Source of the DNA: Balanoglossus misakiensis
Lineage: Eukaryota > Animalia > Hemichordata
Length of the DNA: 64,000 bases
NCBI GenBank assembly: GCA_040954595.2
Contig: CM082596.2
Span: 10,966,454 to 11,030,453, forward strand
Direction of reading: 5' to 3'
Below are positions 1 through 64,000 of the stretch, piece by piece (positions within the stretch are counted from its first letter, which is position 1; the number at the start of each line of letters is the position of its first letter). The position numbers and the translations under genes are program-made. The notes under the pieces were generated by a model that made no database searches, was not told where the DNA came from, and worked only from the letters and a program-made list of their open reading frames with translations.

Positions 1-3000
1 GGAATGTTGTAAGGGATAGATTAATATTGCAAATAATTTAATTTCTTACATCATAAATGGAATTCAAAGAATGGTCACATAACGGGCCATGTTTTACTAA
101 AAAACTTCTGTATAGTTTCAAGGGTTTGTGTTGAAATTTCGAATTCTCTCCAAGATTTAAGTGGAACAGTTACAGAATGGAAACAAATATTGAAATAGTT
201 ATGCTGGAATGTTGTAAGGGATAGATTAATATTGCAAAAAAAATAAATTTCTTACATCATAAATAGAATTCAAAGAATGGTCACATAACAGGCCATGCTT
301 TACTAAAAAGACTTAATATGTATAGTTTGAAGGCTTTGTTTTGGAATAACGAATTCTCTACAAGATTTAAGTGGAATAGTCACAGAATGAAAACAAATAT
401 GGAAAGAGTTATGCTGGAATGTTGTAAGGGATAGAATAATATTGCATAAAATTTAATTTCTTACATCATAAATGGAATTCAAAGAATGGTCACATAACTG
501 GATATGTTTTACTAAAAAGACTTATGTATAGGTTCAAGAATTTGTGTTGAAATACCAAATTCTCTACAAGATTTAAGTGGAACAGTCACAGAATGAAAAC
601 AAATATGGAAAGAGTTATGTCGGAATGTTGTAAGGAATAGATTAATATTGCAAATAATTTAATTTCTTACATCATAAATGGAATTCAAAGAAAGGTCACG
701 TAACAGGATATGTATAGTTTCAAGCCTTTGTTTTGGAGTAACGAATTCTCTACAAGATTTAAGTGGAACAGTCACAGAATGAAAACAAATATGGAAAGAG
801 TTATGCTGAAATGTTGTAAGGGATAGATTAATATTGCATAAAATTTAATTACTTACATCATAAATGGAATTCAAAGAATGGTCACATAACTGGATATGTT
901 TTACTAAAAAGAATTATGTATAGGTTCAAGAATTTGTGTTGAAATACCAAATTCTCTACAAGATTTAAGTGGAACAGTCACAGAATGAAAACAAATATGG
1001 AAAGAGTTATGTCGGAATGTTGTAAGGGATAGATTAATATTGCAAATAATTTAATTTCTTACATCATAAATGGAATTCAAAGAATGGTCACATAACGGGC
1101 CATGTTTTACTAAAAAGACTTATGTATAGTTTCAAGGCTTTGTTTTGGAATAACGAATTCTCTCCAAGATTTAAGTTGAACAGTTACAGAATGAAAACAA
1201 ATATGGAAAGAGTTATGCCGGAATGTTGTAAGGGATAGATTAATATTGCAAATAATTTAATTTCTTACATCATAAATGGAATTCAAACAAAACGTCACGT
1301 AACACGATATGTATAGTTTCAAGGCTTTGTTTTGGAATAACGAATTCTCTACAAGATTTAAGTGGAACAGTCACAGAATGAAAACAAATATGGAAAGAGT
1401 TATGCCGGAATGTTGTAAGGAATAGATTAATATTGCAAATAATTTAATTTCTTACATCATAAATGGAATTCAAAGAAAGGTCACGTAACAGGATATGTAT
1501 AGTTTCAAGCCTTTGTTTTGGAGTAACGAATTCTCTACAAGATTTAAGTGGAACAGTCACAGAATGAAAACAAATATGGAAAGAGTTATGCTGAAATGTT
1601 GTAAGGGATAGAATAATATTGCATAAAATTTAATTTCTTACATCATAAATGGAATTCAAAGAATGGTCACATAACTGGATATGTTTTACTAAAAAGACTT
1701 ATGTATAGGTTCAAGAATTTGTGTTGAAATACCAAATTCTCTACAAGATTTAAGTGGAACAGTCACAGAATGAAAACAAATATGGAAAGAGTTATGTCGG
1801 AATGTTGTAAGGGATAGATTAATATTGCAAATAATTTAATTTCTTACATCATAAATGGAATTCAAAGAATGGTCACATAACGGGCCATGTTTTACTAAAA
1901 AGACTTATGTATAGTTTCAAGGCTTTGTTTTGGAATAACGAATTCTCTCCAAGATTTAAGTTGAACAGTTACAGAATGAAAACAAATATGGAAAGAGTTA
2001 TGCCGGAATGTTGTAAGGGATAGATTAATATTGCAAATAATTTAATTTCTTACATCATAAATGGAATTCAAACAAAACGTCACGTAACACGATATGTATA
2101 GTTTCAAGGCTTTGTTTTGGAATAACGAATTCTCTACAAGATTTAAGTGGAACAGTCACAGAATGAAAACAAATATGGAAAGAGTTATGCCGGAATGTTG
2201 TAAGGAATAGATTAATATTGCAAATAATTTAATTTCTTACATCATAAATGGAATTCAAAGAAAGGTCACGTAACAGGATATGTATAGTTTCAAGCCTTTG
2301 TTTTGGAGTAACGAATTCTCTACAAGATTTAAGTGGAACAGTCACAGAATGAAAACAAATATGGAAAGAGTTATGCTGAAATGTTGTAAGGGATAGAATA
2401 ATATTGCATAAAATTTAATTTCTTACATCATAAATGAATTCAAAGAATGGTCACATAACTGGATATGTTTTACTAAAAAGACTTATGTATAGATTCAAGA
2501 ATTTGTGTTGAAATACCAAATTCTCTACAAGATTTAAGTGGAACAGTCACAGAATGAAAACAAATATGGAAAGAGTTATGTCGGAATGTTGTAAGGGATA
2601 GATTAATATTGCAAATAATTTAATTTCTTACATCATAAATGGAATTCAAAGAATGGTCACATAACAGGATATGTTTTACTAAAAAGACTTATGTTATAGT
2701 TTCAAGGCTTTGTTTTGGAATAACGAATTCTCTACAAGATTTAAGTGGAACAGTCACAGAATGAAAACAAATATGGAAAGAGTTATGCCGGAATGTTGTA
2801 AGGAATAGATTAATATTGCAAATAATTTAATTTCTTACATCATAAATGGAATTCAAAGAAAGGTCACGTAACAGGATATGTATAGTTTCAAGCCTTTGTT
2901 TTGGAGTAACGAATTCTCTTCAAGATATAAGTGGAACAGTCACAGAATGAAAACAAATATGGAAAGAGTTATGCTGAAATGTTGTAAGGGATAGAATAAT

Positions 3001-6000
3001 ATTGCATAAAATTTAATTTCTTACATTATAAATGGAATTCAAAGAATGGTCACATAACTGGATATGTTTTACTAAAAAGACTTATGTACAGGTTCAAGAA
3101 TTTGTGTTGAAATACCAAATTCTCTACAAGATTTAAGTGGAACAGTCACAGAATGAAAACAAATATGGAAAGAGTTATGTCGGAATGTTGTAAGGGATAG
3201 ATTAATATTGCAAATAATTTAATTTCTTACATCATAAATGGAATTCAAAGAATGGTCACATAACAGGATATGTTTTACTAAAAAGACTTATGTTATAGTT
3301 TCAAGGCTTTGTTTTGGAATAACGAATTCTCTCCAAGATTTAAGTTGAACAGTTACAGAATGAAAACAAATATGGAAAGAGTTATGCCGGAATGTTGTAA
3401 GGGATAGATTAATATTGCAAATAATTTAATTTCTTACATCATAAATGGAATTCAAAGAAAGGTCACGTAACAGGATATGTATAGTTTCAAGCCTTTGTTT
3501 TGGAGTAACGAATTCTCTACAAGATTTAAGTGGAACAGTCACAGAATGAAAACAAATATGGAAAGAGTTATGCTGAAATGTTGTAAGGGATAGAATAATA
3601 TTGCATAAAATTTAATTTCTTACATCATAAATGGAATTCAAAGAATGGTCACATAACTGGATATGTTTTACTAAAAAGACTTATGTATAGATTCAAGAAT
3701 TTGTGTTGAAATACCAAATTCTCTACAAGATTTAAGTGGAACAGTCACAGAATGAAAACAAATATGGAAAGAGTTATGTCGGAATGTTGTAAGGGATAGA
3801 TTAATATTGCAAATAATTTAATTTCTTACATCATAAATGGAATTCAAAGAATGGTCACATAACAGGATATGTTTTACTAAAAAGACTTATGTTATAGTTT
3901 CAAGGCTTTGTTTTGGAATAACGAATTCTCTACAAGATTTAAGTGGAACAGTCACAGAATGAAAACAAATATGGAAAGAGTTATGCCGGAATGTTGTAAG
4001 GAATAGATTAATATTGCAAATAATTTAATTTCTTACATCATAAATGGAATTCAAAGAAAGGTCACGTAACAGGATATGTATAGTTTCAAGCCTTTGTTTT
4101 GGAGTAACGAATTCTCTTCAAGATATAAGTGGAACAGTCACAGAATGAAAACAAATATGGAAAGAGTTATGCTGAAATGTTGTAAGGGATAGAATAATAT
4201 TGCATAAAATTTAATTTCTTACATTATAAATGGAATTCAAAGAATGGTCACATAACTGGATATGTTTTACTAAAAAGACTTATGTACAGGTTCAAGAATT
4301 TGTGTTGAAATACCAAATTCTCTACAAGATTTAAGTGGAACAGTCACAGAATGAAAACAAATATGGAAAGAGTTATGTCGGAATGTTGTAAGGGATAGAT
4401 TAATATTGCAAATAATTTAATTTCTTACATCATAAATGGAATTCAAAGAATGGTCACATAACAGGATATGTTTTACTAAAAAGACTTATGTTATAGTTTC
4501 AAGGCTTTGTTTTGGAATAACGAATTCTCTCCAAGATTTAAGTTGAACAGTTACAGAATGAAAACAAATATGGAAAGAGTTATGCCGGAATGTTGTAAGG
4601 GATAGATTAATATTGCAAATAATTTAATTTCTTACATCATAAATGGAATTCAAAGAAAGGTCACGTAACAGGATATGTATAGTTTCAAGCCTTTGTTTTG
4701 GAGTAACGAATTCTCTACAAGATTTAAGTGGAACAGTCACAGAATGAAAACAAATATGGAAAGAGTTATGCCGGAATGTTGTAAGGAATAGATTAATATT
4801 GCAAATAATTTAATTTCTTACATCATAAATGGAATTCAAAGAAAGGTCACGTAACAGGATATGTATAGTTTCAAGCCTTTGTTTTGGAGTAACGAATTCT
4901 CTACAAGATTTAAGTGGAACAGTCACAGAATGAAAACAAATATGGAAAAGAGTTATGCTGAAATGTTGTAAGGGATAGAATAATATTGCATAAAATTTAA
5001 TTTCTTACATCATAAATGGAATTCAAAGAATGGTCACATAACTGGATATGTTTTACTAAAAAGACTTATGTATAGGTTCAAGAATTTGTGTTGAAATACC
5101 AAATTCTCTACAAGATTTAAGTGGAACAGTCACAGAATGAAAACAAATATGGAAAGAGTTATGTCGGAATGTTGTAAGGGATAGATTAATATTGCAAATA
5201 ATTTAATTTCTTACATCATAAATGGAATTCAAAGAATGGTCACATAACGGGCCATGTTTTACTAAAAAGACTTATGTATAGTTTCAAGGCTTTGTTTTGG
5301 AATAACGAATTCTCTCCAAGATTTAAGTTGAACAGTTACAGAATGAAAACAAATATGGAAAGAGTTATGCTGGAATGTTGTAAGGGATAGATTAATATTG
5401 CAAATATCTTAATTTCTTACATCATAAAATGAATTCAAAGAATGGTCACATAACAGGATATGTTTTACTATAAGACTTATGTTATAGTTTCAAGGCTTTG
5501 TTTTGGAGTAACGAATTCTCTACAAGATTTAAGTGGAACAGTTACAGAATGAAAACAAATATGGAAAGAGTTATGCTGAAATGTTGTAAGGGATAGAATA
5601 ATATGGCATAAAATTTAATTTCTTACATCATAAATGGAATTCAAAGAATGGTCACATAACTGGATATGTTTTACTAAAAAGACTTATGTATAGGTTCAAG
5701 AATTTGTGTTGAAATACCAAATTCTCTACAAGATTTAAGTGGAACAGTCACAGAATGAAAACAAATATGGAAAGAGTTATGTCGGAATGTTGTAAGGGAT
5801 AGATTAATATTGCAAATAATTTAATTTCTTACATCATAAATGGAATTAAAAGAATGGTCACATAACGGGCCATGTTTTACTAAAAAGACTTATGTATAGT
5901 TTCAAGGCTTTGTTTTGGAATAACGAATTCTCTCCAAGATTTAAGTTGAACAGTTACAGAATGAAAACAAATATGGAAAGAGTTATGCTGGAATGTTGTA

Positions 6001-9000
6001 AGGGATAGATTAATATTGCAAATATCTTAATTTCTTACATCATAAAATGAATTCAAAGAATGGTCACATAACAGGATATGTTTTACTATAAGACTTATGT
6101 TATAGTTTCAAGGCTTTGTTTTGGAATAACGAATTCTCTACAAGATTTAAGTGGAACAGTCACAGAATGAAAACAAATATGGAAAGAGTTATGCCGGAAT
6201 GTTGTAAGGAATAGATTAATATTGCAAATAATTTAATTTCTTACATCATAAATGGAATTCAAAGAAAGGTCACGTAACAGGATATGTATAGTTTCAAGCC
6301 TTTGTTTTGGAGTAACGAATTCTCTACAAGATTTAAGTGGAACAGTCACAGAATGAAAACAAATATGGAAAGAGTTATGCTGAAATGTTGTAAGGGATAG
6401 AATAATATTGCATAAAATTTAATTTCTTACATCATAAATGGAATTAATTCAAAGAATGGTCACATAACTGGATATGTTTTACTAAAAAGACTTATGTATA
6501 GGTTCAAGAATTTGTGTTGAAATACCAAATTCTCTACAAGATTTAAGTGGAACAGTCACAGAATGAAAACAAATATGGAAAGAGTTATGTCGGAATGTTG
6601 TAAGGGATAGATTAATATTGCAAATAATTTAATTTCTTACATCATAAATGGAATTCAAAGAATGGTCACATAACGGGCCATGTTTTACTAAAAAGACTTA
6701 TGTATAGTTTCAAGGCTTTGTTTTGGAATAACGAATTCTCTCCAAGATTTAAGTTGAACAGTTACAGAATGAAAACAAATATTCAAATAGTTATGCTGGA
6801 TTGTTGTAAGGGATAGTTTAATATTGCAAATAATTTAATTTCTCACATCATAAATGAAATTCAAAGAATGGTAAAATAACGGGCCATGTTTTACTAAAAA
6901 GAGTTAATATGTATAGTTTGAAGGCTTTGTTTTGGAATAACGAATTCTCTACAAGATTTAAGTGGAATAGTCACAGAATGAAAACAAATATGGAAAGAGT
7001 TATGCTGGAATGTTGTAAGGGATAGATTAATATTGCATAAAATTTAATTACTTACATCATAAATGGAATTCAAAGAATGGTCACATAACTGGATATGTTT
7101 TACTAAAAAGAATTATGTATAGGTTCAAGAATTTGTGTTGAAATACCAAATTCTCTACAAGATTTAAGTTGAACAGTTACAGAATGAAAACAAATATGGA
7201 AAGAGTTATGCCGGAATGTTGTAAGGGATAGATTAATATTGCAAATAATTTAATTTCTTACATCATAAATGGAATTCAAAGAATGGTCACATAACAGGAT
7301 ATGTTTTACTAAAAAGACTTATGTTACAGTTTCAAGGCTTTGTTTTGGAATAACGAATTCTCTACAAGATTTAAGTGGAACAGTCACAGAATGAAAACAA
7401 ATATGGAAAGAGTTATGCCGGAATGTTGTAAGGAATAGATTAATATTGCAAATAATTTAATTTCTTACATCATAAATGGAATTCAAACAAACGTCACGTA
7501 ACAGGATATGTATAGTTTCAAGGCTTTGTTTTGGAATAACGAATACTTTACAAGATTTAAGTAGAACAGTCACAGAATGAAAACAAATATGGAAAGAGTT
7601 ATGCTGAAATGTTGTAAGGGATAGATTAATATTGCATAAATTTTTTATTTCTTACATCATAAATGGAATTCAAAGAAAGGTCACGTAACAGGATATGTAC
7701 AGTTTCAAGCCTTTGTTTTGGAATAACGAATTCTCTACAAGATTTAAGTGGAACAGTCACAGAATGAAAACAAATATGGAAAGAGTTATGCTGAAATGTT
7801 GTAAGGGATAGAATAATATTGCATAAAATTTAATTTCTTACATTATAAATGGAATTCAAAGAATGGTCACATAACTGGATATGTTTTACTAAAAAGACTT
7901 ATGTACAGGTTCAAGAATTTGTGTTGAAATACCAAATTCTCTACAAGATTTAAGTGGAACAGTCACAGAATGAAAACAAATATGGAAAGAGTTATGTCGG
8001 AATGTTGTAAGGGATAGATTAATATTGCAAATAATTTAATTTCTTACATCATAAATGGAATTCAAAGAATGGTCACATAACGGGCCATGTTTTACTAAAA
8101 AGACTTATGTATAGTTTCAAGGCTTTGTTTTGGAATAACGAATTCTCTCCAAGATTTAAGTTGAACAGTTACAGAATGAAAACAAATATGGAAAGAGTTA
8201 TGCCGGAATGTTGTAAGGGATAGATTAATATTGCAAATAATTTAATTTCTTACATCATAAATGGAATTCAAAGAAAGGTCACGTAACAGGATATGTATAG
8301 TTTCAAGCCTTTGTTTTGGAGTAACGAATTCTCTACAAGATTTAAGTGGAACAGTCACAGAATGAAAACAAATATGGAAAGAGTTATGCTGAAATGTTGT
8401 AAGGGATAGAATAATATTGCATAAAATTTAATTTCTTACATCATAAATGGAATTCAAAGAATGGTCACATAACTGGATATGTTTTACTAAAAAGACTTAT
8501 GTATAGATTCAAGAATTTGTGTTGAAATACCAAATTCTCTACAAGATTTAAGTGGAACAGTCACAGAATGAAAACAAATATGGAAAGAGTTATGTCGGAA
8601 TGTTGTAAGGGATAGATTAATATTGCAAATAATTTAATTTCTTACATCATAAATGGAATTCAAAGAATGGTCACATAACAGGATATGTTTTACTAAAAAG
8701 ACTTATGTTATAGTTTCAAGGCTTTGTTTTGGAATAACGAATTCTCTACAAGATTTAAGTGGAACAGTCACAGAATGAAAACAAATATGGAAAGAGTTAT
8801 GCCGGAATGTTGTAAGGAATAGATTAATATTGCAAATAATTTAATTTCTTACATCATAAATGGAATTCAAAGAAAGGTCACGTAACAGGATATGTATAGT
8901 TTCAAGCCTTTGTTTTGGAGTAACGAATTCTCTTCAAGATATAAGTGGAACAGTCACAGAATGAAAACAAATATGGAAAGAGTTATGCTGAAATGTTGTA

Positions 9001-12000
9001 AGGGATAGAATAATATTGCATAAAATTTAATTTCTTACATTATAAATGGAATTCAAAGAATGGTCACATAACTGGATATGTTTTACTAAAAAGACTTATG
9101 TACAGGTTCAAGAATTTGTGTTGAAATACCAAATTCTCTACAAGATTTAAGTGGAACAGTCACAGAATGAAAACAAATATGGAAAGAGTTATGTCGGAAT
9201 GTTGTAAGGGATAGATTAATATTGCAAATAATTTAATTTCTTACATCATAAATGGAATTCAAAGAATGGTCACATAACGGGCCATGTTTTACTAAAAAGA
9301 CTTATGTATAGTTTCAAGGCTTTGTTTTGGAATAACGAATTCTCTCCAAGATTTAAGTTGAACAGTTACAGAATGAAAACAAATATGGAAAGAGTTATGC
9401 CGGAATGTTGTAAGGGATAGATTAATATTGCAAATAATTTAATTTCTTACATCATAAATGGAATTCAAACAAAACGTCACGTAACACGATATGTATAGTT
9501 TCAAGGCTTTGTTTTGGTATAACGAATTCTCTACAAGATTTAAGTGGAACAGTCACAGAATGAAAACAAATATGGAAAGAGTTATGCCGGAATGTTGTAA
9601 GGAATAGATTAATATTGCAAATAATTTAATTTCTTACATCATAAATGGAATTCAAAGAAAGGTCACTTAACAGGATATGTATAGTTTCAAGCCTTTGTTT
9701 TGGAGTAACGAATTCTCTACAAGATTTAAGTGGAACAGTCACAGAATGAAAACAAATATGGAAAAGAGTTATGCTGAAATGTTGTAAGGGATAGAATAAT
9801 ATTGCATAAAATTTAATTTCTTACATCATAAATGGAATTCAAAGAATGGTCACATAACTGGATATGTTTTACTAAAAAGACTTATGTATAGGTTCAAGAA
9901 TTTGTGTTGAAATATCAAATTCTCTACAAGATTTAAGTGGAACAGTCACAGAATGAAAACAAATATGGAAAGAGTTATGTCGGAATGTTGTAAGGGATAG
10001 ATTAATATTGCAAATAATTTAATTTCTTACATCATAAATGGAATTCAAAGAATGGTCACATAACGGGCCATGTTTTACTAAAAAGACTTATGTATAGTTT
10101 CAAGGCTTTGTTTTGGAATAACGAATTCTCTCCAAGATTTAAGTTGAACAGTTACAGAATGAAAACAAATATGGAAAGAGTTATGCTGGAATGTTGTAAG
10201 GGATAGATTAATATTGCAAATATCTTAATTTCTTACATCATAAAATGAATTCAAAGAATGGTCACATAACAGGATATGTTTTACTATAAGACTTATGTTA
10301 TAGTTTCAAGGCTTTGTTTTGGAGTAACGAATTCTCTACAAGATTTAAGTGGAACAGTTACAGAATGAAAACAAATATGGAAAGAGTTATGCTGAAATGT
10401 TGTAAGGGATAGAATAATATGGCATAAAATTTAATTTCTTACATCATAAATGGAATTCAAAGAATGGTCACATAACTGGATATGTTTTACTAAAAAGACT
10501 TATGTATAGGTTCAAGAATTTGTGTTGAAATACCAAATTCTCTACAAGATTTAAGTGGAACAGTCACAGAATGAAAACAAATATGGAAAGAGTTATGTCG
10601 GAATGTTGTAAGGGATAGATTAATATTGCAAATAATTTAATTTCTTACATCATAAATGGAATTCAAAGAATGGTCACATAACGGGCCATGTTTTACTAAA
10701 AAGACTTATGTATAGTTTCAAGGCTTTGTTTTGGAATAACGAATTCTCTCCAAGATTTAAGTTGAACAGTTACAGAATGAAAACAAATATGGAAAGAGTT
10801 ATGCTGGAATGTTGTAAGGGATAGATTAATATTGCAAATATCTTAATTTCTTACATCATAAAATGAATTCAAAGAATGGTCACATAACAGGATATGTTTT
10901 ACTATAAGACTTATGTTATAGTTTCAAGGCTTTGTTTTGGAATAACGAATTCTCTACAAGATTTAAGTGGAACAGTCACAGAATGAAAACAAATATGGAA
11001 AGAGTTATGCCGGAATGTTGTAAGGAATAGATTAATATTGCAAATAATTTAATTTCTTACATCATAAATGGAATTCAAAGAAAGGTCACGTAACAGGATA
11101 TGTATAGTTTCAAGCCTTTGTTTTGGAGTAACGAATTCTCTACAAGATTTAAGTGGAACAGTCACAGAATGAAAACAAATATGGAAAGAGTTATGCTGAA
11201 ATGTTGTAAGGGATAGAATAATATTGCATAAAATTTAATTTCTTACATCATAAATGGAATTAATTCAAAGAATGGTCACATAACTGGATATGTTTTACTA
11301 AAAAGACTTATGTATAGGTTCAAGAATTTGTGTTGAAATACCAAATTCTCTACAAGATTTAAGTGGAACAGTCACAGAATGAAAACAAATATGGAAAGAG
11401 TTATGTCGGAATGTTGTAAGGGATAGATTAATATTGCAAATAATTTAATTTCTTACATCATAAATGGAATTCAAAGAATGGTCACATAACGGGCCATGTT
11501 TTACTAAAAAGACTTATGTATAGTTTCAAGGCTTTGTTTTGGAATAACGAATTCTCTCCAAGATTTAAGTTGAACAGTTACAGAATGAAAACAAATATGG
11601 AAAGAGTTATGCCGGAATGTTGTAAGGGATAGATTAATATTGCAAATAATTTAATTTCTTACATCATAAATGGAATTCAAACAAAACGTCACGTAACACG
11701 ATATGTATAGTTTCAAGGCTTTGTTTTGGTATAACGAATTCTCTACAAGATTTAAGTGGAACAGTCACAGAATGAAAACAAATATGGAAAGAGTTATGCC
11801 GGAATGTTGTAAGGAATAGATTAATATTGCAAATAATTTAATTTCTTACATCATAAATGGAATTCAAAGAAAGGTCACTTAACAGGATATGTATAGTTTC
11901 AAGCCTTTGTTTTGGAGTAACGAATTCTCTACAAGATTTAAGTGGAACAGTCACAGAATGAAAACAAATATGGAAAAGAGTTATGCTGAAATGTTGTAAG

Positions 12001-15000
12001 GGATAGAATAATATTGCATAAAATTTAATTTCTTACATCATAAATGGAATTCAAAGAATGGTCACATAACTGGATATGTTTTACTAAAAAGACTTATGTA
12101 TAGGTTCAAGAATTTGTGTTGAAATACCAAATTCTCTACAAGATTTAAGTGGAACAGTCACAGAATGAAAACAAATATGGAAAGAGTTATGTCGGAATGT
12201 TGTAAGGGATAGATTAATATTGCAAATAATTTAATTTCTTACATCATAAATGGAATTCAAAGAATGGTCACATAACGGGCCATGTTTTACTAAAAAGACT
12301 TATGTATAGTTTCAAGGCTTTGTTTTGGAATAACGAATTCTCTCCAAGATTTAAGTTGAACAGTTACAGAATGAAAACAAATATGGAAAGAGTTATGCTG
12401 GAATGTTGTAAGGGATAGATTAATATTGCAAATATCTTAATTTCTTACATCATAAAATGAATTCAAAGAATGGTCACATAACAGGATATGTTTTACTATA
12501 AGACTTATGTTATAGTTTCAAGGCTTTGTTTTGGAGTAACGAATTCTCTACAAGATTTAAGTGGAACAGTTACAGAATGAAAACAAATATGGAAAGAGTT
12601 ATGCTGAAATGTTGTAAGGGATAGAATAATATGGCATAAAATTTAATTTCTTACATCATAAATGGAATTCAAAGAATGGTCACATAACTGGATATGTTTT
12701 ACTAAAAAGACTTATGTATAGGTTCAAGAATTTGTGTTGAAATACCAAATTCTCTACAAGATTTAAGTGGAACAGTCACAGAATGAAAACAAATATGGAA
12801 AGAGTTATGTCGGAATGTTGTAAGGGATAGATTAATATTGCAAATAATTTAATTTCTTACATCATAAATGGAATTCAAAGAATGGTCACATAACGGGCCA
12901 TGTTTTACTAAAAAGACTTATGTATAGTTTCAAGGCTTTGTTTTGGAATAACGAATTCTCTCCAAGATTTAAGTTGAACAGTTACAGAATGAAAACAAAT
13001 ATGGAAAGAGTTATGCTGGAATGTTGTAAGGGATAGATTAATATTGCAAATATCTTAATTTCTTACATCATAAAATGAATTCAAAGAATGGTCACATAAC
13101 AGGATATGTTTTACTATAAGACTTATGTTATAGTTTCAAGGCTTTGTTTTGGAATAACGAATTCTCTACAAGATTTAAGTGGAACAGTCACAGAATGAAA
13201 ACAAATATGGAAAGAGTTATGCCGGAATGTTGTAAGGAATAGATTAATATTGCAAATAATTTAATTTCTTACATCATAAATGGAATTCAAAGAAAGGTCA
13301 CGTAACAGGATATGTATAGTTTCAAGCCTTTGTTTTGGAGTAACGAATTCTCTACAAGATTTAAGTGGAACAGTCACAGAATGAAAACAAATATGGAAAG
13401 AGTTATGCTGAAATGTTGTAAGGGATAGAATAATATTGCATAAAATTTAATTTCTTACATCATAAATGGAATTAATTCAAAGAATGGTCACATAACTGGA
13501 TATGTTTTACTAAAAAGACTTATGTATAGGTTCAAGAATTTGTGTTGAAATACCAAATTCTCTACAAGATTTAAGTGGAACAGTCACAGAATGAAAACAA
13601 ATATGGAAAGAGTTATGTCGGAATGTTGTAAGGGATAGATTAATATTGCAAATAATTTAATTTCTTACATCATAAATGGAATTCAAAGAATGGTCACATA
13701 ACGGGCCATGTTTTACTAAAAAGACTTATGTATAGTTTCAAGGCTTTGTTTTGGAATAACGAATTCTCTCCAAGATTTAAGTTGAACAGTTACAGAATGA
13801 AAACAAATATTCAAATAGTTATGCTGGATTGTTGTAAGGGATAGTTTAATATTGCAAATAATTTAATTTCTCACATCATAAATGAAATTCAAAGAATGGT
13901 AAAATAACGGGCCATGTTTTACTAAAAAGAGTTAATATGTATAGTTTGAAGGCTTTGTTTTGGAATAACGAATTCTCTACAAGATTTAAGTGGAATAGTC
14001 ACAGAATGAAAACAAATATGGAAAGAGTTATGCTGGAATGTTGTAAGGGATAGATTAATATTGCATAAAATTTAATTACTTACATCATAAATGGAATTCA
14101 AAGAATGGTCACATAACTGGATATGTTTTACTAAAAAGAATTATGTATAGGTTCAAGAATTTGTGTTGAAATACCAAATTCTCTACAAGATTTAAGTTGA
14201 ACAGTTACAGAATGAAAACAAATATGGAAAGAGTTATGCCGGAATGTTGTAAGGGATAGATTAATATTGCAAATAATTTAATTTCTTACATCATAAATGG
14301 AATTCAAAGAATGGTCACATAACAGGATATGTTTTACTAAAAAGACTTATGTTACAGTTTCAAGGCTTTGTTTTGGAATAACGAATTCTCTACAAGATTT
14401 AAGTGGAACAGTCACAGAATGAAAACAAATATGGAAAGAGTTATGCCGGAATGTTGTAAGGAATAGATTAATATTGCAAATAATTTAATTTCTTACATCA
14501 TAAATGGAATTCAAACAAACGTCACGTAACAGGATATGTATAGTTTCAAGGCTTTGTTTTGGAATAACGAATACTTTACAAGATTTAAGTAGAACAGTCA
14601 CAGAATGAAAACAAATATGGAAAGAGTTATGCTGAAATGTTGTAAGGGATAGATTAATATTGCATAAATTTTTTATTTCTTACATCATAAATGGAATTCA
14701 AAGAAAGGTCACGTAACAGGATATGTACAGTTTCAAGCCTTTGTTTTGGAATAACGAATTCTCTACAAGATTTAAGTGGAACAGTCACAGAATGAAAACA
14801 AATATGGAAAGAGTTATGTCGGAATGTTGTAAGGGATAGATTAATATTGCAAATAATTTAATTTCTTACATCATAAATGGAATTCAAAGAATGGTCACAT
14901 AACGGGCCATGTTTTACTAAAAAGACTTATGTATAGTTTCAAGGCTTTGTTTTGGAATAACGAATTCTCTCCAAGATTTAAGTTGAACAGTTACAGAATG

Positions 15001-18000
15001 AAAACAAATATGGAAAGAGTTATGCTGGAATGTTGTAAGGGATAGATTAATATTGCAAATAATTTAATTTCTTACATCATAAAATGAATTCAAACAATGG
15101 TCACATAACAGGATATGTTTTACTAAAAAGACTTATGTTATAGTTTCAAGGCTTTGATTTGGAATAACGAATTCTCTACAAGATTTAAGTGTAACAGTCA
15201 CAGAATGAAAACAAATATGGAAAGAGTAATGCCAGAATGTTGTAAGGAATAGATTAATATTGCAAATAATTTAATTTCTTACATCATAAAATGAATTCAA
15301 ACAAACGTCACGTAATAGGATATGTATAGTTTCAAGGCTTTGTTTTGAAATAACGAATACTCTACAAGATTTAAGTAGAACAGTCACAGAATGAAAACAA
15401 ATATGGAAAGAGTTATGCTGGAATGTTGTAAGGGATAGATTAATATTGCAAAAAATTTAATTTCTTACACCATAAATGGAATTCAAAGAAAGGTCACGTA
15501 AAAGGATATGTATAGTTTCAAGCCTTTGTTTTGGAATAACGAATTCTCTACAAGATTTAAGTTGAACAGTCACTTAATGAAAACAAATATGGAAAGAGTT
15601 ATGTCGGAATGTTGTAAGGGATAGATTAATATTGCAAATAATTTAATTTCTTACAGCATAAATGGAATTCAAAGAATGGTCACATAACGGGCCATGTTTT
15701 ACTAAAAAGACTTATGTATAGTTTCAAGGCTTTGTTTTGGAATAACGAATTCTCTACAAGATTTAAGTGGAACAGTTACAGAATGAAAACAAATATGGAA
15801 AGAGTTATGCCGGAATGTTGTAAGGAATAGGTTAACATTGCAAATAATTTAATTTCTTACATCATAAATGGAATTCAAAGAAAGGTCACGTAACAGGATA
15901 TGTATAGTTTAAAGCCTTTGTTTTGGAGTAACGAATTCTCTACAAGATTTAAGTGGAACAGTCACAGAATGAAAACAAATATGGAAAGAGTTATGCTGAA
16001 ATGTTGTAAGGGATAGATTAATATTGCATAAAATTTAATTTCTTACATCATAAATGCAATTCAAAGAATGGTCAAATAACGGGCCATGTTGTACTAAAAA
16101 GACTTAATATGTATAGTTTGAAGGCTTTGTTTTGGAATAACGAATTCTCTACAAGATTTAAGTGGAACAGTCACAGAATGAAAACAAATATGGAAAGAGT
16201 TATGCTGGAATGTTGTAAGGGATAGATTAATATTGCAAATAATTAAATTTCTTACATCATAAAATGAATTCAAAGAATGGTCACATAACAGGATATGTTT
16301 TACTAAAAAGACTTATGTTATAGTTTCAAGGCTTTGTTTTGGAATAACGAATTCTCTACAAGATTTAAGTGAAACAGTCACAGAATGAAAACAAATATGG
16401 AATGTTGTAAGGAATAGATTAAAATTGCAAATAATTTAATTTCTTACATCATAAATGGAATTCAAAGAAACGTCACGTAACAGGATATGTATAGTTTCAA
16501 GGCTTTGTTTTGGAATAACGAATTCTCTACAAGATTTAAGTGGAACAGTCACAGAATGAAAACAAATATGGAAAGTGTTATGCTGGAATGTTGTAAGGGA
16601 TAGATTAATATTGCAAAAAATGTAATTTCTTACATCATAAATGGAATTCAAAGAATGGTCACATAACTGGATATGTTTTACTAAAAAGACTTATGTATAG
16701 GTTCAAGAATTTGTGTTGAAATACCAAATTCTCTACAAGATTTAAGTGGAACAGTCACAGAATGAAAACAAATATGGAAAGAGTTATGTCGGAATGTTGT
16801 AAGGGATAGATTAATATTGCAAATAATTTAATTTCTTACATCATAAATGGAATTCAAAGAATGGTCGCATAACGAGCCATGTTTTACTAAAAAGACTTAT
16901 GTATAGTTTCAAGGCTTTGTTTGGAATAACGAATTCTCTCCAAGATTTAAGTTGAACAGTTACAGAATGAAAACAAATATGGAAAGAGTTATGCTGGAAT
17001 GTTGTAAGGGATAGTTTAATATTGCAAATAATTTAATTTCTTACATCATAAATGCAATTCAAAGAATGGTCAAATAACGGGCCATGTTTTACTAAAAAGA
17101 CTTAATATGTATAGTTGAAGGCTTTGTTTTGGAATAACGAATTCTCTACAAGATTTAAGTGGAACAGTCACAGAATGAAAACAAATATGGAAAGCGTTAT
17201 GCCGGAATGTTGTAAGGGATAGATAATTATTGCAAATAATTTAATTTCTTACATCATAAATGGAATTCAAAGAATGGTCACATAACGGGCCATGTTTTAC
17301 AAAAAGACTTATGTATAGTTTCAAGGCTTTGTTTTGGAATAACGAATTCTCTACAAGATTTAAGTGGAACAGTCACAGAATGAAAACAAATATGGAAAGA
17401 GTTATGCCGGAATGTTGTAAGGAATAGATTAAAATTGCAAATAATTTAATTTCTTACATCATAAATGGAATTCGAAGAAAGGTCACGTAACAGGATATGT
17501 ATAGTTTCAAGCCTTTGTTTTGGAGTAACGAATTCTCTACAAGATTTAAGTGGAACAGTCACAGAATGAAAACAAATATGGAAAGAGTTATGCTGAAATG
17601 TTGTAAGGGATAGATTAATATTGCAAATAATTTAATTTCTTACATCATAAATGGAATTCAAAGAATGGTCACATAACGGGCCATGTTTTACTAAAAAGAC
17701 TTATGTATAGTTTCAAGGCTTTGTTTGGAATAACGAATTCTCTCCAAGATTTAAGTTGAACAGTTACGGAATGAAAACAAATATTCAAATAGTTATGCTG
17801 GAATGTTTTAAGGGATAGTTTAATATTGCAAATAATTTAATTTCTTACATCATAAATGAAATTCAAAGAATGGTCACATAACGGGCCATGTTTTACTAAA
17901 AAGACTTATGTATAGTTTCAAGGTTTTGTTTTGGAATAACGAATTCTCTACAAGATTTAAGTGGAATAGTCACAGAATGAAAACAAATATGGAAAGAGTT

Positions 18001-21000
18001 ATGCTGGAATGTTGTAAGGGATTGATTAATATTGCAAATAATTTAATTTCTTACATCATAAAATGAATTCAAAGTATGGTCACATAACAGGATATATTTT
18101 AATAAAAAGACTTATGTTATAGTTTCAAGGCTTTGTTTTGGAATAACGAATTCTCTACAAGATTTAAGTGGAACAGTCACAGAATGAAAACAAATATGGA
18201 AAGAGTTATGCCGGAATGTTGTAAGGAATAGATTAATATTGCAAATAATTTAATTTCTTACATCATAAATGGAATTCAAAGAAAGGTCACGTAACAGGAT
18301 ATGTATAGTTTCAAGCCTTTGTTTTGGAGTAACGAATTCTCTACAAGATTTAAGTGGAACAGTCACAGAATGAAAACAAATATGGAAAGAGATATGTCTG
18401 AATGTTGTAAGGGATAGATTAATATTGCAAATAATTTAATTTCTTACATCATAAATGGAATTCAAAGAATGGTCACATAACGGGCCATGTTTTACTAAAA
18501 AGACTTATGTATAGTTTCAAGGCTTTGTTTTGGAATAATGAATTCTCTCCAAGATTTAAGTTGAACAGTTACAGAATGAAAACAAATATTCAAATAGTTA
18601 TGCTGAAATGTTGTAAGGGATAGTTTAATATTGCAAATAATTTAATTTCTTACATCATAAATGAAATTCAAAGAATGGTCAAATAACGGGCCATGTTTTA
18701 CTAAAAAGACTTAATATGTATAGTTTGAAGGCTTTGTTTTGGAATAAAGAATTCTCTCCAAGATTTAAGTTGAACAGTTACAGAATGAAAACAAATATTC
18801 AAATAGTTATGCTGAAATGTTGTAAGGGATAGTTTAATATTGCAAATAATTTAATTTCTTACATCATAAATGAAATTCAAAGAATGGTCAAATAACGGGC
18901 CATGTTTTACTAAAAAGACTTAATATGTATAGTTTGAAGGCTTTGTTTTGGAATAAAGAATTCTCTACAAGATTTAAGTGGAACAGTCACAAAATGAAAA
19001 CAAATATGGAAAGCGTTATGCTGGAATGTTGTAAGGGATAGATTAATATTGCAAATAATTTAATTTCTTACATCATAAAATGAATTCAAAGAATGGTCAC
19101 ATAACAGGATATGTTTTACTAAAAAGACTTATGTTATAGTTTCAAGGCTTTGTTTTGGGATAACGAATTCTCTACAAGATTTAAGTGGAACAGTCACAGA
19201 ATGAAAACAAATATGGAAAGAGTTATGCCGGAATGTTGTAAGGAATAGATTAAAGTTGCAAATAATTTAATTTCTTACATCATAAATGGAATTCGAAGAA
19301 AGGTCACGTAACAGGATATGTATAGCTTCAAGCCTTTGTTTTGGAGTAACGAATTCTCTACAAGATTTAAGTGGAACAGTCACAGAATGAAAACAAATAT
19401 GGAAAGAGTTATGCTGAAATGTTGTAAGGGATAGATTAATATTGCATAAAATTTATTTTCTTACATCATAAATGGAATTCAAAGAATGGTCACATAACTG
19501 GATATGTTTTACTAAAAAGACTTATGTATAGTTTCAAGAATTTGTGTTGAAATACCAAATTCTCTACAAGATTTAAGTGGAACAGTCACAGAATGAAAAC
19601 AAATATGGAAAGAGTTATGCTGAAATGTTGTAAGGGATAGATTAATATTGCATAAAATTTAATTTCTTACATCATAAATGGAATTCAAAGAATGGTCACA
19701 TAACGGGCCATGTTTTACTAAAAAGACTTATGTATAGTTTCAAGGTTTTGTTTTGGAATAACGAATTCTCTACAAGATTTAAGTGGAATAGTCACAGAAT
19801 GAAAACAAATATGGAAAGAGTTATGCTGGAATGTTGTAAGGGATAGATTAATATTGCAAATAATTTAATTTCTTACATCATAAAATGAATTCAAAGAATG
19901 GTCACATAACAGGATATGTTTTACTAAAAAGACTTATTTAATAGTTTCAAGGCTTTGTTTTGGAATAACGAATTCTCTACAAGATTTAAGTGGAACAGTC
20001 ACAGAAAGAAAACAAATATGGAAAGAGTTATGCCAGAATGTTGTAAGGAATAGATTAATATTGCAAATAATTTGATTTCTTACATCATAAATGGAATTCA
20101 AAGAAAGGTCACGTAACAGGATATGTATAGTTTCAAGCCTTTGTTTTGGAGTAACGAATTCTCTACAAGATTTAAGTGGAAAAGTCACAGAATGAAAACA
20201 AATATGGAAAGAGTTATGCTGAAATGTTGTAAGGGATAGATTAATATTGCATAAAATTTAATTTCTTACATCATAAATGGAATTCAAAGAATGGTCACGT
20301 AACTGGATATGTTTTACTAAAAAGACTTATGTATAAGTTCAAGAATTTGTGTTGAAATACCAAATTCTCTACAAGATTTAAGTGGAACAGTCACAGAATG
20401 AAAACAAATATGGAAAGAGATATGTCGGATTGTTGTAAGGGATAGATTAATATTGCAAATAATTTAATTTCTTACATCATAAATGAAATTCAAAGAATGG
20501 TCAAATAACGGGCCATGTTTTACTAAAAAGACTTAATATGTATAGTTTGAAGGCTTTGTTTTGGAATAACGAATTCTCTACAAGATTTAAGTGGAACGGG
20601 CACAGAATGAAAACAAATATGGAAAGCGTTATGCCGGAATGTTGTAAGGGATAGATAATTATTGCAAATAATTTAATTTCTTACATCATAAATGGAAACC
20701 AAAGAATGGTCACATAACGGGTCATGTTTTACAAAAAGACTTATGTATAGTTTCAAGGCTTTGTTTTGGAATAACGAATTCTCTACAAGATTTAAGTGGA
20801 ATAGTCACAGAATGAAAACAAATATGGAAAGAGTTATGCTGGAATGTTGTAAGGGATAGATTAATATTGCAAATAATTTAATTTCTTACATCATAAAATG
20901 AATTCAAAGAATGGTCACATAACAGGATATGTTTTACGAAAAAGACTTATGTTATAGTTTCAAGGCTTTGTTTTGGAATAACGAATTCTCTACAAGATTT

Positions 21001-24000
21001 ATGTGGAACAGTCACAGAATGAAAACAAATATTCAAATAGTTATGCTGGAATGTTGTAAGGGATAGATTAATATTGCAAATAATTTAATTTCTTACATCA
21101 TAAATGGAATTCAAAGAAAGGTCACGTAACAGGATATGTATAATTTCAAGCCTTTGTTTTGGAGTAACGAATTCTCTACAAGATTTATGTGGAACAGTCA
21201 CAGAATGAAAACAAATATTCAAATAGTTATGCTGGAATGTTGTAAGGGATAGATTAATATTGCAAATAATTTAATTTCTTACATCATAAATGGTATTCAA
21301 AGAATGGTCAAATAACGGGCCATGTTTTACTAAAAAGACTTATGTATAGTTTCAAGGCTTTGTTTTGGAATAACGAATTATCTACAAGATTTAAGTGGAA
21401 CTGTCACAGAATGAAAACAAATATGGAAAGCGTTATGCCGGAATGTTGTAAGGGATAGATAATTATTGCAATTAATTTAATTTCTTACATCATAAATGGA
21501 ATTCAAAGAATGGTCACATAACGGGCCATGTTTTACAAAAAGACTTATGTATAGTTTGAAGGCTTTGTTTTGGAATGACGAATTCTCTACAAGATTCAAG
21601 TGGAACAGTCACAGAATGAAAACAAATATGGAAAGAGTTATGCTGAAATGTTGTAAGGGATAGATAAATATTGCATAAAATTTAATTTCTTACATCATAA
21701 ATGGAATTCAAAGAATGGTCACATAACTGGATATGTTTTACTAAAAAGACTTATGTATAGGTTCAAGAATTTGTGTTGAATTACCAAATTCTCTACAAGA
21801 TTTAAGTGGAACAGTCACAGAATGAAAACAAATATAGAAAGAGTTATGCCGGAATGTTGTAAGGGATAGTTTAATATTGCAAATAATTTAATTTCTTACA
21901 TCATAAATGAAATTCAAAGAATGGTCAAATCACGGGCCATGTTTTACTAAAAAGATTTATATATAGTTTCAAGGCTTTGTTTTGGAATAACGAATTCGCT
22001 ACAAGATTTAAGTGGAACAGTCACAGAATGAAAACAAATATGGAAAGAGTTATGCCGGAATGTTGTAAGGAATAGATTAATATTGCAAATAATTTAATTT
22101 CTTACATCATAAATCGTTTCAAGGCTTTGTTTTGGAATAACGAATTCTCTACAAGATTTAAGTGGAACAGTCACAGAATGAAAACAAATATGGAAAGAGT
22201 TATGCTGAAATGTTGTAAGGGATAGATTAATATTGCATAAAATTTAATTTCTTACATCATAAATGGAATTCAAAGAATGGTCACATAACTGGATATGTTT
22301 TACTAAAAAGACTTATGTATAGGTTCAAGAATTTGTGTTGAAATACCAAATTCTCTACAAGATTTAAGTGGAACAGTCACAGAATGAAAACTAATATGGA
22401 AAGAGTTATGTCGGAATGTTGTAAGGGATAGATTAATATTGCAAATAATTTAATTTCTTACATCATAAATGGAATTCAACGAATGGTCACATAACGGGCC
22501 ATGTTTTACTAAAAAGACTTATGTATAGTTTCAAGGCTTTGTTTTGGAATAACGAATTCTCTCCAAGATTTAAGTTGAACAGTTACAAAATGAAAACAAA
22601 TATTCAAATAGTTATGCTGGAATGTTGTAAGGGATAGTTTAATATTGCAAATAATTTAATTTCTTACATCATAAATGGTATTCAAAGAATGGTCAAATAA
22701 CGGGCCATGTTTTACTAAAAAGACTTAATATGTATAGTTTGAAGGCTTTGTTTTGGAATAACGAATTATCTACAAGATTTAAGTGGAACTGTCACAGAAT
22801 GAAAACAAATATGGAAAGCGTTATGCCGGAATGTTGTAAGGGATAGATAATTATTGCATAAAATTTAATTTCTTACATCATAAATGGAATTCAAAGAATG
22901 GTCACATAACTGGATATGTTTTACTAAAAAGACTTATGTATAGGTTCAAGAATTTGTGTTGAATTACCAAATTCTCTACAAGATTTAAGTGGAACAGTCA
23001 CAGAATGAAAACAAATATAGAAAGAGTTATGCCGGAATGTTGTAAGGGATAGTTTAATATTGCAAATAATTTAATTTCTTACATCATAAATGAAATTCAA
23101 AGAATGGTCAAATCACGGGCCATGTTTTACTAAAAAGATTTATATATAGTTTCAAGGCTTTGTTTTGGAATAACGAATTCTCTACAAGAATTAAGTGGAA
23201 CAGTCACAGAATGAAAACAAATATGGAAAGCGTTATGCCGGAATGTTGTAAGGGATAGATTAATATTGCAAATAATTTAATTTCTTACATCATAAAATGA
23301 ATTCAAAGAATGGTCACATAACAGGATATGTTTTACTAAAAAGACTTATGTTATAGTTTCAAGGCTTTGTTTTGGAATAACGAATTCTCTACAAGATTTA
23401 AGTGGAACAGTCACAGAATGAAAACAAATATGGAAAGAGTTATGCCGGAATGTTGTAAGGAATAGATTAATATTGCAAATAATTTAATTTCTTACATCAT
23501 AAATCGTTTCAAGGCTTTGTTTTGGAATAACGAATTCTCTACAAGATTTAAGTGGAACAGTCACAGAATGAAAACTAATATTCAAATAGTTATGTCGGAA
23601 TGTTGTAAGGGATAGATTAATATTGCAAATAATTTAATTTCTTACATCATAAATGGAATTCAACGAATGGTCACATAACGGGCCATGTTTTACTAAAAAG
23701 ACTTATGTATAGTTTCAAGGCTTTGTTTTGGAATAACGAATTCTCTCCAAGATTTAAGTTGAACAGTTACAAAATGAAAACAAATATTCAAATAGTTATG
23801 CTGGAATGTTGTAAGGGATAGTTTAATATTGCAAATAATTTAATTTCTTACATCATAAATGGTATTCAAAGAATGGTCACATAACGGGCCATGTTTTACA
23901 AAAAGACTTATGTATAGTTTGAAGGCTTTGTTTTGGAATGACGAATTCTCTACAAGATTTAAGTGGAACAGTCACAGAATGAAAACAAATATGGAAAGAG

Positions 24001-26051
24001 TTATGCCGGAATGTTGTAAGGGATAGATAATTATTGCAAATAATTTAATTTCTTACATCATAAATGGAATTCAAAGAATGGTCACATAACGGGCCATGTT
24101 TTACAAAAAGACTTATGTATAGTTTGAAGGCTTTGTTTTGGAATGACGAATTCTCTACAAGATTTAAGTGGAACAGTCACAGAATGAAAACAAATATGGA
24201 AAGAGTTATGCTGAAATGTTGTAAGGGATAGATTAATATTGCATAAAATTTAATTTCTTACATCATAAATGGAATTCAAAGAATGGTCACATAACTGGAT
24301 ATGTTTTACTAAAAAGACTTATGTATAGGTTCAAGAATTTGTGTTGAATTACCAAATTCTCTACAAGATTTAAGTGGAACAGTCACAGAATGAAAACAAA
24401 TATAGAAAGAGTTATGCCGGAATGTTGTAAGGGATAGTTTAATATTGCAAATAATTTAATTTCTTACATCATAAATGAAATTCAAAGAATGGTCAAATCA
24501 CGGGCCATGTTTTACTAAAAAGATTTATATATAGTTTCAAGGCTTTGTTTTGGAATAACGAATTCTCTACAAGAATTAAGTGGAACAGTCACAGAATGAA
24601 AACAAATATGGAAAGCGTTATGCCGGAATGTTGTAAGGGATAGATTAATATTGCAAATAATTTAATTTCTTACATCATAAAATGAATTCAAAGAATGGTC
24701 ACATAACAGGATATGTTTTACTAAAAAGACTTATGTTATAGTTTCAAGGCTTTGTTTTGGAATAACGAATTCTCTACAAGATTTAAGTGGAACAGTCACA
24801 GAATGAAAACAAATATGGAAAGAGTTATGCCGGAATGTTGTAAGGAATAGATTAATATTGCAAATAATTTAATTTCTTACATCATAAATCGTTTCAAGGC
24901 TTTGTTTTGGAATAACGAATTCTCTACAAGATTTAAGTGGAACAGTCACAGAATGAAAACTAATATTCAAATAGTTATGTCGGAATGTTGTAAGGGATAG
25001 ATTAATATTGCAAATAATTTAATTTCTTACATCATAAATGGAATTCAACGAATGGTCACATAACGGGCCATGTTTTACTAAAAAGACTTATGTATAGTTT
25101 CAAGGCTTTGTTTTGGAATAACGAATTCTCTCCAAGATTTAAGTTGAACAGTTACAAAATGAAAACAAATATTCAAATAGTTATGCTGGAATGTTGTAAG
25201 GGATAGTTTAATATTGCAAATAATTTAATTTCTTACATCATAAATGGTATTCAAAGAATGGTCACATAACGGGCCATGTTTTACAAAAAGACTTATGTAT
25301 AGTTTGAAGGCTTTGTTTTGGAATGACGAATTCTCTACAAGATTTAAGTGGAACAGTCACAGAATGAAAACAAATATGGAAAGAGTTATGCTGAAATGTT
25401 GTAAGGGATAGATCAATATTGCATAAAATTTAATTTCTTACATCATAAATGGAATTCAAAGAATGGTCACATAACTGGATATGTTTTACTAAAAAGACTT
25501 ATGTATAGGTTCAAGAATTTGTGTTGAATTACCAAATTCTCTACAAGATTTAAGTGGAACAGTCACAGAATGAAAACAAATATGGAAAGAGTTATGCTGA
25601 AATGTTGTAAGGGATAGATTAATATTGCATAAAATTTAATTTCTTACATCATAAATGAAATTCAAAGAATGGTCAAATCACGGGCCATGTTTTACTAAAA
25701 AGATTTATATATAGTTTCAAGGCTTTGTTTTGGAATAACGAATTCTCTACAAGAATTAAGTGGAACAGTCACAGAATGAAAACAAATATGGAAAGCGTTA
25801 TGCCGGAATGTTGTAAGGGATAGATTAATATTGCAAATAATTTAATTTCTTACATCATAAAATGAATTCAAAGAATGGTCACATAACAGGATATGTTTTA
25901 CTAAAAAGACTTATGTTATAGTTTCAAGGCTTTGTTTTGGAATAACGAATTCTCTACAAGATTTAAGTGGAACAGTCACAGAATGAAAACAAATATGGAA
26001 AGAGTTATGCCGGAATGTTGTAAGGAATAGATTAATATTGCAAATAATTTA
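1..26051. repeat. AT-rich tandem satellite, ~206-bp monomer (186- and 150-bp variants), with higher-order repeats
   Basis: The unit GGAATGTTGTAAGGGATAGATTAATATTGCAAATAATTTAATTTCTTACATCATAAATGGAATTCAAAG...AAGATTTAAGTGGAACAGTCACAGAATGAAAACAAATATGGAAAGAGTTATG repeats continuously. Anchor spacings are 1014->1220 (206), 1220->1407 (187) and 1407->1593 (186). Most monomers carry two GAATTC sites. Confidence 0.99.
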
Positions 26052-26213
26052 GGTAACATTGTGATCAACGGCATAATGTTACCCAATTAAGCAACTCGAA
26101 AAGGGGCGCCCTCAACCTCAAACGAGCCTCAAAAATCCCATAATCCATCTCTCACGGCCACTTCAAGGGTTCGGTGCGTGTCCTGCAGTGCTCGCTCTCT
26201 CTGCCTCAATTTC
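26052..26213 (+). repeat. Split direct repeat A1 (162 bp)
   Basis: Matches 30975-31136 with 2 visible substitutions (CCATCTCTC/CCATCACTC; CGGTGCG/CGGAGCG). Confidence 0.95.
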
Positions 26214-26230
26214 AATTTCTCACCGTTATT

Positions 26231-29200
26231 ATGGAGAACGCCGAACAACAGCTGCTGGATTTGGGCATAGAGCCCAGTCCAGTCGCCAAAAAGGGACCTG
26301 CAACTCGCAGTAAGACTACGACAAGAGCATCGACCGGTCGAAAAGTTCGCGTGGTCCCCCGCACCAAACTTTCCAAAGTACCAATGGCGTCAGCTCGTTC
26401 GAAAGGCGGGAAATGTAGCAAACCTGTCAAGGAAGAAGACACTTCATCTGACGGGGAAGATGTGAGGTCAGAGAAAGAGAAGTTGCAGGCGGAGATAGCG
26501 AGACTGCAGGAGCAATCTGAAGTAGACAATTTAAGAAAACAACTAAAAGAAATGAAACTGGAGATTGAACAACGCAGCCCGCCAGCCGCTTTGAGCGGAA
26601 GTCCCAGAGGTCACGACCTGAGTCAACTCACGCTACCCGATCTCAAGAGGATGGCGAAAGAAGACTCACAATTGCAGTGGTCGTTACCATCAGGCAGTCC
26701 GTGGCTACCAGCGACAGGGGCCGCTGGCGGCGGTGAAGACCTCCAACCGAACCAACTCCTGGCACAGTCCGGTTTATACACAGCAGCGCAGAGCAAAGCA
26801 GGTAACGTACCAATGAAATCGATGCGGTTCAACACCAGAACCGATCGTGTGCGACAGCACGTCCTATGGCCGCACATGTTCGTCAGGGCTCGGACATTCT
26901 CGGGCGCCCCACCAAAATTCGATGATATGTCAATGGCGGAATTTGTGGAAGGCAATCTCGCGATAGTGCAACTTCCTACTTTGAGTGACACAGAGAAACA
27001 GCAGCGATTACAACACTTACAGTCGCTTATGAAAGACGCCAATTTGTTCCCCTGGGACGCCATTTTGAAGTTCGAGGGCGCGCTCCTCTCTGACATGGAG
27101 TCAGGACTCAGAACATGGGCAAATGACACCGCAGATCTGAGAGAGCTATATTTGCTGCCGCGTATCGGCGAGATCAGACGGGATAAAACAGCGGACAAAT
27201 CCAAAAAGAAGGATCAAATTAATGTATGTTTCAAATACCAAAGTAACAAGTGCGAGAAGGAGGATTGCGCATTCAAACACATATGTGAAGCCTGCATGAA
27301 GTTGCGTAACAACCTGGCCAAGCATCCCAAGATTGCCTGCCCCTGGAAGGATAAGGCCTTTAGAGAGCAAGAGAGCAACAAGTTGACCGATAGTTCTGGC
27401 AAAGCAGAGGTAGATAAGTCTAAACAAGACTCTCATGACTGTGACAGCAATTTAATTCCTAAATTGAACCATAGAGTCAAAAGTGCAGGCACGGAGTGTA
27501 ATATCAATGACTTTTATACATTGATGGGCATCACAGATCAGGCAGTGCACACGTGTGATCGCTCTGTACAAACTGACATGGAGATTGATATTTCAAGAAG
27601 CCTGTCAATGTGCAACCCGGAGGTTTTGCGGGATGCTATTGTTAACCCTAGTAGTATTTCTGAACCAGTGCTTTCGATTGACGAGCCAGTAACATGTACC
27701 ATTGCCAATGTTGCCTCTGAACACACAGGTTGTTTTGATACCTATGTTAGCAGGGATAATGTTGATAAAAACCTTTGTAAAACTCATACAGTTGATTTGA
27801 TAGAACCTGATATTGAGACTGATCTTGACAAGCAAATCCCTATTGAATCACTAGCCCATACCGTCGGTGATACCACTGAATTTGCATGTGAGATTAGCGC
27901 TCATGGTTCATCTGACGATATGATCAGTGATGACCACGATGTCTTTGTTAGTGATATGTTTACTGTGGAAAATGTTCCAAATATGGGGCCTCCCAACCCC
28001 ACCCTTGTTGATCACAGTGTTCCAGACACTTATCCACTGGGCAATGATATGCAGTATTCTGAGTTATCAGATACTCCCGTGGGCGGGGATGTCTGTCCCC
28101 CGTCGTCATGGCCACCAGCGTCACCCCTTGATTTAACAGAAGTTATAACCGTTCATGACATAGTTGTTGAATCAGGTTTACCAAATTCTCAATTTTGCAG
28201 AATACCCGTTTCATCTAATCTTCAAATCCCAATTTGGCGAGCCGAATTGCAGCAATATGATGACAAAATCATCTGCGATTACCTACAATATGGTTGGCCC
28301 GTCTACTATACAGCCTCAGAATTGCCATACTCTACAGTGAAAAACCACCCATCAGCTATAAATTACTCGGCGCATGTCGACAACTGGATCATTAACGAAG
28401 TCGCAGCCGGGGCTACAGCGGGTCCGTTCTTAACTAACCCCCTTGCCACACCACTCAGTACTTCCCCCATTCAGACTGTCGAAAAAAAAGATAGTGTTAA
28501 TCGGCGTATAGTCTTTGATCTTAGTTCCCCAATCCACCATTCAGTAAATGACGGTATCCCCAAAGGGGAATATCTTGGGGAGAGTTTTCAGCTTCAATAT
28601 CCTTCCATTGATGATTTCACTGCAATGATGACCCGTAAGGGCAGGGGATGCCTCCTATTTAAGCGCGATTTAAGCAGAGCTTATCGGCAAATACCAGTCG
28701 ATCCAGCGGACTACCATTTGCTGGGCTACACGTGGCGTAATTTATTGTTCTTTGACCTTACATTGCCATTTGGCTTGCGAACCGCAGCGCTAGCCTGCCA
28801 GCGCACCACTAATGCGGTTTCTTATATATATTCCACGAAAGGGTATGACTGTGTTAATTACCTTGATGACTTCGGTGGTGCAGAGACCTCCAACAAAGCC
28901 CACAAGGCATTTGCGGAGCTAGGTGACACGCTGGATAGACTGGGTTTGCAAGAAGCCAAACACAAAGCGGTGCCCCCGTCATCAATCATGACTTTTCTTG
29001 GAATCCAGTTGAACTCCCTTACAATGACTATGGAAGTTACTCCTGACCGGCTTAATGAAATAGAACAAGAGCTGGGTGTATGGGTCACTAAAACAAAAGC
29101 AACTAAGCGCGAGCTGCAATCACTCATAGGCAAGCTTTCCTTTATTGCCAAATGTGTCAAGCCTGGTAGGCTATTCCTGGCGAGAATGCTAGATGTGTTG

Positions 29201-29803
29201 CGTACCGTCACCCGCAATCACTACCATATCTATCTAAACAGTGATTTCAAGGCAGATCTACGGTGGTGGATTAATTTCATTAGGGTTTATAATGGGGTGT
29301 CTCTCATTAAAGAGTCAGGTTGGTGCCCGCCAGATGAAATATTTTCCTCGGATGCATGCCCAACAGGGGGAGGGGGGCTTTGCGACAACGAGTATTTCCA
29401 CGTGGAGTTCCCTGACTTTGTAAAGGTGGGGGACCCTCACATTAATGCCCTCGAATTACTCACTATTACTATAGCGGCAAAAATTTGGGGTGATAGATGG
29501 TCTGGAAAGAAAATACAGGTCTCTTGCGACAACCAGGCAACAGTTTGGGTCATTAATACCGGTAGAGCTAGGGATAAACTAATGCTGTCTTGCTTGAGGG
29601 AATTATGGCTGGTAGCAGCGATTCACGAGTTTGAGCTACGTGCTGTGCACATCGCAGGCACCGAGAACCGGCTTGCTGATGCGCTCAGTCGCTGGCATCT
29701 TGACCCAAGTTATGAGCAACTCTTCAAATCATCTGTTAATATTTCTCAAATGACCGAGCACCCAGTCGCTGAGGATGACATTCGCTTTCTCAATGAGTGG
29801 TGA
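26231..29803 (+). CDS. Gag-like (coiled coil, CCCH/CCHC-type Zn finger) - reverse transcriptase - RNase H polyprotein
   Basis: Part of the 1209-aa ORF track; the first ATG is at 26231. Zn finger CFKYQSNKCEKEDCAFKHICEAC...HPKIAC. RT motifs RRIVFDLS, KRDLSRAYRQIPV, LPFGLRTA, YLDD, FLGI. RNaseH motifs SDAC, INALEL, CDN, ADALSR. Confidence 0.95.
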   Translation: MENAEQQLLDLGIEPSPVAKKGPATRSKTTTRASTGRKVRVVPRTKLSKVPMASARSKGGKCSKPVKEEDTSSDGEDVRSEKEKLQAEIARLQEQSEVDNLRKQLKEMKLEIEQRSPPAALSGSPRGHDLSQLTLPDLKRMAKEDSQLQWSLPSGSPWLPATGAAGGGEDLQPNQLLAQSGLYTAAQSKAGNVPMKSMRFNTRTDRVRQHVLWPHMFVRARTFSGAPPKFDDMSMAEFVEGNLAIVQLPTLSDTEKQQRLQHLQSLMKDANLFPWDAILKFEGALLSDMESGLRTWANDTADLRELYLLPRIGEIRRDKTADKSKKKDQINVCFKYQSNKCEKEDCAFKHICEACMKLRNNLAKHPKIACPWKDKAFREQESNKLTDSSGKAEVDKSKQDSHDCDSNLIPKLNHRVKSAGTECNINDFYTLMGITDQAVHTCDRSVQTDMEIDISRSLSMCNPEVLRDAIVNPSSISEPVLSIDEPVTCTIANVASEHTGCFDTYVSRDNVDKNLCKTHTVDLIEPDIETDLDKQIPIESLAHTVGDTTEFACEISAHGSSDDMISDDHDVFVSDMFTVENVPNMGPPNPTLVDHSVPDTYPLGNDMQYSELSDTPVGGDVCPPSSWPPASPLDLTEVITVHDIVVESGLPNSQFCRIPVSSNLQIPIWRAELQQYDDKIICDYLQYGWPVYYTASELPYSTVKNHPSAINYSAHVDNWIINEVAAGATAGPFLTNPLATPLSTSPIQTVEKKDSVNRRIVFDLSSPIHHSVNDGIPKGEYLGESFQLQYPSIDDFTAMMTRKGRGCLLFKRDLSRAYRQIPVDPADYHLLGYTWRNLLFFDLTLPFGLRTAALACQRTTNAVSYIYSTKGYDCVNYLDDFGGAETSNKAHKAFAELGDTLDRLGLQEAKHKAVPPSSIMTFLGIQLNSLTMTMEVTPDRLNEIEQELGVWVTKTKATKRELQSLIGKLSFIAKCVKPGRLFLARMLDVLRTVTRNHYHIYLNSDFKADLRWWINFIRVYNGVSLIKESGWCPPDEIFSSDACPTGGGGLCDNEYFHVEFPDFVKVGDPHINALELLTITIAAKIWGDRWSGKKIQVSCDNQATVWVINTGRARDKLMLSCLRELWLVAAIHEFELRAVHIAGTENRLADALSRWHLDPSYEQLFKSSVNISQMTEHPVAEDDIRFLNEW

Positions 29804-30822
29804 CTGATTTTATTTTTATTTCAGATCACTGCCAAACTATCCAAGCCTTAGACGCTCATATCGCTATCTCAATGAGGTCAGCATTAGCGGAAGGAACTCG
29901 TCGGAATTTATCGTCACAGTTGAAGAGTTACTTCCTGTTTTGTCAGTTTTTCAATTTTACTCCTGTTCCAGCATCTGTTCTTACAGTGTGTAGATTTATC
30001 CAGTTTCTTGCTAGATCAGTAACTGCTGCTGGCACCATTCAGAATTATTTGTACGCAATTCGTACCTTGCATAGAATCCATGGCTTCACGCCATTGGCCG
30101 CTGATCAGTATGTTGTCAAATTACTTTTGAAAGGTCTTTCCCGTAGCACTTTCCAGCCAGTGAGGCAGAAATTACCCATCACCCCCCAGTTGTTGCTACA
30201 GTTTTTCGGGCTTCTAGATATGGCTGTTCCATTCGATGTTACTTTGTGGGCATGCCTTTTGATAGGGTTTTTCTCCTTTTTTCGCAAGTCAAATCTTGTT
30301 CCGAAGTCTGCAACCGACTTTGATCCGGCTAAACACCTCTGTAGGGGTAAAGTCATTTCCTCAGATTCTGGCCTTATAATCGGCGTGACTTGGTCAAAAA
30401 CCATTCAGTTTCGCGAACGCTGTTTGACTATTCCACTTGCCCGCATTCCAGGTTCAGTGTTGTGCCCTTTACAGGCATACAATCACATGTGTGAGATCAT
30501 CCCAGCCCCACCCTCTAGCCCAGCATTTGTTTTTCCCAAATGTGGCAAATTGGTCCCCTTGACCCATTCAGGGCTGGTGAAAAGTATCAAATGTTTAGTT
30601 CAGAGGGCAGGCTTTCCTGCTGACATGTACTCGGGTCACAGCCTCCGTCGTGGGGGTGCAACCTTTGCATTCGAAAGTGGGGTCCCTGGGGAGCTTATCA
30701 AACTCCAAGGGGATTGGCAATCCAGCGCGTATCTCCGTTATCTTAACATTCCATTTCAGACTCGTTATCTGGTGTCCTTTCAAATGGGTCAGCATCTTAA
30801 AGACATCTCCGCGTCACACTGA
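29797..30822 (+). CDS. Tyrosine recombinase (retrotransposon YR integrase); true 5' end uncertain, possibly spliced at 29825
   Basis: 341-aa ORF with an N-terminal SAM-like region (TIQNYLYAIRTLH). The catalytic set is present: R (FFRKSNL), K (WSKT), HxxR (HSLRRG), W (GDWQS) and Y (AYLRY). Confidence 0.95.
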   Translation: MVTDFIFISDHCQTIQALDAHIAISMRSALAEGTRRNLSSQLKSYFLFCQFFNFTPVPASVLTVCRFIQFLARSVTAAGTIQNYLYAIRTLHRIHGFTPLAADQYVVKLLLKGLSRSTFQPVRQKLPITPQLLLQFFGLLDMAVPFDVTLWACLLIGFFSFFRKSNLVPKSATDFDPAKHLCRGKVISSDSGLIIGVTWSKTIQFRERCLTIPLARIPGSVLCPLQAYNHMCEIIPAPPSSPAFVFPKCGKLVPLTHSGLVKSIKCLVQRAGFPADMYSGHSLRRGGATFAFESGVPGELIKLQGDWQSSAYLRYLNIPFQTRYLVSFQMGQHLKDISASH

Positions 30823-30866
30823 TTTTACTGTTGCACTAGCAGAGAGGCGGACCGGGTTTGGCAGTG

Positions 30867-30974
30867 GTTGGGCCTGCAAGAGCCCCCAGTTCACGTAAAT
30901 AAATAATGGCTCTTGCCTTCAGCTGCCAAACCTGTGTCCTTGTTTTGTGTGTTAGAGAGATCTCAAGTAATTTA
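30867..30974 (+). repeat. Split direct repeat B1 (108 bp incl. TAATTTA core)
   Basis: Appears identical to 31285-31392. Contains AATAAA (30898-30903) followed by a GT-rich tract. Confidence 0.95.
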
Positions 30975-31136
30975 GGTAACATTGTGATCAACGGCATAAT
31001 GTTACCCAATTAAGCAACTCGAAAAGGGGCGCCCTCAACCTCAAACGAGCCTCAAAAATCCCATAATCCATCACTCACGGCCACTTCAAGGGTTCGGAGC
31101 GTGTCCTGCAGTGCTCGCTCTCTCTGCCTCAATTTC
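30975..31136 (+). repeat. Split direct repeat A2
   Basis: Copy of 26052-26213 directly abutting B1. Confidence 0.95.
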
Positions 31137-31284
31137 CCCACCCGCCCGCCCTCAACAAATAAGATGTGTATTTGCAGATTTACAGTGGTTCTCTGGTCAA
31201 TACTGTACTTCACGATTGTAACCTTTTTCATCCATGTATTTTGCAATGGTCCTTTCATCATTGCGAGTTGTTATTCCCAGTTGT

Positions 31285-31392
31285 GTTGGGCCTGCAAGAG
31301 CCCCCAGTTCACGTAAATAAATAATGGCTCTTGCCTTCAGCTGCCAAACCTGTGTCCTTGTTTTGTGTGTTAGAGAGATCTCAAGTAATTTA
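31285..31392 (+). repeat. Split direct repeat B2 (element 3' end)
   Basis: Copy of B1, with AATAAA at 31316-31321. Ends GATCTCAAG-TAATTTA, then the satellite continues ATTTCTTACATC. Confidence 0.95.
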
Positions 31393-33511
31393 ATTTCTTA
31401 CATCATAAATGGAATTCAAAGAAACGTCACGTAACAGGATATGTATCGTTTCAAGGCTTTGTTTTGGAATAACGAATTCTCTACAAGATTTAAGTGGAAC
31501 AGTCACAGAATGAAAACAAATATGGAAAGAGTTATGTCGGTATGTTGTAAGGGATAGATTAATATTGCAAATAATTTAATTTCTTACATCATAAATGGAA
31601 TTCAAAGAATGGTCACATAACGGGCCATGTTTTACTAAAAAGACTTATGTATAGTTTCAAGGCTTTGTTTTGGAATAATGAATTCTCTCCAAGATTTAAG
31701 TTGAACAGTTACAGAATGAAAACAAATATTCAAATAGTTATGCCAGAATGTTGTAAGGGATAGATTAATATTGCAAATAATTTAATTTCTTACATCATAA
31801 ATGGAATTCAAAGAATGGTCACATAACGGGCCATGTTTTACAAAAAGACTTTTGTATAGTTTCAAGGCTTTGTTTTGGAATAACGAATTCTCTACAGGAT
31901 TTAAGTGGAACAGTCACAGAATGAAAACAAATATGGAAAGAGTTATGCTGGAATGTTGTAAGAGATAGATTAATATTGCAAATAATTTAATTTCTTACAT
32001 CATAAAATGAATTCAACGAATGGTCACATAACAGGATATGTTTTACTAAAAACACTTATGTATAGTTACAAGGCTTTGTTTTGGAATAACGAATTCTCTA
32101 CAAGATTTAAGTGGAACAGTCACAGAATGAAAACAAATATGGAAAGAGTTATGCTGGAATGTTATAAGGGATAGATTAATATTGCAAATAAATATTATTT
32201 CTTACATCATAAAATGAATTCAAAGAATGGTCACATAACAGGATATGTTTTACTAAAAAGACTTATGTTATAGATTCAAGGCTTTGTTTTGGAATAACGA
32301 ATTCTCTACAAGATTTAAGTGGAACAGTCACAGAATGAAAACAAATATGGAAAGAGTTATGCCGGAATGTTGTAAGGGATAGATTAATATTGCAAAAAAT
32401 TTAATTTCTTACATCATAAATGGAATTCAAAGAAACGTCACGTAACAGGATATGTATAGTTTCAAGCCTTTGTTTTGGAGTAACGAATTCTCTACAAGAT
32501 TTAAGTGGAACAGTCACAGAATGGAAACAAATATGGAAAGAGTTATGCTGAAATGTTGTAAGGGATAGATTAATATTGCATACAATTTAATTTCTTACAT
32601 CATAAATGGAATTCAAAGAATGGTCACATAACGGGCCATGTTTTACTAAAAAGACTTATGTATAGTTTCAAGGCTTTGTTTTGGAATAACGAATTCTCTC
32701 CAAGATTTAAGTTGAACAGTTACAGAATGAAAACAAATATTCAAATAGTTATGCCAGAATGTTGTAAGGGATAGATTAATATTGCAAATAATTTAATTTC
32801 TCACATCATAAATGGAATTCAAAGAATGGTCACATAACGGGCCATGTTTTACAAAAAGACTTTTGTATAGTTTCAAGGCTTTGTTTTGGAATAACGAATT
32901 CTCTACAGGATTTAAGTGGAACAGTCACAGAATGAAAACAAATATGGAAAGAGTTATGCTGGAATGTTGTAAGAGATAGATTAATATTGCAAATAATTTA
33001 ATTTCTTACATCATAAAATGAATTCAACGAATGGTCACATAACAGGATATGTTTTACTAAAAACACTTATGTATAGTTACAAGGCTTTGTTTTGGAATAA
33101 CGAATTCTCTACAAGATTTAAGTGGAACAGTCACAGAATGAAAACAAATATGGAAAGAGTTATGCTGGAATGTTATAAGGGATAGATTAATATTGCAAAT
33201 AATTTAATTTCTTACATCATAAAATGAATTCAAAGAATGGTCACATAACAGGATATGTTTTACTAAAAAGACTTATGTTATAGATTCAAGGCTTTGTTTT
33301 GGAATAACGAATTCTCTACAAGATTTAAGTGGAACAGTCACAGAATGAAAACAAATATGGAAAGAGTTATGCCGGAATGTTGTAAGGGATAGATTAATAT
33401 TGCAAAAAATTTAATTTCTTACATCATAAATGGAATTCAAAGAAACGTCACGTAACAGGATATGTATAGTTTCAAGCCTTTGTTTTGGAGTAACGAATTC
33501 TCTACAAGATT
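31386..33511. repeat. Satellite segment (~10 monomers; ~1010-bp 5-mer duplication)
   Basis: Same monomer. Diagnostic variants (TGCCAGAATG, GTAAGAGATAG, AAACACTTATG) recur at ~1010-bp spacing. Confidence 0.98.
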
Positions 33512-33534
33512 CACTGTACCAAATATTGGATTTG
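33512..33534 (+). repeat. CACTA left TIR
   Basis: Reverse complement of 46342-46364 with one mismatch. Confidence 0.95.
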
Positions 33535-33710
33535 ACACACTGTGTCAGGGGTGGGTAAAGCATGGTGATATATTGGGGGGAAACTTTAACCAGGCAGGTC
33601 ACATGAAAGGAAGACTTTATCCTTTGAATTCGGTGACATACATGATAAGATTTGTCACTTTTGACACCTTTTTTTCCAATTTGACATAGACGAAGATGTA
33701 TCTTTTCCTT

Positions 33711-34995
33711 TGGACACAGTAGGCAAAGTCCGGTCTGTGTTTAAAATGATACCCTGGTCACACACAGTGACAAATGTCAGACTTTGACTATTGTGTTAAA
33801 TTATCTAATTTATGCATTGTTAATCACCATCTGTGAAGTTTAGTGCAGGTAATTCTTTTCCAGGGTTGAAACATACTATGCTTTGAATACATGTTTCCTA
33901 TGGGTTGTTGAAGGAAACAGTAGGATCTGTTTCTCCAGCATTTATGACACTGTTTTCAACATGTTTGTGTGGTGGCAATATGTGATTATATGTTGGTATA
34001 CATCATGGGTTGGTAAATGTTATACGTAGTGCTGGGTTTGATACCCTGTTTTGGGGGCGGGTAAATTTTAGGGGGAACTTTATCTAGCCATGGAATATGT
34101 GAGGAATAGCCAATACTTTGAATTGGGAACATACTTGACAACATTGATCACTCTTGACAACTTTACATGGACTGTAACTAAGAAAAAATGTGTGTCTTTG
34201 CATTAACTTTTCCATCTGGACACAGTAGGCAAAGTCCGGTCTGTGTTTAAAATGATACCCTGGTCACACACAGTGACAAATGTCAGCCTTTGACTATTGT
34301 GTTAAATTATCTAATTTATGCATTGTTAATCACCATCTGTGAAGTTTAGTGCAGGTAATTCTTTTCCAGGGTTGAAACATACTATGCTTTGAATACATGT
34401 TTCCTATGGGTTGTTGAAGGAAACAGTAGGATCTGTTTCTCCAGCATTTATGACACTGTTTTCAACATGTTTGTGTGGTGGCAATATGTGATTATATGTT
34501 GGTATACATCATGGGTTGGTAAATGTTATACGTAGTGCTGGGTTTGATACCCTGTTTTGGGGGCGGGTAAATTTTAGGGGGAACTTTATCTAGCCATGGA
34601 ATATGTGAGGAATAGCCAATACTTTGAATTGGGAACATACTTGACAACATTGATCACTCTTGACAACTTTACATGGACTGTAACTAAGAAAAGATGTGTG
34701 TCTTTGCATTAACTTTTCCATCTGGACACAGTAGGCAAAGTCCGGTCTGTGTTTAAAATGATACCCTGGTCACACACAGTGACAAATGTCAGCCTTTGAC
34801 TATTGTGTTAAATTATCTAATTTATGCATTGTTAATCACCATCTGTGAAGTTTAGTGCAGGTAATTCTTTTCCAGGGTTGAAACATACTATGCTTTGAAT
34901 ACATGTTTCCGATGGGTTGTTGAAGGAAACAGTAGGATCTGTTTCTCCAGCATTTATGACACTGTTTTTAATATGCTTGTTGGTGGCAATATGTG
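33711..34995. repeat. 506-bp subterminal tandem repeat (~2.5 copies, plus a diverged partial copy from ~33530)
   Basis: GGACACAGTAGGCAAAGTCCGG starts at 33712, 34218 and 34724. Copies are nearly identical. Confidence 0.95.
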
Positions 34996-36309
34996 TATAT
35001 TTCGCTATGGTTGATAAACATCATGGTTCTTCATGTCATGATGAAAATTAAAACTATGCCCCAAAAACTATCATTTTTGTAAACCATTGTTATGAAAAAT
35101 AAAACACTACAGTAAAGGGCCTTGCCTGTTGATGTGGTACACTTTATCATATAAATTCAAAACTGGTAGCTAAGGGCAGTGTTTGCACAGAGGAGTCTCT
35201 TGAATGCCTTCACTCATTCACACCTCTTCAGTGACAATGCCAGGAGTATATTGACATGAAGCTGTTTGCTCAGCAGTGTTTCAACTGCCAGCCGCCTGAG
35301 TTCATTTTAAGACTCAAACACTGAAAATATTGTATCAGTCAATAATATAACCTACACGGGGTGTTAAATTCATCATGTTTTAAAGTTATGTTGATACCTG
35401 ATCTGCATTGTGATTCACGGGGCAACCAAGAGTAAAGCTTGTCCAAAGTTGACAAAGCAAAAGACCAGACTAAGTGCCAGTTGTAAAATGTGCTTCATTC
35501 CAAGGACCTTGGTGATGAGTCATGATTTGGGGAACGTTCACGCAACCCGTTTTTTTCACTAGAATCACACATGCAATGATATAACCATGAAATTGCAGTG
35601 CAACAACGGCAAATTGTGCTGAAGCATCAGATGTTTTACCCAACATACCAGTAAAGTACTGAGTTTGTACAGCTGTTCGAATGGAAATTCAAAGTTTCAG
35701 TTTCAATTATAACATATGATTTCAAGAGATACTATAGTACAACCCAGCCCACAAGTCTCTATCGAAATTGAACAGATCACAAGAGTCATGCGACCTGTTG
35801 TGCAACTTGCACAAAATCATGTCTTGACTATACAAGCTTCCAGTGTAAATATTGGGCCAGTACTGATCTCCTAAATTCCACTGTGTAATGGCCTCTGAAA
35901 GAAAATGTATGCAAATTGCACAGAATTATCGTGTTCTAGAAATGTAGCACGATGAGGCATCAGAAAGGTTTCTATAAAGTTCAGACCAGCTGTGTTCCAC
36001 AAACAATGCAATTGTTTTCAAACAATGCATATTGTCAATCTTTCTCCATTGGGGCACAAGTCACACCGAGTGCTCAGAACATAATAGCGCACTCGGTGTG
36101 ACCTGTGCACAGGGATGGACCATTCGATTTTGTGAGGGAGAGCTGGAGGATTTTGGAAATAAATGTTCAAAGCTTTTTGCCAGAAAAAAACACTTGTTTG
36201 TGCGGGCGGGGTAAAAAAAATGCTTCCAACAAAGCTTTCAACAAAAGTTGCTGCCACAGATTATGTCTTGGCTTTGAATTTCAGCCTATATCAATACATG
36301 TAATAAATA

Positions 36310-36501
36310 CTGTAAAACACTTTTTTTCGCGAGTCTAAATTTTTGCAATATCGAGAGAGGCCAGTTATGCGAGTATTAATTTTCGCACTTTCACACATTG
36401 TTCTTTCACAACTATATGTATGCGAGTCTGAATTTTCGTGTTTTTTGGCTCTTGCCTATTTAGCGTAAATTTAATGCTCGCGAAAATAAAGTGTTTTACA
36501 G
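36310..36501. mobile_element. 192-bp MITE nested in the CACTA element, TA-flanked (Tc1/mariner-type)
   Basis: TA|CTGTAAAACACTTTTTTTCGCGAG ... CTCGCGAAAATAAAGTGTTTTACAG|TA gives a ~25-bp TIR with one indel. Confidence 0.8.
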
Positions 36502-36827
36502 TATATCACTACATGTACTTTCAAAACCCATTGTTTGCCATGCAGCAACTTGACCTCATGGAGAAGTGCTACTTGCCATAGAGTACATACACACATACAC
36601 ACATACATACCGGTAGTTACATGCATGCATAAATACCAGTACATGTACATACAACAGATACCATCACACTACTCTGATTATCATTCAGTCATTTATTACA
36701 ATAAAATAATCCTGATATATATATACAACATATGCACTTCTTAGTACTAATCCTTTGCCTTCCAATTTGGAAAAAAGGGTAAAACATTTACAATTACTAG
36801 TCACCTAGGCCATGTCAAGCTTACATT

Positions 36828-39794
36828 TTACAAATACAGTTTATCCGTATGAGGTATGACACACATTACTTGTTCTCTATTTATTGTGTCAAAACCTGCA
36901 ATAAATTTACCATGAATTTGTTGCACTGGTATGAATGATGCTGGACCAGACATTTCATAAGCATCCTTACACCAAACCTCCACTGGTTCACCATAGTGGT
37001 TTATATTGTGGTGTTGCTGAAACCACCGAACCTTTGCTGACACAAACAATTCTTGTTTACCATTAATAGTTAAATACTGAGAAAAATAGTATTCAACAAT
37101 GCCTGGTCTAAGCAAGCCATTATTACAATCAATTTTGCCTCCAAGTGTACACCAACGAGCTAGGATAAGAGAATATCTCCTGTATCGAGAGTCTTCAGAG
37201 CCCAAAACATCTTGAGCGAATTTAACAGCTGCAGATTTCTTTATATATCCAGTTACAGTATGGAGAACAGATTCTTCAAGAAATATTTTGTACATCTCTT
37301 TTAGGTTGGCCATCCAGGATGAATCTAGGAGGTCCATAGAAATGGGCCCCACCATGTGAAATAAATGCACTGTTTGTAGGGCAACAGACAAATTGAAATC
37401 AGCAAGTCCCAATCGCAATCTGCCTAACAACACAGCTGATTTGTCCTCACCACATCTTTGTGCTTCTTGCCTGTTAAGAGGGAAAAACGCATTAAAATCC
37501 TGATAGTCTTTTGGTTTTGGCATGTTATGCAGTAACTGTTCATTTAGAAATTTCCGCATTATTTGTATTTCAATTGACCTGTGATTAGCACAGTATTCAG
37601 ATAGTATGCCATTGTATCTTTCATATGGGAAGGTCCAGAAAGAATACACTGGTCCATAATCTAGAATACAGTCAACCAGATGGGTGTGGTAATGCATATT
37701 TGGTGTCACCTTTTCTGCTCCATAAATCTTCTCAAACTGACGACAAAATTGCATTAGGTAAGAATGACCTTTAGCAATATTACTCAAAGTTATAACTGGA
37801 GAGCAAAGAAAATGGCAGGCTAACACAAAAAGGCGCCACATTTCCATATCTTTCCTTGGTAAAATTCCTTTCAAAGCAAAAACCGAGAAAAGAGTGATCC
37901 AATGCTTCCACTGGTCAGCAGTGAAACCACCAAAACTTGTTGCAATTTTCAAAGGCATTCTTCCCATGTTTGATGGAACTTTGGTAATATCAATCTTTTG
38001 CTGTATAGTTTCAAGTTGACCTTTAGAAATTTTGGGTTTGTTTTTGTCTAGCCACACATTCTTCATAATGTGTTTACCAGTTCCCAAGAATAAATTGTGC
38101 AGTGGGTCAATAACATGAAACCTAACACAGTCAAAATAGACCAGCTTCATTAGAGATGTGTATCGTACACCATATTTTGACACTAATGCATCCCGATCTG
38201 CTTTTGACATTTGCCCATCAGTCTCTTCAGCTTGTTTTCGATGTTGTGCATTGTGCCTGCTATTTGATGGCTCAAAACCACCGAAGTTAATCTTGTCAGC
38301 AAAGTTCCCAACGATAAATTCTTTTTCACATTTGGAGCAACCTTTCTTAGCCATATGCCCAACAAAACCACACAGCTTTCTTGTTGCTGGTACATCAGAA
38401 ACAACATTAATCAGTGCAGCATGGAATGTACAAATGACATGTTTGCCAAATTCAATGATTGGGCATTTTAAACCTTCCTCCCATAATAATTTCATTTCTT
38501 CTACAAAAGGGTTAAGAAATGAATTAATATTCAATGAAGGCTCTCTTGGACCAGGTAACAACCCAACAAGAATTACATTTTCCTTTTTGTACCGCTCAGC
38601 ACGTGGTAAGTTGAGAATGACCAAGTAAAGTGCTCCAACACTGTATGGAAGGTGTTTGAATGGGCAGAACCAATCTAAATTTAGTTGCAATGCGTAATTT
38701 TTAGAAGAACTTAAGAATGGCCTGCCACTTACATTCTGAAACTCTTTCCAAATTCTTCCATCATAAATGTCAGACAGGACACCAGGGGATTGTTTTCTGT
38801 CACGCCAAAGTTCACATTTTGGAACAAAATCATGTCGTTTCACAAGATCTGACAAGGATTGTAAAACAGATTTGTAACAATAAACTTTAAATGGATACAA
38901 ACGTTTCTTATTTCCCTGGAGTTCTACTTCTTTCAGTAAAGGTGTCCCACATGGTTGTCTATGCTTTTTCTGCCGATGTGCAGGAAACTCTATAAATTTG
39001 CATTTGATTGGAATGTTTTGACCACCCACCCGCTTGTAGCAATCCTCAAACTTGTAAAGTGAACTGCACTTTTGACAAATAACATACTTGATGAATCTGT
39101 CTTCATTTAAGCCAATGATTTGTTTCAGTTTGTACAAACTAACAGGCAAGAGGGCAGAGAATGCAGCAACACATGGGGACATTTGTCCTAACACAAGGAA
39201 CAGTGTCCTAAAAAATCCAAGTATCAACATCATACAAGTTTCAGTAACACTGTGAAAATACCACAGGTAAGACAAAAAAAGACAAAACCAATTGGCTAAA
39301 GTCAACAAACGTGGGTCAGTTGACTCTTCTACAAGTACAGGCACAAACAGATTTGATGAGTCCAATCCTTCTTTGAAATCCCTATTGAGTTCATTCTCAT
39401 CCACAGTGTCCCAAATCTCAAAATTACAATGATCATTCATAAAGTCCTTCTCTTCTTGCTCACTAGGTTGATCAAAGTACATACGATCTTCTTCGTCCAA
39501 AGTTTCTATAAAATGTTCAAAGTTCTTGTGTGGTTCTCCATTGCTTGTATTCTCTTTGAAGTGGATATTAGGGCAGTCATCAAGACAGCTGCTGTGGCCA
39601 GCCTCAAGTTCAGTGTCATCAGTGTCTATCCATGTGTTATTACTGAACAACAATCTATCTTCTTCTCGTTCAATGTCATCAACTGTAGTCCAGGTGTTTG
39701 AAACTTCATTGAAGTATTGTTTGCGATGCCGCTTGTAAACTTTCGTTATCACCTCCTCATTACAGTGGGGGCAGTATTTTCTTTTTGAAGCCAT
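36828..39794 (-). CDS. CACTA/EnSpm DDE transposase (TnpD/Tnp2-like), 988 aa, uninterrupted
   Basis: Motifs DIYDG, LNLDWFCPF, LNLPRAERY, GPREP, SDVPATRKLCGF-GH-(C..C), IDPLHNLFLG, TADQWK, TPNMH...HL, YGP and FPYERYNG. N-terminal CPHC..H and internal CQKC..CGTPL Zn-binding motifs. Confidence 0.93.
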   Translation of the reverse strand: MASKRKYCPHCNEEVITKVYKRHRKQYFNEVSNTWTTVDDIEREEDRLLFSNNTWIDTDDTELEAGHSSCLDDCPNIHFKENTSNGEPHKNFEHFIETLDEEDRMYFDQPSEQEEKDFMNDHCNFEIWDTVDENELNRDFKEGLDSSNLFVPVLVEESTDPRLLTLANWFCLFLSYLWYFHSVTETCMMLILGFFRTLFLVLGQMSPCVAAFSALLPVSLYKLKQIIGLNEDRFIKYVICQKCSSLYKFEDCYKRVGGQNIPIKCKFIEFPAHRQKKHRQPCGTPLLKEVELQGNKKRLYPFKVYCYKSVLQSLSDLVKRHDFVPKCELWRDRKQSPGVLSDIYDGRIWKEFQNVSGRPFLSSSKNYALQLNLDWFCPFKHLPYSVGALYLVILNLPRAERYKKENVILVGLLPGPREPSLNINSFLNPFVEEMKLLWEEGLKCPIIEFGKHVICTFHAALINVVSDVPATRKLCGFVGHMAKKGCSKCEKEFIVGNFADKINFGGFEPSNSRHNAQHRKQAEETDGQMSKADRDALVSKYGVRYTSLMKLVYFDCVRFHVIDPLHNLFLGTGKHIMKNVWLDKNKPKISKGQLETIQQKIDITKVPSNMGRMPLKIATSFGGFTADQWKHWITLFSVFALKGILPRKDMEMWRLFVLACHFLCSPVITLSNIAKGHSYLMQFCRQFEKIYGAEKVTPNMHYHTHLVDCILDYGPVYSFWTFPYERYNGILSEYCANHRSIEIQIMRKFLNEQLLHNMPKPKDYQDFNAFFPLNRQEAQRCGEDKSAVLLGRLRLGLADFNLSVALQTVHLFHMVGPISMDLLDSSWMANLKEMYKIFLEESVLHTVTGYIKKSAAVKFAQDVLGSEDSRYRRYSLILARWCTLGGKIDCNNGLLRPGIVEYYFSQYLTINGKQELFVSAKVRWFQQHHNINHYGEPVEVWCKDAYEMSGPASFIPVQQIHGKFIAGFDTINREQVMCVIPHTDKLYL

Positions 39795-41486
39795 TTGTTC
39801 CCTTAGAAGAGAAAGGAGACATAAGTTAATAAGTAATTTTTATCAACAGACGACATCAAATTGGCCATCTTCATGATATCAACACGGTGCTACTTTTCCA
39901 TACTTCTTTTGGAATGAGTCTTATCCGTTTGCAATTTGTCCATTCATAGTGACTGTAGTGGTATCAGATAACCTGTCCACAATGTTTTCAACTATTCAAA
40001 GAAGCCCTGAGATAGTTTCAATGTGAATGTGCTTCAACAGAGCAGCCACCTGTTTAAAGTGAGAAGCAGCCACCCCTTTGTCACCTCTGTGGTCACTTAA
40101 AATAATATACACTGTTATGCCAAGGAAACTGAATGTGGATATTTTTTAAAACTTTGTGCAAAGGTAACTGGCCACTAAACAGGTGCTCTGTGAAAATGAA
40201 TGTTGAAGGTAGCATATCTGCCAATGAACCACCTATCAATAATAACACTAAAACACTTTTGGTAACATGGCCTAAAACTAATGGCTTCTCACAGAAATTT
40301 TAACGATGTCAACTGTGTTAGTTTTCTATAATTTCAGATATTCACATCCAAGGGAACTGTGTATGTGAAATCACAAGTCCACTGTGAGCTCCAAACATGA
40401 TGTAAACAACAAGGGTCTTTTACATGCCCATTCCCACAACACCTAAATCACTGGCACTAGCAAGTGGGCATGTACAGCAAAGCCAGCCCAGTCGACTTTT
40501 TCTTTTTGAAGTTTATCTGTCAGCTTATCTTAATTTGGACATGAAGCTGTTCACATATACCTGTATAAACCTACACATTACTGGAGAAGGCTTATTTACA
40601 AGTGTTTACCAATGGTCTGTGATTGTTGACATACTCATAGTTGGCTTTGTTTGTTGGGCAGATTATGTAAATAGTACACTATAGTCAAGGTCCAGTAGAC
40701 ATGTGTGCAAATGTCCACTACCTTGTTTGAAGTGGGAATTGTCAGATTTCTTGTGTGTTCGGAAAAACTGCAAATTTTTCTGTCTTACAATTTTTCGAAC
40801 TGACACAGTAGACAGTGTTTGAAAATGCTCCTATGAAAGAGATTTTGAATAGAAATCAAGACGGTGACACAGACACTATACCTTGTATACATTAGAATTA
40901 AATTCTCTGTGACATTTACATGATTCACTGATACATCAATTAACAGTTACTACATGTACTACCAATATTTATATGTCTTACAATTTAAAAACAGCAATAT
41001 ATGTTTTCCATTGATTGATTCACATCAACTTGAGTAGATCAGTGTTCTCTCCAGAGGGTTTTAGTGTATCAGGGCCGATATCCTATAATATTTCCTGATA
41101 TGCTATCAATCAGGCCAATATGCTATCCAATATCCTATTGTAAATGGCATTGCCTATTCACACGGTCTAGTGATTCAAATTTTAAAGAAAAGATTCAGCT
41201 GTGAAATACATCTGGAATAACCTGGCAGACTTCCTGTCACACACATCACCAACTCAGGTGTTTTATTGTGAAATGTTAATAAGCTTGTCAAAAACAATTA
41301 ACAAAAGGCTAACAATCACTCCTTTGTCATTAACAGAGCAATGAATGTTTAAAGGTCTTAAAATTTCCTTGGCCATTTGTGTTTTAAACTGTAAATAAAC
41401 GTTATGACCTGTAGATGTATGATAACTAACAATTATTTATGAATGTACAGACCTCAAAAAGATAAAGAAACTATTCTGCAACTTAC

Positions 41487-41541
41487 CTTAAGGTGACAGG
41501 GAGCATGCAAGCAAAACAGTAGACAGCCTGGCAGAATGAAC
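41487..41541 (-). other. Predicted non-coding 5' exon of the transposase transcript
   Basis: The minus strand reads TTCTTTTTCTTATGTAG|GTTCATT...CACCTTAAG|GTAAGT, with consensus acceptor and donor. Confidence 0.55.
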
Positions 41542-42282
41542 CTACATAAGAAAAAGAATTCAGTTAAGTTAACAGGATGAAATCATTTCAGTGAGGATTG
41601 TGACAATCTCTCTGAATTGACAGTTTCTCACTGGACTGAATTGTGTTAGTGGAAATTGATCTGTGTATCGAGGTGCAGTAAAACATGGCGCAGAGGTAGC
41701 AACGAGTGAACAACGCTTCCCAATGACCTCTTCTAGCCTCAAAATGTTGATTCGGTCAATTCAGCTTTAATAAGAACCGCACGATAGTCTATCCCGGTCC
41801 CGAAATACCGGTAGACCTACTGTGTTATTTAGTCAAAAACTAGACCTCGGATAAATGATCAATACCTCACAATAAGCTTGGGTGGCCAGATTCACAGAAA
41901 AACGTTCCCAAGAACCCAAACAGAAACGCGATTTCAAAGGCAACGAAGATGATCGTTTAACGTTAACATTTTAAACGTTGTTTATTCATGCTATGGCAGC
42001 AAGCAGCATGCCTGGTTTGCGCCACAAAACTTTGCTTTACACTAGTAACACGTAAAGGTACATGGAATTGACACTACCGATTTTAATTAGGCTACAAGTA
42101 GTTCCGTAACTCGAGGTTTTTCCCGGTGTTGGCCCAGCTACAGCGACAGTACGCTACAGCTGGTTTAAACATGGTCCCGGGACCGACTGTAGTTTGATTT
42201 GAATGATGATGATTGTTGATTTGATGACTCATATGACGCATGCTATAGTGTTTCCCACTTATAAACGGTTTTAAAAACTTAC

Positions 42283-42731
42283 CTTAAAGAACACACAGCG
42301 AGTTTCTTCTTTGCGCAGATGTCAGAACGAGATCAGCCAAAAGCACAGACAGAAGAAATACTTCGTGTAACATTACCGGAAGTACACCATCTTGTCATCC
42401 TTGGTCGCAAAATACCGGAATGCTTATTTTTACATTAATATTTACATCGTATATTTAAAAAAAAAACAATTAAAATATAGTAAATGCTTATAAAACATTT
42501 TTTTTTGTATATAAAGTTAAATCCTATTTGTGTTCGTTAAAATGATATATTAAACGTACATTGTGAAAGGAATTGTGGATGGTGTTGAACGAGGATATTA
42601 CCCATAAGTCATCAGTCTGTTGCTATATAAACAGCTCCAAGGCAGCGGTGGATTTAAATCCGCCGTGTGCTGCCAGCTGATTATACTGTTACTCCGAATA
42701 CTCTTTGATTTTCGATCCTGCTTCTAAAATC
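42283..42731. promoter_or_regulatory. Putative bidirectional promoter region between transposase and accessory gene
   Basis: Minus-strand donor AAG|GTAAGT at 42283, CCGGAAGT (ETS-like) at 42376, an AT-rich centre and TATATAAA at 42624-42631 upstream of ATG 42732. Confidence 0.5.
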
Positions 42732-44799
42732 ATGTCATCGTCACAGCATACAGTCACCCCAACGATTTCTACACAGTACGACACACCAGATTCTTTCAAT
42801 TTGTTACGTCCGCGCCGAGAATTACATATGTTCGATGACCTCAACTCCAGTTCAGACCGTGATGCTGAGGGACAAGTCACTATCAGTAAAGAAGAGTTTC
42901 AGCGTTTGCTGAAAAATCAAGAAGAAATGCTGAAAAAGCAACATCTTCTGGAAGAAAAACTCGCCCTGGAGTGTAGGACAAGAAGGAAGATCAGACCGTC
43001 ACGAAAAGTCAAGGTATGTACATAATGAAACCTCGAACTACTGTGAACTGTAGCTATGTGTAAACACCGGGAACACACTGACCGGTACAGGCTCGGAAGT
43101 TTGCCCTTTGCAGCCGTAAAAATACAATTTTCCGGTTCATTTTGCTGTCTCCGTACATTTAACAAGATGAAATAGTCACTTGTGTACAATATTCATTGTG
43201 ACCAATAGTAGCCCATTGACCTTGGTTGACCTTAAACATTGTATACTTTATGATATAGTAATCGATAAAACTTTTTTTTCCAGGCTGTTGTTCACACTTT
43301 ATACAAAGGTCTCGTTGAAGCTGGAAAGAAGTGGGACACAACAAAAGCGTAAGTGTCCAAACAATTTTTACTTGTGACCAGAAAGAGTTGCAATTATAGA
43401 GCGGAAAAAGGTGTACTTTTTAAGATGGTGATAAATATATGTCCTCATTTGGAGCTCACAGTGGTATCAACCATCTCATGTACAGGCTACAGCTTTGTTG
43501 GTTAAGAATTTTGTGAAGTTTTTAGGAAGCAAAGTCACAGGAGCAGGATTGTAGTTTGCTTGACCAATGTGAATTACTGATTCTGCAATACTACTGCTTG
43601 CTATGCTGACCTTTAGTATGCAAATTTTGACAACCCCTGGGAATGTTTATGTTGAGTAAACTTCTTTGGTGACCTTTATTATGCAAATTGTGCACCCCAG
43701 GGTGTATACTCCAGTGAGTATTGTAAAGCTCAGAAGCAAATATGACTGTTTGTAAGATTCATATGCATAGGCATTATTGTATTGCAATGTATGTCATTTA
43801 TTCAACTTATGGAATAATGAGTTCTTTTCTTCTTTGACAGCTTTGGACATCAGGTCAACATCCACATAAATAGTGAAATGAAGAATGGTTTGAAGAACCA
43901 GTTGACTGAAGATGATGCAGTTCTCCAAGGTTAGTTATGTGTGTATATACTCACAGATGATTCAATCAAAGACAAAGATTTAATGCAATCTTTAGTTGTT
44001 CTCTTCTTTGTTGATGATCAAAACAACACATATCTGTTGTGATTATTAAAAGAGTTCAGACAACACCTTTGAAAGTGTATAGTCAATGATACTTTCAGCA
44101 CATCTTTCTTTAGTGATTCCATTGCAATAGTAACCTCTTTTATATTCTCAAATTTTTACAGTTGCCATGAAAACATACTTCATGACAAAGAGGAAAGAAA
44201 CCAAGAGATTGTCTACTGGAAAAATGGCTGCATTTAAGAAGAAGCAAGCCCGGAGGCAGAGAAAGCAGCAGGTATACATTAATTCAAATTGTACTCCGAA
44301 TTAATTCAAATTGTACTCCGAATTTACCTGGGGCACCCTTTTAAATATGTTGATAGGGTTGAAGTATAATGAAAGAACCATGTTGTTCCTGATGATGTTG
44401 TGTTGTACACTGTTTTTCATTTTTATATTTCAGAAATTGACAAGAAGAAAAGAAAATTTAGAAAAGTGCACGTCAATGGGCGATACAGAGAAAAAACTGG
44501 TGCAAGTTCTATTAACCAACACAGACTACATATCCAGTGAGGACACTGACTCGTGTTGGTCAGCCGATTCAGAAGATGACGACGTCTGTGATGTGGCTCA
44601 GAACAGAAAGGCAAAGAAACTACGAAGGAGGCCATTGACCTGGCGCTCGAACAGGGTACAAACTATTTTTGATATGCTGGACAAGCGCCACGAGAAAAGA
44701 CTACAGAAGATGGGTGGGGGGTTTGTTCATACCAGACAAGATGGTGCTCCATCTTTCCGGGGTGCCCCAGATGATGCACCAAGTTGGGCTGCTTTGTAA
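42732..44799 (+). CDS. Predicted 5-exon accessory gene (303 aa), C14orf93/DUF4616-like; exons 42732-43013, 43284-43348, 43841-43929, 44162-44271, 44434-44799
   Basis: All four introns are GT..AG with pyrimidine tracts and compatible phases (0, 2, 1, 0), giving a 912-nt open CDS. AATAAA lies at 44936. The protein has a coiled coil, YFMTKRKE, RRQRKQQKLTRR, ISSEDTD, RPLTWRS and GAPSFRGAP..APSWA. Confidence 0.8.
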
Positions 44800-45054
44800 A
44801 TCATAAATTTTGAATTTTCTTTAACTTATTATATGTATACAACTAATTTTAATCCTTTTAACTATTTAATTCCCTTTCAGTAAATTTTTACGCATGTTTT
44901 TCTTTACATTTTACTCTACATTTTTTTCCATTTGCAATAAATATAATGAAACAGAATGATTTATCTGACTGTCTTTGCATAACTTTTGGAGTGGTGTGAT
45001 TACGAGTGTCAGCTATGTGCCTTTGTCTGTCTGATGAAAGTCTCTGAAAAATTT

Positions 45055-45996
45055 ACACATGTCACCACCAATTGCCAAGGCGATATTTGAGGGTACTATG
45101 GCCACCTGCACACACCTGTGACCCCCTGTGTTTATGTAATGAAAGCCACTGCTGTAGAGGGTAGACAAATGTATACATGTCACCACCAATTGCCAAGGCG
45201 ATATTTGAGGGTACTATGGCTACCTGCACACACCTGTGACCCCCTGTGTTTATGTAATGAAAGCCACTGCTGTAGAGGGTAGACAAATGTATACATATCA
45301 CCACCAATTGCCAAGGCGATATTTGAGGGTACTATGGCCACCTGCACACACCTGTGACCCCCTGTGTTTATGTAATGAAAGCCACTGCTGTAGAGGGTAG
45401 ACAAATGTATACATGTCACCACCAATTGCCAAGGCGATATTTGAGGGTACTATGGCCACCTGCACACACCTGTGACCCCCTGTGTTTATGTAATGAAAGC
45501 CACTGCTGTAGAGGGTAGACAAATGTATACATGTCACCACCAATTGCCAAGGCGATATTTGAGGGTACTATGGCCACCTGCACACACCTGTGACCCCCTG
45601 TGTTTATGTAATGAAAGCCACTGCTGTAGAGGGTAGACAAATGTATACATATCACCACCAATTGCCAAGGCGATATTTGAGAGTACTATGGCCACCTGCA
45701 CACACCTGTGACCCCCTGTGTTTATGTAATGAAAGCTACTGCTGTAGAGGGTAGACAAATGTATACATGTCACCACCAATTGCCAAGGCGATATTTGAGG
45801 GTACTATGGCCACCTGCACACACCTGTGACCCCCTGTGTTTATGTAATGAAAGCCACTGCTGTAGAGGGTAGAAAAATGTACACATGTCACCACCAATTG
45901 CCAAGGCGATATTTGTGGGTACAATGGCCACCTGCACACACCTGTGACCCCCTGTGTTTATGTAATGAAAGCCACTGCTGTAGAGGGTAGACAAAT
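45055..45996. repeat. 118-bp subterminal minisatellite (~8 copies)
   Basis: TCACCACCAATTGCCAAGGCGATATTTGAGGG...GGGTAGACAAATGTATACATG recurs every 118 bp. The ORF track repeats at the same period. Confidence 0.97.
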
Positions 45997-46341
45997 TTAT
46001 AACTTTCCTCTACATTTGTTCATACAGTATTTATGGGTTGTAGAGCCACCTTTCCCCTATATTTTACCTCTAGTATAATAGTTGGTTTGGTCTGATTTGC
46101 CTAGTACATACAGCACCTGAAGTATATGCCTATACAACTGGTAGACAAAGCAGGGATACAGTGCAGCAAATGATTATATTTTCAAAAGTTTTACACATCT
46201 ATCAAAGTAAGGAATTTGCCTTATACACCATGTATGGCAAAGGTCTCTGTAAAGTTGCAAATGTGAACAAAGTTGTAGGAGGTATCACGTGGTTAAACAT
46301 GGAACTTTAGCGCAATTTACCAGGTACTTTGCCTACCCATG

Positions 46342-46364
46342 CAAATCCAATTTTTGGTACAGTG
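46342..46364 (-). repeat. CACTA right TIR
   Basis: CAAATCCAATTTTTGGTACAGTG followed by TSD ATT. Confidence 0.95.
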
Positions 46365-49300
46365 ATTTAAGTGGAACAGTCACAGAATGGAAACAAATAT
46401 GGAAAGAGTTATGCTGAAATGTTGTAAGGGATAGATTAATATTGCATACAATTTAATTTCTTACATCATAAATGGAATTCAAATAATGGTCACATAACAG
46501 GATATGTTTTACTAAAAATACTTATGTATAGGTTCAATAATTTGTGTTGAAATACCAAATTCTCTACAAGATTTAAGTGGAACAGTCACAGAATGAAAAC
46601 AAATATGGAAAGAGTTATGCCGGAATGTTGTAAGGTATAGATTAATATTGCAAATAATTTAATTTCTTATATCATAAATGGAATTCAAAGAATGGTCACA
46701 TAACGGGCCATGTTTTAGTAAAAAGACTTATGTATAGTTTCAAGGCTTTGTTTTGGAATAACGAATTCTCTCCAAGATTTAAGTTGAACAGTTACAGAAT
46801 GAAAACAAATATTCAAATAGTTACGCCAGAATGTTGTAAGGGATAGTTTAATATTGCAAATAATTTAATTTCTTACATCGTAAATGGAATTCAAAGAATG
46901 GTCACATAACGGGCCATGTTTTTCAAAAAGACTTAATATGTATAGTTTCAAGGCTTTGTTTTGGAATAACGAATTCTCTACAGGATTTAAGTGGAACAGT
47001 CACAGAATGAAAACAAATATGGAAAGAGTTATGCTGGAATGTTGTAAGGGATAGATTAATATTGCAAATAATTTAATTTCTTACATCATAAAATGAATTC
47101 AAAGAATGGTCACATAACAGGATATGTTTTACTAAAAAGACTTATGTATAGTTACAAGGCTTTGTTTTGGAATAACGAATTCTCTACAAGATTTAAGTGG
47201 AACAGTCACAGAATGAAAACAAATATGGAAAGAGTTATGCTGGAATGTTATAAGGGATAGATTAATATTGCAAATAATTTAATTTCTTACATCATAAAAT
47301 AAATTCAAAGAATGGTCACATAACAGGATATGTTTTACTAAAAAGACTTATGTTATAGTTTCAAGGCTTTGTTTTGGAATAACGAATTCTCTACAAGATT
47401 TAAGTGGAACAGTCAAAGAATGAAAACAAATATGGAAAGAGTTATGCCGGAATGTTGTAAGGAATAGATTAATATTGCAAATAATTTAATTTCTTACATC
47501 ATAAATGGAATTCAAAGAAACGTCACGTAACAGGATATGTATCGTTTCAAGGCTTTGTTTTGGAATAACGAATTCTCTACAAGATTTAAGTGGAACAGTC
47601 ACAGAATGAAAACAAATATGGAAAGAGTTATGCTGGAATGTTATAAGGGATAGATTAATATTGCAAATAATTTAATTTCTTACATCATAAAATGAATTCA
47701 AAGAATGGTCACATAACAGGATATGTTTTACTAAAAAGACTTATGTTATAGATTCAAGGCTTTGTTTTGGAATAACGAATTCTCTACAAGATTTAAGTGG
47801 AACAGTCACAGAATGAAAACAAATATGGAAAGAGTTATGCCGGAATGTTGTAAGGGATAGATTAATATTGCAAAAAAATTAATTTCTTACATCATAAATG
47901 GAATTCAAAGAAACGTCACGTAACAGGATATGTATCGTTTCAAGGCTTTGTTTTGGAATAACGAATTCTCTACAAGATTTAAGTGGAACAGTCACAGAAT
48001 GAAAACAAATATGGAAAGAGTTATGCTGGAATGTTATAAGGGATAGATTAATATTGCAAATAATTTAATTTCTTACATCATAAAATGAATTCAAAGAATG
48101 GTCACATAACAGGATATGTTTTACTAAAAAGACTTATGTTATAGATTCAAGGCTTTGTTTTGGAATAACGAATTCTCTACAAGATTTAAGTGGAACAGTC
48201 ACAGAATGAAAACAAATATGGAAAGAGTTATGCCGGAATGTTGTAAGGGATAGATTAATATTGCAAAAAAATTAATTTCTTACATCATAAATGGAATTCA
48301 AAGAAACGTCACGTAACAGGATATGTATCGTTTCAAGGCTTTGTTTTGGAATAACGAATTCTCTACAAGATTTAAGTGGAACAGGCACAGAATGAAAACA
48401 AATATGGAAAGAGTTATGCTGGAATGTTATAAGGGATAGATTAATATTGCAAATAATTTAATTTCTTACATCATAAAATGAATTCAAAGAATGGTCACAT
48501 AACAGGATATGTTTTACTAAAAAGACTTATGTTATAGATTCAAGGCTTTGTTTTGGAATAACGAATTCTCTACAAGATTTAAGTGGAACAGTCACAGAAT
48601 GAAAACAAATATGGAAAGAGTTATGCTGGAATGTTGTAAGGGATAGATTAATATTGCAAAAAATTTAATTTCTTACATCATAAATGGAATTCAAAGACAG
48701 GTCACGTAACAGGATATGTATAGTTTCAAGCCTTTGTTTTGGAGTAACGAATTCTCTACAAGATTTAAGTGGAACAGTCACAGAATGAAAACAAATATGG
48801 AAAGAGTTATGCTGAAATGTTGTAAGGGATAGATTAATATTGCATACAATTTAATTTCTTACATCATAAATGGAATTCAAATAATGGTCACATAACAGGA
48901 TATGTTTTACTAAAAAGACTTATGTATAGGTTCAAGAATTTGTGTTGAAATACCAAATTCTCTACAACATTTAAGTGGAACAGTCACAGAATGAAAACAA
49001 ATATAGAAAGAGTTATGCCTGAATGTTGTAAGGGATAGATTAATATTGCAAATAATTTAATTTCTTATATCATCAATGGAATTCAAAGAATTGTCACATA
49101 ACGGGCCATGTTTTAGTAAAAAGACGTATGTATAGTTTCAAGGCTTTGTTTTGGAATAACGAATTCTCTCCAAGATTTAAGTTGAACAGTTACAGAATGA
49201 AAACAAATATTCAAATAGTTATGTTGGAATGTTGTAAGGGATAGATTAATATTGCAAATAATTTAATTTCTTACATCATAAAATAAATTCAAAGAATGGT

Positions 49301-50999
49301 CACATAACAGGATATGTTTTACTAAAAAGACTTATGTTATAGTTTGAAGGCTTTGTTTTGTAATAACAAATTCTCTACAAGATTTAAGTGGAACAGTCAC
49401 AGAATGAAAACAAATATGGAAAGAGTTATGCCGGAATGTTGTAAGGAATAGATTAATATTGCAAATAATTTAATTTCTTACATCATAAATGGAATTCAAA
49501 GAAACGTCACGTAACAGGATATGTATCGTTTCAAGGCTTTGTTTTGGAATAACGAATTCTCTACAAGATTTAAGTGGAACAGTCACAGAATGAAAACAAA
49601 TATGGAAAGAGTTATGCTGGAATGTTATAAGGGATAGATTAATATTGCAAATAATTTAATTTCTTACATCATCAATGGAATTCAAAGAATGGTCACATAA
49701 CAGGATATGTTTTACTAAAAAGACTTATGTTATAGATTCAAGGCATTGTTTTGGAATATCGAATTCTCTACAAGATTTAAGTGGAACAGTCACAGAATGA
49801 AAACAAATATGGAAAGAGTTATGCCGGAATGTTGTAAGGGATAGATTAATATTGCAAAAAATTTAATTTCTTACATCATAAATGGAATTCAAAGAAACGT
49901 CACGTAACAGGATATGTATCGTTTCAAGGCTTTGTTTTGGAATAACGAATTCTCTACAAGATTTAAGTGGAACAGGCACAGAATGAAAACAAATATGGAA
50001 AGAGTTATGCTGGAATGTTATAAGGGAAAGATTAATATTGCAAATAATTTAATTTCTTACATCATAAAATGAATTCAAAGAATGGTCACATAACAGGATG
50101 TGTTTTACTAAAAAGACTTATGTTATAGATTCAAGGCTTTGTTTTGGAATAACGAATTCTCTACAAGATTTAAGTGGAACAGTCACAGAATGAAAACAAA
50201 TATGGAAAGAGTTATGCTGAAATGTTGTAAGGGATAGATTAATATTGCATACAATTTAATTTCTTACATCATAAATGGAATTCAAATAATGGTCACATAA
50301 CAGGATATGTTTTACTAAAAAGACTTATGTATAGGTTCAAGAATTTGTGTTGAAATACCAAATTCTCTACAAGATTTAAGTGGAACAGTCACAGAATGAA
50401 AACAAATATAGAAAGAGTTATGCCTGAATGTTGTAAGGGATAGATTAATATTGCAAATAATTTAATTTCTTATATCATCAATGGAATTCAAAGAATGGTC
50501 ACATAACGGGCCATGTTTTAGTAAAAAGACTTATGTATAGTTTCAAGGCTTTGTTTTGGAATAACGAATTCTCTCCAAGATTTAAGTTGAACAGTTACAG
50601 AATGAAAACAAATATTCAAATAGTTATGTTGGAATGTTGTAAGGGATAGTTTAATATTGCAAATAATTTAATTTCTTACATCATAAATGGAATTCAAAGA
50701 ATGGTCACATAACGGGCCATGTTTTACAAAAAGACTTAATATGTATAGTTTCAAGGCTTTGTTTTGGAATAACGAATTCTCTACAGGATTTAAGTGGAAT
50801 AGTCACAGAATGAAAACAAATATGGAAAGAGTTATGCTGGAATGTTGTAAGGGATAGATTAATATTGCAAATAATTTAATTTCTTACATCATAAAATGAA
50901 TTCAAAGAATGGTCTCATAACAGGATATGTTTTACTAAAAAGACTTATGTATAGTTACAAGGCTTTGTTTTGGAATAACGAATTCTCTACAAGATTTAA
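46365..50999. repeat. Satellite segment, including a 393-bp dimer run
   Basis: Same monomer. The ATCG of the GTATCGTTT variant falls at 47541, 47934 and 48327. Confidence 0.98.
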
Positions 51000-51345
51000 A
51001 GGGACAAAGTCTCTCTCCAGCTGCCCCTTTTCCATTAATTATGTTTGATACAAGACACTGGTTATGTTAATGTAAATGTGGATATATAGTGAATCAATGA
51101 TCAACCACACAAAACTTCCATCCCACTTGTATGATATGAGAGTAAAAACTCGCCCAAAATGAATAAATGGTAAAGAACGATTATTCATTCTGGCGAGTTT
51201 TTTCACTCTCCTGTCTATAAGAGGGATGGAAGTTGTGTGTCGTTGAACGTTCATTCACTATATATCCACATGTAGAATAACAAACGGTGTCTTGTATCAA
51301 TATAATTAATGGAAAAAAGGGCAGCGAGAGACAGACTTTGTCCCT
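51000..51345. mobile_element. 346-bp fold-back MITE with AGGG...CCCT ends (Kolobok-like), no TSD
   Basis: AGGGACAAAGTCT...AGACTTTGTCCCT. The two halves are imperfect inverted repeats almost to the centre (~51170). TTAA is present on the left flank only. Confidence 0.85.
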
Positions 51346-54300
51346 GTGGAACAGTCACAGAATGAAAACAAATATGGAAAGAGTTATGCTGGAATGTTAT
51401 AAGGGATAGATTAATATTGCAAATAAATTAATTTCTTACATCATAAAATAAATTCAAAGAATGGTCACATAACAGGATATGTTTTACTAAAAAGACTTAT
51501 GTTATAGTTTCAAGGCTTTGTTTTGGAATAACGAATTCTCTACAAGATTTAAGTGGAACAGTCACAGAATGAAAACAAATATGGAAAGAGTTATGCCGGA
51601 ATGTTGTAAGGAATAGATTAATATTGCAAATAATTTAATTTCTTACATCATAAATGGAATTCAAAGAAACGTCACGTAACAGGATATGTATCGTTTCAAG
51701 GCTTTGTTTTGGAATAACGAATTCTCTACAAGATTTAAGTGGAACAGTCACAGAATGAAAACAAATATGGAAAGAGTTATGTCGGTATGTTGTAAGGGAT
51801 AGATTAATATTGCAAATAATTTAATTTCTTACATCATAAATGGAATTCAAAGAATGGTCACATAACGGGCCATGTTTTACTAAAAAGACTTATGTATAGT
51901 TTCAAGGCTTTGTTTTGGAATAACGAATTCTCTCCAAGATTTAAGTTGAACAGTTACAGAATGAAAACAAATATTCAAATAGTTATGCCAGAATGTTGTA
52001 AGGGATAGATTAATATTGCAAATAATTTAATTTCTTACATCATAAATGGAATTCGAAGAATGGTCACATAACGGGCCATGTTTTACAAAAAGACTTTTGT
52101 ATAGTTTCAAGGCTTTGTTTTGGAATAACGAATTCTCTACAGGATTTAAGTGGAACAGTCACAGAATGAAAACAAATATGGAAAGAGTTATGCTGGAATG
52201 TTGTAAGGGATAGATTAATATTGCAAATAATTTAATTTCTTACATCATAAAATGAATTCAAAGAATGGTCACATAACAGGATATGTTTTACTAAAAAGAC
52301 TTATGTATAGTTACAAGGCTTTGTTTTGGAATAACGAATTCTCTACAAGATTTAAGTGGAACAGTCACAGAATGAAAACAAATATGGAAAGAGTTATGCT
52401 GGAATGTTATAAGGGATAGATTAATATTGCAAATGGAACAGTCACAGAATGAAAACAAATATGGAAAGAGATATGCTGGAATGTTGTAAGGGATATATTA
52501 ATATTGCAAATAATTTAATTTCTTCCATCATAAATGGAATTCAAAGAATGGTCACATAACGGGCCATGTTTTACAAAAAGACTTATGTATAGTTTCAAGG
52601 CTTTGTATTGGAATAACGAATTCTCTAAAAGATTTAAGTGGAACAGTCACAGAATGAAAACAAATATGGAAAGAGTTATGCTGGAATGTTGTAAGGGATA
52701 GATTAATATTGCAAATAATTTAAATTCTTACATCATAAAATGAATTCAAAGAATGGTCACATAACTGGATATGTTTTACTAAAAAGACTTATGTTATAGT
52801 TTCAAGGCTTTGTTTTGGAATAACGAATTCTCTACACGATTTAAGTGGAACAGTTACAGAATGAAAACAAATATGGAAAGAGTTATGTTGGAATGTTGTA
52901 AGGGATAGTTATATATTGCAAATAATTTAATTTCTTACATCATAAATGAAATTCAAAGAATGGTCAAATAACGGGCCATGTTTTACTAAAAAGACTTAAT
53001 ATGTATAGTTTGAAGGCTTTGTTTTGGAATAACGAATTCTCTACAAGATTTAAGTGTAACAGTTACAGAATGAAAACAAATATGGAAAGAGTTATGCCGG
53101 AATGTTGTAAGGAATAGATTAATATTGCAAATAATTTAATTTCTTACATCATAAATGGAATTCAAAGAAACGTCACGTAACAGGATATGTATAGTTTCAA
53201 GGCTTTGTTTTGGAATAACGAATTCTCTACAAGATTTAAGTGGCACAGTCACAGAATAAAAACAAATATGGAAAGAGTTATGCTGGAATGTTGTAAGGGA
53301 TAGATTAATATTGCAAATAATTTAAATTCTTACATCATAAAATGAATTCAAAGAATGGTCACATAACTGGATATGTTTTACTAAAAAGACTTATGTTATA
53401 GTTTCAAGGGTTTGTTTAGGAATAACGAATTCTCTACAAGATTTAAGTGGAACAGTCACAGAATGAAAACAAATATGGAAAGAGTTATGTCGGAATGTTG
53501 TAAGGGATTTTTTACTATTGCAAATAATTTAATTTCTTACATCATCAATGAAATTCAAAGAATGGTCAAATAACGGGCCATGTTTTACTAAAAAGACGTA
53601 TGTATAGTTTCAAGGCTTTGTTTTGGAATAAAAAAATTCTCTACAAGATTTAAGTGCAACAGTCACAGAATGAAAACAAATATGGAAAGCGTTATGCCGG
53701 AATGTTGTAAGGGATAGATTAATATTGCAAACAATTTAATTTCTTACATCATAAAGGGAATTCAAAAATGGTCACATAACGGGCCATGTTTTACTAAATA
53801 AGACTTATGTATAGTTTTAAGGCTTTGTTTTGGAATAACGAATTCTCTCCAAGATTTAAGTTGAACAGTTACAGAATGAAAACAAATATTCAAATAGTTA
53901 TGCTGGAATGTTTTAAGGGATAGATTAATATTGCAAATAATTTAATTTCTTACATCATAAATGGAATTCAAAGAAACGTCACGTAACAGGATATGTATAG
54001 TTTCAAGGCTTTGTTTTGGAATAACGAATTCTCTACAAGATTTAAGTGGCACAGTCACAGAATGAAAACAAATATGGAAAGAGTTATGCTGAAATGTTGT
54101 AAGGGATAGATTAATATTGCATAAAATTTAATTTCTTACATCATAAATGGAATTCAAAGAATGGTCACATAACTGGATATGTTTTACTAAAAAGACTAAT
54201 GTATAGGTTCAAGGCTTTGTTTTGGAATAACGAATTCTCTACAAGATTTAAGTGGAACAGTCACAGAATGAAAACAAATATGGAAAGCGTTATGCCGGAA

Positions 54301-57300
54301 TGTTGTAAGGGATAGATTAATAATGCAAATAATTTAATTTCTTACATCATAAATGAAATTCAAAGAATGGTCAAATAACGGGCTATGTTTTACTAAAAAG
54401 ACTTATGTATAGTTTCAAGGCTTTGTTTTGGAATAACGAATTCTCTACAAGATTTAAGTGGAACAGTCACAGAATGAAAACAAATATGGAAAGAGTTATG
54501 TCGGAATGTTGTAAGGGATATTTTACTATTGCAAATAATTTAATTTCTTACATCATAAAGGGAATTCAAAGAATGGTCACATAACGGGCCATGTTTTACT
54601 AAATAAGACTTATGTATAGTTTTAAGGCTTTGTTTTGGAATAACGAATTCTCTCCAAGATTTAAGTTGAACAGTTACAGAATGAAAACAAATATTCAAAT
54701 AGTTATGCTGGAATGTTGTAAGGGATAGATTAATATTGCAAATAATTTAATTTTTTACATCATAAATGAAATTCAAAGAATGGTCAAATAACAGGCTATG
54801 TTTTACTAAAAAGACTTATGTATAGTTTCAAGGCTTTGTTTTGGAATAATGAATTCTCTACAAGATTTAAGTGGAACAGTCACAAAATGAAAACTAATAT
54901 GAAAACAGTTATGTCGGAATGTTGTAAGGGATAGATTAATATTGCAAATAATTTAATTTCTTACATCATAAATGGAATTCAAAGAATGGTCACATAACGG
55001 TCCATGTTTTACTAAAAAGACTTATGTATAGTTTCACGGCTTTGTTTTGGAATAACGAATTCTCTCCGAGATTTAAGTGGAACAGTTACAGAATGAAAAC
55101 AAATATAGAAAGAGTTATGCCGGAATGTTCTAAGGGATAGATTAATATTGCAAATAATTTAATTTCTTACATCATAAAATGACTTCAAAGAATGGTCAAA
55201 TAACGGGCCATGTTTTACAAAAAAAAAGACTTATGTATAGTTTCAAGGCTTTGTTTTGGAATAACGAATTCTCTACAAGATTTAAGTGGAACAGTCACAG
55301 AATGAAAACAAATATGGAAAGCGTTATGCCGGAATGTTGTAAGGGATAGATTAATATTGCAAATAATTTAACTTCTTAAATCATAAATGGAATTCAAAGA
55401 ATGGTCACATAACGGGCCATGTTTTACTAACAAAACATGTATAGTTTCAAGGGTTTGTTTTGGAATAACGAATTCTCTACAAGATTTAAGGTGAACAGTT
55501 ACAGAATGAAAACAAATATTCAAATAGTTATGCTGGAATGTTGTAAGGGATAGTTTAATATTGCATAAAATTTAATTTCTTACATCATAAATGGAATTCA
55601 AAGAATGGTCACATAACTGGATATGTTTTACTAAAAAGACTTATGTATAGGTTCAAGAATTTGTGTTGAAATACCAAATTCTCTACAAGATTTAAGTGGC
55701 ACAGTCACAGAATGAAAACAAATATGGAAAGAGTTATGCTGAAATGTTGTAAGGGATAGATTAATATTGCATAAAATTTAATTTCTTACATCATAAATGG
55801 AATTCAAAGAATGGTCACATAACTGGATATGTTTTACTAAAAAGACTAATGTATAGGTTCAAGGCTTTGTTTTGGAATAACGAATTCTCTACAAGATTTA
55901 AGTGGAACAGTCACAGAATGAAAACAAATATGGAAAGCGTTATGCCGGAATGTTGTAAGGGATAGATTAATAATGCAAATAATTTAATTTCTTACATCAT
56001 AAATGAAATTCAAAGAATGGTCAAATAACGGGCTATGTTTTACTAAAAAGACTTATGTATAGTTTCAAGGCTTTGTTTTGGAATAACGAATTCTCTACAA
56101 GATTTAAGTGGAACAGTCACAGAATGAAAACAAATATGGAAAGAGTTATGTCGGAATGTTGTAAGGGATATTTTACTATTGCAAATAATTTAATTTCTTA
56201 CATCATAAAGGGAATTCAAAGAATGGTCACATAACGGGCCATGTTTTACTAAATAAGACTTATGTATAGTTTTAAGGCTTTGTTTTGGAATAACGAATTC
56301 TCTCCAAGATTTAAGTTGAACAGTTACAGAATGAAAACAAATATTCAAATAGTTATGCTGGAATGTTGTAAGGGATAGATTAATATTGCAAATAATTTAA
56401 TTTTTTACATCATAAATGAAATTCAAAGAATGGTCAAATAACAGGCTATGTTTTACTAAAAAGACTTATGTATAGTTTCAAGGCTTTGTTTTGGAATAAT
56501 GAATTCTCTACAAGATTTAAGTGGAACAGTCACAAAATGAAAACTAATATGAAAACAGTTATGTCGGAATGTTGTAAGGGATAGATTAATATTGCAAATA
56601 ATTTAATTTCTTACATCATAAATGGAATTCAAAGAATGGTCACATAACGGTCCATGTTTTACTAAAAAGACTTATGTATAGTTTCACGGCTTTGTTTTGG
56701 AATAACGAATTCTCTCCGAGATTTAAGTGGAACAGTTACAGAATGAAAACAAATATAGAAAGAGTTATGCCGGAATGTTCTAAGGGATAGATTAATATTG
56801 CAAATAATTTAATTTCTTACATCATAAAATGACTTCAAAGAATGGTCAAATAACGGGCCATGTTTTACAAAAAAAAAGACTTATGTATAGTTTCAAGGCT
56901 TTGTTTTGGAATAACGAATTCTCTACAAGATTTAAGTGGAACAGTCACAGAATGAAAACAAATATGGAAAGCGTTATGCCGGAATGTTGTAAGGGATAGA
57001 TTAATATTGCAAATAATTTAACTTCTTAAATCATAAATGGAATTCAAAGAATGGTCACATAACGGGCCATGTTTTACTAACAAAACATGTATAGTTTCAA
57101 GGGTTTGTTTTGGAATAACGAATTCTCTACAAGATTTAAGGTGAACAGTTACAGAATGAAAACAAATATTCAAATAGTTATGCTGGAATGTTGTAAGGGA
57201 TAGTTTAATATTGCATAAAATTTAATTTCTTACATCATAAATGGAATTCAAAGAATGGTCACATAACTGGATATGTTTTACTAAAAAGACTTATGTATAG

Positions 57301-60300
57301 GTTCAAGAATTTGTGTTGAAATACCAAATTCTCTACAAGATTTAAGTGGAACAGTCACAGAATGAAAACAAATATACAAAGAATCATGCCGGAATGTTGT
57401 AAGGGATAGATTAATATTGCAAATAATTTAATTTCTTACATCATAAATGAAATTCAAAGAATGGTCAAATCACGGGCCATGTTTTACTAAAAATACTTAT
57501 ATATAGTTTCAAGGCTTTGTTTTGGAATAACGAATTCTCTCCAAGATTTAAGTGGAACAGTTATAGAATGAAAACAAATATTCAAATACTTATGCTGGAA
57601 TGTTGTAAGGGATAGTTTAATATTGCAAATAATTTAATTTCTTACATCATAAATGAAATTCAAAGAATGGTCAAATAACGGGCCATGTTTTACTAAAAAG
57701 ACTTAATATGTATAGTTTGAAGGCTTTGTTTTGGAATAACGAATTCTCTACAAGATTTAAGTGTAACAGTCACAGAATGAAAACAAATATAGAAAGCGTT
57801 ATGCCGGAATGTTGTAAGGGATAGATTAATATTGCAAATAATTTAATTTCTTACATCATAAATGGAATTCAAAGAATGGTCACATAACGGGCCATGTTTT
57901 ACAAAAAGACTTATGTATAGTTTCAAGGCTTTGTTTTGGAATAACGAATTCTCTACAAGATTTAAGTGGAACAGTTACAGAATGAAAACAAATATTGAAA
58001 TAGTTATGCTGGAATGTTGTAAGGGATAGATTAATATTGCAAATAATTTAATTTCTTACATCATAAATGGAATTCAAAGAATGGTCAAATAACGGGCCAT
58101 GTTTTACTAAAAAGACTTAATATGTATAGTTTGAAGGCTTTGTTTTGGAATAACGAATTCTCTACAAGATTTAAGTGTAACAGTCACAGAATGAAAACAA
58201 ATATAGAAAGCGTTATGCCGGAATGTTGTAAGGGATAGATTAATATTGCAAATAATTTAATTTCTTACATCATAAATGGAATTCAAAGAATGGTCACATA
58301 ACGGGCCATGTTTTACAAAAAAGACATATGTATAGTTTCAAGGCTTTGTTTTGGAATAACGAATTCTCTACAAGATTTAAGTGGAACAGTTACAGAATGA
58401 AAACAAATATTGAAATAGTTATGCTGGAATGTTGTAAGGGATAGATTAATATTGCAAATAATTTAATTTCTTACATCATAAATGGAATTCAAAGAAACGT
58501 CACGTAACAGGATATGTATAGTTTCAAGGCTTTGTTTTGGTATAACGAATTCTCTCCAAGAGTTAAGTGGAACAGTCACAGAATGAAAACAAATATAGAA
58601 AGAGTTATGCTGGAATGTTGTAAGGGATAGATTAATATTGCAAATAATTTAATTTCTTACATCATAAATGGAATTCAAAGAATGGTCACATAAATGGATA
58701 TGTTTTACTAAAAAGACTTATGGATAGTTTGAAGGCTTTGTTTTGGAATAACGAATTCTCTACAAGATTTAAGTGGAACAGTCACAGAATGAAAACACAT
58801 TTGGAAAGCGTTATGCCGGAATGTTGTAAGGGATAGATTAATATTGCAAATAATTTAATTTCTTACATCATCAATGGAATTCAAAGAATGGTCACATAAC
58901 GGGCCATGTTTTACTAAAAAAGACTTATGTATAGTTTCAAGGCTTTGTTTTGGAATAACGAATTCTCTACAAGATTTAAGTGGAACAGTCACTCACATAA
59001 CAGGCCATGTTTTAGTAAAAAGACTTATGTATAGTTTCAAGGCTTTGTTTTGGAATAACGAATTCTCTACAAGATTTAAGTGGAACAGTCACATAATGAA
59101 AAGAAATATGGAAAGCGTTATGCCGGAATGTTCTAAGGGATAGATTAATATTGCAAATAATTTAATTTCTTACATCATAAATGTAATTCAAAGAATGGTC
59201 ACATAACGGGCCATGTTTTACTAAAAAGACTTATGTATAGTTTGAAGGCTTTGTTTTGGAATAACGAATTCTCTACAAGATTTAAGTGGAACAGTAACAG
59301 AATGAAAACACATTTGGAAAGCGTTATGCCGGAATGTTGTAAGGGATAGATTAATATTGCAAATAATTTAATTTCTTACATCATAAATGGAATTCAAAGA
59401 ATGGTCACATAACGGGCCATGTTTTACTAAAAAGACTTATGTATAGTTTCAAGGCTTTGTTTTGGAATAACGAATTCTCTACAAGATTTAAGTGGAACAG
59501 TCACTCACATAACAGGCCATGTTTTAGTAAAAAGACTTATGTATAGTTTCAAGGGTTTGTTTTGGAATAACGAATTCTCTACAAGATTTAAGGTGAACAG
59601 TTACAGAATGAAAACAAATATTCAAATAGTTATGCTGGAATGTTGTAAGGGATAGTTTAATATTGCATAAAATTTAATTTCTTACATCATAAATGGAATT
59701 CAAAGAATGGTCACATAACTGGATATGTTTTACTAAAAAGACTTATGTATAGGTTCAAGAATTTGTGTTGAAATACCAAATTCTCTACAAGATTTAAGTG
59801 GAACAGTCACAGAATGAAAACAAATATACAAAGAATTATGCCGGAATGTTGTAAGGGATAGATTAATATTGCAAATAATTTAATTTCTTACATCATAAAT
59901 GAAATTCAAAGAATGGTCAAATCACGGGCCATGTTTTACTAAAAATACTTATATATAGTTTCAAGGCTTTGTTTTGGAATAACGAATTCTCTCCAAGATT
60001 TAAGTGGAACAGTTATAGAATGAAAACAAATATTCAAATAGTTATGCTGGAATGTTGTAAGGGATAGTTTAATATTGCAAATAATTTAATTTCTTACATC
60101 ATAAATGGAATTCAAAGAATGGTCACATAAATGGATATGTTTTACTAAAAAGACTTATGTATAGTTTGAAGGCTTTGTTTTGGAATAACGAATTCTCTAC
60201 AAGATTTAAGTGGAACAGTCACAGAATGAAAACACATTTGGAAAGCGTTATGCCGGAATGTTGTAAGGGATAGATTAATATTGCAAATAATTTAATTTCT

Positions 60301-63300
60301 TACATCATAAATGGAATTCAAAGAATGGTCACATAACGGGCCATGTTTTACTAAAAAGACTTATGTATAGTTTCAAGGCTTTGTTTTGGAATAACGAATT
60401 CTCTACAAGATTTAAGTGGAACAGTCACTCACATAACAGGCCATGTTTTAGTAAAAAGACTTATGTATAGTTTCAAGGCTTTGTTTTGGAATAACGAATT
60501 CTCTACAAGATTTAAGTGGAACAGTCACATAATGAAAAGAAATATGGAAAGCGTTATGCCAGAATGTTGTAAGGGATAGATTAATATTGCAAATAATTTA
60601 ATTTCTTACATCATAAATGTAATTCAAAGAATGGTCACATAACGGGCCATGTTTTACTAAAAAGACTTATGTATAGTTTGAAGGCTTTGTTTTGGAATAA
60701 CGAATTCTCTACAAGATTTAAGTGGAACAGTCACAGAATGAAAACACATTTGGAAAGCGTTATGCCGGAATGTTGTAAGGGATAGATTAATATTGCAAAT
60801 AATTTAATTTCTTACATCATAAATGGAATTCAAAGAATGGTCACATAACGGGCCATGTTTTACTAAAAAGACTTATGTATAGTTTCAAGGCTTTGTTTTG
60901 GAATAACGAATTCTCTACAAGATTTAAGTGGAACAGTCACAGAATGAAAACAAATATAGAAAGAGTTATGCTGAAATGTTGTAAGGGATAGATTAATATT
61001 GCATAAAATTTAATTTCTTACATCATAAATGGAATTCAAAGAATGGTCACATAACTGGATATGTTTTACTAAAAAGACTAATGTATAGGTTCAAGGCTTT
61101 GTTTTGGAATAACGAATTCTCTACAAGATTTAAGTGGAACAGTCACAGAATGAAAACAAATATGGAAAGCGTTATGCCGGAATGTTGTAAGGGATAGATT
61201 AATAATGCAAATAATTTAATTTCTTACATCATAAATGAAATTCAAAGAATGGTCAAATAACGGGCTATGTTTTACTAAAAAGACTTATGTATAGTTTCAA
61301 GGCTTTGTTTTGGAATAACGAATTCTCTACAAGATTTAAGTGGAACAGTCACAGAATGAAAACAAATATGGAAAGAGTTATGTCGGAATGTTGTAAGGGA
61401 TATTTTACTATTGCAAATAATTTAATTTCTTACATCATAAAGGGAATTCAAAGAATGGTCACATAACGGGCCATGTTTTACTAAATAAGACTTATGTATA
61501 GTTTTAAGGCTTTGTTTTGGAATAACGAATTCTCTCCAAGATTTAAGTTGAACAGTTACAGAATGAAAACAAATATTCAAATAGTTATGCTGGAATGTTG
61601 TAAGGGATAGATTAATATTGCAAATAATTTAATTTTTTACATCATAAATGAAATTCAAAGAATGGTCAAATAACAGGCTATGTTTTACTAAAAAGACTTA
61701 TGTATAGTTTCAAGGCTTTGTTTTGGAATAATGAATTCTCTACAAGATTTAAGTGGAACAGTCACAAAATGAAAACTAATATGAAAACAGTTATGTCGGA
61801 ATGTTGTAAGGGATAGATTAATATTGCAAATAATTTAATTTCTTACATCATAAATGGAATTCAAAGAATGGTCACATAACGGTCCATGTTTTACTAAAAA
61901 GACTTATGTATAGTTTCACGGCTTTGTTTTGGAATAACGAATTCTCTCCGAGATTTAAGTGGAACAGTTACAGAATGAAAACAAATATAGAAAGAGTTAT
62001 GCCGGAATGTTCTAAGGGATAGATTAATATTGCAAATAATTTAATTTCTTACATCATAAAATGAATTCAAAGAATGGTCACATAACGGGCCATGTTTTAC
62101 AAAAAAAAGACTTATGTATAGTTTCAAGGCTTTGTTTTGGAATAACGAATTCTCTACAAGATTTAAGTGGAACAGTCACAGAATGAAAACAAATATGGAA
62201 AGCATTATGCCGGAATGTTGTAAGGGATAGATTAATATTGCAAATAATTTAACTTCTTAAATCATAAATGGAATTCAAAGAATGGTCACATAACGGGCCA
62301 TGTTTTACTAACAAAACATGTATAGTTTCAAGGGTTTGTTTTGGAATAACGAATTCTCTACAAGATTTAAGGTGAACAGTTACAGAATGAAAACAAATAT
62401 TCAAATAGTTATGCTGGAATGTTGTAAGGGATAGTTTAATATTGCATAAAATTTAATTTCTTACATCATAAATGGAATTCAAAGAATGGTCACATAACTG
62501 GATATGTTTTACTAAAAAGACTTATGTATAGGTTCAAGAATTTGTGTTGAAATACCAAATTCTCTACAAGATTTAAGTGGAACAGTCACAGAATGAAAAC
62601 AAATATACAAAGAATCATGCCGGAATGTTGTAAGGGATAGATTAATATTGCAAATAATTTAATTTCTTACATCATAAATGAAATTCAAAGAATGGTCAAA
62701 TCACGGGCCATGTTTTACTAAAAATACTTATATATAGTTTCAAGGCTTTGTTTTGGAATAACGAATTCTCTCCAAGATTTAAGTGGAACAGTTATAGAAT
62801 GAAAACAAATATTCAAATACTTATGCTGGAATGTTGTAAGGGATAGTTTAATATTGCAAATAATTTAATTTCTTACATCATAAATGAAATTCAAAGAATG
62901 GTCAAATAACGGGCCATGTTTTACTAAAAAGACTTAATATGTATAGTTTGAAGGCTTTGTTTTGGAATAACGAATTCTCTACAAGATTTAAGTGTAACAG
63001 TCACAGAATGAAAACAAATATGGAAAGAGTTATGCTGGAATGTTGTAAGGGATAGATTAATATTGCAAATAATTTAATTTCTTACATCATAAAATTAATT
63101 CAAAGAATGGTCACATAACGGGATAGGTTTTACTAAAAAGACTTATGTTATAGTTTCATGGCTTTGTTTGGAATAACGAATTCTCTACAAGATTTAAGTT
63201 AAACAGTTACAGAATGAAAACAAATATTCAAATAGTTATGTTGGAATGTTGTAAGGGATAGTTTAATATTGCAAATAATTTAATTTCTTACATCATAAAT

Positions 63301-64000
63301 GAAATTCAAAGAATGGTCAAATAACGGGCAGTGTTTTACTAAAAAGACTTATGTATAGTTTCACGGCTTTGTTTTGGAATAAGAATTCTCTCCGAGATTT
63401 AAGTGGAACAGTTACAGAATGAAAACAAATATAGAAAGAGTTATGCCGGAATGTTCTAAGGGATAGATTAATATTGCAAATAATTTAATTTCTTACATCA
63501 TAAAATGAATTCAAAGAATGGTCACATAACGGGCCATGTTTTACAAAAAAGACATATGTATAGTTTCAAGGCTTTGTTTTGGAATAACGAATTCTCTACA
63601 AGATTTAAGTGGAACAGTTACAGAATGAAAACAAATATTGAAATAGTTATGCTGGAATGTTGTAAGGGATAGATTAATATTGCAAATAATTTAATTTCTT
63701 ACATCATAAATGGAATTCAAAGAAACGTCACGTAACAGGATATGTATAGTTTCAAGGCTTTGTTTTGGTATAACGAATTCTCTCCAAGAGTTAAGTGGAA
63801 CAGTCACAGAATGAAAACAAATATAGAAAGAGTTATGCTGGAATGTTGTAAGGGATAGATTAATATTGCAAATAATTTAATTTCTTACATCATAAATGGA
63901 ATTCAAAGAATGGTCACATAAATGGATATGTTTTACTAAAAAGACTTATGGATAGTTTGAAGGCTTTGTTTTGGAATAACGAATTCTCTACAAGATTTAA
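51346..64000. repeat. Satellite segment, mostly long monomers, more diverged, 1650-bp 8-mer units
   Basis: Same monomer. The marker GTTTTACTAAAAAGACTAATG starts at 54181, 55831 and 61063. Confidence 0.99.

What the first reader, a model, noticed from the sequence alone, without database searches (positions are those of the whole stretch)
42732..44799. Hidden 5-exon CACTA accessory gene resembling vertebrate C14orf93 (DUF4616)
Seen: exons mostly missed by the ORF track splice into an intact 303-aa protein: coiled coil ...RKVK|AVVHTLYKGLVEAGKKWDTTKA|FGHQVN...VLQV|AMKTYFMTKRKETK...RRQRKQQ|KLTRR...DYISSEDTD...RPLTWRSNRVQTIFDMLD...RQDGAPSFRGAP. From memory, not a search, the C14orf93 C-terminal region has the same ordered motifs (YFLTKRRE, basic stretch, MSDEED, RPPRFR...LD, R..GPPS.R). 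Inference: the element is a two-component system (transposase plus a TnpA-analogous nuclear protein), and host C14orf93 may be a domesticated CACTA accessory gene. It could also act as an anti-silencing or targeting factor in heterochromatin.
Basis: partly seen in the sequence, partly recalled or inferred. Interest (0 to 1): 0.82.

Follow-up and report, generated by a model that had tools for sequence, protein, structure and literature searches.

The report
Transposon helper gene related to C14orf93
An intact cut-and-paste transposon carries a second, five-exon gene whose relatives sit beside the same kind of transposase in other genomes; it likely encodes the element's DNA-binding helper and is likely a distant relative of the unexplained human gene C14orf93, which would then be a tamed transposon gene.

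Summary
Five GT-AG exons (42732-44799) give an open 303-aa protein inside a 12,853-bp CACTA element with 22-bp inverted ends and a 3-bp target duplication, head-to-head with an intact transposase. An annotated Ptychodera flava protein is 62% identical across all four junctions, and two distant relatives have the same four introns in the same alignment columns and phases. The gene travels with CACTA transposases: 13 of 16 copies in five assemblies lie within 12 kb of one (about 2-3% expected), some inside CACT-ended elements. The C14orf93 link is indirect: no exon of this gene hits DUF4616, but one transposase-linked relative does (E 2.5e-5, 24 bits, under the 27-bit cut-off), and the ESM Atlas ranks a DUF4616 cluster first. 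No vertebrate sequence could be compared, so domestication is inferred (about 0.6). A DNA-binding helper role is predicted, not shown; anti-silencing has no support of its own. Splicing was not seen in RNA. The scan noted two-gene animal CACTA elements and the domestication idea before, with other partners (BEN/BEND5-like, SAMD3-like, CIDE-N), but not this family.

The parts
33509..33511 (+). left copy of the 3-bp target site duplication (ATT)
   Evidence: only a 3-bp overlap restores the satellite unit: 136 empty sites, 0 for overlaps of 0, 1, 2 or 4
33512..33533 (+). left terminal inverted repeat, begins CACTG
   Evidence: 21 of 22 bases match the right end
33703..35014 (.). left subterminal repeats, 506-bp period, about 2.6 copies
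36828..39794 (-). CACTA/EnSpm transposase, single open frame of 988 aa
   Evidence: PF02992 E 1.3e-22; 60% identical to a Saccoglossus and 74% (551 aa) to a Ptychodera protein
41512..42731 (.). CpG-rich stretch between the two divergent genes, likely a two-way promoter; TATAAA at 42626
   Evidence: CpG observed/expected 0.86-1.17 in 41512-43011 against 0.1-0.5 in most other windows of the element; promoter role is inference
42732..43013 (+). accessory gene exon 1: disordered start, predicted coiled-coil helix, basic patch
   Evidence: helix H80-106 in the model of homolog P0004
43284..43348 (+). exon 2 (65 nt): first helix of the predicted three-helix bundle
43841..43929 (+). exon 3 (89 nt): second helix
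44162..44271 (+). exon 4 (110 nt): third helix running into a long K/R-rich helix
44434..44799 (+). exon 5 (121 aa + stop): the most conserved module; the part whose relatives match DUF4616 profile positions 389-479
   Evidence: 61 relatives at E <= 0.001; model pLDDT 81.4
44936..44941 (+). AATAAA, likely polyadenylation signal
   Evidence: role is inference
45049..46001 (.). right subterminal array, 118 bp x 8.1, 97% matches
46343..46364 (-). right terminal inverted repeat
46365..46367 (+). right copy of the target site duplication (ATT)

Best explanation
This is an intact two-gene CACTA/EnSpm transposon whose spliced second gene belongs to an old family that sits beside CACTA transposases in other genomes, likely encodes the element's non-catalytic, DNA-binding helper, and is likely a distant relative of the C-terminal part of vertebrate C14orf93 (DUF4616). 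Shown: the element, the exon structure, the family, its linkage to the transposase and the shared four-intron layout. Predicted: a coiled coil, a three-helix bundle, a long basic helix and a compact C-terminal module. Inferred: both genes are read outward from the CpG-rich stretch between them; the helper oligomerises through the coil, grips the element's own subterminal repeats with the bundle and basic helix, and uses the conserved C-terminal module to bring in the transposase or a host factor, doing the job that TnpA does in plant elements although it is a separate gene of another family. Inferred: C14orf93 arose when a copy of such a helper gene was fixed in a vertebrate ancestor and gained a new N-terminal half.
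For: Element and exons. Linkage: P. flava transposase XP_070549686.1 and helper XP_070549687.1 are consecutive accessions on contigs of the same length, 2,630,333 bp; a profile of exon 5 finds the gene in 11 of 20 transposase loci, 10 of the 12 with long flanks, and in 0 shuffled loci; reciprocally 13 of 16 matches in five assemblies (52.4 Mb) lie within 12 kb of a transposase, against 1.6-3.1% of bases, and 13 of 19 strong transposase places have the gene; CACT-ended inverted repeats enclose both genes in 5 of 16 loci, with a 3-bp duplication in 4. Sponge copies on different scaffolds are 98-99.6% identical. Introns: the genes in L037 and L044 have phases 0, 2, 1, 0 with junctions in the same four alignment columns as the window gene; blind exon chaining with free phases gave the full pattern in 5 of 11 other loci. 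DUF4616: in a search of five assemblies the model's three best hits (E 1.5e-4, 24.1 bits) are the three copies of the L037 gene, 636 bp from a transposase; that exon hits DUF4616 alone among 24,736 families at E 2.5e-5 and matches the exon-5 profile at 94% probability; the best score in 1,179 prokaryote genomes was 16.5 bits; the ESM Atlas ranks a DUF4616 cluster first for P0001 by features (0.93, 197 shared) and matches it by structure (TM 0.58/0.59, 203 residues). Helper role: pI 9.8 with K/R-rich stretches; conserved columns are mostly S, W, R, P and G with two acidic columns and no Cys/His cluster; no homology to the transposase. Mouse C14orf93 is found in the nucleus (PMC10163356, passages).
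Confidence: 0.6

Rival explanations
1. The gene is a real CACTA companion and a DUF4616 relative, but it acts on chromatin or transcription (anti-silencing or self-activation, like VANC or the regulatory side of TnpA) and is not part of the cutting complex.
For: The stretch between the genes is CpG-rich while most of the element is CpG-depleted; the element sits in a satellite array; Arabidopsis TnpA activates and demethylates its own element ends (bioRxiv 10.64898/2026.08.24.746577, passages); RTFC overexpression lowers its own gene's expression (PMC5322522, passage); some transposase places lack the gene.
Against: No chromatin-reader or enzyme domain was found in 117 family members scanned against Pfam; two unrelated elements sit in the same satellite, so the site says nothing about this protein; CpG-rich promoters are common.
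Confidence: 0.2
2. The family is a CACTA helper, but the likeness to C14orf93 is chance: a basic helix, an acidic serine run and a short aromatic-basic motif recur in unrelated nuclear proteins.
For: All DUF4616 scores are under the cut-off; the window protein and its close relatives have no hit; composition-driven weak hits were common in the same scans.
Against: The family was named before any search; the DUF4616 model picks out the L037 gene from 52.4 Mb and nothing as strong from 1,179 prokaryote genomes; two different branches (P0053, L037) hit the same profile stretch; features and structure in the Atlas point to the same family.
Confidence: 0.15
3. The kinship is real but the direction is reversed: an old host gene of the C14orf93 family was captured by CACTA elements and is carried as cargo.
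For: CACTA elements are known to capture host genes (recalled; Pack-CACTA) and to carry varied accessory genes (bioRxiv 10.1101/2025.02.11.637652 section 8); no rooted tree with vertebrate sequences could be built.
Against: The gene is kept intact, with its introns, beside transposases only 32-49% identical to the window's, which passive cargo would not be; 13 of 16 copies are transposase-linked and two more lie at a contig start on the side where the transposase would be; named homologs in an acorn worm and a sponge are multi-copy.
Confidence: 0.05

Closest known systems
Plant En/Spm (CACTA) with TnpD transposase and TnpA
   Same: CACT-type inverted ends, 3-bp duplication, Transposase_21 domain, subterminal repeats, a second non-catalytic protein. 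Both proteins are needed for transposition in maize (PMC1636069 and bioRxiv 10.64898/2026.08.24.746577, passages).
   Different: Here the second protein comes from a separate, mostly head-to-head gene with four conserved introns; it has one predicted three-helix bundle rather than TnpA's two tandem ones, shows no homology to its transposase and gave no TnpA-type Pfam hit.
Animal CACTA elements of the SmTRC1/TRC type (PMC1636069, passages)
   Same: Animal Transposase_21 elements with spliced products that lack the transposase domain.
   Different: Their extra proteins are splice variants reported as not conserved between species; this one is a separate gene conserved from sponges to acorn worms.
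C14orf93 / RTFC / mouse 4931414P19Rik (Pfam DUF4616, PF15394)
   Same: Relatives of exon 5 match profile positions 389-479 below the cut-off; basic, with nuclear localisation reported for the mouse protein (PMC10163356, passages).
   Different: About 540 aa with a predicted signal peptide and reported secretion; a single host gene; the window protein is 303 aa and has no direct hit.
PIF/Harbinger two-gene elements and their co-domesticated genes (HARBI1 with a Myb/MADF-type partner; recalled, HARBI1 also in PMC5753468 passages)
   Same: Transposase plus a separate small DNA-binding partner, with host genes derived from such elements.
   Different: Another superfamily; no Myb/MADF Pfam hit here; only the partner, not the transposase, would have been kept by the host.
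Fungal DUF8263 (PF26792) and Mucoromycota DUF4616-bearing clusters (ESM Atlas)
   Same: Nearest named clusters by features and predicted structure.
   Different: Their link to transposons was not tested here; no sequences were returned.

Membership tests
CACTA/EnSpm superfamily | short terminal inverted repeats beginning CACTA/CACTG | tested here: met
   22 bp, CACTG, 21 of 22 match
CACTA/EnSpm superfamily | 3-bp (or 2-bp) target site duplication | tested here: met
   ATT; empty site 136 times
CACTA/EnSpm superfamily | Transposase_21 (tnp2) transposase | tested here: met
   PF02992 80.5 bits, cut-off 28.6
CACTA/EnSpm superfamily | subterminal repeats at both ends | tested here: met
   506-bp and 118-bp arrays
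CACTA/EnSpm superfamily | intact DDE catalytic triad and present-day mobility | not tested
   open 988-aa frame; the triad was not mapped and no second copy of this element was available
TnpA (plant Spm accessory protein) | splice product of, or derived from, the transposase gene | tested here: not met
   opposite strand, 2.9 kb away; profile-profile probability 0.1% against the transposase family
TnpA (plant Spm accessory protein) | two tandem tri-helical HTH motifs | tested here: inconclusive
TnpA (plant Spm accessory protein) | binds subterminal repeats and is needed for transposition | not testable with these tools
   needs binding and excision assays
DUF4616 / C14orf93 | PF15394 score at or above 27 bits for the window protein | tested here: not met
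   0 of 5 exons scanned singly; full-length homologs P0079, P0093, P0001, P0004 no hit; the joined protein itself was not scanned
DUF4616 / C14orf93 | a member of the same protein family reaches the PF15394 cut-off | tested here: inconclusive
   best 24.0-24.1 bits, E 2.5e-5, profile 389-479; background maximum 16.5 bits in 1,179 genomes
DUF4616 / C14orf93 | predicted structure like DUF4616-bearing proteins | tested here: met
   for homolog P0001: TM 0.58/0.59 over 203 residues to a cluster whose aligned part is named PF15394; cluster is fungal, 29% of members carry the family
DUF4616 / C14orf93 | direct alignment to vertebrate C14orf93, and shared intron positions | not testable with these tools
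   no vertebrate member was returned or 37

The most novel reading that the evidence does not exclude
Human C14orf93 (RTFC), a conserved nuclear and secreted protein of unknown molecular function linked to familial thyroid cancer and cortical development, is a domesticated CACTA helper gene; its transposon-borne relatives are still mobile from sponges to acorn worms and supply a tractable system for finding what its C-terminal half binds.
Probability: 0.6. Interest if true: 0.82.

Novelty: new variant of a known kind. Interest (0 to 1): 0.72.

Why it matters
It defines a conserved helper-gene family of animal CACTA elements, which a recent survey describes as usually carrying the DNA-binding part fused to the transposase (bioRxiv 10.64898/2026.08.24.746577, section 6). 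If the kinship holds, it gives an origin and a testable biochemical activity (DNA or transposase-like partner binding by the C-terminal half) for C14orf93, for which published domain searches found nothing (PMC10163356, PMC5322522, passages), and it would add CACTA to the transposon groups that have supplied human genes: the passages seen of the Repbase review PMC5753468 name none from this group.

Full report
Setting. The window is mostly a 206-bp satellite broken by three insertions: a tyrosine-recombinase retrotransposon at 26052-31.4 kb, a 346-bp element at 51000-51345, and the element in question. That element runs from 33512 to 46364 (12,853 bp), has 22-bp inverted ends beginning CACTG (21 of 22 bases match) and a 3-bp duplication, ATT; only that overlap restores the satellite unit, which occurs empty 136 times. 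It holds a 988-aa transposase frame on the minus strand (PF02992, E 1.3e-22), subterminal arrays of 506 and 118 bp and, head-to-head with the transposase across a CpG-rich stretch, the gene of the finding. The nearest named relatives of both genes come from the acorn worms Ptychodera flava and Saccoglossus kowalevskii, so the host is likely a related animal; no genome is held for it.

The observation. The five exons join through GT-AG introns of phases 0, 2, 1, 0 into 303 codons without a stop; all eight splice sites rank in the top 8 of 134 donors and 145 acceptors under a simple matrix. A search of 1.84 billion representatives with exon 5 returned 61 relatives. An annotated P. flava protein of 304 aa is 62% identical over all five exons with no gap at a junction, and others from Saccoglossus, a sea anemone, an abalone and sponges align over part or all of the length. 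The gene model therefore rests on homology; it has not been seen in RNA.

Is the gene part of the transposon? First, a P. flava transposase (XP_070549686.1) and a P. flava copy of the gene (XP_070549687.1) have consecutive accessions and contigs of the same length, which I read as an adjacent pair. Second, a scan of prokaryote genome assemblies with the transposase alignment returned 18 loci. They have spliceosomal introns, satellites and only 15-37% long-ORF cover in the seven checked, so I take them as host DNA mis-binned into those assemblies. A profile of exon 5 found the gene in 11 of the 20 transposase loci then held, in 10 of the 12 with long flanks, and in none after shuffling. The reciprocal search over five whole assemblies (52.4 Mb) gave 16 matches: 13 lie within 12 kb of a transposase (9 head-to-head, 3 tail-to-tail, 1 tandem), two lie about 3 kb from a contig start on the side where a head-to-head transposase would be, and one is unlinked; 1.6% of the bases (3.1% if only half is host DNA) lie that close to a transposase match; 13 of 19 strong transposase places have the gene. 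These 13 come from four assemblies and are about 10 distinct elements. CACT-ended inverted repeats enclose both genes in 5 of 16 loci, four of them (three insertions) with a 3-bp duplication. Sponge copies on different scaffolds are 98-99.6% identical, as expected of a mobile gene, although none of the six sponge transposase gene numbers listed is adjacent to a listed helper gene number. With phases left free, blind exon chaining recovered the window's full intron pattern in 5 of 11 loci, the last three introns in 4 more, and failed in 2. The pairing is thus old: the transposases involved are 32-49% identical to the window's.

The C14orf93 link. Direct evidence is lacking: no window exon and no close homolog hits DUF4616, and no vertebrate member was returned by any search. 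Indirect evidence is consistent. (a) One of 61 relatives, P0053, hits profile positions 411-454 at E 0.011, as does one member of its cluster; about 50 families (my count) had weak hits in those scans, several of them composition-driven. (b) The ESM Atlas ranks a DUF4616-named cluster first for the full-length homolog P0001 and matches it by structure (TM 0.58/0.59, 203 residues); the cluster is fungal and 29% of its members carry the family; fungal DUF8263 clusters also appear. (c) Run over the five assemblies, the DUF4616 model's three best hits (24.1 bits, E 1.5e-4, positions 389-477) are three near-identical copies of one gene, 636 bp from a CACTA transposase, that the exon-5 profile had found separately. 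Its last exon hits DUF4616 and no other family at E 2.5e-5 (24 bits, cut-off 27). The best score in 1,179 prokaryote genomes was 16.5 bits. (d) That gene (L037) is a true relative of the window gene: it matches the exon-5 profile at 94% probability and a full-length profile at 56.8 bits against -13.8 reversed, and its four introns have phases 0, 2, 1, 0 and fall in the same four columns of a protein-only alignment; so do those of L044, a gene 51% identical to P0053 in exon 5 and enclosed with a transposase by 30-bp CACTA ends. Against: L044 itself has no DUF4616 hit, no inverted ends were found around the L037 pair, and the direct L037-window alignment is barely above shuffles. I put the kinship at about 0.8 and, given it, domestication at about 0.75, because the family is transposon-borne and multi-copy wherever context was seen, whereas C14orf93 is a single vertebrate gene (recalled). 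The transposases beside L037 and L044 group with amphioxus, fish and Nematostella transposases (SH-aLRT 94, not starred), a lead on where the donor lay.

What is known. Searches of the paper library found 41 papers with C14orf93 (30 listed, none on transposons by title or abstract start), none with DUF4616, none with C14orf93 and transposon, and none of 15 listed with both a gene alias and a transposon term; searches listed no paper that I found to describe this family (listings only, apart from those named here). Seen: passages and section 6 of bioRxiv 10.64898/2026.08.24.746577 (TnpA-like proteins restricted to flowering plants, DNA-binding part usually fused to the transposase in animals; 'various accessory proteins' noted; no mention of C14orf93; supplements closed and could hold this family); abstract and section 8 of bioRxiv 10.1101/2025.02.11.637652; abstract and a term search of PMC12730594; passages of PMC1636069, PMC5753468, PMC10163356, PMC5322522 and PMC3161784. 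Repbase reports and subscription journals were not searchable. Earlier notes of this scan describe two-gene animal CACTA elements with BEN, SAMD3-like or CIDE-N partners and suggest domestication for BEND5, but none names C14orf93 and none matched these sequences.

Verdict. A real, intact two-gene CACTA element; a new helper-gene family with firm linkage and gene-structure evidence; a probable but unproven tie to C14orf93. New variant of a known kind; interest 0.72.

Noticed in passing
window 26041-31392: Apparently intact Ngaro/DIRS-type retrotransposon in the satellite: 1,189-aa gag-RT frame, overlapping tyrosine-recombinase frame, and split direct repeats (173 bp, 98%; 108 bp, 100%) in A1...B1 A2...B2 order.
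   Followed up: partly
window 51000-51345: 346-bp element with long inverted ends inserted within about four bases of the satellite position used by the CACTA element, in another unit; no clean target duplication seen.
   Followed up: no
window 36307-36504 and 36054-36108: A 198-bp CpG-rich miniature element with 21-bp inverted ends, and a 20-bp-arm hairpin, nested in the CACTA element downstream of the transposase.
   Followed up: no
window 44278-44324: Perfect 22-bp tandem duplication inside intron 4.
   Followed up: no
L003-L020, G001-G005: Several prokaryote genome assemblies (up to 20.3 Mb) hold contigs with spliceosomal introns, satellites and CACTA elements, likely mis-binned host DNA.
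   Followed up: partly
L007:850-4670; L041-L043; L044: The helper gene is usually head-to-head with the transposase but tail-to-tail in two lineages and tandem in one, so the order has been rearranged more than once.
   Followed up: partly
L042:5467-17815 against L041 and L043: The DUF4616-matching pair lies in a unit of at least 8 kb present three times at 99% or more, with a sharp left edge in different flanks, a 189-bp tandem array on the other side and no inverted ends found.
   Followed up: partly
ESM Atlas rows: Many fungal clusters (Basidiomycota DUF8263, Mucoromycota) resemble this family; they may be helper genes of fungal CACTA-type elements.
   Followed up: no
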